Shown here: positions 1 to 64,000 of the stretch, one piece after another
How positions within the stretch are numbered: position 1 is the first letter of the stretch
Layout: every line of letters begins with the position of its first letter
Assembly (NCBI GenBank): GCA_045604925.1
Contig: JAZUOZ010000016.1
Span: 15,220 to 79,219, forward strand
From: Candidatus Nanosyncoccus sp.
GTDB lineage: Bacteria; Patescibacteriota; Saccharimonadia; Saccharimonadales; Saccharimonadaceae
Direction of reading: 5' to 3'
Length of the DNA: 64,000 nucleotides
The notes under the pieces: model-generated
The model's input: the letters and a program-made list of their open reading frames with translations, nothing else
Told to the model about the DNA's origin: nothing
Database searches by the model: none
Position numbers and translations under genes: made by a program

Positions 1-443
1 AGATTCTGTCTGGTGGCGTTACTCCAGAGGCAGCTCCGGCAAGTGATGCGGCAGCGCCAGCCGCTGAGGCTGCGCCAGTCGCACCAGAGGCGCCAGCTAT
101 GTCAGAGGTTGCTCCTGCAGCAGAGACCCCGGCTGCTCCTACTATTCAGCCAGCCGAAGTTCCAGTTGCTCCGGTTGAGACTGCACCAGCAGAGGCCAAT
201 ATCGCACCCGCTAATGGTGATTTGGCTTCTATCCGCGAGAATGTCATTAAAGACCTCTTGCCTCTGATGGACAAAGTTGATTCTTCTCCAGAGGAAAAGT
301 TTGAGATTTATAAAGATGCCATGAAAACTATGCACGATGCTTCGACAATTGGTGGCGCATATCGTACAGCGACCCAATTCTCTGATGAGTCAAAGAAGGC
401 CGATGCTCTGATGGATCTGATGAAGACCATCGACAACGCTTAG
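1..443 (+). CDS. Pro/Ala-rich hypothetical protein, 5'-partial
   Basis: ORF 99..443. The same frame has no stop back to the window edge and keeps the same P/A/E-rich composition, so the gene probably starts upstream of the window. A terminator follows. Confidence 0.5.
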   Translation, partial: ILSGGVTPEAAPASDAAAPAAEAAPVAPEAPAMSEVAPAAETPAAPTIQPAEVPVAPVETAPAEANIAPANGDLASIRENVIKDLLPLMDKVDSSPEEKFEIYKDAMKTMHDASTIGGAYRTATQFSDESKKADALMDLMKTIDNA

Positions 444-453
444 TCAAATAAAA

Positions 454-485
454 ATATCTGCATCGAAGTGGTGCAGATATTTTTG
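454..485 (+). terminator. Rho-independent terminator
   Basis: Stem atatctgca / tgcagatat followed by a T run. Confidence 0.7.
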
Positions 486-494
486 TGGAAGAAG

Positions 495-1244
495 CTATTC
501 CTCGGATTTTGACAGGCCCTCTGGGTCGTAATTGGCAATACCTTCGGCAATTTTCTCTGGAGTGATATGGAGAGCGTCAGCAATCGCGGCAGCAGCTGCC
601 ATATAGGAGACAGAGGTCTCTCCGTTTAGGAAGGTGGCAACGGTGAAGTTGACGTTGCCGATAGCAAGTGTGGCTTCGGCACCCATCTTATAGAGCTTAG
701 AGCGGACAATCTGGACATTGGAGAAGCGATCGGCACCGTAGGTAAGCGTACCCTGGCGGCCAGCGAAATCAGAAAAATCTGCATAGTGCGAATCATCACG
801 GTTCAACACGACATAGTCTGGCTCCATCTTAAACAAGGTTGATTCCCCAGAGACGTACTCAGATGAAGAAGGGTCGTTGAGGCCGGCTGGGACAAAATTG
901 GTCAAAGCAGCGATATGGACCGGAAGATTATAAAAAACGTCTTTTTGGATAGACTCTGCCGGGGCTGTGACCACGACGTAGTTAGAGCCAGCCTTCCAGG
1001 CTGTAGAGAGAAACTTGTGCAAGGCACCGATTTTGATCGAATCTTCTGATGCAAGGATGGCGACAGGGTGGCCAGCGCTTTTGAGGATCTCGTGGACGTA
1101 GTTTGCCACCTCAACTTTACCAGTGGTACCGGTAATGCAGATTAATTTCATGTCTTTGATAGGATGGCCATAAAAAGCGTCTAAAAATTTCGCTTTGAGC
1201 TTCCCTGTTTTGGTATTTGCGGTGGTGGTTGTATTGCTTGTCAT
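495..1244 (-). CDS. Mur ligase family paralog, central domain only, degenerate P-loop
   Basis: The layout matches a Mur ligase central domain. It has ITGTTGKV where GTNGKT is expected, then VVVTAPAES, AALTNF, VVLNRDD and FLNGETSVSYMAAAAAIA. The C-terminal domain is missing. The ATG at 1244 is preceded by tggag. Confidence 0.55.
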   Translation of the reverse strand: MTSNTTTTANTKTGKLKAKFLDAFYGHPIKDMKLICITGTTGKVEVANYVHEILKSAGHPVAILASEDSIKIGALHKFLSTAWKAGSNYVVVTAPAESIQKDVFYNLPVHIAALTNFVPAGLNDPSSSEYVSGESTLFKMEPDYVVLNRDDSHYADFSDFAGRQGTLTYGADRFSNVQIVRSKLYKMGAEATLAIGNVNFTVATFLNGETSVSYMAAAAAIADALHITPEKIAEGIANYDPEGLSKSEE

Positions 1245-1428
1245 GTTTACTCCAAATCTTCTTTGATTTAAGTATAGCATAAATTAGAAAAATATGTTAC
1301 AATAGTTGTGTCGCATTTTGCGATGCTCATTTAATTTCTAGGTGGAGAGATGAGACACGTCTAGACGCTGTCTTATCATTCCACATTTGCATTGAAGGCC
1401 CTAAAGGCTGGAGATGTACCATATAAGT

Positions 1429-1505
1429 GCGCCCGTAGCTCAGCTGGATAGAGCGTTTGCTTGCGGAGCAAAAGGTCGTAGGTTCGAATCCTGTCGGGCG
1501 TACCA
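1429..1505 (+). tRNA. tRNA-Arg, anticodon GCG as read by hand
   Basis: A cloverleaf folds by hand: acceptor GCGCCCG/CGGGCGT, D arm GCTC..GAGC, anticodon stem TTTGC/GCAAA with loop TTGCGGA, T loop TTCGAAT. CCA is encoded. Confidence 0.8.
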
Positions 1506-1521
1506 AAATTCGCATTAAAAT

Positions 1522-1541
1522 CACCCAATAGGGTGTTTTTT
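1522..1541 (+). terminator. Terminator after tRNA-Arg
   Basis: Stem caccc / gggtg with loop aata, followed by T6. Confidence 0.6.
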
Positions 1542-1635
1542 CGTGCTCGCTCGACAACAGGTCGCGCTTCGCACGGAGAAAACACCCTCTTGAGCGATTT
1601 TATCTGAGAATTATAAGGTTGTGTTTCGTTTAAGC

Positions 1636-1665
1636 TTGACAGAGGCGGCTTATTAGTGGTATGAT
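1636..1665 (+). promoter_or_regulatory. Sigma-70-like promoter for the surface protein gene
   Basis: TTGACA at 1636..1641, an 18-nt spacer, then TGgTATGAT with the -10 at 1660..1665. Confidence 0.5.
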
Positions 1666-1695
1666 GAAGGCATATTAATAATTGAGGAAGGTTCT

Positions 1696-2931
1696 ATGAA
1701 ACACTTTTCGAAACTCCTTGTAGCGACGCCAATTGTTGCTCTGGGGGGGGGTATACTCGTAAATAGTGCAGCTTTCACTGCACCATCTGCTAGCGCAGCT
1801 AGCCACACACTAACACAAAACAGCTTTACAGCTGCTATTGCAGGTACAGCGACAGACGGGGTCACCTGTGTCGCCGCCGATCAGTACTGTTTACTTGAGG
1901 CTGGCGACTACACACTCGGCGGCAATATTGATTTGACTGCTGCTACGGCCGGTGATGATTATGAGCTTTATTTTAGTACCGGAAACACTACTTTTGATTT
2001 GAACGGTAAGGCTCTAACTATGGGCGATTTTGCATTTATCGGTGGGGACGCGACAAATAAAACAGTTACCATTAAAAATGGTTCTATTACTGGTATAATT
2101 GCTCCTGTCTATGGCAGCTTCACTTTGTCTGGGCTTGAGTTTACTGGTGCGATTTCGGCAACTGCTTCAACCCTTAATATCGTGAGTGGTACTTATACTT
2201 CCGACAATAACCTTTCGGTGATTATGCCGGGTAATGATTCGACTATCAATATCTCTGGTGGCACTTTTAGCACTACTGGGTTTGGTATTCCGACCATCAT
2301 GATGAGCAATGACGAAGATGACACTACGAATACCTTGAACATCTCTGGTGGTACGTTTACTTCCACCTCTGGTGTAGCGATTGATCTAAATAACGAAGAA
2401 GGTTATGCTGAGGGTCCAGTAGTTGTGAACATCTCTGGCGGTTCCTTTACTGGTGCCAATGGTGGTCTTCACGTAATGGATCCGTCTCTTAACACCATTA
2501 AACTCACCGGCGGTACCTTTACTGCTACTGGTACCGATGATACCGCTGGTGCGATTGTCGCTTGGGATGGTCAGATCAGTTCTGTTCGTGGTTTCCTTGG
2601 TACAGGATATATGTACACGAATAGCACAATCACTACGAAACCTGTTTATGGTGGCGCTGTGAATGTCGCCTACATTGGTGGCACTACTACTGTCAAGTTG
2701 CCTGCTAGTGACGATGACGATGAGGAGGGCGCTACAACTGATGAGACCTCTTCTGAGACCTCTTCTGAGAGCTCCGAGAGCACTGAGAGCGTCGGTACGC
2801 CAGATTCTGGTCGTGTGACTAGCGAAGGTGGTTCTGCTACCGCGAGCGCACTAGCTACAGTTGGCGCTGCCACAGCAATTACCTCGGCGGCTTATCTTGC
2901 TAAGAAACATTTTGCAAAGAAGAACGCTTAG
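1696..2931 (+). CDS. Secreted repeat protein, probably beta-helix, with a sortase-like C-terminal anchor signal
   Basis: It has an N-terminal signal peptide and repeated ISGGTF(T/S) motifs, then an acidic Ser/Glu linker. The C-terminus has a TPDSG motif, an Ala-rich hydrophobic stretch and a KKHFAKKNA tail. Confidence 0.6.
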   Translation: MKHFSKLLVATPIVALGGGILVNSAAFTAPSASAASHTLTQNSFTAAIAGTATDGVTCVAADQYCLLEAGDYTLGGNIDLTAATAGDDYELYFSTGNTTFDLNGKALTMGDFAFIGGDATNKTVTIKNGSITGIIAPVYGSFTLSGLEFTGAISATASTLNIVSGTYTSDNNLSVIMPGNDSTINISGGTFSTTGFGIPTIMMSNDEDDTTNTLNISGGTFTSTSGVAIDLNNEEGYAEGPVVVNISGGSFTGANGGLHVMDPSLNTIKLTGGTFTATGTDDTAGAIVAWDGQISSVRGFLGTGYMYTNSTITTKPVYGGAVNVAYIGGTTTVKLPASDDDDEEGATTDETSSETSSESSESTESVGTPDSGRVTSEGGSATASALATVGAATAITSAAYLAKKHFAKKNA

Positions 2932-2960
2932 GATAATAAGAAGGTTCTCAATCAACAAAA

Positions 2961-2985
2961 ACACCCACAGATGTGGGTGTTTTTG
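2961..2985 (+). terminator. Rho-independent terminator
   Basis: Stem cacccaca / tgtgggtg followed by a T run. Confidence 0.7.
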
Positions 2986-2990
2986 GTATG

Positions 2991-3013
2991 AAAAAACCCG
3001 CGGGTTACGCGGG
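2991..3013 (-). terminator. Terminator for the minus-strand L,D-transpeptidase gene
   Basis: Stem cccgcg / cgcggg. The A6 on the plus strand reads as a T run on the minus strand. Confidence 0.6.
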
Positions 3014-3086
3014 TTATGTTAGTGCTTCTCGTCGGGTAGACGATGGCGCTATTATATTGTGGATGGCTCTGCCTGCTGAAAGTCTT

Positions 3087-3722
3087 TTAGACTATTAAGA
3101 CAGGCGTGCCAACTTCCACCATTTCATATAAGGTGGCTGCGTCTTCGTGGGGCATATTGATGCACCCATGGCTACCAGAGTGCCTGTATTGGTCGGTACC
3201 AAACTGTTCCTCCGGGCGCCAGGTGGCATCATGCAAGCCGACAGCGTCGTCAATAAACGGCATCCAGTAATCGACCCACACACATCCGCCATCAGATGGC
3301 CTTAGGTAGGTGCCTGGCCTTTTTCCTGAGTTAATATAGTACAACCCAGTTGGCGTCGGTGTGCCCCTGCCATTTTTATTGGTACCAGAGACGATACCTG
3401 TTTCAAGCTTCACCTGACAAACAGCTAGGTTGTCGGTAGGCTCTGCTCCTCTGGCAGCGTATAACATTTGTTCGTCGAGCTTAACCAGAACAAAAGTTTG
3501 GTAGCTAGCTACCTTGAGAGCTACTGCTTCGGCTTCGTCAGCCGCGGCGGCTTCCAGGATTTCTGGAGTGATTTCCATTTCGCCACTCCTTGTTTTTTCG
3601 GCATTCTCGTCGTTTTTTATTGCAGCAGTAGTCGTTGGTTCTGCGACGAGCAAGCAGCCCGCCAAACCTACGAGAACTACTATCGTGATTGGCAAGTATA
3701 GCCTCTTGATCTTTTCTTTCAT
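3087..3722 (-). CDS. L,D-transpeptidase (YkuD domain), membrane anchored
   Basis: The C-terminal motif HSGSHGCINMP matches the YkuD His / Ser-His-Gly-Cys active site. It has an N-terminal TM helix and a strong SD (aaggaggg). Confidence 0.8.
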   Translation of the reverse strand: MKEKIKRLYLPITIVVLVGLAGCLLVAEPTTTAAIKNDENAEKTRSGEMEITPEILEAAAADEAEAVALKVASYQTFVLVKLDEQMLYAARGAEPTDNLAVCQVKLETGIVSGTNKNGRGTPTPTGLYYINSGKRPGTYLRPSDGGCVWVDYWMPFIDDAVGLHDATWRPEEQFGTDQYRHSGSHGCINMPHEDAATLYEMVEVGTPVLIV

Positions 3723-3871
3723 AATACATCCCTCCTTGTATTATTGTTTTGTAAAGAACAAAACAAAACAAAAACAAAAACAACCTGTTTCAATAGTTAA
3801 TTATAGCATAAAAACTGTTTTTTGTCTACCCCCTTGGGGTGGTAAAGGTTTTATGGTAAAATAAGCATAAG

Positions 3872-5395
3872 ATGAATGGGCCAGCGGTGGAATATAGAGA
3901 TAAAAAGTTGCACGAAGAACTAGCAAAAAAGTTGACGAAGGCTTTACTTTCGCATGATAAGAAGTTTTTGACGCAGTACGAAGAACCAGAGGTCACGCCA
4001 GAGGAAAAAGAAAGATTTTTAAGGATGGTGTCTACGGGGGCCGTTTCGAAGAAAGATTTTGAGGAGATGGTTGGCGCAGTGGCTGTGCCTAAGGTGGCGG
4101 AGGTTTTCCCGACGATAGAGGGGGATAATTACAAGCGGCGGATTTTGGCCTATATGACAGGGGTAGGGTTTAATAATTTCCAGAATGTGACGGCTGAAAC
4201 AATCGACAAATTTTTAGAAAAATTTCCGCGCCCGAGTGATTTTGCCGCCGCGAAAAACGATTTTTTGGAGGCGATACGGCGGAGTAACACCGAGCAAAAA
4301 TTTGCAGAATATCAGAAAGAAATGGCCGAGCTAGAGGAGGCAGTCTACGGCGATAGGTGGCAGCTGACAAAGGCAATTGACGAAATAATGGCAGAGGCCG
4401 AAGATTGGCAGCTAAAGCAGGATGCGATCAAGCTGAAGGCTGAGTTTTTGGATCGGGCAAAAGTCGAAGGCGATTTGTGGATTCAACAGGGCTTAGCTTA
4501 TCAGCTGAAGCCTGAGTATCTAGAGCTGGTGGGGCTAGGGCCGCTGTTTCCGATGGAGATGGGGCATGTGAAGATGGCCTTTTCTAAGTCGTTTATGGTG
4601 GATACGCACGAGGCGATTGTGGCTTACGTAGCGTTTGACAATGCTGTGCGGGTGTGCGGATATTATCGTAGCAATTCTCAGGGGATGTGGCGGTATTTGC
4701 CAGATTATATTAACGGTAATGGCGAGATCGTGTGGTATGGGGTAGGGTTTAACGAAGAGAGCCTGACTCTGCCACTAAAAATTCAGAAGGAGCTGAACCG
4801 CATCGCCAAAAAATACAAGCAAGAGCTAAAAGGGGTGAATCCAGGGTTTTTCCTCGGTGGTACGGCTAAGAGATTTGATACCAAGGAAGAGTATCAGCGT
4901 CTGGTGCAATCTAGGCAGATGCCAGGGGCATATTACAAGGAGGTATCGATGGTGCCCAAGCTAGATTTTGGGGTGTTGTCGCCGCGTAAACATCCGCCGC
5001 AGAGTGTGGCGGTGCAAGGCGAGGCTGGCCCAGATTTCCGGCAGCAGCTAACATCGTATGAGATGGAAACGCGGATGTATGGTAAGGTGACGGTGCGGCA
5101 GTTCCCTTCGCATGATGATGTGCTGAGGTATTCGGTCTGCGAGGTGGGGAGCGGGGAAAACAAGCGGGCATGGATTGGCAGTATAGAGGTAAATGCCCCA
5201 ATTACTTCGACAGGATTGAAGCGCGAATGGGTCTCTACTGGCGATATTTGCACGCCGTTACTTGAGTATCAGACGATGGCGGGTGGATTTGGCACAGACG
5301 TGGGGCGGACGGATGGGTATCTTTCGATGTGGGAGAATTATCTAAGGCTGGCGCCGATTATTAAAGATTATTTGTTTGTGTGGCGTAATTACTAA
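3872..5395 (+). CDS. Hypothetical cytoplasmic protein, 507 aa, no family recognised
   Basis: A long ORF with coding-like composition. It has no signal peptide and no motif I can name. It lies on the 3' side of tRNA-Ser(CGA). Confidence 0.5.
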   Translation: MNGPAVEYRDKKLHEELAKKLTKALLSHDKKFLTQYEEPEVTPEEKERFLRMVSTGAVSKKDFEEMVGAVAVPKVAEVFPTIEGDNYKRRILAYMTGVGFNNFQNVTAETIDKFLEKFPRPSDFAAAKNDFLEAIRRSNTEQKFAEYQKEMAELEEAVYGDRWQLTKAIDEIMAEAEDWQLKQDAIKLKAEFLDRAKVEGDLWIQQGLAYQLKPEYLELVGLGPLFPMEMGHVKMAFSKSFMVDTHEAIVAYVAFDNAVRVCGYYRSNSQGMWRYLPDYINGNGEIVWYGVGFNEESLTLPLKIQKELNRIAKKYKQELKGVNPGFFLGGTAKRFDTKEEYQRLVQSRQMPGAYYKEVSMVPKLDFGVLSPRKHPPQSVAVQGEAGPDFRQQLTSYEMETRMYGKVTVRQFPSHDDVLRYSVCEVGSGENKRAWIGSIEVNAPITSTGLKREWVSTGDICTPLLEYQTMAGGFGTDVGRTDGYLSMWENYLRLAPIIKDYLFVWRNY

Positions 5396-5429
5396 GAATA
5401 TCCCTATAGGGATATTCTTTAATAATTCC

Positions 5430-5519
5430 TGGCGGAAGCGAAGGGATTCGAACCCCCGAACGGCGTAAACCGTTACACGATTTCGAGTCGTGCGCCTTCA
5501 ACCACTCGGCCACGCTTCC
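5430..5519 (-). tRNA. tRNA-Ser (anticodon CGA)
   Basis: The reverse complement folds with acceptor GGAAGCG, anticodon stem CACGA/TCGTG and loop CTCGAAA, a long variable arm, T loop TTCGAAT and an encoded CCA. Confidence 0.9.
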
Positions 5520-5695
5520 ACTTATTACTTTATCACATTTACCCCTATATTTCAACGGTGTGTGCTTTTCGCAAGAAGTTTCAAATTTTAGTGATATGAT
5601 TAGTTTGAGTTTTGCCTGCTCACTTTATTTTGTAATGTAATTTTTTGCTGAAAAAAGCGAGCTCTTTAGAGAGCGCTACAGTATTAGTAGAGTTA

Positions 5696-6243
5696 GGCAT
5701 CGCCATAGACTTAGGCATTGCCGTAGACTTTAGCCTCACCAGAGACTCTGGCATTGCCAAAGACGTCAGCATTGCCATAGACTTCAGCCTCGCCATAGAC
5801 TTCAGCCTCGCCAAAGACTTTGGCATCGCCACAGACTTCAGCCTCGCCAAAGACTTTGGCATCGCCGTAGACTTTAGCCTCACCAGAGACTCTGGCATTG
5901 CCAAAGACGTCAGCATTGTCATAGACTTCAGCCTCGCCATAGATTCTGGCATTGCCGTAGACTTTAGCCTCACCAGAGACTCTGGCATTGCCAAAGACGT
6001 CAGCATTGCCATAGACTTCAGCCTCGCCAAAGACTTTGGCATCGCCAAAGACCCAGGCATCGCCATAGACTTTGGCATTGCCGTAGACTTCAGCATTGTC
6101 ATAGACTTCAGCCTCGCCAAAGACTCTGGCATTGTCATAGACTTTAGCATCGCCAAAGACGTCAGCATAGCCAAAGACTTCAGCATTGTCATAGACTTCA
6201 GCATCGCCGCAGACACAGGCAGCATCATAGACCTTAGCCGCGT
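5696..6243. repeat. 18-bp periodic coding tandem repeat
   Basis: An exact 55-bp block gccgtagactttagcctcacc...cagcattg occurs at 5720, 5864 and 5954. The spacings are 144 and 90 bp, both multiples of 18. Several frames on both strands stay open. Confidence 0.9.
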
Positions 6244-6418
6244 CACTAATCCAGCATAACCCATAGTGCGACAGGTTGTCTTCGGATTCAATGTAGCCTC
6301 CAAGGTCGCCCTTTTTGACATCTCCAAAGTCTCTGACGGCCCTTATGCGATGCAATCTATGGCCACTAAATTCGATGCTGTCACTTTCTGCTAATTCATA
6401 TTTCTTGTTCTTGCTCAT
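5711..6418 (-). CDS. Hexapeptide-repeat (left-handed beta-helix-like) protein
   Basis: A roughly 60-aa non-repeat N-terminus (KYELAESDSIEFSGHRLHRIRAVRDFGDVKKGDLGGYIESEDNLSH) is followed by about 30 units of [GD][DEN]A[EKR]V[YFS]. The ATG at 6418 is preceded by aaaggggtg. The track start at 6427 is a GTG. Confidence 0.7.
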   Translation of the reverse strand: MSKNKKYELAESDSIEFSGHRLHRIRAVRDFGDVKKGDLGGYIESEDNLSHYGLCWISDAAKVYDAACVCGDAEVYDNAEVFGYADVFGDAKVYDNARVFGEAEVYDNAEVYGNAKVYGDAWVFGDAKVFGEAEVYGNADVFGNARVSGEAKVYGNARIYGEAEVYDNADVFGNARVSGEAKVYGDAKVFGEAEVCGDAKVFGEAEVYGEAEVYGNADVFGNARVSGEAKVYGNA

Positions 6419-6530
6419 AATGTGCACCCCTTTTTTTTGAACATTGGTCCCAATGAATGTATTTTGAACCTATTTATATTGTGCCGTATTTTTGTAATTT
6501 TGTCAAATGAGACCACCGGACCTGTCCGCG

Positions 6531-6570
6531 AACGGCTTGGGGATTTGAATCCCTTCGCTTCCGCCAGGAA
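6531..6570 (+). pseudogene. tRNA-Ser(CGA) 3'-half fragment (att-like)
   Basis: 6547..6570 (gaatcccttcgcttccgccaggaa) is the exact reverse complement of 5426..5449, which is the tRNA 3' end plus 4 flanking nt. A degenerate match to the T arm and variable arm continues upstream. Confidence 0.8.
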
Positions 6571-6572
6571 AA

Positions 6573-6600
6573 AGAGCGACAACTTGGTCGCTCTGATTTT
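6573..6600. terminator. Bidirectional terminator hairpin
   Basis: Stem agagcgac / gtcgctct, flanked by an A run on one side and a T run on the other. Confidence 0.65.
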
Positions 6601-7514
6601 TAGAGGGGTTGTAAAATGTTTGTTATTAGTTCACGTTTTTTGGAGATATCCGTACTGCCCATAAATTCGTAATAGAAATTGATGGTATCTCTCTGACTCA
6701 AGGTGCCGTAGCTTGGCGCGATCATCCCAAATTTGTTGATTAGTTCTTCACGTTCGCCGAACCAAGAGAAATAGATTTTTTGGAGAACTTGGTCATCAAG
6801 CTCAGATAATGTGGAAATGAAATCTGCATGCGTTGGTGGAGATATCTTGCCTTGTTGGTATAATTCATATACGTATGTCCCTGGTTTAATATGAAGTAAG
6901 AAAGCAACTATCTCTTCGGCGCCGATTTCATGAGCCCAGTTACAGGTTCTAATGAAATCATGTCGCATATAGTCTTGGTCTACGTCCCAAATTCCGAATA
7001 GAACATTCAGAGCAGTACGCATATTGTATCCATGGATTAATCTTACGGCTTCTTTTATGGTATACGTTTTTAGGCTTTTGCCGATGATATTTTCAAGTAC
7101 ATATTGATTACTACTCTCGAGCCCCATTTCAATAGTGATATTTTTCTCCGGTAGTTCTTTTCTCAGAAAATTCAGATTTTTCACATTGATAGTGTGAGCA
7201 TGAGTTTCAATATATATATCCTTAGCTCTGGCATAGCTAATGCGTTTTAATACGGTAGAGACAATTGACCGTGGTATTTCACGTTCATCAAGGATGCTGC
7301 CATTGCTTCCGATTAAAATTCGTTTTGATCTTGGGAATTTCCGGATAGCCCGATCGACAAATTTTACTGCATTAGACAATGTCGGATTATTTTCGCCACC
7401 ATAGTTACACATTTTGCAATAACCGTGCTGTTGGTAATAGCAACCTGGCCCATTCAGATTAATTTGCAATGTTCCATTTTGCTTATAGAAAACTTGGACG
7501 TCTTTATTATGCAT
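6600..7514 (-). CDS. Radical SAM domain protein with a non-canonical CX7CX2C cluster motif
   Basis: Motifs GPGCYYQQHGYCKMCNYG, then GSNGSILD, IYIETHAH and ITIEMGLESS, fit a radical SAM TIM-barrel layout. Strong SD (aaggaggggg). Confidence 0.6.
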   Translation of the reverse strand: MHNKDVQVFYKQNGTLQINLNGPGCYYQQHGYCKMCNYGGENNPTLSNAVKFVDRAIRKFPRSKRILIGSNGSILDEREIPRSIVSTVLKRISYARAKDIYIETHAHTINVKNLNFLRKELPEKNITIEMGLESSNQYVLENIIGKSLKTYTIKEAVRLIHGYNMRTALNVLFGIWDVDQDYMRHDFIRTCNWAHEIGAEEIVAFLLHIKPGTYVYELYQQGKISPPTHADFISTLSELDDQVLQKIYFSWFGEREELINKFGMIAPSYGTLSQRDTINFYYEFMGSTDISKKRELITNILQPL

Positions 7515-7586
7515 AAAATAACCCCCTCCTTTTAAAGGACAACCCCCTAGTTAATTATAAAATAAATAATGGTATTTGTCTAGTAT

Positions 7587-7620
7587 GGTTCGAACTTCAT
7601 CCAGACACTTCCGCCAGGAA
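7587..7620 (+). pseudogene. Second degenerate tRNA-Ser 3' fragment (att-like)
   Basis: ggttcgaa (T loop) followed by cttccgccaggaa. The 13-mer at 7608..7620 is identical to 6558..6570. It overlaps the last codons of the peptidase-like gene. Confidence 0.6.
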
Positions 7621-8124
7621 GTCTATGTATTTTGATGCTGTTTTCGCGAGTTTGTCGAAGTCGTATCCTGAATCTGCTGGAGGTAGGTGGATAAATACCA
7701 TTTTTATATTTAGCGCATTGTCCTTTGCGTATTTTTGGCCAAAATAGTATATGTTGTTGCAGAGATAATTTCCGGCGTTTTCAGACACCGTGGACTTAAT
7801 GCCATTATCTCCCAAAAACTTGCGGAGTCTATTTATTTGGAAGGTGGTTTTTATCTGTTTCTCATCTTTGTGAGCCGTCGTCTCGATAGTAATTTGGGCA
7901 CTATTTGGCTTTTGTCCAAAAGCTAAAATATATCTGAACTCGCCTTTTTCGATTTTGTTTTCTAGTTCTTTTTCACTCGTAATGAAGCTATTTGTTAACT
8001 CTAGAAAATCTGTATTTTTCGCTCGTATTTTATGTAAAAGCAAGGAAGATGAATTCGTTTTACCTTTGAAGGCAGTCACTAAAACATTTGGGTAGCTAAC
8101 AGCGTGTTTAGTTATTTTTTCCAT
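7597..8124 (-). CDS. Compact pyroglutamyl-peptidase I (C15)-like protein
   Basis: NVLVTAFKG, QITIETTA (Glu), NAGNYLCNNIYY (Cys) and VFIHLPP (His) line up with the C15 Glu-Cys-His triad. The first ATG is at 8124, 9 nt after TGgTATAAT. Confidence 0.6.
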   Translation of the reverse strand: MEKITKHAVSYPNVLVTAFKGKTNSSSLLLHKIRAKNTDFLELTNSFITSEKELENKIEKGEFRYILAFGQKPNSAQITIETTAHKDEKQIKTTFQINRLRKFLGDNGIKSTVSENAGNYLCNNIYYFGQKYAKDNALNIKMVFIHLPPADSGYDFDKLAKTASKYIDFLAEVSG

Positions 8125-8237
8125 ATACAATAAATTATACCAAAATATATGGGGATATTGTGCATGGCTGTAGTGTTTTAGCTATAATGTGTAAATCTGG
8201 TATAATCGCGGCGTGGTATAATAGGGTAAAGGAATAC

Positions 8238-10766
8238 ATGATGAAAAAGTTCTTTTCAAAAAATCTGGTTTTCCTTCTAACATGTGTGTTTTTTGTCGGT
8301 GTCTTGCTCACTGGCGTTTTTTTGGCTAATACGGCTTTTGCTAACAACACTAAAAGCGACGATGAGATTAAGGTGCGTACCGAGGTTGATAATAGCAACA
8401 TCGCTGGCAGTAGCCATAGCTCTGATGATGCCGAATTTATCGATGGCGGGCTAATCGTGAAGGCCGAGAGCGAGGCCGAGGTAGAGCCCTATGGCGAGGT
8501 CACTAAGGTGGCGGAGCATTTTTATATCGTAGAAACAGATAATGCCGAGGCGGCGGAGGACGCGGCCGAGAATCTCGAAGAAAACCCAAAAGTCCAGATT
8601 GTGTTGCCGAACATCAAGCTAAAGACCCAATCTATCCGTGCGCCAATGTATTACTCCTGGGGTACTGCCGCTACGGGCGCCGATCATTACACCGACTGGC
8701 TGAACTATTTAAAAGATAAGGGACAGGACCCAAATAACATCGTGGTGGCTGTTTTGGATAGCGGAATTTGGAGAGATCACGAGGTTTTCTTTGATGATGA
8801 TGGCAACAGTCGCCTCTGTGAGGGTGATCTAGCAAATTATGCCAGATGGTATTCTTATCATAACGATACCTTGGCGGTCTATGATAATGTTGATGATGTT
8901 GATGGGCATGGCACTAACACCGCTGGGATCGTCGCGCAGGCTACCCCGAGCAATGTCTGTATCATCCCGGTAAAAGTCACGGAAAATGGCGAGGGCGATT
9001 TGGTCAGTCTGGTTCAGGCGCTGGCTGATGTCACCCCTGTGGCAGATGTGGTGAATATGAGCCTTGGTGCCTCAGATAGTGAGTTTGATGCCGAATATAA
9101 GGAGCTGTTTGACGATTTTTTGGCAGAACTGATCGGAGACCATCCGGTGACTCTGGTCGCTTCAGCTGGTAATGATAACGAGAGTGCCGTCTCCTTCCCT
9201 TCTTCGCTAGAGCACGTGATTAGTGTCTCTGCACTGAGAAAGAGCGGCAGTAGCTACGTTTTTGATAGCAGTTACTCTAACTATGGTGCTGGAGTCGCTT
9301 TCTCGATGCCTGGTACGAGTGTGTTGGTGCCGGCTTCGGAACTAGCCCCGGGCGGCTATTATTATGAAACTAGTAGCGGTACATCTTATTCTTCGCCGCA
9401 TTTGACTGCTACGGCGGCGCTGCTGCGGTCAGACTCAGAGTATACTTATACGAGTACGACTGATTTTGCGAGCCAAAGCGATGTCTTTGCTGGTCTGAAA
9501 AAATACGCGACTTATCTTGGCTCGAGTAGTTCAAAATGGGACAAATACTACGGCTATGGGATGGTCGATTTTGGCACAAATATGTTTTCTCCTGGCCGGA
9601 TAAACGCTACTGTTGCACTGGCCACTGATGGTAAATCTGCCACCATCTCTGGTTTTGCGATGGGTGCAGACCAGATTACAGCGTACGCTGTGACTGATAG
9701 CACCATCACTCCATCGAACTGGACTAGCGTGAGCAGCACTGCCTATGGCTCATCTTATGTTGCAGAGAATTTGAGTTCGACTGTTTTCGAAGATGGCACT
9801 TATTATCTCTGGCTAAAGGACAAAAATGGCAAGACAGGTTACGCCACGGTTGAGGTCAGTGGTGTGGAGTTCGAGCAGCTGATTGCTGATGGCATCTACA
9901 TTGTGCATTCGGCGTTGAATAATAGCAAAGTGCTTGATGTTGCTGGGGCTAGCGATGGCAACACAGCCAATATCCAGCTTTATGACAACAATGGCAGCGC
10001 CGCGCAGAAGTTTATCTTCCGCCATCTAGGCAATAATACTTACCAGATAGAAAACCTGAAATCTGGGAAGGGGATTGATGTGGCCGGAGGCAAGACTGGT
10101 AATAACGCGAACGTTCAGCAATATGCCGCCAACTCGACTTGTGCGCAAAAGTGGCATGCCAAGAAGACTATCGATGGCTATATCTCTTTTGTCTCGACGT
10201 GCGGCGGGCGGTATCTTGATATTGCTGGTGGCAGCACCAAAAACGGCGCCAATGTCCAAATCTATGGCAGCAACGGTTCTAAGGCGCAAAAATTTGCCGT
10301 AGAAGCCTTCCAGCGGGCCCCAGAAGGCCAGTTAGTCGCAAATGGCACATATAGGGTGGTTTCGGCATTGGCAGCGGATAAGGTGCTGGATATTAGCGCT
10401 GGTAGCCGTAATAATGGGGCGAATCTCCAGCTCTATAGCAGCAATAATTCTAATGCGCAAAAGTTTAATATCACCTATCTAAAAGACGGGTTTTATAAGA
10501 TCAGCAACGTTGGCTCGGGGAGGGTGGTTGATGTATCTGGGGCTGGGTTGAGAAATGGTACTAATGTCTGGCAGTATGCCTGGAATGGTTCTATTGCCCA
10601 ACAATGGATGATCGTGAAGACTGCGGATAATTATTACACCTTTGTTTCTAGGTGTAATGGCTTGAGTCTCGATATTGCTGGCGGTAGTACTAAAAATGGG
10701 GCTAATGCTCAGATATACGCTAGAAACGGCACCAAAGCGCAGAAGTTTGCGCTGGTGAGGGTTTGA
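8238..10766 (+). CDS. Secreted subtilisin-family (S8) peptidase with two C-terminal ricin-B lectin modules
   Basis: Catalytic Asp-His-Ser in VAVLDSGI, DGHGTNTAG and SGTSYSSPH. A signal peptide follows MMKKFF. The C-terminal half has repeated Q-x-W/F beta-trefoil motifs (AQKF, AQKW, AQQW). Confidence 0.85.
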   Translation: MMKKFFSKNLVFLLTCVFFVGVLLTGVFLANTAFANNTKSDDEIKVRTEVDNSNIAGSSHSSDDAEFIDGGLIVKAESEAEVEPYGEVTKVAEHFYIVETDNAEAAEDAAENLEENPKVQIVLPNIKLKTQSIRAPMYYSWGTAATGADHYTDWLNYLKDKGQDPNNIVVAVLDSGIWRDHEVFFDDDGNSRLCEGDLANYARWYSYHNDTLAVYDNVDDVDGHGTNTAGIVAQATPSNVCIIPVKVTENGEGDLVSLVQALADVTPVADVVNMSLGASDSEFDAEYKELFDDFLAELIGDHPVTLVASAGNDNESAVSFPSSLEHVISVSALRKSGSSYVFDSSYSNYGAGVAFSMPGTSVLVPASELAPGGYYYETSSGTSYSSPHLTATAALLRSDSEYTYTSTTDFASQSDVFAGLKKYATYLGSSSSKWDKYYGYGMVDFGTNMFSPGRINATVALATDGKSATISGFAMGADQITAYAVTDSTITPSNWTSVSSTAYGSSYVAENLSSTVFEDGTYYLWLKDKNGKTGYATVEVSGVEFEQLIADGIYIVHSALNNSKVLDVAGASDGNTANIQLYDNNGSAAQKFIFRHLGNNTYQIENLKSGKGIDVAGGKTGNNANVQQYAANSTCAQKWHAKKTIDGYISFVSTCGGRYLDIAGGSTKNGANVQIYGSNGSKAQKFAVEAFQRAPEGQLVANGTYRVVSALAADKVLDISAGSRNNGANLQLYSSNNSNAQKFNITYLKDGFYKISNVGSGRVVDVSGAGLRNGTNVWQYAWNGSIAQQWMIVKTADNYYTFVSRCNGLSLDIAGGSTKNGANAQIYARNGTKAQKFALVRV

Positions 10767-10783
10767 TAGGCTATAATAAGGTT

Positions 10784-11161
10784 ATGGAAGAAAGTATTTT
10801 TACGAAAATTATCAAAGGGGAGATTCCTTGTTACAAAATCTACGAGGATGATAAGACTTTAGCGTTTTTGGACATTGCGCCAGAGGTGATGGGGCATACG
10901 CTAGTGGTGCCCAAAATCCAAGTAGACAAGATTTATGAGTTGCCGGATGATGACTATCAGGCTCTAATGGCGACCGTGAAAAAAGTTGCAATTAGAATGG
11001 AAAAAGTGTTAGGCAAACGGCCGATTATGAAAGTGATAGGAGTAGATGTTCCGCACGCACATGTCCATGTGATGCCTTATAGCGCTGAGTGGAAAGATGA
11101 GGTTGTTTTAAAGCCGACAGAGGCGGAGATGCAAGAAATTTGCGATAAGCTGGCATTTTAG
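10784..11161 (+). CDS. HIT family (histidine triad) hydrolase
   Basis: HAHVHVMP histidine triad and FTKIIKGEIP N-terminus. The ATG lies 6 nt after TATAAT. Confidence 0.85.
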   Translation: MEESIFTKIIKGEIPCYKIYEDDKTLAFLDIAPEVMGHTLVVPKIQVDKIYELPDDDYQALMATVKKVAIRMEKVLGKRPIMKVIGVDVPHAHVHVMPYSAEWKDEVVLKPTEAEMQEICDKLAF

Positions 11162-12421
11162 CTATTTGTTGAGGGGGTTTTGACCGATAGCGTAGAGGAA
11201 TCTTTGCCAGAGCGAAGGCTGAGGCGAGATTGGCGCGGACTCAACTGGGTATTCTGATGACGCACTACCGATGGTGATTTTGAGCGTGCCCTGGATATTA
11301 ACAGGGTCAACAGAATTGATGGATTTTGCTAAATCAGATGGGTTAGGTGAGGCAGAGGTGTCGGAGGAGCCAGAACCATCATTCATCACGACCTCGGCAG
11401 TTTTCTCCGCAGAACTCCAGCCAAGGACTGAGGCGTCTTCAGTAGCGGCAACTTCTACTTTGCCCGTCCACCAGCTATCGTAATAACCGACCTCTTGGCC
11501 TTTAGCTAAAACAGCGGTTGGAGTGAGGTTCTGCTGGAGTTTTTCGACGAGGTCTTGGCTAATGACAAAAGATTCGGCACGAGTGTCGGCATTGAGAGCA
11601 GCGATAGTGATGATATGGCCATCTTGGAGATAGGCAACAACCAAACAATAGCCGGACTCGTCGCCGATATAGCCGGTTTTAACACCGATAATGTTATCTG
11701 TGCCGAGTAGTTTATTAGTGTTCTCGATTGTGCCAGCCAGAGGTGCATTATAAGATGATAAACCCACAATCTTGGCAAGAGTCGGATTTTCCATCAGCTT
11801 ATGGCCAATTTTGGCTAGGTCCGAGGCGGTACTAGTGGTGCTATCGGAGAAACCACTGGCATCGCTGCCGATAATCGTGTCGTTAATTCCCCACTCCTTT
11901 AGCTTATCTGTAGCGTAGGTGCGATAGTTGTCAAGATCGCCAAAAGCCCAGATCGCCAGGCTGTCGGCCATGTTGTTGCTAGATGGGAGCATAGTGGTGG
12001 CTAAAGCGTCGTATTCGGAGAGGGTGCTGCCTTCGGTCATTGGTGTGGTTGAGCCATCAATAGAGGTATAGTAGGTATAGCGACTGTACATTTCTGGGGT
12101 GATAGTGATGGTTCCACCCTCGGTACCGAGTTCAAAAGGCTTTTTATCTATCACCATAAGAGCGAGGATCATCTTGGCGGTGCTGGCAGCGGGCTGAGTA
12201 GTTTGGCTGTTGGCATAAACAGGGGTGCCATCAATGGCAATGGCATATTTTATATTGGCATAAGTCTGACTACTAAAGATATCTTCTAGGTTAACAAAAT
12301 CGGGTAAAGAATAAGTGGGGCTAAAAGATAGATTAGAGGGCGCAGTGGCCATTCTAAAGCCGATGAATCCCCCAGCGATAATTAGGGTAATAAAGATAAG
12401 TGTGAGGAGTCTTTTAAGCAT
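11162..12421 (-). CDS. D-alanyl-D-alanine carboxypeptidase (S11, PBP5-like)
   Basis: SxxK (STAK), SxN (SSNN) and KTG (KTGY) motifs in the expected order, with an N-terminal TM anchor. Confidence 0.8.
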   Translation of the reverse strand: MLKRLLTLIFITLIIAGGFIGFRMATAPSNLSFSPTYSLPDFVNLEDIFSSQTYANIKYAIAIDGTPVYANSQTTQPAASTAKMILALMVIDKKPFELGTEGGTITITPEMYSRYTYYTSIDGSTTPMTEGSTLSEYDALATTMLPSSNNMADSLAIWAFGDLDNYRTYATDKLKEWGINDTIIGSDASGFSDSTTSTASDLAKIGHKLMENPTLAKIVGLSSYNAPLAGTIENTNKLLGTDNIIGVKTGYIGDESGYCLVVAYLQDGHIITIAALNADTRAESFVISQDLVEKLQQNLTPTAVLAKGQEVGYYDSWWTGKVEVAATEDASVLGWSSAEKTAEVVMNDGSGSSDTSASPNPSDLAKSINSVDPVNIQGTLKITIGSASSEYPVESAPISPQPSLWQRFLYAIGQNPLNK

Positions 12422-12572
12422 TAGTTAAATCCATATTAAAATTGGCTATCCTTATTATAGCAAATTTTGATAGTTGTTTTTGAGTAGTTTTATCGGCAAA
12501 AAAGTTTGGAGAAAAGGTTTTCTGATAGATTTTTTGCCGTAAATATGATATAATAGGGGTAGGAATATTTTT

Positions 12573-13532
12573 ATGAGCAAAATATCAACAAAAAAGGGCG
12601 ATTTTGCCAAAACGGTAGAGAATCCAGCGGGCGATATTTCGGATGATTTTGTCACGGTCGCTGAGGCTGCAAAAAAGTGGCAAATTTCTGAGCGGAGTGT
12701 AAGGAATTATTGTGAAGAAGGCCGGATTCCCGGTGCTAAAAGAGAAGGCGCAAAATGGTTAGTTCCCTCTGATGTAAAAAAACCAGAGCGTCTGAACAAA
12801 ATCGACCCGCCATCTTTACTTGAGATTTTGCGCCGCGAAGAAGACCGACGGATGAAGGGCGGGATTTACCACAAAGTCCAGATAGATTTAACATATAATT
12901 CCAATCATATTGAGGGTAGCACTCTGACGCACGAGCAAACGAGGTTTATTTTCGAGACTAACACGATTTTCCCGGGTGGCGAGTTTGAGGGGATCAAAGT
13001 GGATGATATTATGGAGACGGTCAATCATTTCCGGTGCGTGGATCATATGATTGAAAATGCTAGAAGAGCTCTTTCGGAGAATATGATTAAAAGCCTGCAT
13101 TATATCTTGAAAAACGGGACTTCGGACGAGCTTCATGATTGGTTTAATGTAGGAGATTACAAGAAGCTAGCAAATGAGGTGGGGGGTTTACCAACGGCAA
13201 AACCTGAGGATGTTGCTGAGGAGATGGGCAAGTTGATTGACTGGTATGAGGGGCTAGAAACACATGATTTTGATGATATTTTGGAGTTCCACCATCGGTT
13301 TGAGAAAATCCATCCGTTTCAGGATGGGAATGGGCGAGTGGGGCGGCTGATTATGTTTAAGGAGTGCCTGAGGTTTGGAATTGTGCCGTTTATCATTACG
13401 GAGAAATTAAAAATGTTCTATTATCGGGGCCTGAAAAACTGGCCAAAGGAACGGGGTTATTTGCGTGATACCTGTCTCTCGGCGCAAGACGAGTTTAAGA
13501 AAATGCTGGATTATTTTGAGATTGAGTATTAG
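12573..13532 (+). CDS. Fic family protein with an N-terminal HTH
   Basis: Fic motif HPFQDGNGRVGRL, an upstream SNHIEG that fits the inhibitory [ST]xxxE[GN] motif, and an excisionase/MerR-like HTH near the N-terminus. Confidence 0.85.
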   Translation: MSKISTKKGDFAKTVENPAGDISDDFVTVAEAAKKWQISERSVRNYCEEGRIPGAKREGAKWLVPSDVKKPERLNKIDPPSLLEILRREEDRRMKGGIYHKVQIDLTYNSNHIEGSTLTHEQTRFIFETNTIFPGGEFEGIKVDDIMETVNHFRCVDHMIENARRALSENMIKSLHYILKNGTSDELHDWFNVGDYKKLANEVGGLPTAKPEDVAEEMGKLIDWYEGLETHDFDDILEFHHRFEKIHPFQDGNGRVGRLIMFKECLRFGIVPFIITEKLKMFYYRGLKNWPKERGYLRDTCLSAQDEFKKMLDYFEIEY

Positions 13533-13614
13533 GAGGCTTTTTTAGGGCTGGGGGGGGGTTGTTTTTTGATATTGAGTATGATATTATATAATCAGAAAGT
13601 AGGAAAGTAAGAAA

Positions 13615-13878
13615 ATGGTAGTAACAATACGAACAAAATCACAATTAACCCTTCCAAACAAAATTGTCAAAAACCTTGGTATATCTGAGGGTGATGAATA
13701 CGAAGTTGTTGAGCGAAATGACGGAAGTATTTTGCTAATACCGGTCGTTACTTATCCAAAGGCATATGTTGATAGCTTAAAAGCAGAGGTTGAGAAAGTA
13801 AAAGTTGAGGTGAAGAAGGGCAAAAAGCCGGTTTTTGCCTCTGTTGATGAAATGCTAAAATATATGGAGAATAACTAG
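13615..13878 (+). CDS. AbrB/SpoVT-type antitoxin
   Basis: N-terminal swapped-hairpin-like sequence QLTLPNKIVKNLGISEGDEYEV. Its stop overlaps the toxin start by 1 nt. Confidence 0.65.
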   Translation: MVVTIRTKSQLTLPNKIVKNLGISEGDEYEVVERNDGSILLIPVVTYPKAYVDSLKAEVEKVKVEVKKGKKPVFASVDEMLKYMENN

Positions 13879-14144
13879 TGAGTTATTCCCTGACCTTTTC
13901 TGACAAATTTCAGAAACATTTTTGTGGGTTTCAGGAAAAACAGAAAAAGCAGATCCAAAATAAACTAAAAATTCTATCCGAGAATCCAGCTCATCCTTCC
14001 CTTCGAACAAAGAAAATTAAGGGTACCGACTCTATCTGGGAGATGAGTGTTAATATGGACATCAGGATTATTTTTCAATTTGATGGAGATACGATTATTA
14101 TTCTGATTGATATTGGGCATCACGATATTTTGAGAAAATTTTAG
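13878..14144 (+). CDS. RelE/ParE-superfamily toxin
   Basis: 88 aa with FxKxFxK...LxxNPxHPSLxxKKIKG...WExxVNxDxRIIF, as in RelE/YafQ-like toxins. It is coupled to the upstream antitoxin. Confidence 0.65.
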   Translation: MSYSLTFSDKFQKHFCGFQEKQKKQIQNKLKILSENPAHPSLRTKKIKGTDSIWEMSVNMDIRIIFQFDGDTIIILIDIGHHDILRKF

Positions 14145-14181
14145 TTGACGTTGTTTTTGGATATTTTACCAATATAGGCGT

Positions 14182-14487
14182 TTATTCTTTCGAGAAAAAT
14201 TCAGAAATCGGCACATCCAGAGCGGTAGCAATTCTGCCAAGCACGCCGATTGAAACATGTTTTTTGCGACTATCGTTCTCTATATCACAGATGTATTCGC
14301 GAGAGATGTCGGTTAAATCAGCTAATTGTTGCTGGGTTAGACCTTTAGATTTTCTAATTTTCTTTATGTTTTTTCGCACCAAAATGTAATACTTTTCATC
14401 ATCAAAGAAGATAGTTTTTTGATAGTATTTTCTCCTGGTTTCTTTCATTTGGGATAACTCTAAGTACTTACTTCTATTTTGGAACAA
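14182..14487 (-). CDS. XRE-family HTH transcriptional regulator
   Basis: KGLTQQQLADLTDISREYICDIENDSRK helix-turn-helix. The start codon is uncertain. Confidence 0.7.
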   Translation of the reverse strand: MFQNRSKYLELSQMKETRRKYYQKTIFFDDEKYYILVRKNIKKIRKSKGLTQQQLADLTDISREYICDIENDSRKKHVSIGVLGRIATALDVPISEFFSKE

Positions 14488-14512
14488 AAAACCGTTTTTA
14501 TATATAGGCTGA

Positions 14513-14567
14513 TAGCCACATTTATGATAGAATATGTGTTATAAATATGTGCTAGTAGCCACATTTA
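14513..14567. promoter_or_regulatory. Putative operator repeats in the XRE / FemAB divergent region
   Basis: The 12-mer tagccacattta occurs at 14513..14524 and 14556..14567. An imperfect inverted repeat cacatttat / ataaatatgtg lies between them. Confidence 0.4.
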
Positions 14568-14579
14568 ATTGGAGGTAGT

Positions 14580-15656
14580 ATGGAGCTAAAAGAGATTTCT
14601 GAAAGTGATTTTTCCAGTTTTATTAGAGGAAAAACATCTAATAATTTTTTACAGAGCGTGGAAATGTTCAGGCGGTATAAGGATATAGGTAGAGAGGCCT
14701 ACTTGCTCGGCGGGTTTTCGAGGAACGAACTCAAGATTGCTGCCCTGGTTTATTGCATGCGCGATATTATGGGTTGGAAAATATTCAATATGGCAAGGGG
14801 TCCGATTGTTGATTTTGAGAAGAAGGCAAGTTTCAGATATCAGAAGGATTTTTTGGAAAAGTGTGCGGAGTTACTAAGGCAAAGAGGTGGCGCCGTTTTG
14901 CAAATTAGCCCGAATTATTATCGTGAACTTGCGGATGATATGTTTAATGATGATGAAATCCCCTCTTGGGCTGAAAAGCAAAAGTTTGATGATCTTTATG
15001 GCAAAATAGGGTTTGAATATCTTGGGGAGTATGGGCAAATTAAATGGGCATATTTTAAAAGACTGGATGCTAAAAATGATAAGATGAAACAATCGTTTAG
15101 GGAGGGCCATAGAAGATCTATCAGGTATGCCACTAAGCGTTACGGTATGAAGGTGCGAGATCTTGGTTTGGACGAGCTGGAGGTTTTGACGAAACTTGTT
15201 AATGAGGCGGGGAAAAGACACGGGTTTATCGGTCCAGACATGGCATACTATAAATCTATGAAGAAATATTTTTCTGACGCTGTTACTTTTGCTGTAGCAG
15301 AAGTAAGCAGCGGTGATAAGAAAACGTCGGCCGCAGCTGGTATGTTTATAGAGTATGGCAACGAGATGATTTATTTATTTGGCGGATCGCATGTTGGCGG
15401 AAAAGAAGTAGCTTGTGGTCCTGCCCTTTTGCAGTGGAGTATGATGCAAAAAGCCGCGGACGATGGTATTTTGAACTATAATTTTTATGGCACGCACCCA
15501 TTTAGAGATGCTGCTGATTTTAGCGTCTATAATTTTAAAAGAGGTTTTAGGGGTGTGATGGTGGAGTATATCGGAACTTACGCTAAACCGTTGAACCTTG
15601 TGGGAAGATTTTTGGTAAAGAAAATAGGTAAGGCAGAGTATAGGGGTGTTGGTTAG
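14580..15656 (+). CDS. FemAB-family peptidoglycan interpeptide-bridge aminoacyltransferase
   Basis: About 350 aa with the NFLQS motif near the N-terminus and a later YLFGGS-type motif, typical of FemX-like enzymes. Confidence 0.7.
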   Translation: MELKEISESDFSSFIRGKTSNNFLQSVEMFRRYKDIGREAYLLGGFSRNELKIAALVYCMRDIMGWKIFNMARGPIVDFEKKASFRYQKDFLEKCAELLRQRGGAVLQISPNYYRELADDMFNDDEIPSWAEKQKFDDLYGKIGFEYLGEYGQIKWAYFKRLDAKNDKMKQSFREGHRRSIRYATKRYGMKVRDLGLDELEVLTKLVNEAGKRHGFIGPDMAYYKSMKKYFSDAVTFAVAEVSSGDKKTSAAAGMFIEYGNEMIYLFGGSHVGGKEVACGPALLQWSMMQKAADDGILNYNFYGTHPFRDAADFSVYNFKRGFRGVMVEYIGTYAKPLNLVGRFLVKKIGKAEYRGVG

Positions 15657-15761
15657 GACGACTAGTGGCTATTCCCTATTTCCTGGTGATTTTTCAACAA
15701 TCGAGCGGTGATGCATCAAACTGTAGCTCTTGTGGTATAATAAAAAGATAATCGGAGATTT

Positions 15762-18686
15762 TTGATGAAATTTGCAAGTGCATATGAGCCAGGGGAATTT
15801 GAGTCGGATATTTATGCGGCGTGGGAAACGGCAGATGAGTTTTTGCCGGGGGGCAGCAAAAATGGCGCCGAAGAGGCCTATAATGCAGCGGTGAAAGGCG
15901 GTCGCCAGACTTATTCGATCGTGATGCCGCCGCCAAATGCTAATGGTAATCTCCACATTGGCCATGGGTTGACGATTGCAATCGAAGATTCTCTGACTCG
16001 TTATTATCGTTTAAGGGGCGATGCCACTTGGTATATTCCAGGGGCGGATCACGCTGGGTTTGAGACTTGGGTGGTCTATGAGCGTGCGCTGGAGAAAGAG
16101 GGTCATACGCGATTTGAGTATTCGCGCGACGAGCTTTATGCTAGGGTGTGGGATTTTGTCCAGGAACAGCGCGGTAATATGGAGCTGCAAGTGCGAGCGC
16201 TGGGGGCGTCTTGCTCGTGGAAAGATTTGACATTTACGCTAGATGAAAATGTGGTACGTCGGGTGTATTCGACTTTCGAGAAAATGTGGAATGACGGGAT
16301 GATTTACAGAGGCGAAAAGCTGGTAAATTATTGTACTAAGCATCAGACGGCGTTTGCGGATATTGAGGTGGAACATAAGGATGAGAAGGGACATCTCTGG
16401 GATATCGCCTATACGGTCGTCCAGGAGCAGCCATCTGCTTCTTCAGAAGATGCGCTCCTCCCTCGCGGTACCTCAAGTACCGCTCGGTCCGGTGCTCCTT
16501 CTTCATCGCATCTGACTACTCCTGAACAATCGTTGGAGATTATCGTAAGCACTACTCGGCCAGAGACCCTATTTGGTGATGCGGCGGTGGCGGTTAACCC
16601 CGAAGACGAGCGGTACAAAGATTTAATTGGCAAGTCTGTACATTTACCTCTAACAGATAGGACTATCCCAATTATTGCTGATGAGCATGCTGATCCAGAG
16701 TATGGGACTGGTGCCGTGAAGATTACCCCGGCACATGATTACGATGATTTTGAGGTGGGCGAGAGGCATACTTTGCCGAGGATTCAGGTGATTGGGTCGG
16801 ACGGTAAGATGTTACCAGAAGCGGGCTCTGACTATGCTGGTTTGACGACCGAAGAGTGCCGTAAGAAAGTATTACATGATCTAAAAGAACAGGGGTTGCT
16901 CAGAGGTGAAAAAGCAATTACTCACTCGGTGGCGCATTGTTATAAATGTGGCACGGTGATTGAACCGATGCTAAAAGAGCAGTGGTTTATCGATGTAAAA
17001 CGCCTGGCTAAGACTGCAATAGAGCATCTGGAAGCTGGAGAAATTAAGTTTTATCCTGCGTCTAAAAAGCAGGTTTTAATTAATTATTTACAGGGGTTGA
17101 AGGATTGGAATATTTCGCGCCAGATACCGTGGGGCATCGCAATTCCAATGTTTAGGAAGGCCACAGCGGAGCGCTCTGCTTCTTCAGAAGATGCGCTCCT
17201 CTCTCGCGGTACCTCAAGTACCGCTCGGTCCGGTGCTCCTTCTTCATCGCATAGCATCTCCGCTGAGGCTTCCTCAAGAGGTGATGAGTGGGTGTTTGAC
17301 ACCCGGACGCATCTTTCTGAGATTGAAATTGGCGGGGTGCGATACGAGCGTGATGAGGATACTTTTGACACCTGGTTTTCTAGCTCGCATTGGCCGGTAG
17401 TTTGTACTAACTGGGAGGAAGGTACGCCAAATCCTTATTATCCGTTGAACGTGATGGAAACAGGGGCGGATATCTTGTTTGCTTGGGTAGCACGGATGAT
17501 TATGATGGGGCTTTACGTCACTGGCGAGGTGCCGTTTAAAGAGGTATATCTGCATGGTTTGGTCCTCGATGCGCATGGGGCCAAGATGAGTAAATCTAAG
17601 GGCAATGTGCTAAATCCGATGGAGATGGTAGCAAAATATGGGTCGGATGCGTTCCGGCTAGGTATTTTGCGCGGGCGCTCGGCAGGGATGAATCAAGCGT
17701 TCTCTGAGCAGTCGATTGTCTCGGGGCGGAATCTTTGTAATAAGCTGTGGAATGTTTCCAGGTTCATACAGGATATGATTGATAAAGCGGAGCTAAGTAC
17801 AGATGCTCCGAAACGCTCTCTCGAGCCCGTCGTTACGGGTCTCGGTCGCCGAACCGCTCCCGTTGTCGCGGACGCCGGAGCATCTGACTTAGACTCTACC
17901 TTATCTAATGACAATTCTGGCGAGGACTGGATCTTGCGCGAGATCAACGAGGCGAAATGGCAGATTGAAAGCCAGATGAAAAACTACCGTTTCTCGGAGG
18001 CGGTGGAGACACTTTATTCCCTAATTTGGGATAAATACGCTGATTGGTTTATTGAAACCGAGAAGATGTTTAAGAATACTGAACTTTTGAAGGCAACTTT
18101 GGTGGCGATTTTGAAACTTTTCCATCCGTTTGCTCCATTTGTAACAGAGGCGATTTGGCAGAACTTATCGTGGACGGATGGGTTCTTGATTTCCCAGAAA
18201 TGGCCGTCTGACTTCAAATTTGACCCGATAAGCGCCGAGGAGTACGAAAAGCTTATGGTTGTAGTGTCTGGCATCCGAGGCACCTTACAGGGCCTCTCAG
18301 AGGCTCACAAGGGCATTTCTAAGTCGAGTATCAATGTGCTTTATGGCAATGATTCGCTGGTAGACGATAATTCCCTGCTAGTTCAGCATTTGACTAAAGT
18401 TGCTAGCGTTATTTCCAGCGAAGGTCAGCCTAGAGGTTTACGTCTGCCGCTAGCGAATCACGAGGTTTATTTGGATGTCTCCCCAGAGGTCGTGGCTTCT
18501 TATGCCAAGTCGTTGGAGGATAAGATTCTGGCGGTTGGACGAGAGCTTGATAGCCTAAACGCTCGGATGATGAACCCGAATTACGTGGACAAAGCACCAG
18601 CTGAGTTGGTAAAAGAAACCCAGGATGCAATTACCGAAAAATCTGCACTGATAGAGCGTTTGAAGCAAGAGCGGGAAGCGATTTAG
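15762..18686 (+). CDS. valS: Valine--tRNA ligase
   Basis: PPPNANGNLHIGH (HIGH), KMSKSKGN (KMSKS) and a C-terminal coiled coil. It carries three in-frame repeat insertions. Confidence 0.95.
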   Translation: MMKFASAYEPGEFESDIYAAWETADEFLPGGSKNGAEEAYNAAVKGGRQTYSIVMPPPNANGNLHIGHGLTIAIEDSLTRYYRLRGDATWYIPGADHAGFETWVVYERALEKEGHTRFEYSRDELYARVWDFVQEQRGNMELQVRALGASCSWKDLTFTLDENVVRRVYSTFEKMWNDGMIYRGEKLVNYCTKHQTAFADIEVEHKDEKGHLWDIAYTVVQEQPSASSEDALLPRGTSSTARSGAPSSSHLTTPEQSLEIIVSTTRPETLFGDAAVAVNPEDERYKDLIGKSVHLPLTDRTIPIIADEHADPEYGTGAVKITPAHDYDDFEVGERHTLPRIQVIGSDGKMLPEAGSDYAGLTTEECRKKVLHDLKEQGLLRGEKAITHSVAHCYKCGTVIEPMLKEQWFIDVKRLAKTAIEHLEAGEIKFYPASKKQVLINYLQGLKDWNISRQIPWGIAIPMFRKATAERSASSEDALLSRGTSSTARSGAPSSSHSISAEASSRGDEWVFDTRTHLSEIEIGGVRYERDEDTFDTWFSSSHWPVVCTNWEEGTPNPYYPLNVMETGADILFAWVARMIMMGLYVTGEVPFKEVYLHGLVLDAHGAKMSKSKGNVLNPMEMVAKYGSDAFRLGILRGRSAGMNQAFSEQSIVSGRNLCNKLWNVSRFIQDMIDKAELSTDAPKRSLEPVVTGLGRRTAPVVADAGASDLDSTLSNDNSGEDWILREINEAKWQIESQMKNYRFSEAVETLYSLIWDKYADWFIETEKMFKNTELLKATLVAILKLFHPFAPFVTEAIWQNLSWTDGFLISQKWPSDFKFDPISAEEYEKLMVVVSGIRGTLQGLSEAHKGISKSSINVLYGNDSLVDDNSLLVQHLTKVASVISSEGQPRGLRLPLANHEVYLDVSPEVVASYAKSLEDKILAVGRELDSLNARMMNPNYVDKAPAELVKETQDAITEKSALIERLKQEREAI
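16434..16511. repeat. Family-A 78-bp hairpin repeat, copy 1, in frame in valS
   Basis: 77 of 78 nt identical to 17175..17252. Central stem gcggtac / gtaccgc. Encodes SASSEDALLPRGTSSTARSGAPSSSH. Confidence 0.9.
17175..17252. repeat. Family-A 78-bp hairpin repeat, copy 2, in frame in valS
   Basis: See copy 1. It is inserted after IPMFRKATAER in the conserved catalytic region. Confidence 0.9.
17811..17883. repeat. Family-B palindromic repeat, copy 1, in frame in valS
   Basis: It shares gcccgtcgttacggg and ccgctcccgttgtcgcgga with the truB copy. It is bracketed by the 9-bp inverted repeat gatgctccg / cggagcatc. Confidence 0.8.
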
Positions 18687-18692
18687 CCTCTG

Positions 18693-19835
18693 TTATCGTA
18701 CTTCGCAGGTCAGTCCGTAATCTTGATTGCCGAAGCGGGTGGCGAGAGTAGCGACCTCTTGAGCGGAATAGCCATCGTATGGCTTAAAGAATTGGCTGAT
18801 GGCTGCCTCATCGGTGATTCTGCTGCGGTTTGCTTTTAGCCAGAGGTAGAGAGAAGAATCTGTGTCGCTTGAGGTGACGGTTATTCCCTGCACTCCGGAG
18901 TCCTTATACGCGTTTAGATTATTCCCTAGTGCCGAGATACTGGAATAGAGCTCTTTATCTTGGTCTGAAAGGGTTTCTGGATCGACTTTGTCTAGGTCGA
19001 GGGTGATTGTAAAGCTTTCTAGGACGCCGTCAGCTATTGAGTAATTTGTGGACATAGTGTAGAAATCTTTTTTTGCGCTACAATCAATGCTGGCGTTTTC
19101 TCCTCCTGCTGGAGCGGTGGTTTCATCGGTTTTGACCGAGGTGTCCTCTTTTTCAGCGGTGAGACTTTCGGTCGCGCCGGTCTTATTCTCGCTCGGGCTG
19201 GATATTTCGGTTTTGGCGGAATTTTGACTATTTCCAGAGACAATTGAGACGATAATCACAGCCAAAATGGTAATACCTAGGCCAATAACAAGCACGCGGT
19301 TGGTAGGTTTTTTGAAGAAGGCTTTGATTCCCTTTTCTTCTTTTTTGCTATTTTCGTCGGTGTTTTCGCTGTTTTCTTCCCTGTCTTTTGGCCCTGCTGT
19401 CTCGTCATCTGGATTTAGGGAGATTTCTGGAGTTTCTGTTGTTGTCCCTGGTTGTTGAGGTTGCATTTGAGGCATACCATAGGGGTGATTCGCCTGATGA
19501 GCTGTCTGATATGGTGGTTGGTTTATCTGGTGAGGCTGATTTAGCTGGTTTGGCTGCTGAGGCTGGTTTGGTTGGTTTGGCTGCTGAGGCTGCGATTGTA
19601 GCCATGGCTCTTGGCGGAGGTTTGGCTGTTGCGATTGCATTTGTGGCCCCATTTGCTGCTGCATTTGTGGCTGCATTTGTGGCTGCGACCCTGGTTGTGG
19701 TCCTGGCTGCGACTGTGGTCCAAGCTGGGAGTGTAGCCTACTTTGTGCTTGTGGCCCTGGCTGAGGTTGAGGCTGAACAGGGGTAAAAGGCTGCCCTGGC
19801 TCTGGATTATTAGTTGGTTGATTATTATCGTCCAT
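18693..19835 (-). CDS. Membrane-anchored protein with a Pro/Gln-rich N-terminal region
   Basis: About 130 aa of P/Q low complexity, one TM helix (VLVIGLGITILAVIIVSIV), then a Ser/Thr-rich and globular C-terminal part. Confidence 0.55.
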   Translation of the reverse strand: MDDNNQPTNNPEPGQPFTPVQPQPQPGPQAQSRLHSQLGPQSQPGPQPGSQPQMQPQMQQQMGPQMQSQQPNLRQEPWLQSQPQQPNQPNQPQQPNQLNQPHQINQPPYQTAHQANHPYGMPQMQPQQPGTTTETPEISLNPDDETAGPKDREENSENTDENSKKEEKGIKAFFKKPTNRVLVIGLGITILAVIIVSIVSGNSQNSAKTEISSPSENKTGATESLTAEKEDTSVKTDETTAPAGGENASIDCSAKKDFYTMSTNYSIADGVLESFTITLDLDKVDPETLSDQDKELYSSISALGNNLNAYKDSGVQGITVTSSDTDSSLYLWLKANRSRITDEAAISQFFKPYDGYSAQEVATLATRFGNQDYGLTCEVR

Positions 19836-20236
19836 ATTTGTCCCTTTTTTATTATTTTTAGTATAGCATAAACGGAATAATTTCGGTGAAAATATGGCAA
19901 TTTTTGATGAAAAATTTGCAAAAGCCTCTCTGTTATTGTGAAATATCGTCTGTGAAAAATTTTGTCACAAAATAAAAAAATTGGTATTGCTGTTGACATA
20001 CCAAAATATTCATGATAAAGCTTGTGTTTATCACGTTTTTTACTGTTTTAGACTGTGGTTTGTTTTAATTTCTCCCAATTATCCCGTGCTGCGTCAAATT
20101 TATGTACATTAGAAAAGGATAATTGTACTTCTATATTAGCATGAGCGGGTTGCTAAGTCAATAGGTTGCTAATAAATAGGGAAGAGCAGCGGTTTTTGTT
20201 GTTTGATTGGGGAAAAGCTTGTGGTAAAATTGTAAT

Positions 20237-20443
20237 ATGCCGTATGTAAGAAAATTTAAGACTGGTTCTGGCGCAACGGGGATACAGGTTTGCTATAAGA
20301 CTGGCGGTAAAGTGTCAAAAACAGTTCATATTGGTTCGGCTAAAACTGTGCAGGGAATTGAGCGTTTGATGAAAAAGGCGCGCGAAGTGATGGACGGAGA
20401 CAAAACGCCGCTTTTTGATTTGAAAAAATTTGATAAAAAATAA
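20237..20443 (+). pseudogene. N-terminal relic of an IS1634/IS4-like transposase
   Basis: MPYVRKFKTGSGATGIQVCYKTGGKVSKTVHIGSAKT resembles, from my recollection, the conserved N-terminus of IS1634-family transposases. Only 68 codons remain and no catalytic domain follows. Confidence 0.45.
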
Positions 20444-20463
20444 AGACAGAATCTTGGTTGTTA

Positions 20464-21492
20464 CTAGCGGCGGGTGAGTTTTCTGAGGAAGCGGTTGCCG
20501 CGGCGGGCTAGTTGATAAAACTGATATTGGACGGGCTTGAAAACTAGATCATAGGTGCCGCAATAATCGACTTCGTAACCACCAAAAGATTTTTTGAAGG
20601 TGGTAAAGCCGGCCCAAGGGTGATTTTTTGGCATATTGCCAGAGGCGTCGGTAGGGGCGATGCCCCAAAAATCGAACTTTTTTAGACCTTTTTCCTTGGC
20701 ATCAAAGAGAGCAGTGGTAAGAAGGGCAACGGTACCGGGGAGTTTTTTGTAATCAGAATCGGCGGCGGATTGCATATAAAAACGGGTGTCGCCATAGTCG
20801 AAAAACAGGGAAGCAGCAATAATCTTTTTTTCATAATGGACGAGATAAAGTGTAGCAAAATCTTGCTCTAGCTCGGTTCTGAGGTATTTTTCAGAAAAAG
20901 TGCCGATTTTTTTGATTTTGGCAAGCTTATGCTGGAGAGTGACGAGATGTTTGATCTCGGCGGGGCCTTTAGTTGAGGTAACAGAGAGGCCTTTTTTGGC
21001 AAATTGGTTATAACGGGTGCGAGTGCCCTGGGAAAAACCGTGCAAAATGTCGGCTTTATCTGGGGTGAGGTCGAGAACCCAGGTTTCTTTAGGCGATAAA
21101 TCTTTGGTTTTTTTGGAATTTGGGAGATTCGCCCAATAATTGGCGGTTTCCGCGGCCTGAGGCTCGATCCTGATAAAGGTTATGTTTTTTTGCTTTGCTA
21201 GCTTTTCTAGGGCCTGGTAGGCGGCTTTCGCGGCATTTTTTAGTTGGGCTGGTGTCGGGGCGGCGTCAATTTTGGCATATTTTGGTGATTTTTTGGAATT
21301 TCTGCCAGATTTTTCTGATTTTGCAGCCGGATGCAGCGCCGGACCGTAGGGAAGATAAAGATAAGTGCCGAATTTGGTTTGTTTTTCTATAGCCAAAATA
21401 GTATAATCGTTTTCTTCTATAAAAATTGTGTTCTCACCGAGGTCATTTTGGAGTTTTCGCCATTTTTTGGTCTGCTGAAGGGGAATATTCAT
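20464..21492 (-). CDS. FemAB-family peptidoglycan bridge aminoacyltransferase (second copy)
   Basis: Family-typical length and motifs (QQTKKW, YLPYGP, FDFWG). The ATG at 21492 lies 7 nt after TGaTAAAAT. Confidence 0.7.
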   Translation of the reverse strand: MNIPLQQTKKWRKLQNDLGENTIFIEENDYTILAIEKQTKFGTYLYLPYGPALHPAAKSEKSGRNSKKSPKYAKIDAAPTPAQLKNAAKAAYQALEKLAKQKNITFIRIEPQAAETANYWANLPNSKKTKDLSPKETWVLDLTPDKADILHGFSQGTRTRYNQFAKKGLSVTSTKGPAEIKHLVTLQHKLAKIKKIGTFSEKYLRTELEQDFATLYLVHYEKKIIAASLFFDYGDTRFYMQSAADSDYKKLPGTVALLTTALFDAKEKGLKKFDFWGIAPTDASGNMPKNHPWAGFTTFKKSFGGYEVDYCGTYDLVFKPVQYQFYQLARRGNRFLRKLTRR

Positions 21493-21594
21493 AAAAATCA
21501 TTTTATCATATCTTGACTAATCTAGCAGATATGGTGTGGCTAACTGTTTTCCACAGGGGAAGAACAGAGGTGTGGAAAACTGGTTACGGCTGAT

Positions 21595-21623
21595 ATAAAA
21601 AACGGGTCGCGAACTTCGCGACC
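21595..21623 (-). terminator. Strong rho-independent terminator for a minus-strand transcript
   Basis: Stem gggtcgcg / cgcgaccc. The minus strand reads the stem followed by T6. Confidence 0.75.
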
Positions 21624-22231
21624 CAAATTTATTTAATTCCTTGCGTTTTTCTTAACCCTGACTTTTTCTCTTTATTTACTAGCTGAGCAACTGCATGTGC
21701 ACCTGTAGCGCCCAATCGCCCTAGAGCTGAAGCGTGTACGACTTCAAGGGTTTGCCAGTAAAAAGGGATTTGGCGGCGCGTCTCTACTAAAGCAAATGCT
21801 GTTAATTTAATAACATACTAAAGTGAGCGCTACTCGGGCCGCATCCCTGTCGTGTGCAAGATTCCTGGTCCTGTAATTGTAACAAAGATTACTAAAAACT
21901 TATTCAGTTATTGAGAAAATAGCTTTAGGTTTTGTAAATCCGGTTAAGACCGGTAGCTTTGCAAGGATATTAATCTTAAGGTCCCATTGATTTTCTGAGG
22001 TTTTTGAGGTATTTCTAGAGTTAATCTCTAGAGGTGTTTACCTAAAGCGCTTACCTAGAATCGCGCGAGATAAAAAACCAACAATCAATAATACATGAAA
22101 TATCTTATAGATGGTGCTAAGGTATTGTCTATAATATCACGGATGGTGTCTAGGACATCCGACCTATTAATTGTATCACAAAAAGCTGTAGTTGTAAAGA
22201 GGTCTAGGCTGAAAATTTTGGAGTGGCGTGG

Positions 22232-23449
22232 CTAATTAATGTCGGAGCGGGGGAAAATGTTGAGAGAATAGGGGTCGGTCGGCTCAATGTCAGAGGCGAT
22301 TTCGTATAATGTGGCGGCGCCGACCATGGCAGCGTTGTCACCGGAAAACTTAAGATCGGGGAAGTGGAGGGAGAGTGGCTGGCTTGGGGTGGCGGCTGGT
22401 GCAGATTTGATCGAGGTGGACGATTTTGCGGCAAATAGATTGGTGGCCTCAGTGCGGAGTCTCTGGTTGGCAGAAACACCGCCAGCAATGACAACAGATT
22501 TAACATCTGGATATTCGGTGAGAGTCTTTTCGAGCTTTTTAAGGAGGATATCGATGGCGGTTTTTTCGAACGAAGCGGCAAAGTCGGCTTTTTGCTGGCT
22601 TGATAACAGCTCGGCGAGTTGATGAGATGGATAAGAGATAGGGACGCCGACTTCTTTTTGAACGGCGCGTAGCACGGCGGTCTTAAGGCCGGAAAAAGAG
22701 AAATCTAGGTCTTTGATCTTAGGGATAGGGAGATGATATTTATTTGGATTTCCAGGGGTGATTTGAGTAGTTTGTGGGGTGTCTGGTTGGGTGGGCTGAG
22801 GTTGCTGAGTAGTTTCAGTAGGGTTGGTGAGGGTGATTTTGCCGGCAGCGGCAGCGGCGATGGAAGGACCGCCGGGGTAGGGAAGGCCAAGGATTTTGGC
22901 AACTTTGTCAAAACATTCGCCGACGGCATCATCTAATGTGGTGCCGATAATTTCAAAATCGTTGTGCGCGCGCATATAGATGATCTGGGTGTGGCCGCCA
23001 GAAATCACCAGAGCTAGGAGAGGAAAAGAGGGTAAATCTTCCTTTTCTAGCCAGTTGGCGTAGATGTGAGATTTGAGATGGTGGACGGCGTAGAGAGGTT
23101 TTTGATGCAAAATCGCCAGGGTGCGGGCAGTGAGGGTGCCGATTAACAGGGAACCAAGCAGGCCGGGAGTGTGGGTAACGGCGATGGCGTCAATCTTGGA
23201 CCAATCATTTTTATCAAATCCGGCTTGTTCGAAAGCTTGGTGAATGACGGGGAGGATAGCCTCTAGATGGGAGCGGGCAGCTACTTCTGGAATGACGCCG
23301 CCGTAGGCCTTGAAAATGTCAATCTGGGAAACGACGATATTTGAGAGAATTTGAGGGTGGGAGCTATTTGACAAGAGGGAAAAAGGGTCGCCAGAAATAA
23401 TAGAGGCGGCGGTTTCGTCACAGGAAGATTCGATAGCCAGGATGTTCAT
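22232..23449 (-). CDS. tsaD: tRNA N6-adenosine threonylcarbamoyltransferase
   Basis: ILAIESSCDETAASI, GGHT and Kae1/Gcp-like layout. It contains a T/Q/P-rich insertion. The ATG at 23449 lies 7 nt after TATAAT. Confidence 0.85.
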   Translation of the reverse strand: MNILAIESSCDETAASIISGDPFSLLSNSSHPQILSNIVVSQIDIFKAYGGVIPEVAARSHLEAILPVIHQAFEQAGFDKNDWSKIDAIAVTHTPGLLGSLLIGTLTARTLAILHQKPLYAVHHLKSHIYANWLEKEDLPSFPLLALVISGGHTQIIYMRAHNDFEIIGTTLDDAVGECFDKVAKILGLPYPGGPSIAAAAAGKITLTNPTETTQQPQPTQPDTPQTTQITPGNPNKYHLPIPKIKDLDFSFSGLKTAVLRAVQKEVGVPISYPSHQLAELLSSQQKADFAASFEKTAIDILLKKLEKTLTEYPDVKSVVIAGGVSANQRLRTEATNLFAAKSSTSIKSAPAATPSQPLSLHFPDLKFSGDNAAMVGAATLYEIASDIEPTDPYSLNIFPRSDIN

Positions 23450-23624
23450 TAAGATGATTATATAACATTTATGATGTTTTATCAAAAGCAGGGCCTGGCT
23501 CCTATAATTCTAATAAGGAAAATAAACAGATTGCCACCCGCTTTTGTATTGTTGACTTTTTAGCATAAGTGTGTTATAACGGAGGTGTAGCTTTTTGTTG
23601 ACTATTCTATTGGAGGTGGGTCTT

Positions 23625-24068
23625 ATGAAAAAAGCAACGAGGACTAAGACCTTTGAGGAAGTGCTAGGCAAGGAGTGCATTCTCAATGTACTAATCAAGA
23701 ATTACGAGATGATGCAGAGGGTTAATGGCGACTCACATACGCATCAGATCAAGAGGCTGAAAGAGGAGATCGTCGCTAATGCAAATTCCCTTTTGTATTG
23801 CGATGAGAAACTTGGAGAAGTAATGGCTGCAGCCTTTTGCGAGGCAACAACATATTATTTTATATGTTGCAATGGTCGGAGCGGGAATATAAGCGTTGAA
23901 ATCCCGACTATCGAGCAGCTGTATGATTGCGTCTCCGATACGGCAAGCGATATTAGGGAGTTCGAACTTCTTGTCTATAACGAGAAGGATAGAAATAAGG
24001 TGTTTCTTGAAGATCTCCCGCTTTATCATTACGATACCTACGGTATCGTAGCGATAGAGGCCGCATAA
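23625..24068 (+). CDS. Hypothetical protein, 147 aa
   Basis: ATG preceded by ggaggtggg. No recognisable motif. A hairpin follows the stop. Confidence 0.5.
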   Translation: MKKATRTKTFEEVLGKECILNVLIKNYEMMQRVNGDSHTHQIKRLKEEIVANANSLLYCDEKLGEVMAAAFCEATTYYFICCNGRSGNISVEIPTIEQLYDCVSDTASDIREFELLVYNEKDRNKVFLEDLPLYHYDTYGIVAIEAA

Positions 24069-24196
24069 TATAAATGAAAAACCGCACAAATGCGGACGTT
24101 TCATAATAATCCTTCCATTTGCCCGGGCGAGAGATCACTCGGGCTTTTTCTTGTGTTATAATTGAGGCAGGTGGGAGTTCGTTAGGAGGTGATAGG

Positions 24197-25018
24197 ATGA
24201 ACAGTAGGCATGATTTGAAGAGAATGACTGATGAGGAGAAAATTGCGTTTTTTACAGAGAAAGCGCAGAAGAAGTTCACGTTTTTAAGAGGAGTGTGTTC
24301 AGACGGCAAGCATCCAAATACGAGTATTGCGCTAGGTTTTGCGCGCGATAAGCACGAGGGCCAGACGCGTGATGGTGGCGAGCCGTATGTGATTCACCCT
24401 TTGTCGCTGGCTTGCGATGCGGTGGGGATGAATCTTAATGACGACGTGCTGCTTGCGATGCTGCTTTTGCATGATGTGCCGGAAGATGTGCTGGTGATGA
24501 TTATGGATTTGCCGGTGAGCGATGAAGTCCGGCGGGCGGTTGAGTGTATGACTCTGCGTAAGATTGGTGACGAGTCAAAGCTCGATAGCAAATTGCGATA
24601 TTACGAGCATTTAGCAACGAATAAATATGCTACTATCGGGAAGGGCCTAGATCGACGCAACAATCTGAGTACGATTGCGCACGCGAAAAACAAGGCCTCA
24701 ATTGTGAAGAACTGCTTTGAAACGTGGTTCTTCTTGATCCCGCTGCTCAAAGACGCAAAGTCGAAGTGGCCGGAGTATGCTAATCAGATTCACACAATTC
24801 GGACGACTTTGACAGGTTATGTGGATGCGCTTTCGGCATTGGCAGAGATTGATTTATCGTATAGCGAGCGGCCGGACGACGAGCTGATGAATCGGATTTT
24901 GTCAGTGAAAACTGATGACGATCTCTGCAAGATACCAGAAATTTTTGCAAAAGGGAACGAAATGTTCGATAAAGTAAGGATTGTCGACGGAAAAGCTGTC
25001 ATCCCACCTAGACACTAG
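24197..25018 (+). CDS. HD-domain (p)ppGpp hydrolase-like protein (small alarmone hydrolase type)
   Basis: HEGQTRDGGEPYVIHPL ... LLLHDVPED matches the RelA/SpoT HD hydrolase signature. There is no synthetase domain. The ATG is preceded by taggaggtg. Confidence 0.7.
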   Translation: MNSRHDLKRMTDEEKIAFFTEKAQKKFTFLRGVCSDGKHPNTSIALGFARDKHEGQTRDGGEPYVIHPLSLACDAVGMNLNDDVLLAMLLLHDVPEDVLVMIMDLPVSDEVRRAVECMTLRKIGDESKLDSKLRYYEHLATNKYATIGKGLDRRNNLSTIAHAKNKASIVKNCFETWFFLIPLLKDAKSKWPEYANQIHTIRTTLTGYVDALSALAEIDLSYSERPDDELMNRILSVKTDDDLCKIPEIFAKGNEMFDKVRIVDGKAVIPPRH

Positions 25019-25134
25019 TTCCTGCTGGTGCAGGAGATAATATCTACAGAGATGTGCTGTAGCTCTTTAGCGCATGGGGCGATCCCTCATGGGCCTTGAG
25101 GCGGCTCCGTAACCCGGGGCCGTTTTTCTTGTAA

Positions 25135-25650
25135 TTAGCCGATTTTATAAAGGTAGAAAGGCTCGGACTTTTTGAGTGGTTTTTTGTCTGGGATAGAGAA
25201 AGCGTTAGAAATGAAATAGATTGGATGGCCAAGGCGGGCAGCCTCGCGCTCGATTTTATGGTAGATGAGTCCCATATGCAGGCCGATGGCAAAAGCATAG
25301 ACGACAGTCGTCTCATCTGGAAATTTGATATTGTAAAAGTTACGACAGCGAATTTTGATGAGTGGGTTCTTGCGATATTTTAATTTCGCTAAGATAGCAA
25401 GGATGGGGTTTAGCTCTATGCCGAGTGTTTTGGCACCTTTTTCGGAGGTTTTTTCTAGGATTTTGCCATTGCCAGCGCCGAGGTCAATCAAATAGTCGGT
25501 TTTTGACAAGGGGTAGAGTTTTTTAGAGAAGGCTAGGTTTAGGACTTTATTGTGGGTGGGAACGTAAGGTGCGCCGGTGAGGCCAGTGATTAAAAAGATA
25601 CCAACAACTGCCAAAATTATTAAGATTAGAATCAGGATCCCAATTTCCAT
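25135..25650 (-). CDS. Class I SAM-dependent methyltransferase with an N-terminal TM helix
   Basis: LIDLGAGNGKI glycine-rich SAM motif followed by LGIELNP. Confidence 0.6.
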   Translation of the reverse strand: MEIGILILILIILAVVGIFLITGLTGAPYVPTHNKVLNLAFSKKLYPLSKTDYLIDLGAGNGKILEKTSEKGAKTLGIELNPILAILAKLKYRKNPLIKIRCRNFYNIKFPDETTVVYAFAIGLHMGLIYHKIEREAARLGHPIYFISNAFSIPDKKPLKKSEPFYLYKIG

Positions 25651-25714
25651 ATTCTAATTATATCAAGAAAAATCCATCTAGACTAATACTAAACTTCGGT
25701 GATAAAATAAGGTT

Positions 25715-26752
25715 ATGAATAAATTTACTGGTGCAGAGATAGATTTCGGAGAATATCTCGCTGAAAAACTTAAAGAAAGAAACCACAATTTTGATACAAA
25801 TGTTAACCGTAGGACTCTGAACAAACAATTAAAGATTTATAAAAAATATTGGCCTGAAATTTTAGAAGAATCAAAGGCTGTAGCAAATTATCTTGGCATG
25901 CCCGAGGTTGATATTCTCTATGATGAAATTGCATCTACTATTGATCAGCAAAAACTACATGTCAAAATGGCTCATGATGCCAAAACTGATGCGTGTACGA
26001 TTTTTGCTATTTACGAGAACGGCAAAACTTTTGTTGGTCGCAATTATGACTGGGATCCATCAGCGCGTGATTATTTCCAATGTTATGATTTAAAAATTGG
26101 CAAGTCGTATCGTTATTTTGCTTTTTCTGATGAAGGAACTTACCCTCGTCACTACGGTCGTCGTACCTGGAAACTGTATATGGAAGACGCCATCAATGAA
26201 TGTGGTTTGTATATTGGCCTTACGGCCTCGAAGTTACGTGAAAAATATTGGAACTACGGTTTCTCTTCTTATCACATGATTCGTTATATTGCCGAACATT
26301 GTAAAACTACTAAAGAAGCTCTCGTAGTTTTTGCGAAAATACCTGTGGCTGTTCCAAAAAATTTTCTTATTGCTGACAAAACTGGTGATATCGCTGTTGT
26401 TGAGCATGCTGCGAAAGATTATAAAATACTTCGTCCAAAGAAGTTTACAGATGCCAAATATATTATACAAACCAACCACTGTCTTGATCCTAAATATGCT
26501 AAAGTGGACCCGGTTTTAGCACTTAACCCTAAGGCCGACACGTTCTTGCGTTATGAAGAAGCTGACTATTTGATACGTGCTGAACTTCCAAATTATAATT
26601 TTACGGATACCGGTCGTATTCTTAGAGATTCTCACTATGTGTATAATGATGATACGATTTGGTCACTTGCCTTGGAGCTTTCAGAGCCACGTCTTACTTA
26701 TTATCATGACTCCACTAGAGGCCAGAAAGAGACTAGATTTTCGTTTAGTTGA
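25715..26752 (+). CDS. C45/Ntn-hydrolase family protein (acyl-CoA:6-APA acyltransferase-like)
   Basis: DACTIFAI ... VGRNYDWD fits an autoprocessing Cys nucleophile plus the GRNxDW motif. Confidence 0.5.
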   Translation: MNKFTGAEIDFGEYLAEKLKERNHNFDTNVNRRTLNKQLKIYKKYWPEILEESKAVANYLGMPEVDILYDEIASTIDQQKLHVKMAHDAKTDACTIFAIYENGKTFVGRNYDWDPSARDYFQCYDLKIGKSYRYFAFSDEGTYPRHYGRRTWKLYMEDAINECGLYIGLTASKLREKYWNYGFSSYHMIRYIAEHCKTTKEALVVFAKIPVAVPKNFLIADKTGDIAVVEHAAKDYKILRPKKFTDAKYIIQTNHCLDPKYAKVDPVLALNPKADTFLRYEEADYLIRAELPNYNFTDTGRILRDSHYVYNDDTIWSLALELSEPRLTYYHDSTRGQKETRFSFS

Positions 26753-26771
26753 CAGCAGAAGTGAGTAAAAA

Positions 26772-27980
26772 ATGGTTGCAAAAAAGAACGCAGATAAGAT
26801 GAAGAAGAAGCTATCGTTTCCAACCAAGATTATAATTCTAGACAGTATTTTAAGTAAATTTTTCTGGGTTTTTACAGGAATTTTTCTTTCAGCATATTTT
26901 TATAAGGTTTCTGAGGACTATGTTTTTCAACTAGCGTTTTACTATGTGATAAGCTGGATTGCGGCAACTGTTGGCGCGGTGTTTCTGGCAGATATTATAA
27001 AGCGAAAAGATAAAATTTGGTTTTATCGAGCGGGTATTTTAATTAGGACTGTCTTTGCTTTCATAATTCTTGTTTCTGGTCAAGAGATTACAAGCCATAT
27101 TGCTGCACTTGGTATTTTATACGGATTAGTGGTAGCTACAAACGGTTTTCCATTCAATATGATAGAGTCAGAAAATATCACAAACCAAGAGCGTGTCCGC
27201 TATTTGGGCTATGGTAATGCTTTGGTTGGCATTGCTAGCATTATGGCGCCAGCTTTGATTGGCTTATATGCTACCGAAACCAGTTATATTGCAACTTCTA
27301 TACCGATTATAGTGCTGACAATTATTGAACTTCTAGCTAGCTTCTTTTTAAAATCCAAAAATCATACTACCGAAAAACTTAATTTAAAATCTTTCTCCAA
27401 ATTAATTAAGACTGATAAAACGCTTCGTAGGTTATATTTCATTGAATTTTTTAAGGGGATAAACCGCAATGGCGTGATGAGTCTGGTCGCATCCCTTACT
27501 ATTATCAGGATACTTCCAAACGATGCTACAATTGGTGGTTGGTCATCAGTTTTCTCGCTCCTTGCGGTTGCTGCGATGTTCCTGTTCGCTAGATTTTATA
27601 AGAAGACTCACCAAACGGTACTTATTGCCCTATCAACATTGATTATTATGACGTCAACCATACTAGTAATCATTTTCCCAAGTTTTATGTCTATTATTTT
27701 CTATAATATTGCTTTTTATGTTTTTCTTGAATTAATAGAAAAAGTGTCCAGTCTTAACTTATTCAACTATTCTACTAAAGGTATCTACAAGAAACGATAC
27801 AATACCGAGTATTTTACTTTTAGGGAGATATTTTTAAATACTGGCCGAATATTTGGTTATGTAGTGCTGATGATTTTAGCTCTTACTGGTACGGTTGCCA
27901 CTGCTCTCAATTCTGTTTTTATAGTTACCGCTATTTCTATCGTTATAATGTCTGGCTTAGTTATGCGAACGAAAGTTTAG
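26772..27980 (+). CDS. Polytopic membrane protein, MFS-transporter-like
   Basis: About 12 hydrophobic segments. It is a paralog of 29342..30520 and of the relic at 28355..28505. Confidence 0.55.
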   Translation: MVAKKNADKMKKKLSFPTKIIILDSILSKFFWVFTGIFLSAYFYKVSEDYVFQLAFYYVISWIAATVGAVFLADIIKRKDKIWFYRAGILIRTVFAFIILVSGQEITSHIAALGILYGLVVATNGFPFNMIESENITNQERVRYLGYGNALVGIASIMAPALIGLYATETSYIATSIPIIVLTIIELLASFFLKSKNHTTEKLNLKSFSKLIKTDKTLRRLYFIEFFKGINRNGVMSLVASLTIIRILPNDATIGGWSSVFSLLAVAAMFLFARFYKKTHQTVLIALSTLIIMTSTILVIIFPSFMSIIFYNIAFYVFLELIEKVSSLNLFNYSTKGIYKKRYNTEYFTFREIFLNTGRIFGYVVLMILALTGTVATALNSVFIVTAISIVIMSGLVMRTKV

Positions 27981-28083
27981 GAAAAGTAAGTCCTACTTTG
28001 TGGTTGGCGGAGTAGAATATCACCCATGACGTTAGTGGTCATAGTTTTACTTATCCGGGGTTTTGTGATAAGATAAAGAGGAC

Positions 28084-28174
28084 GGAAGGGTGGCCGAGTG
28101 GTTGAAGGCGCACGCTTGGAAAGCGTGTAAGGGGGCTAACCTCTTCGCAGGTTCGAATCCTGTCCCTTCCGCCA
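28084..28174 (+). tRNA. tRNA-Ser (anticodon GGA)
   Basis: Acceptor GGAAGGG, anticodon stem CACGC/GCGTG with loop TTGGAAA, a long variable arm, T loop TTCGAAT and an encoded CCA. Confidence 0.9.
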
Positions 28175-28232
28175 AACTTTGACAGGCCAGAAGCGCGAAG
28201 CGGTTCTGGGCGGGTTTCAGGAAATAAAAAAT

Positions 28233-28255
28233 TGAGAGCTTGCTCTCATATTTTT
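28233..28255 (+). terminator. Terminator after tRNA-Ser(GGA)
   Basis: Stem tgagagc / gctctca followed by a T-rich run. Confidence 0.6.
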
Positions 28256-28336
28256 ATTGACTGAAAGACGTGTAGAGACGAAGTCTCTAGCCTGCTTAGG
28301 TATTGGAGGCTTTAAGGAGACAGGATGTTGCAATTT

Positions 28337-28354
28337 TCCTGTCCCTTCCGCCAA
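28337..28354 (+). repeat. 18-bp direct duplication of the tRNA-Ser(GGA) 3' end (att-like)
   Basis: tcctgtcccttccgccaa is identical to 28158..28175. Confidence 0.85.
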
Positions 28355-28505
28355 GAATAACTACGCCCAGCCGATAAATCCAAATTTTGTTATAGCGATT
28401 GATAAGCCGAGAAACTGGAAAAACAAGGATGGAGACAGTAATCCAGCAAATAATGTTGTACATGGCTAAACGAAAAATAGCGTTTTCTTTTGGAACCTTA
28501 TACAT
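28355..28505 (-). pseudogene. Internal relic of an MFS-like transporter paralog
   Basis: YKVPKENAIFRLAMYNIICWI...NKIWIYRLGVVIL aligns with YKVSEDYVFQLAFYYVISWI...DKIWFYRAGILI of 26772..27980. The similarity stops exactly at the att-like repeat. Confidence 0.65.
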
Positions 28506-29294
28506 TTATTTAATTTGGATTTTTGCGGCGTCAAAAACCAGTTTTGCGCATCTCAAGACCTCAGCTTCTGCGATCTTTTGAGCGTGCGGTTTGACGTCGG
28601 CAGTGATTTTTAGGGAAATTGTAGAATCGCCATAGTCTTCAACACCTTTGTATTCGAATTCACGCACAATATCCTCTTTGATTTTTTTGTTTTTGTTTAA
28701 TTGTGAGATTAACACTTTCATAGCTTTTTCTAGTTTGATTAGACTCATATCACTGGAAAAGCTGAAAACTGAAATGACTTTTGAGTTCATTTTTGATAGG
28801 TTTTTGACTTCGCCGATTTTGCGGTTTGCAATAATCATAACGTCGCCACTGTAATCACGGATTTTGGTACTTTTGAGACCAATACCGACGACTTCGCCTT
28901 TGAAAGAGTCAATTTCTACGTAATCGCCTACGCTATATTGTTCGTCTAAGATGATGAAAATGCCCGAAATGAAGTCTTTTAACAAATCTTGGAGCGAAAG
29001 ACCGATAACTATGCCAAAAAGCCCAAGTCCTGCAAGAAAGCCTGTCACATCTAGGCCAAAGATGCCAAGAATCAAAATAATATCAACTAAGAAAACAGCG
29101 TATTTTAGAGTGCTGAGCAAGAGATATAGTAAAGTTAGTGCCTTTCTCTTGAGTTTGGAGGCGTGTCGCCGTTTTTTCTGGATATATTTTAGGGCAGCTT
29201 CTTTGATGATATAAAAAATTATAATCGATAAAATTACGATAATTAATGAAAGAAGGACTTTATTCCCAACAATAAATTCCCATATTTCGTTCAT
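28506..29294 (-). CDS. Small-conductance mechanosensitive channel (MscS family)
   Basis: TM helices followed by LQDLLKDFISGIFIILDEQYSVGDYVEI...GEVVGIGLKSTKIRD, an MscS pore/beta-domain signature. Confidence 0.8.
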   Translation of the reverse strand: MNEIWEFIVGNKVLLSLIIVILSIIIFYIIKEAALKYIQKKRRHASKLKRKALTLLYLLLSTLKYAVFLVDIILILGIFGLDVTGFLAGLGLFGIVIGLSLQDLLKDFISGIFIILDEQYSVGDYVEIDSFKGEVVGIGLKSTKIRDYSGDVMIIANRKIGEVKNLSKMNSKVISVFSFSSDMSLIKLEKAMKVLISQLNKNKKIKEDIVREFEYKGVEDYGDSTISLKITADVKPHAQKIAEAEVLRCAKLVFDAAKIQIK

Positions 29295-29341
29295 GCTTAT
29301 AATTATATCTGGTCCTGACTAAAAGTCAAACCGAAAAAAGG

Positions 29342-30520
29342 TTATTTGTTGTGCAGTTTTGTCTGAAGTTTTTGAAGAAAATAAGCATGGAAGACAAAGA
29401 AAATCATCAAAACTACCACAATTGTCGCGAAGGCCTCTAGAGAATAGAAATAATTATAAACCACGTAGCCAATAGTTACGCTGACTAAGTTTCCTAGACC
29501 AAGAAATATACCCCAAGTAAAATGATGTTCGTTGCTGTATCTTGTAAGTTTTTCTTTTTTGCCGATGGCGTAGATCATGCTACAGTATTCTGACTGCACC
29601 AATTGACCGCCGGTTTTGAGAGAGAAGTAGAATAAGAGAATAGTAAAGACATTGAAATTAGCAATCATCACGATGGCACTAATTAGACAGAGCAAAGCAA
29701 GTGGCACATAGAGCCGCTTTTTTGCACCTTTTCGGTTTAGCAACCGAATTATTTCTAACAGGATGATATAGACTATAGAGAATAAGCTGTCGTAGCTGCC
29801 TGCGCTAAACTCTGTGCCGAGTGCTAGTACTAAAAGAATTGGCATGATTTGTTCTATGATTCCGGTTGGTCCACCTAGGCGGTTTAAGAAGCAATCTAGG
29901 TAAGCGGTACGCATGGTTTTGTTGCGGAGAGCTTTCCCCCAATATTTAAGCGGGTGGAATCCTTTGTTAATGACGTTAAAATCGCAAAAGTTAGCAATAA
30001 TTGCAGAGACGATCGCACTAATTAGGATGAAACCCATCGCCACGAAGTAAGAATAATCGGTGATGAGAAAGCCAAGGAAAATTGGGGCAGCCAGGGAAAT
30101 AATTGAGCCAAGGATATTCACGCCGGCGACGTAGCTGCTGATGCTACTCTTGCCTGATGAGCCAATTAAGGCTTGTTCGTAAACGGCATAGTATGAAGAT
30201 TTCGCATAGCGGTGGAAGAATAAGAAAATCCAGATAAAGTTGATAATTTGATCCTTAAAGATTAAGAGCATTAAAATGGAAATGATTAGGGAGACATAGC
30301 TAGAGCGAAAAATGAAATTGGCGGTTTTTGGTGAGATTGCTTTCATGAGGAAATAACAAAATACGCAGCCAAAAATTGCACCAATAGCGGTATAAAGTAA
30401 AATAAAATTGAAATTATCGCCAGATATTTTGAAGAGATAAATGTTCAGGAAAAAACCGGAAAAAACGTCAACAATTTTATGGATTAGTTCGAGAGTGATT
30501 AATTGTTTTTTGTTTTTCAT
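29342..30520 (-). CDS. Polytopic membrane protein, MFS-transporter-like (paralog)
   Basis: About 12 hydrophobic segments, with an N-terminal region similar to 26772..27980. Confidence 0.55.
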   Translation of the reverse strand: MKNKKQLITLELIHKIVDVFSGFFLNIYLFKISGDNFNFILLYTAIGAIFGCVFCYFLMKAISPKTANFIFRSSYVSLIISILMLLIFKDQIINFIWIFLFFHRYAKSSYYAVYEQALIGSSGKSSISSYVAGVNILGSIISLAAPIFLGFLITDYSYFVAMGFILISAIVSAIIANFCDFNVINKGFHPLKYWGKALRNKTMRTAYLDCFLNRLGGPTGIIEQIMPILLVLALGTEFSAGSYDSLFSIVYIILLEIIRLLNRKGAKKRLYVPLALLCLISAIVMIANFNVFTILLFYFSLKTGGQLVQSEYCSMIYAIGKKEKLTRYSNEHHFTWGIFLGLGNLVSVTIGYVVYNYFYSLEAFATIVVVLMIFFVFHAYFLQKLQTKLHNK

Positions 30521-30673
30521 GGTTTAGTTTTTGCAATTTATGTTTATATTTTAGCACACTTTTTTGAAATAAAAAACCAGGGAATGATCCCTGGTTTGTG
30601 TATCTATGCATTTCTCCTATGGCACTACTTCGGCTAGTTTTTGCATTGCTACGATGCTAGTTCCCTCTAGCTT

Positions 30674-31228
30674 TTAGTAGTAGCCATAATAACTTAGGTT
30701 TGTGGCATGATGAGCCACTAAGAATTCACGGTTTTTCTTCACATGCTCAGCTTTCATCAGACGCACCATTAGATTGATGCTGGCATTGTATTTGACAAGT
30801 GTTTCTTTGTTCTCGTCAATCTCATCCGAGTCCATCCTCTTCATTAAATAATTGGGCTCGGCGCCATGCGCCAGCAAAGGCTCAAGGTGCTTTTTGATTT
30901 TACTATGAGTTAAACGTCTCTTGAACTTATTCGGGTCTACGTTGCAATTCAAAAGCAGAATGACATTTTCGTTAATGTCATTATCTTTTAGATAATGTTT
31001 GCGGCTAGATGGAAATAAGTCATTGGCGTCTAAGCCATACTTTCTTAATAAATCCATCTTTGCGATGATGTCTGATGAAGTCAGAATTCCGGCAACAGTA
31101 AGTGGATCTGTTTTGTGAGCTAAAATATACTCCAAATTTTCTAACAGATCCCAGTAGCTCACACCATTTACTACTTTGTTCGGATCTTTGCCACTCTCGA
31201 TAAGAGCGATAACGTCCCTTCTTGCCAT
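30674..31228 (-). CDS. Hypothetical helical-repeat protein, 184 aa
   Basis: Clean ORF in the AT-rich region with an SD (aaggagggg). Repeated ...DPNK... and ...AEPN... helix-pair-like segments. No family assigned. Confidence 0.45.
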   Translation of the reverse strand: MARRDVIALIESGKDPNKVVNGVSYWDLLENLEYILAHKTDPLTVAGILTSSDIIAKMDLLRKYGLDANDLFPSSRKHYLKDNDINENVILLLNCNVDPNKFKRRLTHSKIKKHLEPLLAHGAEPNYLMKRMDSDEIDENKETLVKYNASINLMVRLMKAEHVKKNREFLVAHHATNLSYYGYY

Positions 31229-31412
31229 ATTATCCCCTCCTTTGTATGTAAATTTACTTGCATAGTTTACACGCTATACATTATAACATTTTTTTATAGA
31301 ATTTGCAATAGCTGAAGATAAAATTGGCGAGAAGTCAAGTATGTACAAGAATTTTTATTGTTTTTGCTCGCTTATGCTTGCTAATTAACAGGGGGTTTTG
31401 TATATTAAAAAT

Positions 31413-32219
31413 ATGAGTCCGCAGGATGTTGTGATAGATTTGAAGGGTATTTCCAAGCGCTACGGAATTGGCGATGCGGAATCTTATGCTTTGAGAGATT
31501 TTGATTTGACAGTAAAACGGGGCGAGTTTATCATGATCATGGGGCCGAGTGGTTGCGGTAAAACAACTCTTCTTAATGTCTTGGGGCTGCTTGATAAGCC
31601 GACCGAGGGGGGATATTTGCTAAATGGTAAAGAAATGACCAAGACGTCTGAACGTAAAAAGGCATCAATACGAGCGAAGAAGATCGGGGTGATCTTTCAA
31701 GATTTTAATTTAATTTCGCATTTGTCTATTTTAGATAATGTGGTTTTGCCGATGGTTTATGCTGGGTATGGTAAGATACATAGGGAGCTTCAGGCGGATA
31801 AAATTTTGGACCGGTTTCGTCTGCAGGAAAAAGAGTATTACATGCCGTATCAACTGTCCGGTGGGCAACAGCAGAGGGTGGCGATTGCAAGGAGTTTGGC
31901 AACTCAGCCAGAGATTATTTTGGCGGATGAGCCGACGGGGAGTCTAGACTCCAGATCGTCACACATTGTGATGGAAGAATTACGCGAGATTCACTCTGAG
32001 GGCAATACGATTATCATGGTGACACATAATGCGGCGCTAACGAGTTATGCGACAAGGGTGATTCATATGTTGGATGGCCAGATTGACACAGATATTAAGA
32101 CCGTGGCAGATAAAGATTTGCCTCAACCGGTGAAGATTCATTTTAGGAAGCGGACGATTTTGAAGAAACCTGAGAAGAAAAAGTCCGGAAAAGACAGCGA
32201 AAAGAAGGGGGACAAATAA
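31413..32219 (+). CDS. ABC transporter ATP-binding protein (MacB/LolD-like)
   Basis: Walker A GPSGCGKTT, signature LSGGQQQRV and Walker B ILADEPTGSLD, with a Lys-rich C-terminal tail. Confidence 0.9.
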   Translation: MSPQDVVIDLKGISKRYGIGDAESYALRDFDLTVKRGEFIMIMGPSGCGKTTLLNVLGLLDKPTEGGYLLNGKEMTKTSERKKASIRAKKIGVIFQDFNLISHLSILDNVVLPMVYAGYGKIHRELQADKILDRFRLQEKEYYMPYQLSGGQQQRVAIARSLATQPEIILADEPTGSLDSRSSHIVMEELREIHSEGNTIIMVTHNAALTSYATRVIHMLDGQIDTDIKTVADKDLPQPVKIHFRKRTILKKPEKKKSGKDSEKKGDK

Positions 32220-33448
32220 TGGCAATTCTTTTAAGGACACATTATAAACTAGCTAAAGAATCTATAACTAGAAATCGGACACGCAGTTTTCTGACTTGTT
32301 TAGGTATTGCGGTGGGGGTGGCAAGTATTACTCTGATTATGTCTCTGACGGGGAGTATTCAGTCGATGGTGGCAGGTCAGGTCAAGGCGATGGGCTCGGA
32401 TTTGATTGTGGTGCGCCCGGCAAAACATGTAGACGCGGTAAACACCCTGGTCGATGGCTTGACAGCGTCTAACCAGTATATGACATCCGGATTGAATTTA
32501 GGTGATGCAAAAGCGATTAGCAAACTGGATGATGTGTCGGCGGTAGCACCGATTGCTGCGACAAGTGCTACTCTATCAACAGATGAGAGAACGATTACCT
32601 CAGCTTGCGTAATTGGGACAGCTAGTGGCTTGGCGGAAATACAGAATTTGCACTTGATGAGCGGAACGTTTTTGTCTGACAAAGTCCATAATAATGCAGT
32701 AATCGGAAGAGAGCTTTCGCTAAAATTATTTGGAACTAGCTCTGAAGCAGTAGGCAAGACCTTTACGATGGGAGATGAGCGATTTATTGTGGTGGGTATG
32801 TTGGAGCGAATGGAAGATCCGATTAATTTTAATAATGTAGATTTTGATAATGCGGTGCTAGTGGATGCAAATTATCTAGATGAGATTGGCAGCAATTTTC
32901 AGGTGCAACAAATCAATGTGCGAGCAAAAACAACAGATACGGTAGGGAACTTAAAGAGCCAAATTGACGAGTTACTAGAAAAAGAGAAATCAGGCGATAA
33001 AAACTATGAGGTGTTGGGCGGAGACGAAATTTCGCATCCGGCAGGCAGTTTGCTAGCGATTGTATCAGGGATGTTGACTTTGGTGGCAGGAGTATCGTTG
33101 GTTGTTGGTGGAATTGGCGTGATGAATATTTTGCTAGTATCGGTGGCGGAGCGAACACGCGAAATTGGCATTAGGAAGGCAGTGGGTGCGAGTAGCCTAA
33201 ATATATTGATGCAGTTTTTGTTTGAGGCGCTGATTTTGTCGCTATCTGGTGGGACATTAGGCTTGATTTTGGGATATGTGGTGGCGTTCTTGATTTCAGT
33301 GGTGACGCCGTTTGCGCCGTTTATCAGCGTGCAGATTTTGGTGGTGACGCTTTCGGCTAGTGTATTGATTGGAATTCTGTTCGGGATCTATCCTGCAATT
33401 AAGGCGGCAAGAAAAAATCCGATAGATTCGTTGAGATATTATAGATAA
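32219..33448 (+). CDS. ABC transporter permease (FtsX/MacB-type)
   Basis: One N-terminal TM, a large periplasmic domain and a C-terminal FtsX-like 3-TM domain with ERTREIGIRKAVGA. The start overlaps the ATPase stop. Confidence 0.85.
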   Translation: MAILLRTHYKLAKESITRNRTRSFLTCLGIAVGVASITLIMSLTGSIQSMVAGQVKAMGSDLIVVRPAKHVDAVNTLVDGLTASNQYMTSGLNLGDAKAISKLDDVSAVAPIAATSATLSTDERTITSACVIGTASGLAEIQNLHLMSGTFLSDKVHNNAVIGRELSLKLFGTSSEAVGKTFTMGDERFIVVGMLERMEDPINFNNVDFDNAVLVDANYLDEIGSNFQVQQINVRAKTTDTVGNLKSQIDELLEKEKSGDKNYEVLGGDEISHPAGSLLAIVSGMLTLVAGVSLVVGGIGVMNILLVSVAERTREIGIRKAVGASSLNILMQFLFEALILSLSGGTLGLILGYVVAFLISVVTPFAPFISVQILVVTLSASVLIGILFGIYPAIKAARKNPIDSLRYYR

Positions 33449-33507
33449 TTTGATAAAATTAGAGTAAGAGTTTTATCAATATAATGGTGGGCAAGGAGGT
33501 GGCCCTG

Positions 33508-35199
33508 ATGGCTGAGAAAAAGAATAAGTGCAAATATATCTTTGTGACTGGCGGAGTGCTGTCTGGCGTAGGTAAGGGAATCACAGCAGCTTCGATGGGC
33601 GCTATTCTGAAAGCTAAGGGCTATAAGGTTACCATGCAAAAATGCGATCCGTACCTTAACGTCGATGCGGGGCTTTTGAACCCGGTGGAGCACGGCGAGT
33701 GTTATGTGACGCACGATGGAGTGGAAACCGACCTAGACCTCGGGCACTATGAGAGATTTCTTGATTTTGAGACTAATCGGTATTCTATTACGCTGTCGGG
33801 CTCGATTTATAAAGAGTTGATTGAGCGTGAGCGCTCTGGCGGGTTCCACGGCAAGACGGTGCAGCTAGTGCCGCACTTTACAGGGCTAGTGATGGAAAAA
33901 ATCGAAAAAGCGAGCGCTGGTAGCGACATACATATCGTAGAAATCGGTGGGACAATTGGTGATTATGAGGGCCTGCCGTTTGTCGAGGCGATTAGATTGT
34001 TTGCTAACAAAGTTGGTCGAAGGAATTGTTTGTATTTATCCGTAGTGTATGTTCCTTGGATCAACACATCTAAAGAACTAAAAACTAAGCCAGCGCAGAA
34101 TGCTCTGAAAGACCTGCGCGGGTTTGGTATTATTCCGGATATCGTTTGTGTGCGGACAGAGAATCCTTGCCCACGAGCGATTTGTGAAAAAATCGCGGCG
34201 TTTTCTGGTATCTCTGGCGATGCGGTGGTGAATTTACCAGACATCAACAGTGTGTACGATGTGCCGTTTAATGTTCTAAAATCTGGGGTGCTAGAAATTT
34301 TGAATGATTTTGTGGGCGACGATACAGAGCCAGATATGTCGAGGTGGATGGAATTCTCGGCATGGCGGTCGACTGATTTTGATAAGACTATAAAAGTGGG
34401 TTTGGTGGCAAAATATGTAGGCAATGAGGATACTTATATTTGTGTAACGGAGGCGTTGAAGGCGGCGGCGGCGCACAATAAGGTCAATCTAGATTTACAA
34501 TGGATTAACGCGGAAGATTTGTCGGCTGAAGGCGAGGCCAAGACTAATGCACTGAAGAAATTGTCAGAGATGGATGGCGTAGTGGTGCCAGGTGGGTTTG
34601 GCTTGCGCGGAGTAGAAGGTAAGATTGCGGCGGCAGATTATTGCTTAGAAAATGATAAGCCGTATCTTGGGCTTTGTCTAGGGATGCAGGCGGCTTGTAT
34701 TGCGGCGGCTAGACGGGGTGGTTTGAAGGGTGCGGCTAGTGAAGAATTCTTAAATGATGCTGACTATAGAAAGTCAAAAGATTTTGCCAACGTGATTTAT
34801 ATTATGGAAGGTCAAAAGGGCAAAGAGTCCACTGGCGGCACGATGCGGCTAGGTGATTATCCGGCGGTTTTGAAGAAGGGAACGAAGATCGCAGAACTAT
34901 ATCGTACTGAAGCTGAAGATTGTAAGGCCTATATTTATGGTACAGAGGTGCAAAAGAGTGGCGATGTTAAGGTGATTGAACGCCACCGACACCGTTATGA
35001 AGTAAATCAAAAATATCTTGATGCGATTTCTAAAGGCGGGGTAGAGGTAGCTGGACTTTCGCCAGATAAGAAATTAGTAGAGTTTATCGAGGCGCCAGAT
35101 TGTAAGTTCTTTGTAGCGACGCAGGCGCACCCAGAGTTTAAGTCGCGGCCGCTGGCGGTGCATCCGTTGTTTTATCATTTTATTAAGAATTTGAAATAG
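33508..35199 (+). CDS. pyrG: CTP synthase
   Basis: KYIFVTGGVLSGVGKG, GLCLGMQ (amidotransferase Cys) and HRHRYEVN. SD aaggagg. Confidence 0.95.
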   Translation: MAEKKNKCKYIFVTGGVLSGVGKGITAASMGAILKAKGYKVTMQKCDPYLNVDAGLLNPVEHGECYVTHDGVETDLDLGHYERFLDFETNRYSITLSGSIYKELIERERSGGFHGKTVQLVPHFTGLVMEKIEKASAGSDIHIVEIGGTIGDYEGLPFVEAIRLFANKVGRRNCLYLSVVYVPWINTSKELKTKPAQNALKDLRGFGIIPDIVCVRTENPCPRAICEKIAAFSGISGDAVVNLPDINSVYDVPFNVLKSGVLEILNDFVGDDTEPDMSRWMEFSAWRSTDFDKTIKVGLVAKYVGNEDTYICVTEALKAAAAHNKVNLDLQWINAEDLSAEGEAKTNALKKLSEMDGVVVPGGFGLRGVEGKIAAADYCLENDKPYLGLCLGMQAACIAAARRGGLKGAASEEFLNDADYRKSKDFANVIYIMEGQKGKESTGGTMRLGDYPAVLKKGTKIAELYRTEAEDCKAYIYGTEVQKSGDVKVIERHRHRYEVNQKYLDAISKGGVEVAGLSPDKKLVEFIEAPDCKFFVATQAHPEFKSRPLAVHPLFYHFIKNLK

Positions 35200-35261
35200 A
35201 AAATTTGCCAATAAATTAGGGCCCGCGTGAGCGGACCCAGTTAAGGAGTATTTATTTAGGT

Positions 35262-37463
35262 TTACAATATGTGATACATACTGAAAACCGGAGCTAATGT
35301 GTTTGATACGGTAGACATCATTTTGATGAAGATATCCAGGGCGACGCCAACGACGTCTTTTCTGGTGTCTCCGATGGTATCACCGGTAACGGCTGCTTTG
35401 TGAGCGTCGCTGCCTTTTTTATAAACAACGTATTCGCCTTTTTCATCTTTGATAGGTTCGCCGTCTTCGCCGAGCTTGCGTAATAAACCAGCTTCGATCA
35501 GCTTCTTAGCATTGTCGAATGCTCCGCCGGAATTACCCATAAAGATAGCACGGGTAATTGCAACCAGTGTTGAGCCGATCAATAGTCCAAGAACAAAGAC
35601 CGGACCAAAGCAAAATCCTGCAACAACAGGGACGACAATCGCCAGAATTGATGGAACCAGCATATGCTTCAAAGCAGCGTCAGAGGCTCCCTTGATGATA
35701 GAATTATAGTCGGGTTTCTCGGTCCTTTCAAGAATACCGGGATGTTCGTTGAGCTGTTTTTCGCCTGCTTCTGCCAAGCTTTTAGCGGCACGAATGGTGT
35801 TTTTGGTAAGCATAGAGATAAAGTATTCAACTAAGCTTCCGCCAATCAGCAATCCAGCAACGAACATTAGTAGGGTCATGAAGTCGGAGAATGCCGGCAT
35901 ATCAAAGGACCCGATGAATGATATAATAAAGCCAATGGTTGCAAAAGTAGCTGCACCGATGGCATTACCTTTACCGATTGCTGCGGTAGTATTACCAGTA
36001 GCGTCTAATTCGTCTGTGATTTCTCTTATGTCATCTCCTAAACGACAACTTTCGGCGATACCGCCGGCGTTATCCGCAACGGGACCAAAAGCATCGATAG
36101 ATACCGTAGTACCAACGAAACTGAGCATTCCGACGGCGGCAATAGCGATCCCATACGGGCCGCAGAAGATTCCGGAAAGAATCATAGACAAGGTGATAAC
36201 GAGTATTGGTGCTAAAACTGAACGCGAGCCAATAGCATCACCTTCGGTGGCGACAAAGGCGTCACCCTCGGGAGCCATACGAGCAAGCGATTTGACAGAA
36301 CGGTATTTATAACTAGTGTAGACCTCTGTTAGCTTGCCGACTGCAACTGAGCTGACCATACCGAGTACGGCTGCCAACCATGGCGAAATCCAGCCAAGGC
36401 TAAAAGCATCAGGTAGTTCAACACTGCTACCAAAAATGAATCTGGCTGCGATTAGGCCAATCACTGCTACAGCTGCGGCTGAAACATAAGTTGCAACATT
36501 AAGCTCCATGGCCGGGTCAACATCTTCTCTAGAAACCTCAGTTTTGACACCGTCGATAACCTTATAACGTTTACGATTGATCAGAATAATCAACATTACT
36601 CCAACGATACTAGAAAGCAGACCGCCACTGACCAAGACAAATGGATAGATTGCGGCAGCTTGCATTACTGCTACGTCGCCAGAAAATTCGTAGAAAACGA
36701 TTAAGATGGCAGCAACAGGTGTAGCTACAAATGACTCAAGTAAGTCGGAAACGTTACCAGCGATATCGTTGACGCAATCGCCGATAAAATCAGCTATGGT
36801 GTTAGGCATACGCGAATCATCTTCAGGAAGATTATGTATATTTTTACCAACAATGTCGGCAGAAATATCGGCGGCCTTGGTATAATTACCACCAGCTACA
36901 CGATTAAACATCGCTACTAGAGAACAGCCTAAAGAAAAGGTCGTGAGTCTCATTGTTAGCGGATTACAATCGATAAGCGGAATTACGCCAGTCGATGTGG
37001 CATCCGGATTGATGCCGCCAGAGATAAGCCAAATGATACAGGCTCCGAGCAGACCAAATGCAGGTACGGCAAAACCACTGACACTGCCGCTCATCAGGGC
37101 AATGCGGATGGTTCTGCTCATGGCACCGGTAACGCGAGCGGCGTTGGCGGTACGAACATTGCCATAAGTTGCGGCACGCATACCGATAATACAGGCTGCG
37201 CTACTCATCGTGGCACCAAGAATAAAAGAGAGACCGGAGTACTGCTCTATAAGAATGGTGTAGATGAGCGCAACTATTAGAACTGTCGGTACAATAATTC
37301 GATACTCGCGGCGCATAAAAGTTTTGGCGCCGTTACGGATAATTCCGGCTAATTCTTGCATTTCGGCTGTTCCCTCTTTGTGCCTCTTGAGATTATAAAA
37401 GTTGAAGACGAGAAATATTGTCGCAAGAAGGCTTATACCAATTGCTATAACAAATATATTCAT
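35262..37463 (-). CDS. hppA: Membrane-bound ion-translocating pyrophosphatase
   Basis: About 16 TM segments. The motifs TGDTIGDTRKD and DFIGDCVNDIAGN are divergent but recognisable. SD aggagg lies 9 nt upstream of the ATG at 37463. Confidence 0.85.
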   Translation of the reverse strand: MNIFVIAIGISLLATIFLVFNFYNLKRHKEGTAEMQELAGIIRNGAKTFMRREYRIIVPTVLIVALIYTILIEQYSGLSFILGATMSSAACIIGMRAATYGNVRTANAARVTGAMSRTIRIALMSGSVSGFAVPAFGLLGACIIWLISGGINPDATSTGVIPLIDCNPLTMRLTTFSLGCSLVAMFNRVAGGNYTKAADISADIVGKNIHNLPEDDSRMPNTIADFIGDCVNDIAGNVSDLLESFVATPVAAILIVFYEFSGDVAVMQAAAIYPFVLVSGGLLSSIVGVMLIILINRKRYKVIDGVKTEVSREDVDPAMELNVATYVSAAAVAVIGLIAARFIFGSSVELPDAFSLGWISPWLAAVLGMVSSVAVGKLTEVYTSYKYRSVKSLARMAPEGDAFVATEGDAIGSRSVLAPILVITLSMILSGIFCGPYGIAIAAVGMLSFVGTTVSIDAFGPVADNAGGIAESCRLGDDIREITDELDATGNTTAAIGKGNAIGAATFATIGFIISFIGSFDMPAFSDFMTLLMFVAGLLIGGSLVEYFISMLTKNTIRAAKSLAEAGEKQLNEHPGILERTEKPDYNSIIKGASDAALKHMLVPSILAIVVPVVAGFCFGPVFVLGLLIGSTLVAITRAIFMGNSGGAFDNAKKLIEAGLLRKLGEDGEPIKDEKGEYVVYKKGSDAHKAAVTGDTIGDTRKDVVGVALDIFIKMMSTVSNTLAPVFSMYHIL

Positions 37464-37641
37464 ACATATCAACCTCCTTTCAATTGTTAATGTACGTGTT
37501 TTACAACAAAAAGTGCGCGCTCCTTAAACGCCCACTTGAGGTGTATCGTATCACATCTGGAAAGATTTGACAACGATGAGCGGTTTAACGGGCGGTTTGG
37601 CGGGGTTTATTTTATAGGGGTGGTGTGGTAAAATGGGAGTA

Positions 37642-39420
37642 ATGGAAGAAATTGCTGAGAAAATTCAGAGCATTGTGGTAGAGATTTTTGATGCCAAGAT
37701 AGATGTAGACGTAAAAGTCGCACCAGAAGGGCAAAAAGTCGGCGGTAAGCAAGCGGAGTTTGCGACGAATGTTTGTATGCAGCTAGCCGGGATCTTAAAA
37801 ATGAATCCACGTGAGGTGGCAGAGCAGATAATGTCGCGCCTTAGAAGCGATGAAAAGTTTGATTTTGAGGTAGAAATTGCCGGGCCGGGGTTTTTGAATT
37901 TTATAGCAAGAGATGAATATTGGAAGCATATTTTAGCCAATATGCGGGCAAATTTTGAAAAAAGTATATCATGTGATGTATATTCTGGACAGATAGTAGT
38001 TTGCGAGTTTTCTGATCCAAATCCGTTCAAGGTGCTACACGTGGGGCATTTATACACTTCGATTGTAGGCGATTCTATTTCGAGATTAGTAGAGTTTGCC
38101 GGTGGCAAGGTAGTGCGAGCGAATTTTGGGGGGGATGTAGGGTTGCATGTAGCCAAAAATATATATGCGATTCGAAAGAAGTTGACCAGTATTAATTCAT
38201 CTGGTTCAAAGGAAGTTAGTGAGAGAAAATCTGTCACAGATTTTGTCAAAGATATGAGCAAGAAAAGTTATACCGAACAGGCCGAGTTTTTGGGGAATCG
38301 TTATGTAGAAGGTACGCGTGCATATGATGATGACGAGGCCGCCAAGAAAGAAATTACTAGACTCAATGCAATTTTATTTGAAATTTCTGGCTCGGGCGAG
38401 GATAAGAAGTGGAATGATACCGAATATGCAGAAATCGCAACAATTTACTGGTGGGGTAGAAATGCTAGTTATGAATATTTTAAGGATTTTTATGCCAAAA
38501 TTGGGTTGGTTTTTGATAAGTATTATCCAGAAAGTGCAGTTGCTGGACGCGGGTTAAGAGAAGTTGAAGCGCAAATAGGTAAAGTTTATAAAGAGAGTAA
38601 TGGCGCGGTAGTTTTCGAAGGTGAGCCTTATGGTTTGCATACGCGCGTATTTATCAATACTGAAGGCTTGCCGACTTATGAGACTAAGGATGTAGGATTG
38701 CTATTTACTAAATGGGATGATTATAAATTTGATCAATCGGTAGTTATTACTGGTAATGAGCAGCTAGATTATATGAAGGTTGTTTTGAAATCAGTAGAGC
38801 AGTATGCGCCGGAGTTGGTAGAAAAAACTAAGCACTTAACTCATGGAATGGTCAGATTACCAGGAAATGCAAAAATGTCTTCTAGGAAAGGGAACTTCAT
38901 TAAAGCCGTGGACGTGTTAGAAGAAGTTTCCAACTTGGTTCCAATGGGAGTAGCAGGTGAAACAGCACACGAAATGGTCAGTCTAGGGGCGATTAAATAT
39001 GCGTTTTTGAAGTATAAAATTGGCGGGAATATTGAGTTTGACGCAAAAGAATGTGTGTCGACGACGGGGAATTCTGGGGTCTATCTACAGTATTCGGCGG
39101 TGCGTGCGAAGAAAGTGCTATCGGCGGTTTCTTCGTTGTCAACGGGTGCGCGCTGGGAGTTGAACGAGCATGAGAAAAAGTTGATCCGAAAACTGGCGCA
39201 GTATAAATATGTGCTGGAAGAGGCGGTGAGAGATTTGATGCCAAATAAATTGGCTGGATATTTGTTTGAAACGGCACAAGAATTTTCGAGATTTTATGAA
39301 AAAGTGAAAGTGGCTGGGAGTGAGTATGAGGCCGAGCGCGCACAAATTGTGGCGACATATCTTGATGTAATGACGCACGGATTAAATTTATTTGGAATTG
39401 AAGTGCCGGAAGAAATGTAA
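37642..39420 (+). CDS. argS: Arginine--tRNA ligase
   Basis: SDPNPFKVLHVGHL (HIGH region), KMSSRKG, and a C-terminal DALR-type anticodon-binding domain. An alternative start is at 37633. Confidence 0.9.
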   Translation: MEEIAEKIQSIVVEIFDAKIDVDVKVAPEGQKVGGKQAEFATNVCMQLAGILKMNPREVAEQIMSRLRSDEKFDFEVEIAGPGFLNFIARDEYWKHILANMRANFEKSISCDVYSGQIVVCEFSDPNPFKVLHVGHLYTSIVGDSISRLVEFAGGKVVRANFGGDVGLHVAKNIYAIRKKLTSINSSGSKEVSERKSVTDFVKDMSKKSYTEQAEFLGNRYVEGTRAYDDDEAAKKEITRLNAILFEISGSGEDKKWNDTEYAEIATIYWWGRNASYEYFKDFYAKIGLVFDKYYPESAVAGRGLREVEAQIGKVYKESNGAVVFEGEPYGLHTRVFINTEGLPTYETKDVGLLFTKWDDYKFDQSVVITGNEQLDYMKVVLKSVEQYAPELVEKTKHLTHGMVRLPGNAKMSSRKGNFIKAVDVLEEVSNLVPMGVAGETAHEMVSLGAIKYAFLKYKIGGNIEFDAKECVSTTGNSGVYLQYSAVRAKKVLSAVSSLSTGARWELNEHEKKLIRKLAQYKYVLEEAVRDLMPNKLAGYLFETAQEFSRFYEKVKVAGSEYEAERAQIVATYLDVMTHGLNLFGIEVPEEM

Positions 39421-39463
39421 ATTATGAGGGAAGAAAGCGCAATATTAGAAAAGGAAAATTGAG

Positions 39464-39901
39464 ATGGTAGAGAAATCTGAGCCAAAAAAAGAGAAAAGTT
39501 GTGGTGGCGTAATTATAGATGATGGAAAAGTTTTGGTGGTTCGCCAGAGCAATGAGGAAAATGAGATTGTTTGTTTTCCAAAGGGACATGTTGAATCCGG
39601 AGAAACTGAAATGGGCACTGCAAAACGCGAGATTTTGGAGGAAACTGGTATAGACACAGAGCTTGACGCTACGAAACGAGTGGAGCTATTTTATCATATT
39701 GACGATCAAGGTATGGACATAGAAAAGACCGTAGTATTGTTCGCTGGTAGTCCGGTTGGTGGTATTGATACGACTCCGCAAGCCGGCGAAATTGAGGAAG
39801 CAAAATGGATTGAGATTGCCGACGTCGAAGAAGCTTTAGTGCGTGATGTTTGGAAAGACGCTTGGCGAAAAATGCGGGAGATGATTGAGGAGGAATTATG
39901 A
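39464..39901 (+). CDS. NUDIX hydrolase
   Basis: Nudix box GHVESGETEMGTAKREILEETGI. Confidence 0.85.
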   Translation: MVEKSEPKKEKSCGGVIIDDGKVLVVRQSNEENEIVCFPKGHVESGETEMGTAKREILEETGIDTELDATKRVELFYHIDDQGMDIEKTVVLFAGSPVGGIDTTPQAGEIEEAKWIEIADVEEALVRDVWKDAWRKMREMIEEEL

Positions 39902-40455
39902 AAAAAGCAACTTTGCTGTGGATAGATTTGGAGATGACCGGACTAGTGCCGGGGAAGGACAAAATCTTGGAGGTGGCGGCGATTGCGACTGATTGGAAAA
40001 TGGAGAAAATTGCAGAGTATACGGGAGTGGTAAAAGTCTCAGAAAAGCTGATGCGAGAGCGGATGGTGGGAGAGTTTTGGGATAAAAATGACCAGTCGCG
40101 ACAAGCGTTAATTGAACAAAACGCTAGCGGGAAGCCGGTAGCAGCGATCGAAGATGAGCTACTAGATTTTATTGCAGAAAACTTTGCAAAACAAAGTATT
40201 GAAAGCGATGATAAAGGCAAGGGTAAGATTATTTTGGCGGGGAATTCTATCCACCAAGACCGGAAGTTTATTGATATTGAAATGCCGCGGTTGGTAAAAA
40301 AATTACATTATCGGATGCTAGATGTGAGCGCGTGGAAAGTGTATTTTGAGGGGGCGCTGGGCAAAAAGTATACAAAACGAGAGTTGCACCGGGCGCTAGA
40401 TGACATCGAGGGGAGCATTGAGGAGCTAAAATGGTACCTTTCGTTTATGAAATAA
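39898..40455 (+). CDS. orn: Oligoribonuclease
   Basis: DEDDh motifs: WIDLEMTGL, GNSIHQDRKF, HYRMLDVS and HRALDDI. The start overlaps the NUDIX stop (ATGA). Confidence 0.85.
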   Translation: MKKATLLWIDLEMTGLVPGKDKILEVAAIATDWKMEKIAEYTGVVKVSEKLMRERMVGEFWDKNDQSRQALIEQNASGKPVAAIEDELLDFIAENFAKQSIESDDKGKGKIILAGNSIHQDRKFIDIEMPRLVKKLHYRMLDVSAWKVYFEGALGKKYTKRELHRALDDIEGSIEELKWYLSFMK

Positions 40456-40491
40456 GGTGGTTAGAGAAAAATTGATTAGGGTTTTTGAAAA

Positions 40492-40851
40492 ATGGAATTT
40501 GAGATAGAAAAAGTTGGCGGAATTGGCGAATACACAGTAGAGAAGATATCTGTGGGTGAGGGAGTCGATGCCGAAGAAGTGACGGTTTATCGGGCCACAA
40601 AACAGAGCGAGGATGTTGCTAGCGAGGGGAATATAACAGAGGAGCTGAGGGCGTTTTTGGTGGTGCGGAAAAATACTTTGGAGGTGAGGACGGATAAGAA
40701 ACTGCGAGAACTTTTGCGCGAGAGGTATGAGAGTGTGATGGAGAGCCGGTATTTTGGCAAAGGGGGGATAGAGATAGTCAATTCTGGACAAATTTCTGGT
40801 GACGAAATTAATGATTTGATTAGGCTAAGCTATACCCTATCAAAGCAATAA
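40492..40851 (+). CDS. Hypothetical protein, possibly MmcQ/YjbR-like
   Basis: 119 aa. The C-terminal LIRLSYTL resembles the YjbR family ending. This is a weak call. Confidence 0.35.
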   Translation: MEFEIEKVGGIGEYTVEKISVGEGVDAEEVTVYRATKQSEDVASEGNITEELRAFLVVRKNTLEVRTDKKLRELLRERYESVMESRYFGKGGIEIVNSGQISGDEINDLIRLSYTLSKQ

Positions 40852-41000
40852 AGTAGTTTTTGGAGTTTGGGACTTGTTCATTGCTATTTTTACAACAAAA
40901 TATTCTTTGAATATGGACGACAATTGTTGTTGTAAAAATAGCACTCACAAATCTGGTCTAAATCTCATTACAAACTCAAAAACTACTTTATTGCTTTGAT
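40839..41000. repeat. 162-bp nested palindrome spanning the ends of two convergent genes
   Basis: The outer arms are atcaaagcaataaagtagtttttg(g)agtttg and its complement at 40971..41000. An inner 16-bp perfect stem is gctatttttacaacaa / ttgttgtaaaaatagc. Confidence 0.85.
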
Positions 41001-42287
41001 GGCAGTAGCGGTGATCTTGAGATCTTCAAACGGATGTGGACCGTCGGCGCGAAGGATGGTTTTTTCGTGGCCTTTGCCGAGGATGAGGACAAGATCGCCT
41101 GGTTTAGCGATAGAAATAGCATGCTCGATCGCGTCTTTTCGATTAACGATTTTGATGATTTGGCTGTCTTTCATACCGGCTTCTTTACAGCCTTCCGCGA
41201 ATTCGTCAATGATAATGTTTGGATCTTCGTCTCGAGAGTCGTCTTCGGTAATAATGCAAATATCGCTGTTTTTACCGGCAATTGTTCCGCGAGTTTTGCG
41301 AGTAGACTCGTCGCGGCGGCCTGCGCCACCGAAGAGGGAAATAGTGCGACCCTTGTGGCCTTTGACTGAAGAAAATACTTTTTCGAAAGCGTCTGGAGTG
41401 TGGGCAAAATCTACAATGCAGTCAAAATTTTGACCGAGAGCCAGGCGATTCATGCGACCTTCTACTTCTGTAAGGGCATAGAGTCCGTCGCTGATTTGTT
41501 TGCTTGATAGGCTGAGTTTTTTGCCGACGCAGGCAGCAGCAAGGGAATTATAGGCGTTGAATTTACCAGGGATTCGGGTTTTTATCTTGAAGGAATCTTT
41601 GGAATTTTTAATATCATTGTATGTATATTCTATGCCAGCAGCGGTGGATTTGAGGTTTTTTGCGCGGATATTACCTGATTTTATACCATAAGTAGTATAA
41701 TTTGGCTTTTTAAGTGAGCTAATAAACTGTTTGGCGGAGGGATCATCGGCGTTGATGACGCCAAATTTTGCTTGTCTAAACAGCTTGCATTTTGCTGCGA
41801 GGTAGTTTTTAAAAGTCTTGTGGTAATCAAGATGTTCGTGAGTGACGTTGGTCATAACGGCAATTTCAAAATTGAGCCCAAGAGTGCGGTACTGGGCGAG
41901 CGCATGAGAGGTAACTTCTAGAATCAAGAACTCTGCACCGGCGTCTGCGATAGTCTTGATGCGATGATTAAGAGTAGAAGGTTTGACCGTGGTCATGTGT
42001 TCAACTTGCTTGATAAGGCCTTCTTTATTAGGGGTGGAAGTGCCTTGTTTTTTAAGTCCTGGCACGCCCCAAGCGACAGTGGTCATCAGGCCAGTCTTTA
42101 TGCCTGCGTGATTTAGCATTTTCCAGATCATAAAAGAAGTAGTGGTTTTGCCGTTGGTACCTGTGACGCCGATGATGCGAAGGCGTTTACCGGGAAAGCC
42201 CGAACGAGCAGAGGAGGTAAGTGACTGGATGTAATGATATGGTAAAACGAGAGTATTATATCCGGGGATCAGGTCTTTGAAAGTCAT
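40983..42287 (-). CDS. murE: Mur ligase, MurE-like (UDP-MurNAc-tripeptide synthetase) with a short N-terminal domain
   Basis: GVTGTNGKTTT P-loop, a central domain, C-terminal DDSRDEDP (where the DNPR motif sits) and LGKGHE. The ATG lies 6 nt after TATAAT. Confidence 0.65.
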   Translation of the reverse strand: MTFKDLIPGYNTLVLPYHYIQSLTSSARSGFPGKRLRIIGVTGTNGKTTTSFMIWKMLNHAGIKTGLMTTVAWGVPGLKKQGTSTPNKEGLIKQVEHMTTVKPSTLNHRIKTIADAGAEFLILEVTSHALAQYRTLGLNFEIAVMTNVTHEHLDYHKTFKNYLAAKCKLFRQAKFGVINADDPSAKQFISSLKKPNYTTYGIKSGNIRAKNLKSTAAGIEYTYNDIKNSKDSFKIKTRIPGKFNAYNSLAAACVGKKLSLSSKQISDGLYALTEVEGRMNRLALGQNFDCIVDFAHTPDAFEKVFSSVKGHKGRTISLFGGAGRRDESTRKTRGTIAGKNSDICIITEDDSRDEDPNIIIDEFAEGCKEAGMKDSQIIKIVNRKDAIEHAISIAKPGDLVLILGKGHEKTILRADGPHPFEDLKITATAIKAIK

Positions 42288-42326
42288 ATTGTAATTATAG
42301 CACGTGTGGTAAAATTAGATTAGAAA

Positions 42327-43277
42327 ATGGTAGTAGCCATGGAAAAAATAATGAACAAGAAACATAAAACAATCGTGTTGGTTTCATGCTTTGTAATAGC
42401 GGTCTTGATGATTCTAGCTGGAACAACAGCTGCGCTTAGCCTAGCTAATACGGCGAACAAGGAGGAAGATAATTTATCTGATGTTGGTTCTCTGGATGAG
42501 GAGGAGAATGCGAATGAATTATCCGAAGACACAAATGAAAACAAAAAAGAAGAGACCCAGAGCGAAAGCGTTAGTCAACCAAACGCAACGCCTTCTTCGG
42601 ACCAAAATGTAACTTATAATTGGGCGAATTGCACGGTAAATTTTGGACCATTGATACTGATTAATGCTAATTTTACAGTTAGCGACACTTACATTACGGC
42701 GCGGAGAAATGAGCTGATTAATTTGACAGTAACATACGGGATAAACGAACTGAACGGATATAACGGTGTGCCATTAATGGAACCTGAGGCAGCGATGCAT
42801 CTGAATCAGATGATTGTGGATTATGAGTCGGAAAATCCAGGGAATGAAATGAAAACAGTTTCTTGCTATCGGAGGTACGGAACGTCCTGTGGAAGGCTTT
42901 GTGCGGCAACTGGGACTTCAGAACATCATTCTGGGTATGCCTGCGATTTAATAGATACGGCGTATGGCACAACGTTAGATACAGATGATTATGGCGCACA
43001 TAAAGAATGGCAATGGCTGAAAGTGAATTCGTATAAATATGGGTTTATAGATCGTTATCCATTGGAATGGGCGGGCGGTCCGATGTCGCAGCCGTTGAAC
43101 GTGAACGAAAATGGGACAACAGGATATTACGAGACTTGGCACTATCGATATGTCGGGGTCGCGGCGGCGACAGAAATCGCAACTGGAAAATATAATGGTG
43201 GGAAGTATGATTCACTTGAACATTATCTAAAAGCAAGAGGGTTAGTAAAAGATTTGCGCGCTGGAACCTGTAATTAA
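42327..43277 (+). CDS. M15-family D-Ala-D-Ala carboxypeptidase (VanY-like)
   Basis: SEHHSGYACD zinc-ligand motif and WQWLKVNSYKYGFIDRYP...ETWHYRYVG, with an N-terminal TM anchor. Confidence 0.75.
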   Translation: MVVAMEKIMNKKHKTIVLVSCFVIAVLMILAGTTAALSLANTANKEEDNLSDVGSLDEEENANELSEDTNENKKEETQSESVSQPNATPSSDQNVTYNWANCTVNFGPLILINANFTVSDTYITARRNELINLTVTYGINELNGYNGVPLMEPEAAMHLNQMIVDYESENPGNEMKTVSCYRRYGTSCGRLCAATGTSEHHSGYACDLIDTAYGTTLDTDDYGAHKEWQWLKVNSYKYGFIDRYPLEWAGGPMSQPLNVNENGTTGYYETWHYRYVGVAAATEIATGKYNGGKYDSLEHYLKARGLVKDLRAGTCN

Positions 43278-43295
43278 CAGAGTTAGATGAGACAA

Positions 43296-43322
43296 TTAGC
43301 ACTCTAGGGTTGACAGTGCTAA
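43296..43322. promoter_or_regulatory. CIRCE operator (HrcA site) overlapping the groESL promoter
   Basis: TTAGCACTC-N9-cAGTGCTAA has one mismatch to the consensus. TTGACA at 43310..43315 and TAAAAT at 43332..43337 overlap or follow it. Confidence 0.8.
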
Positions 43323-43391
43323 TTTTTGATGTAAAATAGAGGTAATAAGTGCCGACAATAAATTGTGACTTGGCACAGAAAAGGAGTGTAA

Positions 43392-43646
43392 ATGGCGATT
43401 AAACCACTAAAGAATAAAATTGTGGCCGTAAAAGAGGAGCCACTGACAAAAACAAAATCTGGCATTTTGCTAGGTGAGGCAAAGGAAGTGCCGGCCTATG
43501 CGGTAGTTGAATCTGTTGGCCCGGAAGTAGAGAATATCAAGAAAGGCGACAAAATTATTTATAAAGAATTTTCTACAACCAACATCAAAGTAGATGATAA
43601 AGATTATATTATCGTTGCGGACGAAGATGTTTTAGCAACGATGTAA
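43392..43646 (+). CDS. groES: Co-chaperonin GroES
   Basis: IKPLKNKIVA...KSGILL...GDKIIY pattern. It lies directly upstream of groEL. SD aaaggag. Confidence 0.9.
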   Translation: MAIKPLKNKIVAVKEEPLTKTKSGILLGEAKEVPAYAVVESVGPEVENIKKGDKIIYKEFSTTNIKVDDKDYIIVADEDVLATM

Positions 43647-43688
43647 CTTTGTATAGGTTGTTGGACGAATAATTAAGAAAGGAAAAAT

Positions 43689-45308
43689 ATGGCAAAGAAG
43701 ATTTTCTACGAAGCAGAGGCGAGAGATAAAGTTCTCTCTGGCGCAAAGCAACTATATGATGCAGTCAAGGTGACTTATGGACCAAAAGGTCAGAATGTGG
43801 TAATTGAGAAAAGTTATGGTGGTCCGACAATTACTCATGACGGCGTAACAGTAGCAGAGGCAGTCGACCTCGGTTCGACAGACGATAATTTGGGCGAGCA
43901 GATTGGTGCTAAGCTAATCAAAACCGCTGCGCAGAAGTTAAACAAGGTGGCTGGTGACGGTACGACTACAGTAACAGTTTTGACCTATAATATTATCTCA
44001 GAGGCGAATAAATTGATTGCTGCAGGGGTTAACCCGATGGAACTCCGCAAAGGAATCGAAAAGGCCGGCGCGGAAATAGTAAAAGGAATTGACAAGGTCG
44101 CTGAAAAAATTGATGGCGATGATAAAAAAGTTGCAGAGGTAGCAACAATTTCTGCAGGCGATGCCGAGATTGGTAAGTTAATCGCCGAGGTGATTTCCAA
44201 GATCGGTAAAGATGGCGTGGTGACGGTTGAGGCTGGCCAAGGCTTAGAGATGGAACAAGAGATTGTCGAGGGCTTCTCCTATGATAAGGGATATTCGTCT
44301 CCGTTCTTCATTACTGATACGAATCGTCAAGAGGCAGTGTTTGATAAGCCAGCTATTTTGGTGACTGACAAGAAAATCTCGGCAGCGAGTGACATTTTGC
44401 CACTACTAGAAAAATGCGCTCAGGCTGGTAAAAAAGACCTAGTAATTATTGCCGAAGAGGTCGAAGGCGAAGCATTAAGCCTGTTAGTCTTGAATAAACT
44501 GAAAGGTGTGTTTAATACGCTAGTTTTGAAGGCCCCGGCTTTTGGTGAGCGCCGTAAGGAAATTTTAGAAGATATTGCAATTTTGACAGGTGCGAATGTT
44601 GCAAGCGAGGAACGAGGGGTCAAGCTAGAAGAAGCAGGTTTGGAGATTCTTGGTTCGGCTGCAAAGGTAATCGCGACGAAGGACGAGTCCACTATTATCA
44701 AGGGTGCAGGTGTAGCCGCAGAAGTAAAAGCGCGTATTGGTTTGATTAACTCTCAAGCCGAAATGGCCACAAGTGATTATGAACGCGGAGAGTTTGAAAA
44801 GCGGGCGGCAGCGCTTTCTGGCAAGGTAGCGGTGATTAAAGTTGGTGGCGCTACGGAGACGGAGATTGATGAAAAGAAGTTCCGAGTAGATGATGCTGTG
44901 GCAGCTACTAAGGCCGCGCTATCTGAGGGGATTGTGCCGGGTGGAGGTGTGACGCTGCTCAATTTGGCTGATTCGATCAAGGGTGGCGATGCAGGTGTAA
45001 AGATTGTGCGAGAAGCTTTGAAAGCACCGTTTACTACTATTATGGAAAACGCTGGGTTAAATGCGCAAGCATTGCTCGCGCAAGTCGAAGGCGCCAAAGC
45101 TGGTCAGGGAATTAATGTGATGGAGCCAGACGCAGGGCTGATTGACCTGAAAAAAGCTGGAATTATTGATCCGGCACGCGTAACGCGTGAGGCAGTACAA
45201 AATGCTATTTCCATTGCCGCGACGACGATTACCATGGGTGCTTTGATTGCCGAAGTACCAGAGAAAGAAAAGGTAGCTCCGGCGGCTGATATGGGCGGGA
45301 TGTATTAG
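43689..45308 (+). CDS. groEL: Chaperonin GroEL
   Basis: AGDGTTTVTVL, full length of 539 aa, and a C-terminal GGMY tail. Confidence 0.97.
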   Translation: MAKKIFYEAEARDKVLSGAKQLYDAVKVTYGPKGQNVVIEKSYGGPTITHDGVTVAEAVDLGSTDDNLGEQIGAKLIKTAAQKLNKVAGDGTTTVTVLTYNIISEANKLIAAGVNPMELRKGIEKAGAEIVKGIDKVAEKIDGDDKKVAEVATISAGDAEIGKLIAEVISKIGKDGVVTVEAGQGLEMEQEIVEGFSYDKGYSSPFFITDTNRQEAVFDKPAILVTDKKISAASDILPLLEKCAQAGKKDLVIIAEEVEGEALSLLVLNKLKGVFNTLVLKAPAFGERRKEILEDIAILTGANVASEERGVKLEEAGLEILGSAAKVIATKDESTIIKGAGVAAEVKARIGLINSQAEMATSDYERGEFEKRAAALSGKVAVIKVGGATETEIDEKKFRVDDAVAATKAALSEGIVPGGGVTLLNLADSIKGGDAGVKIVREALKAPFTTIMENAGLNAQALLAQVEGAKAGQGINVMEPDAGLIDLKKAGIIDPARVTREAVQNAISIAATTITMGALIAEVPEKEKVAPAADMGGMY

Positions 45309-45338
45309 CCCAGGCTTACAACTTATTACTCGATTTTG

Positions 45339-45527
45339 CTACTCTGCTAGGCAGCGGAGAGAGAACCCGTAGTACTTGTAGTCGCGGTGCGCAGGGAAGA
45401 CTGCTCCGCTACCACCCAGGCGCAGAAGGTAAGCGTAGGTAGCAGAAGAGTAGGCAGAGCTAGACCAGTAGTAGCCGCTCGTACCTTGGCTGCTCATACT
45501 GGTACTATTGCGGTCGCCGCTCAGCAC
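45339..45527 (-). pseudogene. C-terminal fragment resembling the Fibrobacter-type paralogous domain (TIGR02145-like)
   Basis: GYYWSSS...YYGFSLRCLAE resembles the family ending GYYWSST...G.SVRC. Only about 60 codons remain, with no credible start or SD. Confidence 0.35.
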
Positions 45528-45626
45528 AAGGTTTGGTCCAGTGGAGTCAGTGAGTAGTTGGTAGATGGTGTGGGTATTCTCATTACGCTTGTCGGCGGTG
45601 TTTTATCGTGCTAAAATTCAAGTATT

Positions 45627-46226
45627 ATGGATAGTTCAAATAGTTCTAAAATGGAAAAAGCGAAAATGAGAGCTCAGAAGAGGGCTCAAAAGATTAAAAA
45701 ATCTGGTTTTTTGAAAGAGTTTAAGGAGTTTATTAGTCAGGGCAGTGTGATGGATTTGGCCATTGGTGTTGTTATCGGTACTGCGTTTTCGGCTATTGTT
45801 ACTTCGCTGGTGAACGATATTATTATGCCACTGGTTAGCTTGATTGGTGGCGGTACTGATTTTACTAAGTTATCTATCACTATTCCAAACTTTTTTGGCG
45901 AGGATACTGCGGCGGTTATTCAATACGGTAATTTTATCCAAAACGTGGTCAATTTCTTGTTGATTGCGATTTCGCTGTTTCTGGTCATCCGTGGCCTCAA
46001 TAGGATTAACAAACGTGCAAAAGCAGCTGCTGTGAGAGCTGAAAAACGTCTTGGTATTGAGCAAGAAGACAAAAAAGACGACGACAGCGAGAAAGATGAA
46101 GACGGTAAAAAAGATGAAGCTGGTGTTAATGAAAAATTGGCCAAGGACATTAAATCTGCTAATGCCGAACAAACTAAACTTCTAAAAGAAATTCTAAAAG
46201 AGCTGAAGAAAACTAACAAAAACTAA
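45627..46226 (+). CDS. mscL: Large-conductance mechanosensitive channel with a long charged C-terminal extension
   Basis: FLKEFKEFISQGSVMDLAIGVVIGTAFSAIVTSLVNDIIMP is the MscL TM1 signature, followed by TM2. A K/D/E-rich tail of roughly 75-80 aa is extra. Confidence 0.85.
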   Translation: MDSSNSSKMEKAKMRAQKRAQKIKKSGFLKEFKEFISQGSVMDLAIGVVIGTAFSAIVTSLVNDIIMPLVSLIGGGTDFTKLSITIPNFFGEDTAAVIQYGNFIQNVVNFLLIAISLFLVIRGLNRINKRAKAAAVRAEKRLGIEQEDKKDDDSEKDEDGKKDEAGVNEKLAKDIKSANAEQTKLLKEILKELKKTNKN

Positions 46227-46852
46227 CGAGAAATAAAATCGTTAAATTGGTCGTAGAGTTGGTCGAGGTTGGTTTTTGAGGCAGAGAGAGTAGCGGCGGT
46301 GCTTTCGGACTTGGCATGTTTGATGGCGTCGGACTCTAGGTTAGATAGCATACTGATAGCATAAGTAAAATCATGGGCATAGATACGATCAAGGCGGCCG
46401 CTGATGCGGGCATCTTCTAAGGACTCGGTAAGGCTGGCGAGATCTTGGCTTTCTTCGTCGTTGACTTTTTGACTATTTGCTTTGCCAGAAGTAGCCTCGT
46501 ATTCTTCTTTGAGGATGGAAGAGACGCTGTAGCTGGTCTCTGCCAGGACGGCATTAAGAGAATTACCCATGGAACGAAGTTCGGAAGATTTAACCTTGTT
46601 ATTGTAGGTAGAGATAGCACTCATAAGATTATTGGTGCGAAGATAGATACGATCAAGATAATCGCGTTCGGATGATTGGCCGCTAACGCCACTGATAATT
46701 GCTCCGACGATGATAATAAGGATTGCGGCAATAAAACCGCCGATGATAAACTTACCCATGCGTGGGGAGATATTGAATCCGAAAAAACCTTGGTTAGATT
46801 TGGTTTTGCGGCTTTCGGAAGAAATCTGTTCGAGATATTCCTTATTGTTCAT
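46223..46852 (-). CDS. Membrane-anchored hypothetical protein
   Basis: I trimmed this to MNNKEYLEQ (ATG at 46852), because the longer track ORF would overlap dnaG. It has one TM helix (FIIGGFIAAILIIIVGAII). Confidence 0.5.
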   Translation of the reverse strand: MNNKEYLEQISSESRKTKSNQGFFGFNISPRMGKFIIGGFIAAILIIIVGAIISGVSGQSSERDYLDRIYLRTNNLMSAISTYNNKVKSSELRSMGNSLNAVLAETSYSVSSILKEEYEATSGKANSQKVNDEESQDLASLTESLEDARISGRLDRIYAHDFTYAISMLSNLESDAIKHAKSESTAATLSASKTNLDQLYDQFNDFISR

Positions 46853-46889
46853 GCTTATAGTATAGCATATTTTGGTATATAATATAGGT

Positions 46890-48506
46890 ATGAATGATGC
46901 CAAAGAAGAAATTCGGGCGCGGCTTGCCGTAGAAGATGTAGTTGGGCAATACATTGAGTTGAAACGCGCAGGGCGGAATTTGAAGGGGAGGAGTCCCTGG
47001 GGCGTAGACAAGACTCCATCTTTTATGGTGTCGCCGGAGAAGGGGATTTGGCATGATTTTTCTGCGAACAAGGGTGGCGACATCTTTACTTTTATTATGG
47101 AAGTTGAGGGGATATCTTTTCGCGAGGCGTTAGAAAAACTGGCGGCGCAGGCCGGAGTAGAGTTAAAAAAATATAGTTCTGGTGATAAAAAAATTGCTCA
47201 GAGAAAGGCGCGGGCACGTGAGGCTTTGGAGCTTGCGACTAGATATTATCAAGTGGCGCTTTCGAAGAATAAGTCGGTGATTGATTACGTTTTTTATAAA
47301 CGGAATATGAACCGAGGGACAGTAAAAGAATTTCGGATTGGGTATTCGCCAAGGACTGGCGATGCTTTAATCAAATTTTTAGAAAAAAAGGGTTACTCAA
47401 AAAATGAAATGGCAGACGCGGGGCTATTAAACAGGTTTGATAAAGATCTATTTAAGGGCCGGATGATGGTGCCGTTTATTGATACAAATGGGCAGGTAAT
47501 TGGCTATACGGCTAGAGTGCTAGACGGCGGCGAGCCAAAATATTTGAATACGCCAGAGACACTGCTATTTAATAAATCACGATTTATCTTTGGACTATAT
47601 CATGCTAAGGAGGCAATTAGAAGAGAAGGTTTTGTGGTGATTGTCGAGGGGAACATGGATGTAATTTCTTCGCATCAAGCGGGTGTGAAACAGGCGGTGG
47701 CAACTAGTGGCACGGCCATGACAGAGCAGCACTTAAAGATTTTGTCGCGGATGACATCAGATGTGCGGCTAGCGTATGATTGCGACGATGCTGGAGTAAA
47801 AGCGACAGAGAGAGCCATAAATTTAGCGGGGAATCTAGGCATAAATTTGTCCGTCATCTCTGATTATCATGGTGCGAAAGACCCAGATGAGTTGATTCAG
47901 AAAGGTGCGGATCTTTGGCAAGCGGCGGTGCAAAAAAATCGTCCGGCGGTGGATTGGCTACTAGATAAATATGAAGAAAAACTAGATCTATTTAGTGCAA
48001 GAGGTAAAAAAGAGTACTCAGATATTGCGCTTAGGGTAATTTCTTATATTTCGGATCCAGTTGAGAAAAAACATTACGAACAAGCTGTAGCCAAAAAATT
48101 GGATGTGTCCGTGGATGACCTGAAAGCAAAAAAAGTTGATACCAGCGGCACAAGGAGGATGAAACAAGTCAAAACAAAGGGGGTGAAGAGCGAACGAACG
48201 AAGGTGCTAGAAGATAATTTATTAGCGATTACGCTTTATGGCGGCGAAGCAGGCGAGGGAATAGAATTAGAAATTCCAGATGATGAGGCTAAATTAGATG
48301 AGCTGGAGTTGATATTTGAGACGAAGTATCAAAAGATGGATAGCAAAGAATTAAGGGCGGAAACAAAAGAGCTATTAAAAGCTTATCAAAAAGAAATAAA
48401 AATTCAGAAAATTGAGGCGCTAACTGAGCAATTAAAAGAAGTTGAAGAAGATGAAGAAAAAACCAAAGAGATATTACGGAAGATTGAAGGAATACAAAAA
48501 GGTTGA
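46890..48506 (+). CDS. dnaG: DNA primase with a cysteine-less zinc-binding-domain homolog
   Basis: DKTPSFMVSPEKGIWHDF, TOPRIM motifs VIVEGNMDVIS and DCDDAG. The ATG lies 6 nt after TATAAT. Confidence 0.9.
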   Translation: MNDAKEEIRARLAVEDVVGQYIELKRAGRNLKGRSPWGVDKTPSFMVSPEKGIWHDFSANKGGDIFTFIMEVEGISFREALEKLAAQAGVELKKYSSGDKKIAQRKARAREALELATRYYQVALSKNKSVIDYVFYKRNMNRGTVKEFRIGYSPRTGDALIKFLEKKGYSKNEMADAGLLNRFDKDLFKGRMMVPFIDTNGQVIGYTARVLDGGEPKYLNTPETLLFNKSRFIFGLYHAKEAIRREGFVVIVEGNMDVISSHQAGVKQAVATSGTAMTEQHLKILSRMTSDVRLAYDCDDAGVKATERAINLAGNLGINLSVISDYHGAKDPDELIQKGADLWQAAVQKNRPAVDWLLDKYEEKLDLFSARGKKEYSDIALRVISYISDPVEKKHYEQAVAKKLDVSVDDLKAKKVDTSGTRRMKQVKTKGVKSERTKVLEDNLLAITLYGGEAGEGIELEIPDDEAKLDELELIFETKYQKMDSKELRAETKELLKAYQKEIKIQKIEALTEQLKEVEEDEEKTKEILRKIEGIQKG

Positions 48507-48538
48507 ACTTTAAGATAAAATAAAGTATAATTTGAGAA

Positions 48539-49510
48539 ATGGATCAGGATAAAGATTTAGTTTTGAAAACTGGTGTTTTGGTTGAGCCAGATGAGCCTGG
48601 AGTGGGCGATCTTGCTGAAGAAGAAGAACTTTCTGATGAAGAACTGGAAATAACGGTTGATAATGTTGATGCGTTTGCAGACGATTCGGTGCGGCTATAT
48701 TTGCGCGAAATTGGTAAGATTCCACTTTTGACTCAAGAAGAAGAAAAATCCCTAGCGAAAAAAGCCGCAAAAGGTAACAAAAAGGCTAAAAATAAGATGG
48801 TCGAGGCGAATATGCGTCTTGTGGTGTCTATTGCAAAGCGCTATTCTGGACGAGGATTAGATTTTTTGGATTTGATTCAAGAAGGTAACACGGGTCTTTT
48901 GAGGGCGGTAGAAAAATTTGATCCAGAGAAAGGATTTAAGTTTTCTACTTATGCCACATGGTGGATTCGTCAAGCGATTACACGTGCAATTGCTGATCAG
49001 GCAAGAACGATTCGCATTCCTGTGCATATGGTTGAGACGATTAATAAAGTATTAAGAGTAACACGCAAATTGACACAGGAACTAAATCGTGAGCCGACCG
49101 TGGAAGAAATTGCCAAAGAGATGGATATGGATCCAGAAAAAGTCGAATACGTGATGAAAATCAAACAAGATATTGCTTCTCTAGATCAAAGTGTGGGGCG
49201 TGATGGCGACGATGAGGATTCGGTCCTAGGTGATTTTGTTGAAGACGAAGAGAGGATCAGCCCAGAAGATTCGGCGGCGAATCAAATTCTGAAAGAGCAG
49301 TTAGCAGAGATTATCTCGACATTATCTGAACGTGAGCAAAAAATTATTAAACTGCGTTTTGGTATTGGCGGGGGTAGATCACATACTTTAGAGGAAGTGG
49401 GTGCGGAATTCTCGGTTACAAGAGAGAGAATTCGTCAGATTGAGGCAAAGGCATTGTCTAAGCTGAGGAAACATAAAGATACGAAAAAATTGCACGAATA
49501 TCTAAAGTAA
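48539..49510 (+). CDS. rpoD: Primary-type RNA polymerase sigma factor
   Basis: [39 protein letters not shown] and a region 4 HTH. The ATG lies 7 nt after TATAAT. Confidence 0.9.
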
Positions 49511-49519
49511 GGAGGTTGA

Positions 49520-49987
49520 ATGAAAAAATTAATTCTGAAAATAGTGGCCGCGCTGGTGCTAGCTACTGGGTTGGCAGCTGCTGGTGTTGGTGCGGCGATG
49601 AGTGGCGTGACTAGGCAAAGCATCGTAAGTGGAGATGGCAATAGTTTAGGTATAGCAGCGGTTTATGCTGAAGAATGTGAAGGGGAAAATTGCTGTGCCG
49701 GCGTGGAAACATCCATCATTAAGTGCGGCAATGATGAGAAAGACAACGGCGGAGGTATTTTTGTAGTAATTAACATCGTCTTGAACGTCTTGATGTTCGG
49801 TGTAGGTATTGCTGGTACTTTGGGCATCGTGATTTCTGGGATAATGTATCTGACGGCGCGCGATAATGAAGCCCAGATGACGAAAGCTAAGAGCCGGTTG
49901 ATCAATATTGCGATTGGCCTAATAGCTTATGCGGTGATGTGGGCATTCTTGCAGTGGCTACTGCCGGGTGGAATATTTGGAAATTAA
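49520..49987 (+). CDS. Secreted two-TM protein with a VirB2/TrbC-type pilin-like core
   Basis: A signal peptide, a Cys-rich segment, then VGIAGTLGIVISGIMYLTARDNEAQMTKAKSRLINIAIGLIAYAV. This matches the two-helix pilin pattern as I recall it. Confidence 0.4.
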   Translation: MKKLILKIVAALVLATGLAAAGVGAAMSGVTRQSIVSGDGNSLGIAAVYAEECEGENCCAGVETSIIKCGNDEKDNGGGIFVVINIVLNVLMFGVGIAGTLGIVISGIMYLTARDNEAQMTKAKSRLINIAIGLIAYAVMWAFLQWLLPGGIFGN

Positions 49988-50026
49988 GTAAATCAGAAAT
50001 ATTAAAAAGTGGAGTGAGGCAAATAA

Positions 50027-50668
50027 ATGAGCAAGGAAACAAAAGAAGAAGTACTGACAGAAGCAGAAATAGATGCTGAGGCTGAAGAGATCCGTGAGAA
50101 AAAGCACAACGTAAAAATTATTGCTGTGGTGGGGATGTCTGGCAGCGGCAAGAGTGTAGCCGTAGATTATTTGACCGCACAAGGGTTTCCGAAAGTGTAT
50201 TTTGGGGGGATGATTTATAAAGAAATGGCCAAGCGAGGCATCCCTAGGACCGAAGATGGTGAAAGTGAAAAGAAATTCCGAGAAATGATTCGTGAAACCG
50301 AGGGTAAAGATTGGGTCGTGAGGCAGGTAATTGATGAAGTTTATGATCTAATTAAAGCTGGACAAAAGAGAATTGTGTTAGACGGAGTATATTCTTGGAC
50401 GGAGTATAAAACATTAAAACACGAATTTCCGGGCATGCTTACGTTTCTCGCGGTTGTTGTGCCACGAGAATTACGATATAAAAGGGTGGCGGTACGCCCA
50501 GAGCGCCCATTTAACGGTGAGGAGATACGTGAGCGCGATCGTAGTGAGATCGAAAATCTAGAAAAGGGTGGGCCGATTGCGGCGGCAGATTATTATGTCT
50601 TGAATGACGGTACGGTCGAGCAAATGGAAAAAAAGATTAAAGAAATTCTGACTGAGATTGATTTTTGA
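50027..50668 (+). CDS. P-loop nucleotide kinase family protein (dephospho-CoA kinase / UPF0200-like)
   Basis: Walker A VVGMSGSGKS, DGVYSW and a RDRSEIE lid-like segment. Confidence 0.5.
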   Translation: MSKETKEEVLTEAEIDAEAEEIREKKHNVKIIAVVGMSGSGKSVAVDYLTAQGFPKVYFGGMIYKEMAKRGIPRTEDGESEKKFREMIRETEGKDWVVRQVIDEVYDLIKAGQKRIVLDGVYSWTEYKTLKHEFPGMLTFLAVVVPRELRYKRVAVRPERPFNGEEIRERDRSEIENLEKGGPIAAADYYVLNDGTVEQMEKKIKEILTEIDF

Positions 50669-53253
50669 TGAAAAAGCTTGTAATTATTGATGGCAAAAGT
50701 GTATTCTACCGCGGTTATTATGCCATGGGAAATTTGTCGACGAGCGACGGCACACCTACGGGAGGAGTGTATGGATTCGCGGTAATTGCGCTTGAAATCG
50801 TACGCGAAATCCAGCCAACGAAAGTGGTGGTGGCATGGGATAAGGCCAAAACGTCAATTAGAAAAAGGAAGGAAATATATCCAGAGTATAAGGCTGGCAG
50901 GGTAAAGCCACCCGAAGATTTTTTTGTGCAAATTCCGCTGTTAAAAAATTTGGTTGAAGCGCTGGGATGGGGGTGGTTGGAGTGCGATGACTATGAAGCA
51001 GACGACATAATTGGAACGCTGGCGCATCAGGCGTCTGCTGATAAAGATGAGTGGGATACGGTAATTGTTTCCAGTGATTTAGATATGTTGCAGGTGGTGG
51101 ATGAGCGGACTAGAATGTATAGGCTGTTGAGAGGTTTTTCTAAGCTAGAGGAACTGGATGTCCCGGCGGTGGAAGAAAAATATGGCATTAAAAAATCACA
51201 ATTTTTGGATCTTAAAGCATTAAAGGGCGATGCGAGCGATAATATTCCAGGTGTGCCAGGTGTGGGCGAGAAAACTGCGGTAAGTTTGCTTGAAAAATAT
51301 GGTACTTTGGAAAAAATTTATGAAGAAATTGATAAATTAGTAGGAGAGGGAACAGCAGGCTCTGGCGCGAGCGAGGCGGAGATTAAAACCGCAGGGTTTT
51401 CGAAAGCAGTTTTTGAGAAGTTGGTTGCCGGAAAAGACAGTGCATTGATGTCAAAAAAGCTTGCAAAAATTATGACAGATGCGCCGGTGTCACTTAATGA
51501 AATACCCGATTTGATTATTGATTCATCAAGAGTCGAACAAGCGCTGACAAAACTAGAGTTTAGGACACTAAAGACAAAATTTGAGAAAGAAATCGCCAAG
51601 CAAAAAGTGAACAAACTTACAGATTTTAAGTTTGTAGAGGAAGTTGATAGTGGTAATGAAGACGGTAGTGGAGATAATGGAGATAGCAACGACAGTTCTA
51701 AAAACGATTCTACAAGTGGCAGTGTAGCATTATCTGAGGAAGAGATAGAAAAGGCAGTTTTAAGCAGTAATTATGTAGAGAGTTTTGATGATTTGTTCAT
51801 CGCTAATGATGTAAAAAATAAAATGCATGGCGATGCAAATATTGCGGAAAATATTTTAAGTGGTAAAAAATTTTGGGACATCAATCAAGCGAGTTTTTTG
51901 TTAAATCCTTTGGCAAGAGTGAAGAATGAGAACAACGATGGCCAGAATGCATTAGATTTTGGCGATACAGAAGAAGAAAAACAAAAGAAAAAATTACAGG
52001 CGGAAGAGCAACTAGTCGAGCTTTCGCGACTAAAGAAATTAGAGCAGATTTATTTTGAATACGATTTGCCGTTGATACCAGTGCTTTATAAGATGGAGAA
52101 GAAGGGCATCAAAATCTCGCATGATTATTTTGAAAAACTTGCCGTAGAGTATAAGGCGCAGGTGGCGGAGTTAGAACAGGAGGTTTTTGACCTAGCTGGG
52201 ACAGAGTTTAATATTAATTCGCCGATGCAGCTAAGTGAAGTTTTGTTTACCAAAATGGGGCTACCTACGGCGGGGATAAAAAAGACTACCAGAGGTTATT
52301 CTACCGGCGCAAAGGAATTGGAAAAACTAAAAAAATGCTCGCCGGTGATTGAGAAAATTATGGAATATCGAGAGGCATCAAAATTACTTTCGACGTATAT
52401 TCTGCCGCTACCAGAGCTAGTGGATGATGAAGACAGGATACACACGACATTCACGCAGAACGTTACGGCGACAGGAAGGCTTTCGAGCGTTTCGCCAAAC
52501 TTACAAAATATCCCGGTGCGGACTGGAGAGGGGCGGAGAATCAGAACGGGTTTTGTAGCCGGTAGTGGTAAGAAATTAGTCTCGGCGGATTATTCGCAGT
52601 TTGAGTTGAGATTGGCAGCGGTGCTGTCTGGAGACCAGGCGCTTATAGCGGACTTTAACTCGGGGGTGGATATTCATACCAAGACGGCGGCGGACGTGTT
52701 TGGAGTGCCGATGAGCGAGGTGACAAAAGCGCAACGGCGAGCCGCTAAGACAATTAATTTTGGTGTGATGTATGGAATGAGCGCAAAGGGTTTGGCGGAT
52801 GCGACAGGCATGGGCTATTATGAGGCAAAAAAGTTTATTGATGATTATTTTGAGGTGAGAAAACCGATTCGGGAATATCTTGATAAAATTTTGAATCAGG
52901 CAAGAGAGCAAGGTTATGTAGAGACATACTATGGCAGAAGGCGTCCGACACCGGATGTAAAATCTGCCAATCATATCATAAGACAGGGCGCGGAAAGGGC
53001 CGCGCAGAATATGCCGATCCAGGGGACAGAGGCAGATTTGATGAAAAAAGCGATGATCCAGGTAGATGCAAAATTGCCAGATGGCGCAGATTTGATTTTG
53101 CAAGTACACGATTCGTTGATTGTGGAGTGTGATGAATCACAGGTAGAAAAGGTGTCAGAAATTTTGCAGAAAACGATGGAAGGAATTGCGCCAGAACTTA
53201 ACATCAAGCTTGCGGTAGAAGTGACGACCGGCAATAATTGGGGGGAGTTATAA
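50668..53253 (+). CDS. polA: DNA polymerase I (5' nuclease plus polymerase; vestigial 3'-5' exonuclease region)
   Basis: LVIIDGKSVFYRGYYA, GDASDNIPGVPGVGEKTA, DYSQFELRLAA and QVHDSLIVE. The middle region has no DxE exonuclease motif and carries a D/S/G-rich insert. Confidence 0.93.
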   Translation: MKKLVIIDGKSVFYRGYYAMGNLSTSDGTPTGGVYGFAVIALEIVREIQPTKVVVAWDKAKTSIRKRKEIYPEYKAGRVKPPEDFFVQIPLLKNLVEALGWGWLECDDYEADDIIGTLAHQASADKDEWDTVIVSSDLDMLQVVDERTRMYRLLRGFSKLEELDVPAVEEKYGIKKSQFLDLKALKGDASDNIPGVPGVGEKTAVSLLEKYGTLEKIYEEIDKLVGEGTAGSGASEAEIKTAGFSKAVFEKLVAGKDSALMSKKLAKIMTDAPVSLNEIPDLIIDSSRVEQALTKLEFRTLKTKFEKEIAKQKVNKLTDFKFVEEVDSGNEDGSGDNGDSNDSSKNDSTSGSVALSEEEIEKAVLSSNYVESFDDLFIANDVKNKMHGDANIAENILSGKKFWDINQASFLLNPLARVKNENNDGQNALDFGDTEEEKQKKKLQAEEQLVELSRLKKLEQIYFEYDLPLIPVLYKMEKKGIKISHDYFEKLAVEYKAQVAELEQEVFDLAGTEFNINSPMQLSEVLFTKMGLPTAGIKKTTRGYSTGAKELEKLKKCSPVIEKIMEYREASKLLSTYILPLPELVDDEDRIHTTFTQNVTATGRLSSVSPNLQNIPVRTGEGRRIRTGFVAGSGKKLVSADYSQFELRLAAVLSGDQALIADFNSGVDIHTKTAADVFGVPMSEVTKAQRRAAKTINFGVMYGMSAKGLADATGMGYYEAKKFIDDYFEVRKPIREYLDKILNQAREQGYVETYYGRRRPTPDVKSANHIIRQGAERAAQNMPIQGTEADLMKKAMIQVDAKLPDGADLILQVHDSLIVECDESQVEKVSEILQKTMEGIAPELNIKLAVEVTTGNNWGEL

Positions 53254-54245
53254 TGCAACGTGTGATAATTGCTTTCAACCCGAGGTCTAGTAAACAAGAA
53301 AAAATTCAGAATGAAGTTATTCGGCCGCTATCAAAAATGGGGGGATACCAAGTAGGGAAATATGAGGTAAAAAAGGCATCAGTAAACGAGAATGCTAAGC
53401 AGCTGGCAGAGATATTGCTCGATGGGGACCTTTTAGTTTCGGTGGGGGGCGATGGCACAGCAACGATGGCACTAAATGCAGCAATGATTTCTAAAAAGGA
53501 TGTGACGTTAGGTGTCTTGGGATACGGGAATTTTAATGACTTTGCAAGAATGTTGGGTGAGAAAAATTATAAGGATTTGATCTATGATTTTGAAAATGGG
53601 GCAGTACAGAGATTGTTTCCGCTGGAGGCAATTTTGGATGGGAAACGTTGGCGATATGCGGCGTGTTATTTTACGATTGGAATGTTTGCAGAAAGTACAG
53701 AGGCATTTAATGCACCAGAGGTGCGGAACAAATTGAGAAAAGGCAAAAAGGGCCTGGTCTACTCTATTATGGTGCTAAAAAAATGGTATTTTAAAAATAG
53801 AAAAAGGAATTTTTTGCCAAAAGATATTCAGCTTGATGATGTAGCAATGAATCGGATGAAAATTGCAAAATCGGGGAAGGAAAACGTAGTAACTATAAGA
53901 CCTAAAAAACGGATTTCGGATGTGATTTTTGTGAACGGCAGGACAGTGGCAAAGGTGATGCGTGGAAATGGCTATTGGCGGAGCCCAACAGAACTGTTTG
54001 TAAGCCATGGCAGACTGAAAGGGTTTTGGCGACTAGCTGCGTTTATGGCGAAAAGTATTTTTGTACATTTGCCAGGTAAAAAAGTGGGTGCGGTTATGAA
54101 TGAATGCTCGGTGAAAATTGATTTTTCTGCACCAGAAGAATTTGAGGTGCAGGCAGAGGGGGAATATGCACGAGTGAAGGCAAAAGAGTTGATTGTAAGA
54201 AAAGATGTGCGAGGAGTGAAAGTCGTCTGTCGGGACGCGAGATAG
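53253..54245 (+). CDS. Diacylglycerol/lipid kinase family protein
   Basis: VSVGGDGTATMALNA (GGDGT) of the DAGK catalytic domain. The start overlaps the polA stop (TAATG). Confidence 0.7.
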   Translation: MQRVIIAFNPRSSKQEKIQNEVIRPLSKMGGYQVGKYEVKKASVNENAKQLAEILLDGDLLVSVGGDGTATMALNAAMISKKDVTLGVLGYGNFNDFARMLGEKNYKDLIYDFENGAVQRLFPLEAILDGKRWRYAACYFTIGMFAESTEAFNAPEVRNKLRKGKKGLVYSIMVLKKWYFKNRKRNFLPKDIQLDDVAMNRMKIAKSGKENVVTIRPKKRISDVIFVNGRTVAKVMRGNGYWRSPTELFVSHGRLKGFWRLAAFMAKSIFVHLPGKKVGAVMNECSVKIDFSAPEEFEVQAEGEYARVKAKELIVRKDVRGVKVVCRDAR

Positions 54246-54276
54246 ATCTTTGTCCCTGTGGTATAATATAGATACT

Positions 54277-55215
54277 ATGCCAGAGTTGCCAGAAGTTGAG
54301 ACGATAAAGCGTGGGCTGAATAAATTTTGTGTTCAAAAGAAAATTAACAGAGTAGAAGTACGCTGCGAGAAGTCTTTTATTGGGCCAAAAGAGCTGGTAG
54401 AGGGGGCGAAAATTATTGGGTTGAGGAGGTTTGGCAAGGCGCTGGTTTTCGATCTTGATAATAGTGTTTCGATGATGGTACATCTAAGGATGACCGGGCA
54501 GTTGATATTTCGGTCTGCACCAGCGACATCCGAGATGAAAGAATCTTCTGGTTTTGCTGGAGGACACCCGAGTGATTCGTTTTTTGAGTCTTTGCCGAAT
54601 AAGCAGACGAGGGTGTTTTTTGAGATGTCTGAGGGGACATTGTTTTTTAATGATCAGAGAAAATTTGGTTTTGTGAAAGTAATTCCGACGGTCGAAGTAG
54701 AAGAAGATAAATTTATTAAAAGCCTGGCGGAGGAGCCCTGGAAGATTGAGGCGGAGACTTTTTATAATAAGTTACAGAGGCGCAAAAATTCGCCAATAAA
54801 AGCAGTAATTTTGGATCAAAAAGTGATATGTGGACTCGGAAATATTTATGCAGATGAGGCATTATATGATGCAAAAATTCATCCAGAAACACTAGCGGGG
54901 AGATTAACGAAAGCACAGGCAGCGCAACTTATAAAATCGGCGTGTAAAGTGATGGATGCATCGATTGATTCTGGTGGAAGTACGATGGCGACTTATGTAC
55001 GAGCAGATGGTACGAAAGGCGATTATTTAGAAAAATTCGCAAAAGTCTTCCGGAGAGAAGGACAAATGTGCGAACGCTGTGGAGCTGAAATAGAAAAAAT
55101 ACGCGTAGCGGGGCGTGGGACACATATTTGCCCGCTCTGCCAAAAGACTACATTGATGCAAAGTGTTGAAAAATGTAGTGTCGGAGGTCACGAAGAAACA
55201 GGAGCAGTAAGATGA
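54277..55215 (+). CDS. mutM: Formamidopyrimidine-DNA glycosylase
   Basis: N-terminal MPELPEVE, an H2TH region and a C-terminal zinc finger CERCG...CPLCQ. Confidence 0.9.
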   Translation: MPELPEVETIKRGLNKFCVQKKINRVEVRCEKSFIGPKELVEGAKIIGLRRFGKALVFDLDNSVSMMVHLRMTGQLIFRSAPATSEMKESSGFAGGHPSDSFFESLPNKQTRVFFEMSEGTLFFNDQRKFGFVKVIPTVEVEEDKFIKSLAEEPWKIEAETFYNKLQRRKNSPIKAVILDQKVICGLGNIYADEALYDAKIHPETLAGRLTKAQAAQLIKSACKVMDASIDSGGSTMATYVRADGTKGDYLEKFAKVFRREGQMCERCGAEIEKIRVAGRGTHICPLCQKTTLMQSVEKCSVGGHEETGAVR

Positions 55216-55862
55216 TCAAGATTTTTTGTGGTAGTGACAGAACTAAAATTGCGGCAGAGGTGAAGAAAATTTTAGGCGATAATTATGAAGTTTTTGATGG
55301 CGAGGAATTAAAAAACGATGATATCATAAATATTTTTAAAGGGACTTCACTTTTTGCAAAAAAACGGAAAATACTACTAAAAAATTTGACGGAAAAACGA
55401 AAGAATGCCGCCGAGGAGGATAAAGCCGAGGGTAGCCGTGATGATTTTTATGAAGAAATTGCAAAGTATGCAGACACAGAGCACGAGGTTGTGATTTGGG
55501 AAACAACACTTTCGCAGAAAAAAACTTTTAAAGATTTTGTAGAAAAAAATAATATAAAAATCGAGGAGTTTAAGCAGGCGGCGTCAGTGGATATGAGAAA
55601 AGTATTCGGAATTTTTGATACGGCGCTAAATAATGGCGAGCGAGCGATTGAGCAACTAGAAGAAATTGAAGAAAAACAAGACCCGTATATGTTTTTTGGT
55701 TTGTTGGTAAGTCAGGCGCTGAAAAAATATGAGTGGAGAAATGGACAAAAAGAAAAAAGAGTTTTGAAAGAACTTGCGAAGTTAGACATCAAACTAAAAT
55801 CCACGAGCGTTGAGCCGTGGATTTTAATTAAGAGTTTTTTGATTAGATTATCAGGAATCTAG
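55212..55862 (+). CDS. DNA polymerase III delta subunit-like protein (short)
   Basis: The N-terminal pattern F.GEEL...I....TSLFAKKRKILLKNL and the later helical domain fit HolA. It is only 216 aa. Confidence 0.45.
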   Translation: MIKIFCGSDRTKIAAEVKKILGDNYEVFDGEELKNDDIINIFKGTSLFAKKRKILLKNLTEKRKNAAEEDKAEGSRDDFYEEIAKYADTEHEVVIWETTLSQKKTFKDFVEKNNIKIEEFKQAASVDMRKVFGIFDTALNNGERAIEQLEEIEEKQDPYMFFGLLVSQALKKYEWRNGQKEKRVLKELAKLDIKLKSTSVEPWILIKSFLIRLSGI

Positions 55863-56302
55863 GCCTTTTTGGCAGCGGATTTAGCGGTAGGTTTCTTAGT
55901 GGTAGTTTTGGTAGCCTTAGTAGTTTTGGTGGTTTTGGCAGTGGTCTTGGCGGCCTTAGTGGTTTTAGCTGGCTTGGCTGCTGGTTTAGCTTTTGATGCT
56001 TTGGCTGCTGGCTTGGCAGATTTAGCTGTGGTTTTTGTAGATTTTTTAGCTCCAAGGGTAACGCCACTGGCTTTAGCAAGTTTGGATGCAGCAGCTTTGC
56101 GACGTGAAGCGGTATTTTTCTTGATCAAACCTTTTTTGGCAGCTTTGTCGTACTCAGACTGGAGTTTGGAAAGATTCTCAGCAGAAGGATCTGTCTTGAG
56201 AGCTTTTAATGCTGTTTTGATGGATTTCTTGATTTCCTTGTTGTGCTCGGTACGTTTTACAGTTTGGCGAGCGGCTTTTTTAGCAGATTTAATAATCGGC
56301 AT
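55859..56302 (-). CDS. rpsT: Ribosomal protein S20 with a Lys/Ala/Thr-rich C-terminal extension
   Basis: MPIIKSAKKAARQTVKRTEHNK... is the S20 core of about 85 aa. A tail of about 60 aa of AKxT repeats follows. Confidence 0.85.
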   Translation of the reverse strand: MPIIKSAKKAARQTVKRTEHNKEIKKSIKTALKALKTDPSAENLSKLQSEYDKAAKKGLIKKNTASRRKAAASKLAKASGVTLGAKKSTKTTAKSAKPAAKASKAKPAAKPAKTTKAAKTTAKTTKTTKATKTTTKKPTAKSAAKKA

Positions 56303-56458
56303 GAATATTCCTATGGGTTAAATAATATTGATAATTAGGATAATTATACACCAGATTGAGAGAAATGTAAAGAGTTTAGTTAATCTTGCTATTGACTTTT
56401 CAAACAGGTTATGGTAAGATGGAAGTATAGTTTGTAATTAAAACAAAAAAACAGAAAA

Positions 56459-58627
56459 ATGCAAAACGAAGAAGACAAAAAACCACCAGTAGAGACAGAG
56501 GTCGATGCGGCGAAGAGTGATAGCATTGTGAACAACGTGACGGAGCGGATAAAAGATGCTGATAATATTTTGGTGACACTGTCGAGAGATCCAAGCGTCG
56601 ATGAAATGGCGGCAGCAATCGGTTTGACGTTAATGCTAGACCAGATGGGGAAGCATGCGACGGCGATTTATTCTGGGAAAACTCCAAATGCATTGGAATT
56701 TTTGGAGCCGAAAAAGACGTTTGAGACAAATACGAACAGCTTGCAAGATTTTATTATCGCTCTGAACAAGGACAAGGCGGATCATCTGAGATATAAGATT
56801 GAAGATGATTTCGTTAAAGTTTATATTACTCCATATAGAACGACAATTGAAGAAAGTGATTTACAATTTTCGCATGGCGATATTAATGTCGATCTGGTGA
56901 TTTCTTTGAATGTGAAGGACAATGATGATTTAGATGCGGCGCTTGCAAGGCACGGGCGGATCATGCATGACGCGAGCGCGATTAATATTTCTAACGATAC
57001 TCCAGGCAAATTGGGTGGAATCGAGTGGGATAATCCGGGAGCATCTTCGGTGTCGGAGATGATTGTGGATGTGATCGAGAAGTTGGGGGAGAGCATGACA
57101 GAAGAGGTCGCGACGGCACTTTTGACTGGTGTGATTGCCGCAACAGAGAGATTTTCGAATCAAAAAACTACTCCGGAGGCGATGGAAATTAGCGCGAAAT
57201 TGATGGAAGCTGGCGCAAATCAGCAATTGATTGCGGTGAATATTGAAAAAACAGAGCCAAAGGCAGAGGAAGCGAAACCGGCAGAGGTGGATTTGAATAT
57301 AGCGGCTAATGGGTCGGCGGAAGGGGCGATTTTGGATATTGCTAGAGATGAGCCGAAAGGTGAGACAAAAGATGAGCCAAAACAGGAGACGGCTGGGGAG
57401 ATTTCTCCTGAACAGCAATTAGAACAGATGATTGGCGGAACTGCGGCTGGTGAGACTGCAGCAAGTGTGCCAGAGTTGGCGACGCCTGCGGAGATGCCAA
57501 AGGTTGAAGAGCCTGTGAGCTCGCCAGAAGAAGTACTAAAACAGACTGTGCCAGAGGTGGATGCAGTGCCAGAGGTAGAGCCGGCGGCTACACCGGTAGT
57601 GGGACCAGCAGTGGCTACTCCAGTGACGGAAACACCGGCAATTGCGTCGACAGCAGAACCGATGGCCGCACCAGTGGTGGCCGCACCAGTGCTAGAGGCG
57701 CCGACGTCTTTGCCGGAAGCAGAAGTGCAAACAGTAGCCGCACCAGCTGCGCCGGCCCAGTTGTTTGGTGAACAAAAAGAATCGCCGGTGATTGATAAAC
57801 AGGTTGTGATTCCATCTGCGAAAGGAGAGGCTGAGGCAGAGGTAGCATCAACGAGCATGCCAGAGAAAGGCATTTATGAAACCTCTGATGACATGACCAA
57901 ATTGCAAGATGGAACAGTAGAACCTTTACCGAATGAAACACCGACGGATTACGGTGAGATGATGGAAAAGGAATTAGCAAATTCGCCGACAGGGCCGTTT
58001 GCTACGAACTCAATGACGACTCCGGAGGTGACAGGTCCAATATCCTCCGCTGACTTAACAAATCCTATGGCTAGTGCAGAGGTACTAAATCCGGTAATGA
58101 CAGCGGATGCTGCAAATCCGGCAGCGGCGGCATCTCCGACAGTAGCTGCGCAACCAGAGGTTCAGCCTGTAACTAATCCAATGGTAGGACCAAATAACCC
58201 GATGGTTGGGCCAGAGAATACGATGGCTGGACCCGAGAATATTGAATTGCCGCAGGCACCAGCACCAGCAGTGCCTGGAGTAAATGAAACAATGAACAAT
58301 GGTGAGACGACGGATGCGGCTTTACCACCAGTTCAGCCGATTGATGTGCAGGGGGTGCAAGGGGTGCAGGGCATGCAAGGGATGCAAGGGGGTATGCCCG
58401 CTGCTGCGCCGGTGACAATGCCAGTGGATGAATCTGCGGCAAATGGAGTACCGGCAGCCCCAGAGGGAGTATTACAGGAAGCGCCAAAAGAAGAATTGAA
58501 TCCGGTGATTGTACAACCTGAAACAAATCAAAATACTGTTCAAAATCCAGTCCAAGGACCGATTCAGGATCCGGCGTCAGTCCCGCCGGTTCAGGATCCG
58601 GGAGCATTTAAAATACCAGGGATGTAA
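56459..58627 (+). CDS. DHH-phosphoesterase-like N-terminal domain with degenerate catalytic motifs, plus a roughly 450-aa P/A/V/E-rich tail
   Basis: ILVTLSRDPSVDEMAAAIGL...KHATAIYSGK parallels NrnA motifs I and II. The His/Asp ligands are replaced, and INISND sits where DHH is expected. Confidence 0.45.
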   Translation: MQNEEDKKPPVETEVDAAKSDSIVNNVTERIKDADNILVTLSRDPSVDEMAAAIGLTLMLDQMGKHATAIYSGKTPNALEFLEPKKTFETNTNSLQDFIIALNKDKADHLRYKIEDDFVKVYITPYRTTIEESDLQFSHGDINVDLVISLNVKDNDDLDAALARHGRIMHDASAINISNDTPGKLGGIEWDNPGASSVSEMIVDVIEKLGESMTEEVATALLTGVIAATERFSNQKTTPEAMEISAKLMEAGANQQLIAVNIEKTEPKAEEAKPAEVDLNIAANGSAEGAILDIARDEPKGETKDEPKQETAGEISPEQQLEQMIGGTAAGETAASVPELATPAEMPKVEEPVSSPEEVLKQTVPEVDAVPEVEPAATPVVGPAVATPVTETPAIASTAEPMAAPVVAAPVLEAPTSLPEAEVQTVAAPAAPAQLFGEQKESPVIDKQVVIPSAKGEAEAEVASTSMPEKGIYETSDDMTKLQDGTVEPLPNETPTDYGEMMEKELANSPTGPFATNSMTTPEVTGPISSADLTNPMASAEVLNPVMTADAANPAAAASPTVAAQPEVQPVTNPMVGPNNPMVGPENTMAGPENIELPQAPAPAVPGVNETMNNGETTDAALPPVQPIDVQGVQGVQGMQGMQGGMPAAAPVTMPVDESAANGVPAAPEGVLQEAPKEELNPVIVQPETNQNTVQNPVQGPIQDPASVPPVQDPGAFKIPGM

Positions 58628-58703
58628 TATGGTGATGATACCTATTATTCTCGCTATGGCAATCAGTGCGGCGATGGTACTCGTGCTGGTAAGAACAGCG
58701 TAG

Positions 58704-58727
58704 CGCGGCTCGAAAGGCCGCGTTTTT
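58704..58727 (+). terminator. Rho-independent terminator
   Basis: Stem cgcggc / gccgcg followed by T5. Confidence 0.7.
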
Positions 58728-58807
58728 AAGTGTGGCGTTTGAGGCTTTGAGGACCGTAAGCTTGCGGTGCAGCAGCATTTTCTGCCAGAGCGTGATAAAA
58801 TAAAAAC

Positions 58808-59629
58808 ATGAACTTAGTTAACAAAGATGTTCTGCTCGTGGATAAGCCGGCGGGGATGAGCTCTTTTGGAGTGGTCGCTAGAGTAAGGCGAGTGTTGACA
58901 GAGCAAAGGCGAGAGCAAATCCGAGAAGAGTGGGCTTTATCTGGGCGTGTGCTCTCAGATTTGCCGAAGGGTGCTCTGCCAAAACGAGTGAAAGTAGGAC
59001 ATGCTGGGACTTTGGATCCGTTTGCAACGGGTCTTTTAATTTGTTTACTGGGGAAGGCGACAAAGCGAGCGGGGGAGTTTTTGAAGCTAGATAAGAGGTA
59101 TACTGCGACAATTTGCCTGGGGAAAGTGTCTAGTACTGGAGACACGGAGGGAGAAATTGTAGAATATGATTCTTCACGGGCACCGGTCGCGTCGCCCGTC
59201 GTTACGGGGACGCTCCCTATCCTCCGCTCCCGTTGTCGCGGAAGATCCCGTGAAGAACATATTCCTACAATTTCCCAAATACGTTCAGTGCTAGAGCAGT
59301 TTATAGGGGAGATTGTGCAGAGGGTGCCGGCATATAGCGCTGTTAAAATCGACGGACGGAGAGCGTATGATTTGGCGCGGAAGGGGATCGAAGTGGAGAT
59401 GCCGGAGCGCAAGGTGCAGATTTATGAAATATCTATCTTGCGGTATGAGTGGCCGGAGCTGACGATAGATTGTAAAGTGAGCTCGGGGACGTATATCCGG
59501 GCGCTGGGCGAGGACATTGGCAAGGCACTAGGGGTGGGCGGTTACCTGACGGCGCTTCGAAGGACGGAGATTGGAGAGTATAAGGTGAGCGATGCAGTGA
59601 CACTGGGGGAACTGGGGATAGAAAACTAG
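58808..59629 (+). CDS. truB: tRNA pseudouridine(55) synthase
   Basis: LLVDKPAGMSS and KVGHAGTLDPFATGLL with the catalytic Asp. It carries one family-B repeat in frame. The ATG lies 6 nt after TGaTAAAAT. Confidence 0.9.
   Translation: MNLVNKDVLLVDKPAGMSSFGVVARVRRVLTEQRREQIREEWALSGRVLSDLPKGALPKRVKVGHAGTLDPFATGLLICLLGKATKRAGEFLKLDKRYTATICLGKVSSTGDTEGEIVEYDSSRAPVASPVVTGTLPILRSRCRGRSREEHIPTISQIRSVLEQFIGEIVQRVPAYSAVKIDGRRAYDLARKGIEVEMPERKVQIYEISILRYEWPELTIDCKVSSGTYIRALGEDIGKALGVGGYLTALRRTEIGEYKVSDAVTLGELGIEN
59174..59255. repeat. Family-B palindromic repeat, copy 2, in frame in truB
   Basis: It shares gcccgtcgttacggg and ccgctcccgttgtcgcgga with 17811..17883. It is bracketed by the 8-bp inverted repeat ttcacggg / cccgtgaa. 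Confidence 0.8.
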
Positions 59630-59652
59630 ATACAGCGATAGAGCGTTGCTAG

Positions 59653-59681
59653 TTGCATAATCTGGTAAGGTGTGCTATAAT
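59653..59681 (+). promoter_or_regulatory. rpsO promoter positioned for a leaderless transcript
   Basis: TTGCAT at 59653..59658, a 17-nt spacer, TATAAT at 59676..59681, then 7 nt (tacccct, no SD) to the ATG at 59689. Confidence 0.55.
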
Positions 59682-59688
59682 TACCCCT

Positions 59689-59955
59689 ATGATAACAAAA
59701 GAGAAGAAAGCGGAGGCTATCTCTAAGCTCGCACGCAGCAAGAAAGATGTTGGATCTCCAGAGGTCCAGGTCGCTATCTTGACTGAGCGTATCCTAGAGG
59801 TGACTGAGCATGTCAAGGAGAACAAGCACGATTTTATGGCGCGACGCGGCCTGATGCAGATGGTCGGCAAGCGCAAAAAACTGCTGAAATACCTTGAGAA
59901 TACCGATTTCGAGAAGTATAAAGATACTGTCAAGAAATGCGGTCTGCGCAAATAA
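59689..59955 (+). CDS. rpsO: Ribosomal protein S15
   Basis: GSPEVQVAILTERI...HVKENKHDFMARRGLMQMVGKRKKLLKYL is the S15 signature. Confidence 0.9.
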   Translation: MITKEKKAEAISKLARSKKDVGSPEVQVAILTERILEVTEHVKENKHDFMARRGLMQMVGKRKKLLKYLENTDFEKYKDTVKKCGLRK

Positions 59956-60034
59956 TATTTGCAAGAAGTCGCAAGTAACCTTCGCGAATTAAACATCTAC
60001 TTGGCTATGAATCGTGTTCTGGCTCGGTAGCATG

Positions 60035-60067
60035 AAAAAGCCCCGTCACACATGTGGCGGGGTTTTT
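60035..60067. terminator. Bidirectional terminator between rpsO and the alarmone synthetase gene
   Basis: Stem ccccgtcac / gtggcgggg, flanked by A5 and T5. Confidence 0.75.
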
Positions 60068-60068
60068 G

Positions 60069-60776
60069 CTAATTATTGTCTGATTGTTCTGACTGCTCCG
60101 ACTGGCTAGAGTGTCCTGAATGCGAGTGGCCAACCGCAGCATGAACACCAGCGAGATCTCGTAAGTATAATGTTTTCTTGTCAATCTCTGCTACCATGGC
60201 TGCTATCTCACGGAAGCCCTCATCAAGTTCTTGAGCCACCTCTTCAGGTAAATATTCAGATCGGCCAGCTTTTTTATTTGCATACCTGATCTTATGCTCG
60301 ATTTGCGCCCAGTAATTCATTCCAAGATCTCTGATTTGTATCTCTACTGGGACAGTATACTCATCCGTAAAATTCGCAATCACATGGTAGCTTGAATAGC
60401 CATTATCTTTTGGACTAGTGACATAATCTCTCTCTTCGACTATCTGGAGCCACCTCTGCTTTCTCAGCATATCAACCACTTTTTCGATGTCATCTCGGAA
60501 AGGTGTCAATATCCTTACACCAGCTATGTCGTGTAGCTCTCGCATCGATTTTACTGTGAAAGGCATCTGGTTGCGCCTGAATTTCGCAAGAGTACTATTA
60601 AAGCTTTTGATTCTTGAGTCAAAAGATTCGATGACATTGTACCCTTCAGAAGATGCGAGGTCCTCTTGTATATTCTTTATTCTAGCTTTCAGGTTGCGCG
60701 TAGCGCACCTACAGAGGTGTGTGTATTCATTATACTCCTTTTTTAATTCAGACATTATATTATCTTCTGTTCCCAT
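60069..60776 (-). CDS. Small alarmone synthetase (RelA/SpoT synthetase domain only)
   Basis: HDIAGVRILTPF, GYSSYHV and VEIQIRDLGMNYWAQIEHKIRY are RelA/SpoT synthetase motifs. There is no HD domain. SD gaggagggg. Confidence 0.8.
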   Translation of the reverse strand: MGTEDNIMSELKKEYNEYTHLCRCATRNLKARIKNIQEDLASSEGYNVIESFDSRIKSFNSTLAKFRRNQMPFTVKSMRELHDIAGVRILTPFRDDIEKVVDMLRKQRWLQIVEERDYVTSPKDNGYSSYHVIANFTDEYTVPVEIQIRDLGMNYWAQIEHKIRYANKKAGRSEYLPEEVAQELDEGFREIAAMVAEIDKKTLYLRDLAGVHAAVGHSHSGHSSQSEQSEQSDNN

Positions 60777-61013
60777 TTTATCCCCTCCTCATGGAATTGT
60801 TATTGCTACTCGGATGAGTAGCGGTACTATAGTTACAGCCCTGTTAGGGCAAAATTAACTCATCCTATACATTATAGCACAAACGGGTTGAAATGTCAAT
60901 AGATTTGGAGGTTGAAACAGGGGTAGGAGATGCAGTATTTTGGTGGTAGACGGGTAGGGGTCTAGGACTTTAAAACTGGATCGATGTGTGGTAGAATAGG
61001 GGTAGAAGTAACG

Positions 61014-61071
61014 GAGAAAACGGCAGATACATAGGCTTTTGCCGAAAACCTATATATCTGGTGTTTTCTCA
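61014..61071 (+). promoter_or_regulatory. Long imperfect stem-loop in the pnp 5' leader
   Basis: gagaaaac..gcagata.ataggctttt / aaaacctat.tatctg..gttttctc gives a stem of about 26 bp with loop gccg, 15 nt upstream of the pnp ATG. Confidence 0.6.
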
Positions 61072-61086
61072 GAAAGGTAATTTTTT

Positions 61087-63339
61087 ATGGATATTATTAA
61101 TCCAAATGGAAAAAAAGTCGAGAGAATCTCGACCGAGTGGTGTGGACGCGAACTAACTCTAGAGGTCAACAGAGTCGGATTTCGCTCGACATCTAGCGTG
61201 ATGGTGTCTTATGGTGATACTACTGTGCTTGGTAGCGTAGTTGTATCTAAAAAGCCTGTAGAGCAAGATTTCTTCCCGCTCTCTGTGGAGTACGAAGAGA
61301 AGTTCTACGCTGCTGGCAAGATGAACGGCAGCAAATTCATCAAGCGCGAGGGTAAGCCATCTGATAACGCTGTACTGGTGGGTCGTTTGATCGATCGTCC
61401 GATTCGTCCGCTATTTCCAAAGGGTTATCGTCAAGAGATTCAGGTAGTGGCAACTGTGCTCTCGATGGATCCAAATTTCCGTCCAGATTGTGTAGCGATG
61501 GTAGCCGCATCGGCAGCTTTACACTGTGCTGGTGTGCCGTTTGACGGTCCAGTAGCAGGGGTGCGCATTGGCCGTGTGCTGAAGGAAGGCGCCAAGGTCG
61601 ATGAAAAGACTGGTAAGGCTGGAGACGGCGACTATGAGTTTAAGGCATTTTTGTCTGCTGAAGAGCGTGAGGCTAGCGATCTTGACCTCGTGGTAGCAAT
61701 TAGAAACGGCAAGGTAATGATGGTAGAGGCTGGTGCAAATGAGGTGCCAGAAAAAGTCATTATTGAGGCGATGCGTTGGGCGGCAGAGAACTGTAAGCCA
61801 GCCTTAGAGCTACAAGAGAAATTGCGTGAGATTGTAAAGCCAGAAGAGCTAGAGTATGAGTTGGTGCTACCTGCAGAATCTATCCAAGAGAAAGTTGATG
61901 CTTGGACTGATGTTAAATTCGCTGGTGGCAAGATTCGCGGCAATGTACTAGAGCGCCAGAAAATTTGTGATGAGCTACGCGATGAAATGAACGCAGAGTT
62001 TGCCAAAGAATTCTTTACAGCAGAGAAGCCTGAGGGTGTAGAGGATAATGAAGAAAGCATCATGGCTTGGTACGAAGAAAACTACGCCAAAGAATACAAC
62101 GAAGCATTTGAATTAGCCGTACACCATGAGGTACGCCGTGGCATCATCAAGGATGGTGAGCGTCCTGATGGCCGTAAACTTACAGAGGTGCGTCCGTTGT
62201 CTAGCCAAGTTTCTATCTTGCCAAGAGTGCACGGCTCTTCGCTGTTTACTCGTGGTTTGACCCAAGCGATGAACATTATCACGCTGGCGCCGATGAGTTT
62301 TGCGCAGGTTGTCGACACAATGGAAGTCAATGACGGTATCCGTCGCTATATGCATCACTATAATGCTGCTCCATTTACAGTGGGTGAGTGTGGCCGTATC
62401 GGTAGCCCTGGTCGCCGTGAGATTGGCCATGGCTATCTGGCAGAGCGGGCACTGATGCCAATGCTGCCTTCGGTAGAGGATTTTCCATATGCGATTCGCA
62501 GCGTTACCGAAATTATGTCCCAGAATGGATCTACATCTATGGCTGCAACATGTTCTTCTTGTCTAGCGCTGATGGATGCGGGTGTACCTCTAAAACGTCC
62601 AGTATCTGGTGTAGCGATGGGCTTGATGGTAGATGTAGAAAAGGGTGCAGAGATCACCGCGGATGATGTTGATAAAGCTTACGTACTAACCGATTTGATG
62701 GATGCCGAAGATTTTGCTGGCGATATGGACTTTAAGGTAACAGGTACCACTGAGGGTATCACCGCTCTCCAGATGGATATGAAAGTCCATGGCTTGCCAA
62801 TCGACATCCTAGAAAAAGCAATCGCACAGAGCCACGAGGGGCGCAAGTTTATCCTAGAACATATGCTGAGTGTTTTGCCGGCTCCGCGTGATAAGATTTC
62901 TGACCACGCGCCGCAGATTGAAAAACTGATTATTAACCCTGATAAAATTGGCTCGGTGATCGGTAAAGGTGGTGAGACCATCAACAAGATTACCTCGGAG
63001 ACAGGTGCGACAGTAGATATCGCAGAGGATGGCCTAGTGACTATTGCTGGTACCAATGCCGAGTCTATCAACAAGGCCGTCGAGTGGGTCAAAAGCCTGA
63101 CCGAAGAGCCAGAAGTTGGCAAAATCTACACTGGTAAAGTAGTAACTATCAAAGATTTTGGTGCATTTGTGAACATCTTACCTGGCATAGATGGAATGCT
63201 ACATATCTCGCAGATTTCTGATCAGAGACTTGATAAAGTGACTGATGCTCTGAAAGTTGGACAAGAGATTAAGGTTAAGCTAGTGGCGATTGATGATAAG
63301 GGGAAGTTGTCGCTTTCGATGAAGGGTGTGGAGCAGTAG
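61087..63339 (+). CDS. pnp: Polyribonucleotide nucleotidyltransferase (PNPase)
   Basis: Two RNase PH domains, then KH (GKGGETINKI) and S1 (GKVVTIKDFGAFVNI) domains. Confidence 0.95.
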   Translation: MDIINPNGKKVERISTEWCGRELTLEVNRVGFRSTSSVMVSYGDTTVLGSVVVSKKPVEQDFFPLSVEYEEKFYAAGKMNGSKFIKREGKPSDNAVLVGRLIDRPIRPLFPKGYRQEIQVVATVLSMDPNFRPDCVAMVAASAALHCAGVPFDGPVAGVRIGRVLKEGAKVDEKTGKAGDGDYEFKAFLSAEEREASDLDLVVAIRNGKVMMVEAGANEVPEKVIIEAMRWAAENCKPALELQEKLREIVKPEELEYELVLPAESIQEKVDAWTDVKFAGGKIRGNVLERQKICDELRDEMNAEFAKEFFTAEKPEGVEDNEESIMAWYEENYAKEYNEAFELAVHHEVRRGIIKDGERPDGRKLTEVRPLSSQVSILPRVHGSSLFTRGLTQAMNIITLAPMSFAQVVDTMEVNDGIRRYMHHYNAAPFTVGECGRIGSPGRREIGHGYLAERALMPMLPSVEDFPYAIRSVTEIMSQNGSTSMAATCSSCLALMDAGVPLKRPVSGVAMGLMVDVEKGAEITADDVDKAYVLTDLMDAEDFAGDMDFKVTGTTEGITALQMDMKVHGLPIDILEKAIAQSHEGRKFILEHMLSVLPAPRDKISDHAPQIEKLIINPDKIGSVIGKGGETINKITSETGATVDIAEDGLVTIAGTNAESINKAVEWVKSLTEEPEVGKIYTGKVVTIKDFGAFVNILPGIDGMLHISQISDQRLDKVTDALKVGQEIKVKLVAIDDKGKLSLSMKGVEQ

Positions 63340-63350
63340 GACTGCTATTA

Positions 63351-63382
63351 AAATAAGAGTGTTTTCACACTCTTATTTTTTA
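63351..63382 (+). terminator. Rho-independent terminator after pnp
   Basis: Stem ataagagtg / cactcttat followed by T6. Confidence 0.8.
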
Positions 63383-63482
63383 AGTTGGAATTCGCTTTCA
63401 TGCTACAAAAAGTAACATCAGCTAGAATTTTCCTTAAAGAAAATCCTTGCGCTAATTTTGTATTGCGTGCTATAATAAGAAT

Positions 63483-63634
63483 GCTAAAACATCACATAGA
63501 GTTTATTTTATATCTACCGTTGAGTCACTATTTGTAAAAGTGTATAAAAATGCGGCCATGTGCGGCTTAGTGTACACTTTTCACTGGTGGCTCTAGGTGA
63601 TGTTTTAGCGAACACGTACGTGGTCGCATTTTTG
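63483..63634 (+). ncRNA. Candidate structured RNA or attenuating leader upstream of a secreted-protein gene
   Basis: A 19-bp closing stem gctaaaacatcacatagag / ctctaggtgatgttttagc has one mismatch. It encloses an inner stem aaaagtgta / tacactttt. A palindromic hairpin gcgaacacgtacgtggtcgc plus a T run follows. A possible promoter is TTGCGC-N18-TATAAT at 63450..63479. Confidence 0.4.
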
Positions 63635-63728
63635 TTGGTATTTACAATAGGCAGGGGGTATCGCGAGATATGTAATAGACAAAAGTGTCTCTACGTGCGG
63701 GCATAGCAACCACACCAAAGGAGGTACA

Positions 63729-64000
63729 ATGTCAAGCACCAACAAGCTATACTCTCTAGGCCAGAGCCAGCGCTCTAGTCGTCACGTAGTGAGTTTTATA
63801 GCAAAATTTCTTTTATCTTTTTGTGGCATTGCCTCCTTTGGTGTGGTTACTATGGCAATACCAACTTCTGCCACTTCCGCCACAGGATCTGCTTCTAATA
63901 ATGTTAGTGTAGGTATATCTAGTTCTGTCGCCATCCGTCTGCTAGACTCTACCGCAACCTTCGACATCACTAGACTAGACTTTGACCTTACTCCTACCGC
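63729..64000 (+). CDS. Secreted or membrane-anchored hypothetical protein, 3'-partial
   Basis: ATG at 63729 preceded by aaaggagg. The frame stays open to the window end. It has an N-terminal basic segment and a hydrophobic helix (FIAKFLLSFCGIASFGVVTMAI). It is absent from the ORF track because no stop lies in the window. Confidence 0.6.
   Translation, partial: MSSTNKLYSLGQSQRSSRHVVSFIAKFLLSFCGIASFGVVTMAIPTSATSATGSASNNVSVGISSSVAIRLLDSTATFDITRLDFDLTPT

Follow-up and report, generated by a model that had tools for sequence, protein, structure and literature searches.

Probable accretion of gene cassettes at the 3' end of tRNA-Ser(CGA), with a later inversion of the tRNA, in a Saccharibacteria genome

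Introduction

How does the 3' end of a tRNA gene come to recur between the genes beside it, and why do the copies run against the direction of the tRNA itself? The question is raised by a locus in the window, by which we mean the whole 64,000-nucleotide stretch of DNA analyzed here, from a member of the Saccharibacteria (TM7). Saccharibacteria have very small genomes with a strongly conserved gene order, and to our knowledge little is known about how they gain genes. A preliminary description of the sequence attributed the arrangement to serial integration at a tRNA attachment (att) site and raised the possibility that the segment 5450-6546 is invertible. The reading that we favor, with a probability of roughly 0.7, is that cassettes lacking an integrase accreted at the tRNA, which served as attB, and that a single inversion followed.

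Results

Copies of the tRNA 3' end

The intact tRNA gene and the repeats related to it, or to the second serine tRNA of the window, are as follows.

5430-5519, minus strand: intact tRNA-Ser(CGA) gene with encoded CCA (ARAGORN; Rfam RF00005, 57.6 bits)
5426-5449, minus strand: left arm of an exact 24-nt inverted repeat, made of the last 20 nt of the tRNA and GGAA (repeat search)
6531-6570, plus strand: copy 2, a tRNA-Ser(CGA) 3' fragment, exact over 6547-6570, with T-arm similarity decaying upstream (repeat search, blastn)
7587-7620, plus strand: copy 3, an exact 13-nt core at 7608-7620 after a cassette-borne T-loop-like arm (repeat and core search)
28339-28357, plus strand: copy 4, 18 nt that repeat the tRNA-Ser(GGA) 3' end in direct orientation (core search)

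Both ARAGORN and Rfam place tRNA-Ser(CGA) on the minus strand where the preliminary description had put it, and its sequence is identical to that of the tRNA in the closest strain, L010 (loci used for comparison are designated L plus a number). A reverse-complement check bears out the inverted copy of the last 20 nt of the tRNA and 4 flanking nt: 5426-5449 is the exact reverse complement of 6547-6570, where about 7e-6 such 24-nt pairs are expected per 64 kb. The inverted repeat stretches to 32 nt at 94% identity (5426-5457 / 6539-6570), and the decaying similarity reported as far as about 6531 is recovered by blastn with the tRNA of L001, which matches 6531-6566 at 89%. The 13-nt core, CTTCCGCCAGGAA, occurs exactly three times (at 5426 on the minus strand and at 6558 and 7608 on the plus strand) against 0.04 expected.

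With arm, core and arm in succession, copy 2 is shaped like an att junction joining two cassettes, and it does separate the hexapeptide-repeat gene from the radical SAM gene, adjoining a hairpin or terminator at 6573-6594. Copy 3, which had been called a decayed direct repeat of copy 2, lies on the same strand and holds the exact core together with GGTTCGAA at 7587-7594; its core and flank form the dyad ACTTCC-GCCA-GGAAGT. As claimed, it overlaps the end of the C15-like gene (ORF 7597-8130, minus strand), of which it encodes the last 8 codons (FLAEVSG*). Copies 2 and 3 share one orientation, opposite to that of the intact tRNA, and flank the radical SAM cassette.

Copy 4, missed by the preliminary description, holds a core with one mismatch (28345-28357), lies 165 bp downstream of tRNA-Ser(GGA) at 28084-28174 and is the same phenomenon at a second tRNA. 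Additional degenerate cores were sought as possible boundaries of the C15 or S8 segments; the two matches obtained, with two mismatches each (10675 and 51994), are within chance expectation. A 15-nt inverted match (5357-5371 / 5412-5426) was considered as inversion microhomology and set aside, being AT-rich and about as likely as chance. At 24-32 nt the inverted repeat falls below the k-mer lengths with which assemblies usually finish, which makes a misassembly of this region unlikely.

Cargo genes within a strain-specific block

The genes that the copies partition belong to a larger block that sets the window apart from L010.

5387-11960, no strand: block that is strain-specific or divergent relative to L010 (identity to L010)
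5711-6418, minus strand: YdcK-type beta-solenoid gene with an 18-nt (hexapeptide) repeat (Pfam, NCBIfam; repeat family D1)
6571-7607, minus strand: radical SAM cassette, G+C 0.37 (homology limits, GC profile, signals)
7597-8130, minus strand: peptidase C15 (pyroglutamyl peptidase)-like gene, low G+C (family searches, GC profile)
8160-10766, plus strand: S8 subtilase with ricin-type lectin repeats (family search)

Identity to L010 is 100% up to 5386, after which there is no homology; the HIT gene is 83-84% identical, and the S11 gene is 77-86% identical to about 11960 and at least 97% past it. The block holds the inverted tRNA unit, the three foreign genes, the S8-lectin gene, the divergent HIT gene and half of the S11 gene. 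It may have arrived whole by homologous exchange from another lineage, so the insertion events may have taken place outside the direct ancestry of this genome.

The beta-solenoid gene has its own terminator (5661-5674) and promoter (6478-6506). Its best homologue, 48% identical, is located in a phage-like contig, and none was found in about 125 related tRNA loci searched; to judge by homology, the gene is foreign cargo. The radical SAM cassette consists of a bidirectional terminator (6573-6594), the gene (6600-7514, minus strand), a promoter (7554-7582) and an arm with the GGTTCGAA remnant. Its product matches the RaSEA, MnmL and queuine-lyase-like families. Nucleotide homology to an independent copy in L134 is limited to 6570-7605, with unrelated flanks, and as far as alignment can tell the gene is a discrete low-GC cassette whose homology to L134 ends at two repeat cores. 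Only 11 homologues of the protein were found, in at least four contexts, and in three other contexts these homologues are placed 3'-to-3' with tRNA genes. Neither the radical SAM nor the C15-like protein has a match in the INPHARED phage collection.

G+C is 0.35-0.38 across 6600-8250 and 0.48-0.51 in the flanks. No right-hand repeat was found for the C15-like segment, and the S8-lectin gene, inside the strain-specific block, has normal G+C and no bounding repeats; the limits and the number of insertions are therefore uncertain. No second assembly of the strain turned up in exact-protein look-ups with its anchor and radical SAM proteins, and a metagenome scan with the anchor protein gave no match.

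A clade-wide insertion hotspot

Across about 120 related loci, a direct copy of the tRNA-Ser(CGA) 3' end lies within 400 nt downstream in 30-38%; a looser test gives a downstream copy in 46 of 108 loci, and an exact 11-mer copy is present in 34 of 112. By chance, each strand of the 775 kb of tRNA-Ser(CGA) loci should hold about 3 copies of the 9-nt acceptor core; the direct orientation has 42, of which all but one (41/42) fall 0-400 nt downstream of the tRNA. The downstream copies carry the T-stem variant of their own tRNA.

Comparison of synteny at this tRNA, which the preliminary description had suggested, yielded both empty and differently filled sites. L039 is empty, and L029 and L103 have the same flanks with a precise insert of about 207 bp that ends in a 23-25-nt copy of the tRNA end; relative to this type of insert, L032, L036, L049 and L132 have one more partial unit. 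L069 and L040 are also empty, and in L075 the order is anchor gene, tRNA, about 100 bp, HIT. The HIT gene is near the tRNA in 66 loci, at a distance of 53 bp to 5.2 kb (57 loci with a full-length HIT match). In L010, whose anchor protein is 98% identical to that of the window, and in L001 the three genes are missing and the tRNA is encoded on the opposite strand; like L075, which also lacks the three genes, both keep the anchor gene, the tRNA and HIT. Recombinases occur at such sites: a 358-aa tyrosine integrase lies immediately 3' of tRNA-Ser(CGA) in L028 and L116, and L010 has a 545-aa serine recombinase element that ends in the last 9 nt of tRNA-Arg. On these comparisons, tRNA-Ser(CGA) is a clade-wide insertion hotspot in Saccharibacteria.

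The frequency of the copies, and their match to the stem variant of their own tRNA, could also mean that they are not scars at all but have a function within a conserved tRNA-Ser transcription unit (as modules for termination or processing, for example, or as acceptor-end decoys), and that the window holds rearranged versions of it. The D-type spacers, which follow tRNA-Ser and contain cGAAg hairpins and a terminator, show about 75% conservation between the distant genomes of L001 and the window, with apparently compensatory changes by eye, and in some spacer families an upstream 10-mer is complementary to the copy. Such conservation points to possible selection on some spacers and is harder to square with remnants that are pure junk. 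Yet near-identical genomes differ by the precise presence or absence of spacer and copy, more than 60% of loci have no copy, HIT begins 50-70 nt past the tRNA in several, and the spacers come from unrelated sequence families. Moreover, transcription of the tRNA in D-type units would normally end before the copy, which sits past the terminator, and the same pattern is found at tRNA-Arg. We consider a functional role for the copies highly improbable.

A second alternative dispenses with site-specific integration and sees the fragments as relics of duplicated tRNA-Ser genes, combined with homologous recombination between the paralogues CGA and GGA, which are inverted and 22.6 kb apart. The two genes do share surroundings: in L001 and L010, tRNA-Ser(CGA) is followed by a spacer whose homologue in the window follows tRNA-Ser(GGA), the L010 spacer ends in a GGA-type acceptor remnant, and neighbors of tRNA-Ser(CGA) in L001 are found near tRNA-Ser(GGA) in the window. 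The GGAAG flank of tRNA-Ser(CGA), furthermore, equals the first 5 nt of the tRNA. Against this, the copies start sharply in the T-loop or acceptor strand after unrelated upstream sequence, unlike decayed whole tRNAs, the polymorphism of the 207-bp insert is precise, and cassette boundaries coincide with cores. A decayed second tRNA was rejected as the origin of spacer and copy, since the spacers have no tRNA similarity. We also rejected the idea that the flip arose when the inverted CGA and GGA genes underwent homologous recombination, since by our reasoning such an exchange would leave the orientation of both tRNAs unchanged. An origin by duplication and paralogue exchange is, on balance, very improbable indeed.

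A probable inversion of the native tRNA unit

The tRNA of the window lies in a compact unit with signals of its own.

5391-5557, minus strand: native tRNA unit (promoter, tRNA-Ser(CGA), GGAA flank, terminator hairpin), inverted relative to the nearest relatives
5394-5419, no strand: perfect 13+13 hairpin, the tRNA's own terminator (inverted repeat I13)
5527-5555, minus strand: tRNA promoter, TTGAAA, 17-nt spacer, TAAAGT (signal reading)

The unit aligns contiguously with the tRNA and downstream terminator of many loci (L034, L020, L114, L046, L050 and others), and the alignment stops at both ends, with none beyond. The terminator flank is homologous to that of the L034 tRNA (score 36, against at most 24 for shuffles), and the hairpin overlaps the stop codon of the 507-aa anchor gene. 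The promoter layout matches L001 and L010 by eye, nucleotide homology extending only about 19 nt upstream of the tRNA. On a neighbor-joining tree of HIT, a protein of about 120 aa, the tRNA points toward HIT in all five nearest loci and away from it only in the window; the orientation in the window is derived. The other two tRNAs of the window are on the plus strand, where the G-C skew is +0.20. L120 differs from L106 and L108 in that the tRNA unit has been flipped in place, an independent event.

Since the copies are inverted relative to the intact tRNA, which is impossible by simple integration, an extra event must be assumed. Given that the nearest relatives lack the three genes and carry the tRNA on the opposite strand, a one-off inversion would have converted a direct-repeat array into the inverted pair. 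No inverted partial copy was found in about 118 other loci, and the inverted pair is unique to the window among the loci surveyed. A flip of the approximately 170-bp tRNA unit accounts for the layout at least as well as recombination flipping 5450-6546 and, because this unit is conserved, suggests that the inverted repeat is a consequence of the flip and not the cause of the inversion.

The preliminary description had suggested that 5450-6546 may be invertible, and a recombinase encoded elsewhere in the genome might reversibly flip this segment via the 24-nt inverted att copies, toggling between the present attB/attP-like state and an attL/attR-like one. In formal terms the suggestion is correct: when the segment is flipped in silico, an identical tRNA is restored, as the preliminary description had predicted, pointing the way it does in relatives and with promoter and terminator in both states, and an inversion did occur in the lineage. 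The repeat matches exactly over its 24 nt, shared core included; the tRNA as it now stands adjoins a flank of native type and copy 2 is attP-like, as one state of a toggle predicts; tRNA orientation has changed at least four times in the clade; and integrases using the tRNA-Ser(CGA) site exist there. No sign of present-day switching or of a second orientation was seen, however, and several observations speak against a working switch. The other flips in the clade move the whole tRNA unit, without an inverted repeat, and the flipped state would hold an orphan inverted attR beside the anchor gene, unlike an ordinary integration product. The tRNA and the beta-solenoid gene, both in the segment concerned, are self-contained, and with separate promoters and terminators for every gene it is hard to see how a flip would alter expression. 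The absence of inverted partial copies from the other loci surveyed also tells against a switch, and so does the search for a recombinase. As the preliminary description had stated, none is found in the window: tblastn over the 64 kb with two recombinases from the tRNA sites of relatives gave no match, and Pfam analysis of neighboring genes revealed no recombinase adjoining 5450-6546; in L028 and L116 a tyrosine integrase lies at the same tRNA. A live invertible segment is, in our view, unlikely.

Viral contigs yielded neither a free element with a matching attP nor relatives of the L028 integrase. Matches to the 19-nt tRNA 3' end in these contigs were examined as attP candidates and rejected, being only complete tRNA-Ser genes within phage tRNA arrays.

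Discussion

From the repeats, the occupancy of the hotspot, the integrases beside it, the cassette boundaries and the derived orientation of the tRNA we infer an order of events, an acting recombinase and a geometry for the inversion. Across Saccharibacteria, the 3' end of tRNA-Ser(CGA) would serve as an attB for site-specific integration. Circular DNAs that come in would bring a copy of the tRNA 3' end and recombine with the tRNA, which is thereby rebuilt, the displaced 3' end being left as a repeat on the far side of the inserted DNA. Repeated integrations would stack segments beside the tRNA, and the stack of this lineage would comprise at least the phage-like beta-solenoid gene and the radical SAM gene, and probably the C15-peptidase-like gene. 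A later, single inversion would have set the tRNA against the direction of the stack, whereby the direct repeat formed by the tRNA and copy 2 became the 24-nt inverted repeat. A flip of the native unit 5391-5557 is the geometry that best fits the comparative data, a flip of 5450-6546 between the inverted copies being the alternative. Serial integration, as first proposed, is well supported by the hotspot, the empty and filled sites, the integrases in L028 and L116, the lack of the three genes in the closest relatives and the limits of the radical SAM cassette at cores; the idea of three equivalent cassettes holds only in part, as the C15-like segment lacks a right-hand repeat. As each stacked gene has its own promoter and none an integrase, these genes may be said to resemble cis-mobilizable elements served in trans.

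The array is a well-known kind of gene capture. In Dehalococcoides, multiple tandem low-GC islands lie downstream of the single-copy small-RNA gene ssrA, each bounded by a direct repeat of about 20 bp of the gene's 3' end, with the insertion point in the T-loop; some lack the integration module and are read as cis-mobilizable elements gained by accretion, and the integrase is a serine recombinase of about 540 aa (McMurdie et al. 2011, PMC3146451). The tandem low-GC inserts, 3'-end repeats, T-loop insertion and partial absence of integration modules are common to both systems, and the 545-aa serine recombinase element at the tRNA-Arg of L010 is a further likeness. The differences are that the target there is a tmRNA and here tRNA-Ser, that the units here are very small, with one gene in about 1 kb or, in inserts of 50-210 bp, none, and that in the window there is no integration module and the intact gene is inverted relative to the repeats.

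A similar comparison can be made with the CIMEs of Streptococcus, products of tandem ICE/IME-type accretion at tRNA 3' ends that have lost integration and transfer genes and kept attL and attR (review, PMC5704250). They share with the present locus the tandem accretion at a tRNA 3' end without integration genes. However, no conjugation or mobilization genes were seen in any of these Saccharibacteria loci, and the inverted arrangement is not part of the CIME model.

In archaea, serial integration at tRNA genes reportedly leaves partial tRNA copies that partition trapped blocks of foreign genes, the integrases being, it is said, of the SSV type and split on integration. The partitioning by partial tRNA copies is the same here, whereas the host is a bacterium and the cassettes are not flanked by integrase remnants.

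Integron arrays are likewise built of mostly single-gene foreign units with short recombination-site repeats, stacked at a fixed chromosomal site nearest to which the newest unit is expected. We rejected an integron reading of the locus, as it has no IntI, attI or attC, the repeats are tRNA-derived and the cassettes have their own promoters and terminators. Hin/Gin/Fim-type switches and shufflons involve a DNA segment bounded by short exact inverted repeats, as the 24-nt repeat bounds the segment here; they differ in that the present locus has no adjacent invertase gene and no swap of promoters or coding ends. A bolder scheme would join the last two systems: trans-acting integrases would move minimal cassettes, ranging in size from gene-less units of 50 bp to a single gene, into and out of the tRNA-Ser 3' end in an integron-like manner, and in this genome the same recombinase could reversibly invert the 24-nt att pair (attB/attP to attL/attR), flipping an essential single-copy tRNA gene together with a phage-derived gene for a surface-type repeat protein. 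We regard this combination as decidedly unlikely.

Under the favored reading of accretion followed by one inversion, the inverted arrangement is a local rearrangement of modest significance unless it switches. The wider meaning lies in the interval between tRNA-Ser(CGA) and HIT, with its empty and filled sites and its integrases, through which foreign DNA has repeatedly entered genomes of the clade and where even tiny units lacking an integrase have been inserted. The locus could be used to track strain-level gene flux in these epibionts, and CTTCCGCCA with its flank is a candidate att site for genetic tools.

Layout of the tRNA-Ser(CGA) locus

ARAGORN and Rfam both place tRNA-Ser(CGA) on the minus strand at 5430-5519, and the preliminary description of this tRNA and its repeat copies proves accurate. 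The 24 nt at 6547-6570 are the exact reverse complement of 5426-5449, which comprise GGAA and the tRNA's final 20 nt; chance would give about 7e-6 such 24-nt inverted pairs in 64 kb. The inverted repeat lengthens to 32 nt at 94%. The tRNA-like similarity of this second copy does extend as far as 6531, and a third copy, which also has GGTTCGAA (7587-7594), does encode the final codons of the C15-like gene. A 13-nt core, CTTCCGCCAGGAA, has three exact occurrences (5426 on the minus strand, 6558 and 7608 on the plus strand; 0.04 expected). A fourth copy, overlooked at first, is a direct repeat of the tRNA-Ser(GGA) 3' end, 165 bp downstream of that tRNA (28084-28174). The three genes of this stretch are as follows.

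5711-6418, minus strand: YdcK-type beta-solenoid, made of an 18-nt repeat
6600-7514, minus strand: radical SAM protein (best matches RaSEA (3e-24), MnmL/YtqA and a queuine lyase structure)
7597-8130, minus strand: pyroglutamyl-peptidase-like (C15-like) protein, Cys and His motifs kept

By consensus matches alone, each gene has a promoter-like site and a terminator of its own, and a bidirectional terminator is predicted at 6573-6594. G+C is 0.35-0.38 over about 6600-8250 and 0.48-0.51 in both flanks; the C15-like segment shares the low G+C, and no right-hand repeat was found for it. Searches of the related tRNA loci yielded no homologue of the beta-solenoid gene, and its best homologue (48%) lies within a phage-like contig. 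Its 18-nt repeat runs on in frame beyond two stop codons (…VYGNA*VYGDA*; 5620-5713), so a nonsense change seems to have shortened the gene recently.

The strongest case for the repeats as cassette boundaries comes from the independent radical SAM copy in L134 (71% identical), which aligns with the window over 6570-7605 only, between unrelated flanks; these limits run exactly from the end of the second copy's core to the start of the third's, with the T-loop-like arm included. A large protein collection holds only 11 homologues of this protein. Their genes converge on tRNA-Ser(CGA) in L005, L006 and L008, and on tRNA-Met and tRNA-Ser(UGA) in L002 and L003; a truncated gene in L135 converges on tRNA-Ser(CGA), and the homologue in L009 has no tRNA nearby.

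A clade-wide insertion hotspot

Scanning metagenomes with the tRNA's conserved 5' half as query yielded at least 120 further loci, some of whose contigs may be chimeric. Among the matches listed, the acceptor 3' strand recurs in direct orientation within 330 nt downstream at 46 of the 108 loci with enough downstream sequence, and an exact 11-mer copy is present at 34 of 112; no tRNA-end copy lies upstream of tRNA-Ser(CGA). The 9-nt core occurs directly 42 times in 775 kb of these matches, 41 of them 0-400 nt downstream of the tRNA (chance expectation about 3 per strand). The copies carry the T-stem variant of the tRNA itself, and several loci hold arrays. The pattern recurs at tRNA-Arg(GCG) (6/76) and tRNA-Ser(GGA) (2/6). 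The empty locus L039 reads tRNA-CCA-TAAA and then native flank; in L029 and L103 a precise insert of about 207 bp, ending in a 23-25-nt tRNA-end copy, stands between the same flanks, and other relatives have added a further partial unit. On these comparisons the downstream copies are insertion products. Integrases use this site: two loci (L028 and L116) carry a 358-aa Phage_integrase-family gene directly 3' of tRNA-Ser(CGA).

HIT lies close to the tRNA in 66 of the matches listed, at a gap of 53 bp to 5.2 kb in the 57 loci where the HIT match is full-length. Two loci, L069 and L040, represent empty sites, and in L075 the tRNA and HIT are separated by an insert of only about 100 bp.

The tRNA-end copies come in two length classes: long ones reach from the T-loop to CCA (17-26 nt), and short ones from the acceptor strand to CCA (9-13 nt). 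The native flank 3' of CCA is often GGAAGT (7607-7622 and many loci). Its pairing with CTTCC of the acceptor strand yields the dyad ACTTCC-GCCA-GGAAGT, which has the discriminator and CCA at its centre and may be the recombinase core site. A spacer family 100-130 nt after tRNA-Ser(CGA) (L041, L108, L124 and similar) has a GGTTCG motif and GCGAGAGGAT, complementary to ATCCTCTCGC of the downstream tRNA-end copy and about 80 nt upstream of it; such a spacer might serve as a structured arm in a miniature element. L023 has one tRNA-Ser(CGA) at 882-969 and an inverted second at about 14760-14854, 13.8 kb away at the contig end; this pair may be either a genuine inverted duplication or an error of assembly.

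Comparison with close relatives

The anchor gene left of the tRNA (3872-5395) places the window in Saccharibacteria. Among reference genomes, L001, a Candidatus Nanosyncoccus MAG, is nearest (anchor protein 78% identical); L010 is a much closer strain (anchor protein 98%, shared DNA 93-98%) with an identical tRNA-Ser(CGA). In both relatives this tRNA lies on the anchor-gene strand, opposite to the window, and both lack the beta-solenoid, radical SAM, C15-like and S8-lectin genes; in L010 the tRNA and HIT are separated by nothing more than a hairpin/terminator spacer and one CLC channel gene. Homology to L010 breaks off at 5386/5387, and to the right HIT is 83-84% and part of S11 77-86% identical before identity returns to at least 97%; 5387 to about 11960 thus forms a divergent block, probably exchanged.

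A further strain-specific islet of about 2.2 kb lies at 13545-15726 (G+C 0.34-0.38, small ORFs), where L010 has 36 bp. The gene of a 411-aa ORF without a Pfam match (1696-2931; 383 aa in L010) is hypervariable: its interior (1716-2775) is unalignable to the L010 gene and both ends match at 98%.

At 28084-28357 the window holds tRNA-Ser(GGA), a D-type spacer and an 18-nt direct copy of the tRNA's own 3' end; the genes bounding this module (26811-27989 and 28506-29332) are directly adjacent in L001. The conserved spacer order is a cGAAg hairpin, a terminator (gagagcttgctctc) and a second cGAAg hairpin. D-type spacers follow tRNA-Ser(CGA) in L001 (12946-13060) and L010 (11796-11950) and tRNA-Ser(GGA) in the window (28175-28310), at 74-75% identity; the L010 spacer ends in 'cccttcc', a GGA-type acceptor remnant, and together these features suggest past exchange between the two tRNA-Ser loci.

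L010 also carries, at 1-7703, an element at least 7.7 kb long that comprises genes for a 545-aa serine recombinase and a Toprim primase as well as seven small ORFs. It terminates in GGCGTACCA, which is the final 9 nt of tRNA-Arg(GCG); window 1505/1506 is its empty site.

Probable inversion of the tRNA unit

In a HIT tree of about 120 residues the tRNA points toward HIT in the five nearest loci and away from it in the window alone, so the window orientation is derived. Orientation has changed at least four times in the clade, and between L120 and L106/L108 the tRNA unit alone is flipped between colinear flanks, without an inverted repeat. The segment 5391-5557 (terminator hairpin, GGAA, tRNA, promoter) aligns as a single unit with the native tRNA and terminator of many lineages, and nothing outside its ends aligns to them.

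The inversion could instead have run through recombination between inverted copies that already existed. The proposed flip of 5450-6546 does rebuild an intact tRNA in silico, identical and at 6477-6566 on the plus strand, followed by GGAA and the terminator. This route, however, requires an orphan inverted att copy beside the anchor gene, which integration does not yield. Inverted partial copies are absent from all other loci among the matches listed. The most economical history has two steps: a direct-repeat stack of tRNA, beta-solenoid, second copy, radical SAM, third copy and C15-like gene would have formed, and the tRNA unit of about 170 bp would then have flipped. Under this two-step history the 24-nt inverted repeat results from the flip; we infer both the order of events and the responsible recombinase.

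A working switch is not supported, since Pfam matches of the neighbouring genes and tblastn with integrases of the clade reveal no recombinase gene in the 64-kb window, and a flip would leave expression unchanged, judging from the predicted signals. That the inverted pair serves a trans-acting integrase as substrate we consider unlikely.

Relation to known systems

The nearest parallel lies in the ssrA genomic islands of Dehalococcoides, which are tandem, flanked by a 20-bp repeat that copies the 3' end of the gene, and inserted in the T-loop by a serine integrase of about 540 aa; some are integrase-less, cis-mobilizable and acquired by accretion (PMC3146451). The CIME/accretion model for tRNA-targeting elements (PMC5704250) also fits. 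Three features set the present case apart: the very small size of the units, which are single genes or inserts of 50-210 bp without a gene; the ultra-small epibiont genome that hosts them; and, in the window, the inverse orientation of the tRNA to its own repeats.

The rare radical SAM enzyme lies recurrently 3'-to-3' with tRNA genes (in the window, L002, L005, L006 and L135), and its kin are tRNA/7-deazaguanine modification enzymes (RaSEA, MnmL, queuine lyase). This adjacency may reflect integration-site choice alone, but the coincidence of position beside tRNA genes with a tRNA-related function deserves notice.

Follow-up and report, generated by a model that had tools for sequence, protein, structure and literature searches.

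The gene valS, which lies in the window (the whole 64-kb stretch of DNA that was analysed), encodes a valine–tRNA ligase (ValRS) whose homologues are named valine--tRNA ligase of Candidatus Saccharibacteria and carry the Pfam families tRNA-synt_1 and Anticodon_1. The open reading frame carries two copies of a palindromic repeat, 741 bp apart (Table 1), whose cores differ at one of 78 bases, a match attained by none of 100 shuffles. The initial annotation, made from the sequence alone, had described two 78-bp hairpin repeats lying in frame inside valS. Its coordinates and mismatch count held exactly, as did its claim that each core adds 26 codons in frame; the peptide of both cores is SASSEDALL(P/S)RGTSSTARSGAPSSSH. 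The 7-bp stem that it had assigned to the repeat, GCGGTAC/GTACCGC, is present in the unit, and the two antisense open reading frames that it had listed, 16409..16633 and 17084..17371, both exist, five of the six frames of the 78-bp unit being free of stops. The 78-mer has a folding energy of -27 kcal/mol (z = -4.4). The length of the unit had to be corrected, as 78 bp is only the part common to both copies: beyond the core edges the identity between the copies ends, save for three of five upstream bases, and each full copy, with arms of its own, forms a longer hairpin of ~115-120 nt (approximately 16413-16532 for copy 1 and 17154-17274 for copy 2). Read as its reverse complement, the copy 1 right arm is CGATTGTTCAGGAGTAGTCAG. 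Searches of the 64-kb window with blastn-short, nhmmer and a covariance model found no copies beyond the two in valS, a low copy number (2 per 64 kb); the blastn count that had been suggested as a check thus gives two in the window, and the family elsewhere was found by wider scans. The ValRS segments spanning the inserts would read ...QEQPSASSEDALLPR... and ...AERSASSEDALLSR..., a translation that is inferred, without RNA or protein data.

Table 1 Coordinates of valS and of the two palindromic copies within it
Feature	Position	Strand	Remarks
valS, valine--tRNA ligase, 974 aa	15762..18686	+	Open reading frame; host of both copies
Copy 1 left arm, ACGGTCGTCCAGGAGCAGCCA	16413..16433	+	Native T-V-V codons and inserted QEQP codons; pairs with 16512-16532
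Copy 1 core, SASSEDALLPRGTSSTARSGAPSSSH, 26 codons, ValRS site 1	16434..16511	+	Covariance-model match 16428-16520, 102.7 bits
Copy 1 right arm, CTGACTACTCCTGAACAATCG (LTTPEQS)	16512..16532	+	Left arm copied in inverse
Copy 2 left arm, AGGAAGGCCACAGCGGAGCGC	17154..17174	+	AGGAAG is native R-K of IPMFRK; pairs with 17253-17274
Copy 2 core, SASSEDALLSRGTSSTARSGAPSSSH, ValRS site 2 after WGIAIPMFR	17175..17252	+	Covariance-model match 17169-17261, 106.5 bits
Copy 2 right arm, AGCATCTCCGCTGAGGCTTCCT (SISAEAS)	17253..17274	+	Left arm copied in inverse

The location of the insertion sites in ValRS rests on a sequence alignment with the T. thermophilus enzyme (1GAX), to which the window protein aligns in four blocks. 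Site 1 falls between T. thermophilus ValRS residues 204 and 211, at the entry to the editing domain, and site 2 between residues 415 and 441. An AlphaFold2 model of the window ValRS, built on 21 aligned sequences, reached a mean pLDDT of 50 and is too poor to count as evidence; the inserts (223-256 and about 467-509) appear as coil with a pLDDT of 26-38, like much of the same model. The initial annotation had the repeats interrupting conserved ValRS segments that end in QEQP and ATAER, and for these residues the claim failed: both are parts of the inserted arms rather than conserved ValRS sequence. Orthologues that lack an insert have either IAYPYEGGEIIV or IAYEVVDGGKPGEITEIVV at site 1, where the VV of the left arm is conserved among them, and either FRKADSEADGPEW or FRNVDDPTDW at site 2. 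Relatives free of inserts are 73-81% identical (P0005, P0010, P0015, P0018, P0023 and P0045), and the 95% identical ValRS P0001 lacks the site-2 core. At the DNA level, an 84-nt stretch is gone at site 2 of the 95%-identical valS of locus L001, with the arms alone left; an 84-nt core deletion that leaves a scar is also seen in L007. Two further ValRS sites are occupied in other lineages, making four in an alignment with many empty orthologues, and ValRS length in the clade ranges from 865 to 1094 aa. The ortholog alignment proposed as a check for lineage-specific insertion therefore upheld it, and the alternative that the segments are ancestral sequence fails. As a separate observation, a second, unrelated core family with a like architecture (family B) sits in the same gene, and in TruB too.

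The site-2 core of valS matches that of site 1 at 77 of 78 positions, compared with 53-66 of 78 for copies at the orthologous site in other genomes. This comparison shows that the near-identity of the two cores reflects recent copying or gene conversion within the genome, not two old independent insertions, and bears out the earlier suggestion of recent spread or gene conversion.

The repeat is not confined to valS. An exact-pattern scan of species-representative genomes returned 37 loci, all from Candidatus Saccharibacteria/Nanosyncoccus; JGI metagenomes contributed 5 loci, and viral contigs contained no match to the repeat. The covariance model gave 61 matches, of which 58 were classified, in a 461 kb sample that consists of 8-kb stretches around matches, not of complete genomes, most of the sampled genomes being MAGs. 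Copies within open reading frames of ≥150 aa number 34, all in the sense frame 0. They reside in at least 12 proteins, identified from Pfam matches: ValRS (four sites), IleRS, ArgRS, PyrG, TsaD, PolA, FtsW, MurG, a response regulator, a histidine kinase and two unknowns. In these unrelated and mostly housekeeping enzymes the copies occupy variable loops, linkers and termini. The pyrG, tsaD and polA sites are empty in the window itself. The single antisense copy, in the ArgRS gene of L021, is read as a quite different peptide. A further ~23 copies (about 40%) are intergenic, mostly right after stop codons and in many cases 0-21 nt past the stop codon of a co-oriented gene; those at L009 and L024 contain frame-0 stops. 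The motifs D-A-L-L and T-x-S are invariant across the sampled copies, the former partly because the search pattern imposed it. Searches with the peptide yielded little. A doubled 54-column profile (27 aa x2) retrieved only 10 short hypothetical ORFs from 5.8 billion proteins, as E-values at this database size swamp a 27-aa low-complexity match, and an exhaustive search of the representatives with the 35-aa window peptide gave only two matches, so that only the DNA scans define the host range. The repeat is likely a non-autonomous palindromic family dispersed among the Candidatus Saccharibacteria of gut and rumen (Nanosyncoccus and relatives). Its mobility is inferred from the patchy distribution and has never been observed.

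The core is an imperfect hairpin, represented by a 93-nt model with 24 Watson-Crick pairs and conserved bulges, and the copy-specific arms extend it to about 110-140 nt. Across the alignment 97.3% of the cells are paired, compared with 75.4% in shuffles, and pairing in slid controls is 26-46%. Cells in which both partners have changed number 214 against 58 in shuffles, and none of 500 shuffles attains the observed value. The sequences were gathered by an exact pattern over the left half and the centre, so that some columns are fixed; the partners of most covarying pairs lie outside this pattern. G·U occupies 13 cells (1.3%) and A·C 12, and this absence of a G·U excess shows that what is conserved is a palindrome in the DNA and not an RNA of the sense strand. 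Compensatory changes in the stem alter the peptide freely, as in RGTSSTAR, RRTESTSP and QRTDSTSR.

The two arms of a copy are complementary to each other (self score 10.7 versus 4.6 for non-self, with 75% of copies above the non-self 99th percentile), and the longest perfect arms reach 17-19 bp (L011 and L036). At six checked sites the right arm contains host codons in inverse: native codons from the left reappear in it as their reverse complement in ValRS (EVV), ArgRS (WAL), IleRS (FVLF and HFD) and TsaD (WLE) and, for the second family, in TruB (EIVEYD). In TsaD and PolA both arms are partly non-native. Arms of ≥20 nt are common to copies in unrelated genes, and the arm pair of valS copy 2 is seen again in L029, where it flanks a copy within an unrelated protein of ~1000 aa. 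As the arms are not always host-derived, a fold-back model needs arms that are partly carried along. Comparison of filled and empty sites revealed no target-site duplication in the form of a consistent direct repeat, the flanks being inverted repeats; the TCTGCT/TCCGCT pair at valS site 2 may just as well be the microhomology of the L001 deletion. Two other accounts of the arms were rejected. The arms are not, as a general rule, pre-existing hairpins (for example terminators) that received the core in their loop, because the left arm comprises conserved native codons in ArgRS, IleRS, ValRS, TsaD and TruB and because intergenic left arms often hold the last codons and the stop of the upstream gene. 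On the same grounds the arms do not always travel with the element, although this does occur, as valS site 2 and L029 illustrate.

In 57 of the 58 copies the orientation of the repeat accords with GC skew. Read in the direction of the element, the skew is positive for 34/34 coding and 22/23 intergenic copies, and in L021 it agrees with the element though the ArgRS host gene is on the opposite strand. In the window, likewise, the skew is positive across minus-strand genes too. The top strand of the repeat thus lies on the G-rich strand, the putative lagging-strand template, replication direction being inferred from GC skew alone.

It is proposed that the element spreads at the replication fork in the form of a hairpin of single-stranded DNA, because its top strand appears to lie on the lagging-strand template and because the right arm is the inverted left host sequence; this is inferred, not shown. 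The core would be copied into a new site, after which the nascent 3' end would fold back on the hairpin, copy the upstream flank and resume synthesis, by fold-back or template switching. The same hairpin-templated copying would hold the arms complementary during divergence. A copy within a gene is predicted to be transcribed and translated with the host protein, as inferred from the frame and stop-codon statistics in the absence of RNA or protein data. The sole sense frame seen is the one that gives a hydrophilic Ser/Ala/Thr/Pro-rich peptide, insertions in other frames or positions presumably having been purged by selection. A dedicated enzyme, such as an HUH/Y1-type single-strand transposase, may take part; no transposase or other partner enzyme was identified in the sampled DNA. 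A tblastn search for TnpA-like genes over the 461 kb with three sequences of IS200/IS608 TnpA and E. coli RAYT gave nothing below E = 0.02, a result that carries little weight as the queries are distant and the sample covers a small part of each genome. A bolder reading, which is possible but no more, is that these repeats represent a new replication-coupled single-strand hairpin element, each insertion of which builds its own extended palindrome, even in essential genes. A self-complementary fresh 3' end would prime fold-back synthesis and so write inverted upstream host sequence beside the core, and mobility may be achieved without a dedicated transposase, through template switching between copies, or via an unrecognised CPR enzyme. 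This architecture is found in at least two unrelated core families of the same genome.

Of the competing explanations, the one that survives best, unlikely as it is, holds that the repeat acts as a structured RNA in the transcript, whether as a cis-regulatory hairpin, as an element for RNase III or for stability, as an sRNA or as an excised intervening sequence. In its favour are the long stable hairpin with strong covariation, and the many intergenic copies that closely follow a co-oriented stop, the position of a terminator or 3' stabiliser. Against it, no Rfam family came near threshold (best matches 13-21 bits versus gathering scores of 37-81), G·U is no commoner than A·C, unlike in RNA helices, and no U-tract consistently follows the hairpin on its 3' side. 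Furthermore, coding copies keep the frame and avoid stops, which would be needless if the segment were excised, and the orientation of the L021 copy tracks GC skew rather than the host gene.

Slightly less likely still is a functional protein module, such as a lineage-specific Ser/Thr-rich linker or a modification or sorting motif, that several proteins gained because the peptide is useful, the palindrome being incidental. All 34 sense coding copies use one frame and encode one peptide family with invariant D-A-L-L and T-x-S, as this view would have it. However, about two-fifths of the copies are intergenic, some with stops in frame 0, the compensatory stem changes freely alter the peptide, the antisense copy encodes a quite different one, and the invariance of DALL comes in part from the search pattern. 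The hosts, moreover, are unrelated enzymes, in which the insertions occupy variable loops, linkers and termini.

It is similarly improbable that the repeats are immobile, each hairpin having been made independently at its site by template switching, with the resemblance between cores due only to convergence or gene conversion. Supporting this view, the local flank can be shown to have served as template for the arms, hairpins are known to arise in one step by template switching (PMC10710096), and cores evolve in concert within genomes. Local templating, however, cannot produce a core of 81-93 nt whose bulges and invariant blocks recur at >50 unrelated sites in many genomes, and some process must therefore deliver the core to new sites; the long arms common to copies in unrelated genes also count against immobility. 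Finally, a single internal duplication of valS or an assembly artefact, in which the segment would occur nowhere else, might be suspected from a window whose only two copies lie close together in one gene, but is all but excluded (and the corresponding alternative in the initial annotation fails) by the 37 genome loci, the at least 12 other proteins and intergenic sites that hold the unit, and the presence of site-1 and site-2 copies in independent assemblies of different samples (L001/L002, L003, L004, L005, L006 and L038).

Translated palindromic repeats are apparently undescribed in the Saccharibacteria phylum, and protein-coding palindromic repeats are regarded as essentially a peculiarity of Rickettsia. 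Behaviour like that of Rickettsia palindromic elements (RPEs) in a phylum with no relation to Rickettsia suggests that genome reduction combined with a hairpin-propagating process leads to this result repeatedly. The hosts are ultra-small, host-dependent Saccharibacteria (CPR) that bear the repeats in aminoacyl-tRNA synthetases, PyrG, TsaD, PolA and cell-division proteins, and the inserts account for part of the striking variation in the length of CPR housekeeping proteins. The covariance model can be used to mask or track the inserts in MAG annotation and phylogenomics. The flank-templated arms, the purely Watson-Crick covariation and the near-absolute GC-skew orientation offer testable predictions on the spread of hairpin DNA at the fork, a question common to RPEs and REPs.

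Among known systems, template-switch (quasipalindrome) mutations likewise produce a reverse-complement copy of adjacent sequence in one step, with perfect stems (PMC10710096), and template switching therefore explains the arms and their compensatory divergence. It is, however, a mutational process and not an element, and leaves the conserved 93-nt core at many sites unexplained. The IS200/IS605 family, which transposes as single strands, and its hairpin derivatives, PATEs and REP/RAYT (PMC5027513, PMC6006769), share with the repeat imperfect DNA hairpins with conserved bulges and the lack of terminal inverted repeats or target duplications. They also resemble it in orientation: their active top strand is strongly biased towards the lagging-strand template, as is the top strand here (57/58, L021 included), subject to the inference from skew. 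In contrast, those elements have two distinct subterminal hairpins, a criterion that the single long symmetric hairpin described here does not meet, and they require a specific tetra- or pentanucleotide target and a Y1 TnpA or RAYT. The left flanks of 42 aligned copies share no target motif beyond helix 1 of the element, and inverted flank duplication does not characterise that family.

Intragenic ERIC/RU-1 and other MITE-like repeats can form in-frame fusions (Delihas 2007, PMC2759123; reviewed in PMC10969869). ERIC and RU-1 are, like the present repeat, imperfect palindromes, of ~100-170 bp, found mostly between genes in transcribed regions and at times in open reading frames, where they give rise to a peptide. 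What defines a MITE, however, is the presence of conserved terminal inverted repeats together with target-site duplication and a related IS. In the Saccharibacteria repeat the termini are variable and only the central 93 nt are conserved, so that the terminal-repeat criterion is not met; nor is that of target duplication, and no parent IS with the same ends was seen in the sampled 8-kb stretches around matches. Intragenic copies, the exception in ERIC/RU-1, form the majority of those sampled here.

The closest parallel is with RPEs (Ogata et al. 2000 Science, 2002 Genome Res, summarised in PMC10969869 and PMC1166351). R. felis contains 728 RPEs, 85 of them within ORFs, and in R. conorii nearly half of the RPEs are in ORFs (PMC10969869, PMC1166351). 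In both systems short palindromic repeats occur in coding and non-coding DNA, lie in frame in unrelated housekeeping genes at positions compatible with the host fold, and encode one conserved peptide per family; each system is found in a host-dependent bacterium whose reduced genome holds several families, and neither has a known transposase. The criterion of a dispersed hairpin palindrome of ~100-150 bp is met (61 matches in the 461 kb sample; 24 conserved pairs, extended by the arms), as is that of in-frame coding together with non-coding copies (34 coding in at least 12 proteins, ~23 intergenic). The differences are also clear. The Saccharibacteria phylum (Saccharimonadota/CPR) is unrelated to Rickettsia, no sequence relationship between the repeats is known, and copy number is far lower. 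The Saccharibacteria repeat is conserved at the centre of the hairpin, its arms differ from copy to copy, the right one being templated on the upstream host flank, and its orientation is strictly tied to GC skew; to our knowledge neither flank-templated arms nor GC-skew orientation has been described for RPEs. The initial likening of the valS repeats to RPEs is thus supported in behaviour, the mechanism of mobilisation being only inferred. By analogy, the Saccharibacteria repeat may be said to work like an RPE without being filed as a member of that group.

The two 78-bp repeats of valS, copy 1 and copy 2, lie in frame in an ORF of 974 amino acids whose homologues are annotated as valine--tRNA ligase (ValRS) of Candidatus Saccharibacteria, and their sequences differ at 1 of 78 positions. 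No match of this kind arose in shuffled windows, and blastn-short, nhmmer and a covariance model detected no third copy anywhere in the 64-kb window. In silico, the 78-mer folds into a long, imperfect hairpin (-27 kcal/mol, z = -4.4), and in both copies the pairing extends into flanks that differ between them. As pairing runs on into these copy-specific arms, the 78 bp represent merely the common core within a hairpin ~115-120 nt long. The initial annotation was correct in the coordinates and single difference it assigned to the repeats, in the central stem GCGGTAC/GTACCGC, the 26-codon length, the peptide and two antisense ORFs. The repeats are genuine, but the 78 bp it described as the unit are only the core, and its claim that this unit is stop-free on both strands applies to five of the six frames.

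The search beyond valS that the initial annotation had proposed showed that the repeat is not private to this gene but occurs in others on the contigs of relatives (for example CTP synthase in L004; L numbers denote DNA stretches around matches in other Saccharibacteria, P numbers ValRS relatives). An exact degenerate pattern, covering the core's left half and centre, matched 37 stretches in a collection holding one genome per species. All 37 are MAGs of Candidatus Saccharibacteria or Candidatus Nanosyncoccus, mostly from ruminant gut, and the matched genomes often contributed several contigs each. The same pattern had no match in viral contigs, while a pattern for the right half matched at five loci in JGI metagenomes. 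Rfam contained no family near threshold, and a literature search returned no relevant palindromic, MITE or in-frame element for Saccharibacteria or Patescibacteria. The repeats thus constitute a dispersed, clade-restricted palindromic family.

A covariance model (R1), built from 42 distinct copies in a gap-free alignment (A3 and A5), gave 61 matches in 461 kb of sequence around the loci, of which 58 were classified. Stop-to-stop ORFs of at least 150 amino acids contain 34 of these, all in one orientation and one frame; one is antisense, in frame -1, within the ArgRS gene of L021, and about 23 are intergenic, three of them closely preceding an NrdG-like radical-SAM gene. The hosts confirmed by Pfam are the aminoacyl-tRNA synthetases ValRS, IleRS (two sites) and ArgRS (two sites), the enzymes CTP synthase, TsaD, DNA polymerase I (5'-3' exonuclease domain), FtsW/RodA and MurG, one response regulator and one histidine kinase; two further host proteins lack Pfam domains. 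Copies therefore reside in frame within many essential genes. The window itself has no insert at its pyrG, tsaD and polA sites. The insert is likely translated, an inference from sequence alone that rests on coding copies all using one frame and containing no stops; two intergenic copies contain frame-0 stop codons. We also infer that selection probably screens insertions by frame and site. Of the 23 intergenic copies, 14 follow a co-oriented ORF, starting 0-21 nt past its stop codon or overlapping it; the next downstream ORF is usually much farther away, and the left arm of these copies often includes the last codons and stop of the upstream gene.

Copies of the two repeat families, arms where compared, and other features
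Feature	Location	Left arm	Right arm
Copy 1 core, in frame in valS (15762-18686)	window 16434-16511	CCAGGAG	CTCCTG
Copy 2 core, in frame in valS (15762-18686)	window 17175-17252	CAGCGGAG	CTCCGCTG
ValRS site 2	L006	CAGAAGAA	TTCTTCTG
ValRS site 2	L004	CCCTGGG	CCCAG
ValRS site 1	L003	native GAAGTTGTT (E-V-V)	reverse complement AACAACTTC
ArgRS	L011	native GGGCACTTTTATCATCG (W-A-L-L-S-S)	reverse complement CGATGATAAAAGTGCCC
IleRS site A	L039	native F-V-L-F codons	reverse complement present
IleRS site B	L012	native H-F-D codons	reverse complement present
TsaD	L035	native W-L-E codons	reverse complement present
Family B, truB-like gene (58808-59629)	window 59153-59274	native E-I-V-E-Y-D codons	reverse complement present
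Family B, valS	window 17781-17905		
Family B, elsewhere	L001/L002, L006, L008 685-737		
Post-stop intergenic copies	L009, L010, L013, L016, L024, L025, L030, L031, L032, L033, L036, L044, L046, L047		
Site-1 copy with nested insertion, valS	L004 10631-10801		
Array of 18-nt tandem repeats	window 5615-6334		
Inverted matches	window 5426-5519, 6539-6570, 28084-28174		
ORF directly downstream of valS	window 18693-19835 (-)		

Alignment of the window ValRS with 20 relatives revealed the peptide family SASS(E/A)DALLxRxTxSxxxSGAPxSxH at four sites, varying by lineage. Relatives 73-81% identical to the window protein comprise 865-868 amino acids and carry none of the inserts, and the proposal that these are lineage-specific insertions held. 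P0001, 95% identical to the window ValRS, has kept the site-1 copy and is missing the site-2 core. In DNA comparisons 84-nt gaps were evident at site 2 of L001, where the two arms are left adjoining, and at site 1 of L007; these are secondary in-frame losses. Copies have thus been both gained and lost in individual lineages. In a phmmer alignment to the Thermus thermophilus ValRS (1GAX), site 1 maps between residues 204 and 211, directly before the TTRPET motif where the chain enters the editing domain, and site 2 between residues 415 and 441, both being gaps that separate conserved blocks. The AlphaFold model of ValRS was of too poor quality to inform the position of the inserts.

P0076 and P0096 display far longer Ser-rich insertions, of up to ~100 amino acids, at the same two ValRS sites, which seem to act as hot spots where material builds up. 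In L029, downstream of 2875, further partial copies follow a full one in tandem (STARSVSPTSLNN..., SVARSGAP). In L004 a nested 78-nt insertion interrupts the valS site-1 copy; it has its own palindrome, CGACAAGC TT GCTTGTCG, in place of the central stem's left half, and valS remains in frame.

In the 42-copy alignment RNAalifold predicted 24 pairs, 16 with compensatory double changes. With the structure fixed, standard pairs occupied 97.3% of 1008 cells, compared with 75.4% after shuffling, and both sides had changed in 214 cells versus 58 in the shuffles, none of 500 being as high; sliding the partners by 1-3 columns left only 26-46% pairing. Columns 52/91 are C-G in 21 copies and U-A in 20, while columns 54/89 are G-C in 16, C-G in 15 and A-U in 8. 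Some left-half columns are fixed by the search pattern through which the copies were collected; the 3' partner of most covarying pairs lies outside that pattern. G·U or U·G occurs in 13 cells and A·C or C·A in 12; as G·U is no commoner than A·C, the two strands are equivalent and wobble is not favoured. The hairpin is maintained as a DNA palindrome, as a sense-strand RNA helix would not give this pattern.

Each left flank was scored against the reverse complement of the right flank of the same copy (mean 10.7) and of the right flanks of other copies (mean 4.6). Three-quarters of copies (75%) exceeded the 99th percentile of non-self comparisons, in a nearly constant pairing register, the longest perfect arms being 17 bp in ArgRS (L011) and 19 bp in L036. 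In all six cases comparable with insert-free orthologues, the left arm includes native conserved codons and the right arm carries their reverse complement. The polarity is constant, with native sequence on the top-strand 5' side and the inverted copy on the 3' side. These data show that the arms are templated from the host flank. At ValRS site 2 the arms have diverged across genomes, yet remain complementary. Arms can also move along with the element: those of window copy 2 (AGGAAGGCCACAGCGGAGCGC ... ATCTCCGCTGAGGCTTCCT) recur with little change in L029, flanking a copy in an unrelated protein of ~1000 amino acids, and the ValRS site 2 of the MAG that L029 comes from is empty.

The site-2 core of the window is identical to its site-1 core at 77 of 78 positions, and to the site-2 copies of L006, L038, L004 and L005 at 65, 66, 60 and 53, respectively; in L003, likewise, the site-1 and site-4 cores match at 74 of 78. 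As paralogous cores are closer than orthologous ones, the core was recently copied inside the window genome, and the initial annotation's suggestion of recent spread or gene conversion held to that extent. Cores thus evolve in concert, while the arms of the two window copies are of different types (right ends CATCTG-ACTACTCCTG versus CATAGC-ATCTCCGCTG). The route, gene conversion or re-insertion, is undecided: conversion of an old site-2 copy and re-insertion into a scar like that of L001 cannot be distinguished by this comparison, which favours neither. Two old independent insertions would not leave this signature, because in more distant relatives, too, both valS sites carry copies.

Family B is a second palindromic in-frame repeat family, unrelated to the first, with a shared core (GCCCGTCGTTACGGG...CCGCTCCCGTTGTCGCGGA) and copy-specific arms of 28-30 nt. 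Its valS copy (-31 kcal/mol, z = -3.9) is present in the window and P0001 and in P0004, P0006 and P0010, and absent from other ValRS; together with the two first-family copies it gives three palindromic inserts in valS. In truB the native GEIVEYD codons form the left arm, and the right arm repeats them in inverted form. Elsewhere in the window, the 18-nt tandem array (at least 26 overlapping register copies, 60-83% identity) is presumably a hexapeptide-repeat coding region, again an inference from sequence alone. The inverted matches, of 31-50 nt, may be related tRNA genes on opposite strands, a possibility inferred likewise from GGTTCGAATCC-type T-arm sequences. The ORF downstream of valS encodes 380 amino acids, the N-terminal third being Q/P-rich and of low complexity (QPQPQPGPQ...).

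Taken in the orientation of the element, GC skew around the locus is positive in 34 of 34 coding and 22 of 23 intergenic copies. In L021 the ArgRS host and most neighbouring genes are on the opposite strand, and the element follows the skew anyway; element orientation is thus tied to skew. Plus-strand skew in the window remains positive over minus-strand genes as well, and is therefore associated with replication rather than with the coding strand. The G-rich strand is the leading strand, identical in sequence to the template of lagging-strand synthesis. With its top strand on the G-rich strand, the element is therefore placed where DNA is transiently single-stranded. We infer that the element may spread as a single-stranded hairpin at the replication fork, where fold-back or template-switch synthesis would write the inverted copy of the 5' flank; movement was not directly observed, no target duplication was found for the family, and no enzyme for it in the 461 kb sampled. 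Hairpins are known to arise by template switching in a single step (PMC10710096).

The family is not a demonstrated member of the RPE (Rickettsia palindromic elements), ERIC-like, MITE or IS200/IS605 groups. The conserved termini and target duplication of MITEs were both looked for and neither is present. Single-strand transposition of the IS200/IS605 family displays the same orientation bias (PMC5027513, PMC6006769), the only one of its criteria shown for the repeats. Intragenic ERIC-like repeats (PMC2759123) provide a weaker analogue than RPE. The likeness to RPE drawn by the initial annotation held for behaviour, although membership by sequence homology is not demonstrated, and in behaviour RPE are the closest analogue known to us (PMC10969869, PMC1166351).

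Follow-up and report, generated by a model that had tools for sequence, protein, structure and literature searches.

A previously undescribed family of hairpin-forming DNA repeats carried in frame by valS, truB and other housekeeping genes of gut Saccharibacteria

The valS and truB genes in a 64-kb window of Candidatus Nanosyncoccus DNA (the whole stretch that was analysed, 64,000 nucleotides) each carry one copy of a real and previously undescribed family of hairpin-forming DNA repeats of about 120 bases. Each unit consists of a conserved core of ~81 nt (27 codons) with two hairpins, each of which contains the motif CCCGTYGT, and of inverted arms of ~20–30 nt that enclose the core, with a sequence that is specific to the site and a complementarity that is kept (Table 1). 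One hairpin sequence of the element is CCCGTCGTTACGGG. The original prediction, made from the window alone, was that a short structured repeat family resides in these two unrelated essential genes and leaves their reading frames unbroken, and our results support it: both genes are open throughout the insert. The host proteins orthologous to valS match class I tRNA synthetase Pfam families, and homologs of the truB product go by the name tRNA pseudouridine(55) synthase TruB, with PF01509 and PF16198. In the literature searched we found no description of the family, and nothing that combines Saccharibacteria, Patescibacteria or TM7 with a palindromic element, MITE or REP.

Table 1. Coordinates in the window of the two host genes and of the parts of the repeat unit in each.
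Feature	Coordinates	Strand	Basis and properties
valS, host gene	15762..18686	+	translation; 974 codons, open through insert
valS, complete palindromic unit (copy-specific arms and conserved core)	17781..17905	+	inverted-repeat search, fold, empty ortholog sites
valS, arms	17781..17810 and 17876..17905		30 nt, 70% complementary
valS, conserved core (profile-HMM envelope)	17805..17882	+	nhmmer E = 1.4e-14, 124-copy profile
valS, hairpin 1 / block 1, CCCGT-CGTT-ACGGG	17825..17839	+	exact match
valS, hairpin 2 / block 2, CGC-TCCCGTTGTC-GCG	17854..17872	+	exact match; 0/100 shuffles
truB, host gene	58808..59629	+	translation; 273 codons, open through insert
truB, complete palindromic unit	59153..59274	+	inverted-repeat search, fold, ortholog comparison
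truB, arms	59153..59180 and 59247..59274		28 nt, 79% complementary
truB, conserved core (profile-HMM envelope)	59174..59253	+	nhmmer E = 1.7e-12; roughly TruB residues 123–149
truB, hairpin 1 / block 1	59194..59208	+	exact match
truB, hairpin 2 / block 2	59224..59242	+	exact match

The two copies have in common an exact 15-mer, GCCCGTCGTTACGGG (block 1), and an exact 19-mer, CCGCTCCCGTTGTCGCGGA (block 2), both on the plus strand and both where they had been predicted. The spacer between the blocks, previously put at about 15 nt and variable, measures 14 nt in valS but 15 in truB, and block 2 is therefore translated in different frames (TAPVVAD in valS and RSRCRGR in truB), whereas block 1 reads PVVTG in both proteins. 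The earlier view that the repeat is shared in frame thus holds for block 1 and fails for block 2, and the difference in frame places the conservation at the level of the DNA. When up to 3 mismatches were allowed, no copies of the 15-mer or the 19-mer other than those in valS and truB were present in the 64-kb window, and a profile built from 124 copies likewise returned the two known copies and no others. The 15-mer alone is the weaker evidence, as chance matches to it are not very improbable (at least 2 matches at up to 3 mismatches in 13 of 100 dinucleotide-preserving shuffles of the window), but none of the 100 shuffles gave any match to the 19-mer. An origin of the blocks by chance or from a conserved ValRS or TruB protein motif, which had been named as the outcome that would overturn the prediction, is ruled out by these shuffles, by the difference in frame of block 2 and by the many orthologs without the segment; moreover, there are more than 160 further copies in other genes, in related genomes and metagenomes, and at least five of the six frames, and both orientations, are used to read the blocks. 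We consider this explanation already refuted.

The inverted repeats that had been described as perfect brackets of 8–9 nt exist, but are imperfect, extend over ~28–30 nt and take in codons of the host gene. As RNA, the folds of both units are far more stable than those of shuffled sequence: the plus strand of the valS unit folds at −42.4 kcal/mol (z = −3.3) with a closing stem of 11 bp, and the truB unit reaches −46.6 kcal/mol (z = −4.9) on the plus strand and z = −7.9 on the minus strand. A known RNA family is ruled out, since Rfam returned nothing at either element at E values up to 1 and, at the gathering score, only three tRNAs in the window. TruB and ValRS orthologs occur both with and without the insert, and the length that it adds is +81 nt (27 codons) in truB when compared with L002 and L006, two orthologs with an empty site, and +78 to +96 nt in valS, whose site is empty in orthologs L083 and L104. 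The target-site duplication that had been suggested as a check is not seen at the junctions between empty and occupied sites, in that no direct duplication is present and the flanking repeats are inverted. In TruB orthologs L001, L003 and L004, which were recruited by protein similarity and not by DNA pattern, the hairpin 1 15-mer is retained, and the hairpin 2 stem shows a compensatory change from CCGC/GCGG to TCGC/GCGA in L001 and L005. An AlphaFold2 model of TruB (mean pLDDT 85) has a single low-confidence segment, which is the insert (residues 126–147, pLDDT <50 and without secondary structure); the insert is thus predicted to be a disordered loop and, for TruB only, the model places it where the fold would tolerate extra residues. 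The equivalent TruB site carries many different inserts in other genomes. Separately, a second, unrelated repeat family is present in valS at positions 16429–16511 and 17170–17252, and its arms are copy-specific too.

Scanning 185,579 species genomes for the pattern gave at least 117 stretches; among the matches listed, nearly all were titled Candidatus Saccharibacteria or Nanosyncoccus, with at least ~60 assemblies and several stretches per assembly (up to at least ~11), and no Rickettsia record was among the 117 stretches listed. A scan of metagenomes added 39 copies, and a profile search of the collected related loci added 18 more that lie outside the exact pattern. The organisms that host the copies are essentially all Saccharibacteria (Nanosyncoccus) of animal guts, and all the genomes are metagenome-assembled. 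The same pattern gave no match in 2.9 million viral contigs, by which a phage origin is ruled out. As the search pattern fixed both blocks, their invariance in the 124-copy alignment is partly built in and is not evidence of constraint; the TruB orthologs and the 18 non-exact copies provide evidence that is free of this bias.

Both core hairpins are maintained by paired changes. In the family alignment the stem extension of hairpin 1 covaries (GC 88, CG 26, UA 5 and AU 3), as does the closing pair of hairpin 2 (CG 66, UA 29 and GC 4), and in three of the non-exact copies both sides of the hairpin 1 stem have changed, to CCTGT/ACAGG, so that pairing is kept. RNAalifold, applied to the whole alignment of 150 columns, recovered these two hairpins and nothing more, and a brute-force scan of its column pairs gave no added pairs; the arms shift register by 1–2 nt between subfamilies, and the outer stem was measured copy by copy with swapped-flank controls. 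Measured in this way, a median of 34 base pairs encloses the core, compared to 7 when the right flank is swapped for that of another copy. Arm positions 6–23 nt from the pattern are paired in 55–85% of copies (control, 22–43%), with a sequence information of only 0.1–0.5 bit, and between orthologous copies the arms diverge in sequence while their complementarity is retained. Core identity between orthologous copies is 0.79–0.89, a figure inflated by the search pattern, compared to 0.59–0.78 for the flanking coding DNA.

Residence within genes is the rule for the family. Of 128 copies, 122 (95%) lie within stop-free spans of at least 150 amino acids, and the host frame is open in every one of the 118 copies found in long genes, and is the only stop-free sense frame across the unit in 87 of them; across the family five of the six possible frames are used, and both orientations. 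The 56 occupied sites fall in at least 36 housekeeping protein families (36 host protein clusters), including class I aminoacyl-tRNA synthetases (Val/Ile/Leu type), ArgRS, TyrRS, GatA-like amidase, Obg and LepA, as well as PolA, TopA, GyrA, RecX, TatD, Tgt, TrmD, FtsJ, MnmA, Dus, TsaD and TruB. Genomes differ in whether an orthologous site is occupied or empty, and the differences in length between the two states are multiples of three; relative to sites without any palindrome the gain is +93, +111 or +120 nt, for a core of ~81 nt. Some sites that lack the core (L006, L109, L072 and L046) already bear palindromic arms, which fits either excision of the core or insertion into pre-existing palindromes. 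We propose that the insert is translated as a disordered peptide, for which a predicted sequence across both junctions is ...RDNGSEIASEPRNDGR....

The orientation of the copies follows replication. With the GC skew of 8-kb tiles as no more than a proxy for the direction of replication, 91 of 101 copies and 43 of the 48 informative site groups have the pattern on the G-rich strand, and the metagenome copies replicate this bias (12 of 13, or 12 to 1). The bias holds even where a given gene site bears opposite orientations in different genomes, and at the valS and truB sites the orientation of the element relative to the gene flips between genomes exactly with the GC skew of the gene. We take the G-rich, motif-carrying strand to be the template of the lagging strand.

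The reading that we favour, by a modest margin over even chances, is that the copies are lineage-specific, non-autonomous, hairpin-forming selfish elements of gut Saccharibacteria, similar in kind to the Rickettsia palindromic elements (RPEs), that are mobilised as single-stranded DNA at replication forks. Copies would land in many genes, and those that survive would be the frame-keeping ones in tolerant surface loops of housekeeping proteins. We infer movement as single-stranded DNA at the fork because the motif strand is almost always the one that is single-stranded during replication. A putative sequence-specific enzyme would probably recognise the two hairpins, much as HUH/Y1 transposases recognise IS200/IS605 ends or REPs; a tblastn search of ~0.95 Mb of related DNA with an IS200 TnpA query gave no transposase match, which is a weak negative. 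Since insertion of the IS200/IS605 type leaves no inverted flank copy behind, a further process has to be assumed for the arms. Most likely one host flank is copied in inverted form by template switching or snap-back, either during insertion or later, and correction within the palindrome would then preserve the complementarity of the arms. More tentatively, the family may represent a new kind of bacterial mobile DNA with a small double-hairpin core that enters essential genes, in which insertion or later maintenance writes an inverted copy of the adjacent host codons and so turns each copy into a long palindrome specific to its site, polarity is both set and reset by the direction of replication, and movement is either transposase-free or depends on a class of enzyme not yet linked to transposition.

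Some of the same observations would follow if no enzyme took part at all, a reading to which we give a minor share of the probability. A nascent strand would switch to a distant copy, copy its core, snap back on the closing stem of the core, copy its own upstream flank in inverted form and return to the original template. Such events would account directly for the inverted arms that are each copy's own and for an added length of the core plus about one arm (the three gains given above), and they predict a replication-strand bias; the weak negative of the transposase search and the copy-specific arms of the unrelated second family in valS also speak for them. However, they leave unexplained why hairpin 1 is near-invariant in the independently found TruB orthologs while the arms and hairpin 2 change, and why CCCGTYGT recurs in both hairpins, and these two features point to recognition by a protein. 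Moreover, the fixed polarity of the native arm that is predicted was not confirmed, as a comparison with empty orthologs gave 11 versus 6 with 27 ties and best matches at background level, and among the cases read by eye the native arm was the 5′ one three times and the 3′ one once; the mechanism would also call for frequent ectopic switching to a large number of unrelated sites. A use to the host, whether as a polar chromosomal signal of the Chi or FtsK-orienting type, as a DNA-uptake signal or as an mRNA hairpin that tunes expression of housekeeping genes, appears improbable to us. Saccharibacteria are naturally competent, a strong replication-orientation bias such as that seen here is typical of such signals, and compensatory changes that maintain the stems and a core better conserved than its flanks would suit a function; but the conservation of the core owes part of its height to the search pattern, known polar or uptake signals are much more numerous than two copies in 64 kb, related genomes freely lack the element at orthologous sites, and the sites are variable protein loops rather than regulatory positions.

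The copies also resemble an ordinary MITE, which depends for its movement on a parent insertion sequence and its DDE transposase, in being small, non-coding, palindromic, dispersed and polymorphic in presence, yet we regard such an origin as very unlikely: the arms, at ~0.1–0.4 bit, are unconserved between copies and offer a transposase no family-wide terminal inverted repeats, the repeats at the junctions are inverted and not direct, and a strand bias of 43 to 5 sites is atypical of cut-and-paste elements. Equally hard to credit is that the insert is absent from the protein, by intron-like removal from the mRNA or by ribosome bypass. Ribosomes skip the hairpin inserts of T4 gene 60 and of Magnusiomyces mitochondria, and the Saccharibacteria element is strongly structured as RNA, with a long stem that joins the host-gene flanks; however, for an insert removed or skipped in this way a length in multiples of three, as seen relative to empty sites, and a stop-free frame would be needless, whereas every long-gene copy is open in the host frame, often as the only open sense frame, and no Rfam family matches.

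Among the closest known systems, RPEs resemble the present family in being short in-frame palindromic repeats in unrelated housekeeping genes of a reduced-genome, host-dependent bacterium. The peptide that RPEs add is encoded in frame and judged compatible with the protein fold (PMC10969869). In functional kind (multi-copy, lineage-dispersed, in-frame intragenic palindromes) the present family falls with RPEs, but as a sequence family it probably stands outside them, and it is set apart by its host lineage, Patescibacteria/CPR instead of Alphaproteobacteria, and by the absence of Rickettsia among the listed matches. It also differs in a conserved part of ~81 nt instead of ~150 bp, in outer arms that are different at every site, in the use of several frames and both orientations where RPEs encode one conserved peptide, and in its strong replication-strand bias. 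To our knowledge, copy-specific arms and strand bias are unreported for RPEs, and no transposase is known for either family. REPs and REPINs, with their RAYT (TnpA-REP), are likewise short, hairpin-forming, multi-copy repeats with subfamilies, but are extragenic, whereas 95% of the Saccharibacteria copies lie in long open frames. It is believed that an HUH/Y1 enzyme acts on REPs in single-stranded form, and canonical REPs carry a 5′ GT[AG]G at the hairpin foot and are associated with a RAYT gene (PMC6006769); when the Saccharibacteria core consensus was read directly, neither hairpin foot had GTAG or GTGG, and the transposase search described above gave no RAYT or Y1 match, again a weak negative over ~0.95 Mb. 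IS200/IS605 elements, like REPs, are hairpin-ended and handled on the lagging-strand template (PMC6006769). Their ends and ORF-less derivatives resemble the present family in that two hairpins take the place of terminal inverted repeats, the target is not directly duplicated and orientation is linked to the template of the lagging strand (PMC6006769, PMC5027513), and the Saccharibacteria copies do show a lagging-strand orientation bias of this type. They depart from IS200/IS605 in that no tnpA/tnpB partner was found (the same ~0.95 Mb and weak negative), in that no conserved target tetranucleotide was identified and in their inverted flank copies. Classical MITEs (Correia, ERIC, RUP and BOX) are also small, non-autonomous and structured, but they end in terminal inverted repeats that are conserved, are flanked by direct target duplications and lie mostly between genes; they are occasionally intragenic with in-frame fusions (PMC10969869).

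The present family is further reminiscent of elements in organelles. Fungal mitochondrial GC clusters, double-hairpin elements and ‘byp’ inserts are GC-rich hairpins that invade genes and variable loops, and they resemble the Saccharibacteria repeats as GC-rich hairpin elements in protein-coding genes of an AT-richer genome; unlike these repeats they are organellar, some are bypassed by the ribosome so that frame is not required, and there is no sequence relation. Until now intragenic, in-frame selfish repeats have been treated as a Rickettsia oddity. The presence of a family unrelated to those of Rickettsia, and of at least one further family in valS, in the reduced genomes of episymbiotic Saccharibacteria suggests a wider phenomenon, and gene-dense, host-dependent bacteria may leave to mobile DNA only the tolerant loops of essential proteins. 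Arms that are complementary yet unique to each site, and an orientation that tracks the direction of replication even when genomes are compared at one and the same codon position, make the family a tractable system for the mobilisation of hairpins at forks and for the growth and upkeep of palindromes. If the family is indeed a new kind of mobile DNA, a by-product would be that it ranks as one of the major sources from which proteins of ultra-small CPR bacteria gain new surface loops. The inserts can mislead gene calling, alignment and phylogenomics in the CPR, and they explain much of the variation in length of housekeeping proteins in Saccharibacteria, as in TruB, which ranges from 220 to 326 amino acids.

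The element, a conserved core of about 81 nt with two hairpins and a CCCGTYGT motif, enclosed by inverted arms specific to each copy, is present in the window in valS and in truB. Its two blocks, a 15-mer (block 1, hairpin 1) and a 19-mer (block 2, hairpin 2), lie where the original prediction had located them, and no third copy of either block was found in the window with up to 3 mismatches allowed. Both host frames are open across the inserts, as claimed, and in the proposed folding check both units folded far more strongly than shuffled controls. The description of the blocks as shared in frame was borne out for block 1, which is translated PVVTG in ValRS and TruB alike, but not for block 2, which is translated TAPVVAD in ValRS but RSRCRGR in TruB because the block spacers differ in length. 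Conservation is at the level of the DNA and not of the protein. The inverted repeats said to bracket each copy are present but longer than claimed, and these arms extend into native-looking codons (for example GEIVEY in TruB). Separately, valS contains two copies (96% identity) of an unrelated 83-nt repeat with a hairpin (GCGGTAC-CTCAA-GTACCGC) and copy-specific arms (CAGGAG.../...CTCCTG and CAGCGGAG/CTCCGCTG), relatives of which occur in loci from related genomes (L013, L072, L001 (in PolA) and L054). These copies represent a second in-frame palindromic family, built like the valS/truB element, so that valS carries three inserts.

Features of the window and of the valS and truB sites in loci from related genomes (L numbers)
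Feature	Position or locus	Strand	Detail
Block 1, GCCCGTCGTTACGGG	17825 (valS), 59194 (truB)	+	exact matches
Block 2, CCGCTCCCGTTGTCGCGGA	17854 (valS), 59224 (truB)	+	exact matches
valS host ORF	15762-18686		block spacer 14 nt
truB host ORF	58808-59629		block spacer 15 nt
valS unit arms	17781-17810 / 17876-17905		30 nt inverted repeat
truB unit arms	59153-59180 / 59247-59274		28 nt inverted repeat
83-nt repeat in valS	16429-16511, 17170-17252		
valS site	L083, L104		empty
valS site	L036, L122, L105, L095, L058		element, opposite orientation
valS site	L022		different insert
valS site, diverged copy	L054:3176-3409		
truB site	L002, L006		insert absent, 108 nt between conserved anchors
truB site	window, L001		+81 nt
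truB site	L003		+78 nt, hairpin 1 same, hairpin 2 different
truB site	L004		+81 nt, hairpin 1 same, hairpin 2 different
truB site	L005		+126 nt, complete window-type unit with arms, nested in L006-type arms
truB site, nesting	L005:3322-3555		
Palindromic arms, core absent	L006:428-535		
18-nt tandem array	5615-6334		
ORF overlapping array	5620-6327	minus	
ORF overlapping array	5645-6259	plus	
tRNA	28084-28171		
Direct repeat TCCTGTCCCTTCCGCCAA	28158-28175, 28337-28354		exact, 18 nt
Inverted repeat	40839-40862 / 40977-41000		perfect, 24 bp
Inverted repeat, nested	40882-40898 / 40927-40943		perfect, 17 bp
Inverted-repeat cluster	63483-63854		63483-63501/63591-63609; 63532-63564/63615-63647; 63702-63724/63832-63854

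When 185,579 species, each represented by one genome, were scanned with the degenerate pattern CCGTCGTTACGG-N(10-25)-TCCCGTTGTCG, at least 117 stretches in about 60 assemblies were recovered; among the matches listed there were up to about 11 stretches per assembly, and nearly all carried the title Candidatus Saccharibacteria or Nanosyncoccus, with ruminant gut and rumen as the main sources. A search with a profile of 124 copies yielded 18 additional copies with few substitutions; in three of these, hairpin 1 shows a double compensatory change (CCTGT...ACAGG). A metagenome scan yielded 39 new copies. Viral contigs gave no pattern matches, and Rfam held no family matching the element. The element thus represents a structured, multi-copy family restricted to one lineage. 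Six loci titled Faecalibacterium sp., Clostridiales bacterium or 'bacterium' (L042, L112, L025, L046, L058 and L085) have the element in genes that share 80-90% identity with Saccharibacteria orthologs; because these host genes are Saccharibacteria-like, the contigs appear to be mis-binned Saccharibacteria in public MAGs.

Within the core, the outward stem extension of hairpin 1 (CCCGT-CGTT-ACGGG) and the closing pair of hairpin 2 (CGC-TCCCGTTGTC-GCG) covary, and the inner closing stem is semi-conserved (TTCTCG... / ...CTCGAA) with a recurrent mismatch. Sequence conservation does not extend to the arms (0.1-0.5 bit per position), yet they are complementary: folding gave a median of 34 enclosing base pairs, compared to 7 when the right flank was taken from another copy, and arm positions 6-23 nt out were paired in 55-85% of copies compared to 22-43% in the control. 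Arm sequence differs among orthologous copies of different genomes while complementarity is retained, and the arms diverge more than the adjacent coding DNA, which diverges more than the core, although the search pattern inflates the figure for the core. In several copies one arm consists of recognisable native codons and the other is an inverted copy of them, with the apparent native side differing between the cases read.

The hosts fall into 36 protein clusters, all housekeeping, and include class I aminoacyl-tRNA synthetases, ArgRS and TyrRS; Obg, LepA, PolA, TopA and GyrA; a GatA-like amidase; Tgt, TrmD, MnmA, Dus, TsaD, FtsJ and TruB; and TatD, RecX and an RNase T-like exonuclease. In these housekeeping genes the element is in frame in every case; copies are read in five of the six possible frames, and the most frequent translated product is V/IRDNGSEIASEPRNDGR.

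Comparison of the peptides flanking each copy with other loci revealed that the same codon position is filled or empty depending on the genome, which is explicit in DNA alignments for Obg, TyrRS, class I synthetases, TrmD, ArgRS and ValRS; gain and loss of the element have thus occurred at many sites. Relative to empty sites without a palindrome, occupied sites are 93-120 nt longer; relative to 'empty' sites in which palindromic arms are already present (L006; L109, L046) the difference is 81 nt, which matches the conserved core in length (about 24 + 42 + 14 nt). Such arms, 12-17 bp around a short loop, were seen in L006 and in L109, L072 and L046 (Obg site), and no palindrome is present at more distant empty sites; the palindromic sites could be footprints left when a core was excised, or could precede its insertion. 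At the valS site, composite inserts occur in L022 (222 nt) and L058 (330 nt), and in L054 the diverged copy precedes a tandem duplication that encodes SADVGATGLDSVS twice.

TruB homologs place the organism in Candidatus Saccharibacteria. TruB varies in length from 220 to 326 aa, almost wholly at one point directly after GDxEGEI, in keeping with the predicted position of the insert, and the DNA of six orthologs was compared with the window at this site (table). Compensatory stem changes distinguish the truB copies (GCGTC/GACGC versus GCTCG/CGAGC; CCGC/GCGG versus TCGC/GCGA). An AlphaFold2 model of the window TruB (mean pLDDT 85) is confident except at residues 126-147, the insert, which is modelled as coil. 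This loop (about columns 130-245 of TruB alignment A1) is a general insertion hot spot: many unrelated inserts occur in it across Saccharibacteria, some of them the same DNA element in another reading frame, such as HRAASPSLRVSALSF in ortholog proteins P0008 and P0012. In L005 the window-type unit (arms encoding EIVEH/VATISQ) lies within palindromic arms of the L006 type (EISEY ... IPDLLQ), which suggests transfer of a whole arm-core-arm unit into a pre-existing palindrome, possibly between strains.

The whole 64-kb window has strongly positive GC skew (0.04-0.37 per 2 kb), with a single slightly negative bin at 6-8 kb and no sign change elsewhere, which places it within one replichore. Because the skew is positive also across minus-strand genes, with about two-thirds of long ORFs on the G-rich plus strand, it reflects replication rather than transcription. 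Lagging-strand synthesis uses the G-rich strand as its template, which is exposed as single-stranded DNA. In 91 of 101 copies (10 exceptions) the pattern lay on the G-rich strand, the gene being co-oriented in 22 of the 91 and opposed in 69. The bias persisted at 43 to 5 when copies were grouped into 56 independent insertion sites and recurred at 12 to 1 in metagenome copies, and no comparable strand bias was found for other long ORFs in element-bearing loci. At a single site, orientation to the gene flips along with the gene's GC skew: at the valS site the window copy is sense with a G-rich sense strand and five other genomes have it antisense with a C-rich sense strand, and at the truB site four genomes have one orientation and two the other, likewise following gene skew. 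Element orientation is thus tied to replication. Antisense insertion (100 of 128 copies, with 28 sense) is a second, weaker preference and gives a very hydrophilic peptide; given both preferences, C-rich-strand genes are over-represented among hosts.

We propose that the element is selfish DNA that would survive only in tolerant loops and may move as single-stranded hairpin DNA at the replication fork, its CCCGTYGT hairpins putatively recognised by a sequence-specific protein. The arms may arise by inverted copying of the host flank, through snap-back or template switching, and templated correction could uphold their complementarity. A tblastn search with an IS200 TnpA query found no partner enzyme in about 0.95 Mb of related DNA. 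Less probably, the family could spread by template switching free of any enzyme, or, less probably still, be a polar signal that benefits its hosts.

Chance similarity can be set aside: none of 100 dinucleotide-preserving shuffles contained any match to the 19-mer, and the further copies and the occupied and empty sites support the predicted structured repeat family inserted in valS and truB as real. The element falls outside classical MITEs: conserved terminal repeats are absent and the suggested check for target-site duplications revealed no direct duplication. It is improbable that the insert is removed at the RNA level or bypassed by the ribosome; a stop-free span of at least 150 aa surrounds 122 of 128 copies, and the host frame is the sole stop-free sense frame across the unit of about 125 nt in 87 of 118.

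Among known systems, Rickettsia palindromic elements are in-frame inserts in unrelated housekeeping genes that encode fold-compatible peptides (PMC10969869), and they are the closest functional counterpart. By sequence the Saccharibacteria element does not belong to them, and it differs in its copy-specific arms, multiple frames and replication-strand bias. IS200/IS605 elements and REPs bear hairpins and are processed on the lagging-strand template by HUH/Y1 enzymes (PMC6006769, PMC5027513). Hairpins and strand bias liken our element to IS200/IS605-type single-strand elements, whereas neither a TnpA, in the 0.95 Mb searched, nor a fixed target site was found for it; being intragenic and without the GT[AG]G foot, it falls outside the definition of REPs. 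In the literature searched, no such elements are described for Saccharibacteria or Patescibacteria, and the mechanistic features are unusual and testable.

Other repeats were also seen in the window. The long tandem array with an 18-nt period (at least 26 registers, 61-83% identity) overlaps ORFs on both strands and probably encodes a protein with a 6-residue repeat. The first copy of TCCTGTCCCTTCCGCCAA overlaps the 3' end of a tRNA, and the repeat could be a trace of integration there. The nested perfect inverted repeats are AT-rich and lie between two convergent ORFs, and the inverted-repeat cluster lies downstream of the last long ORF.
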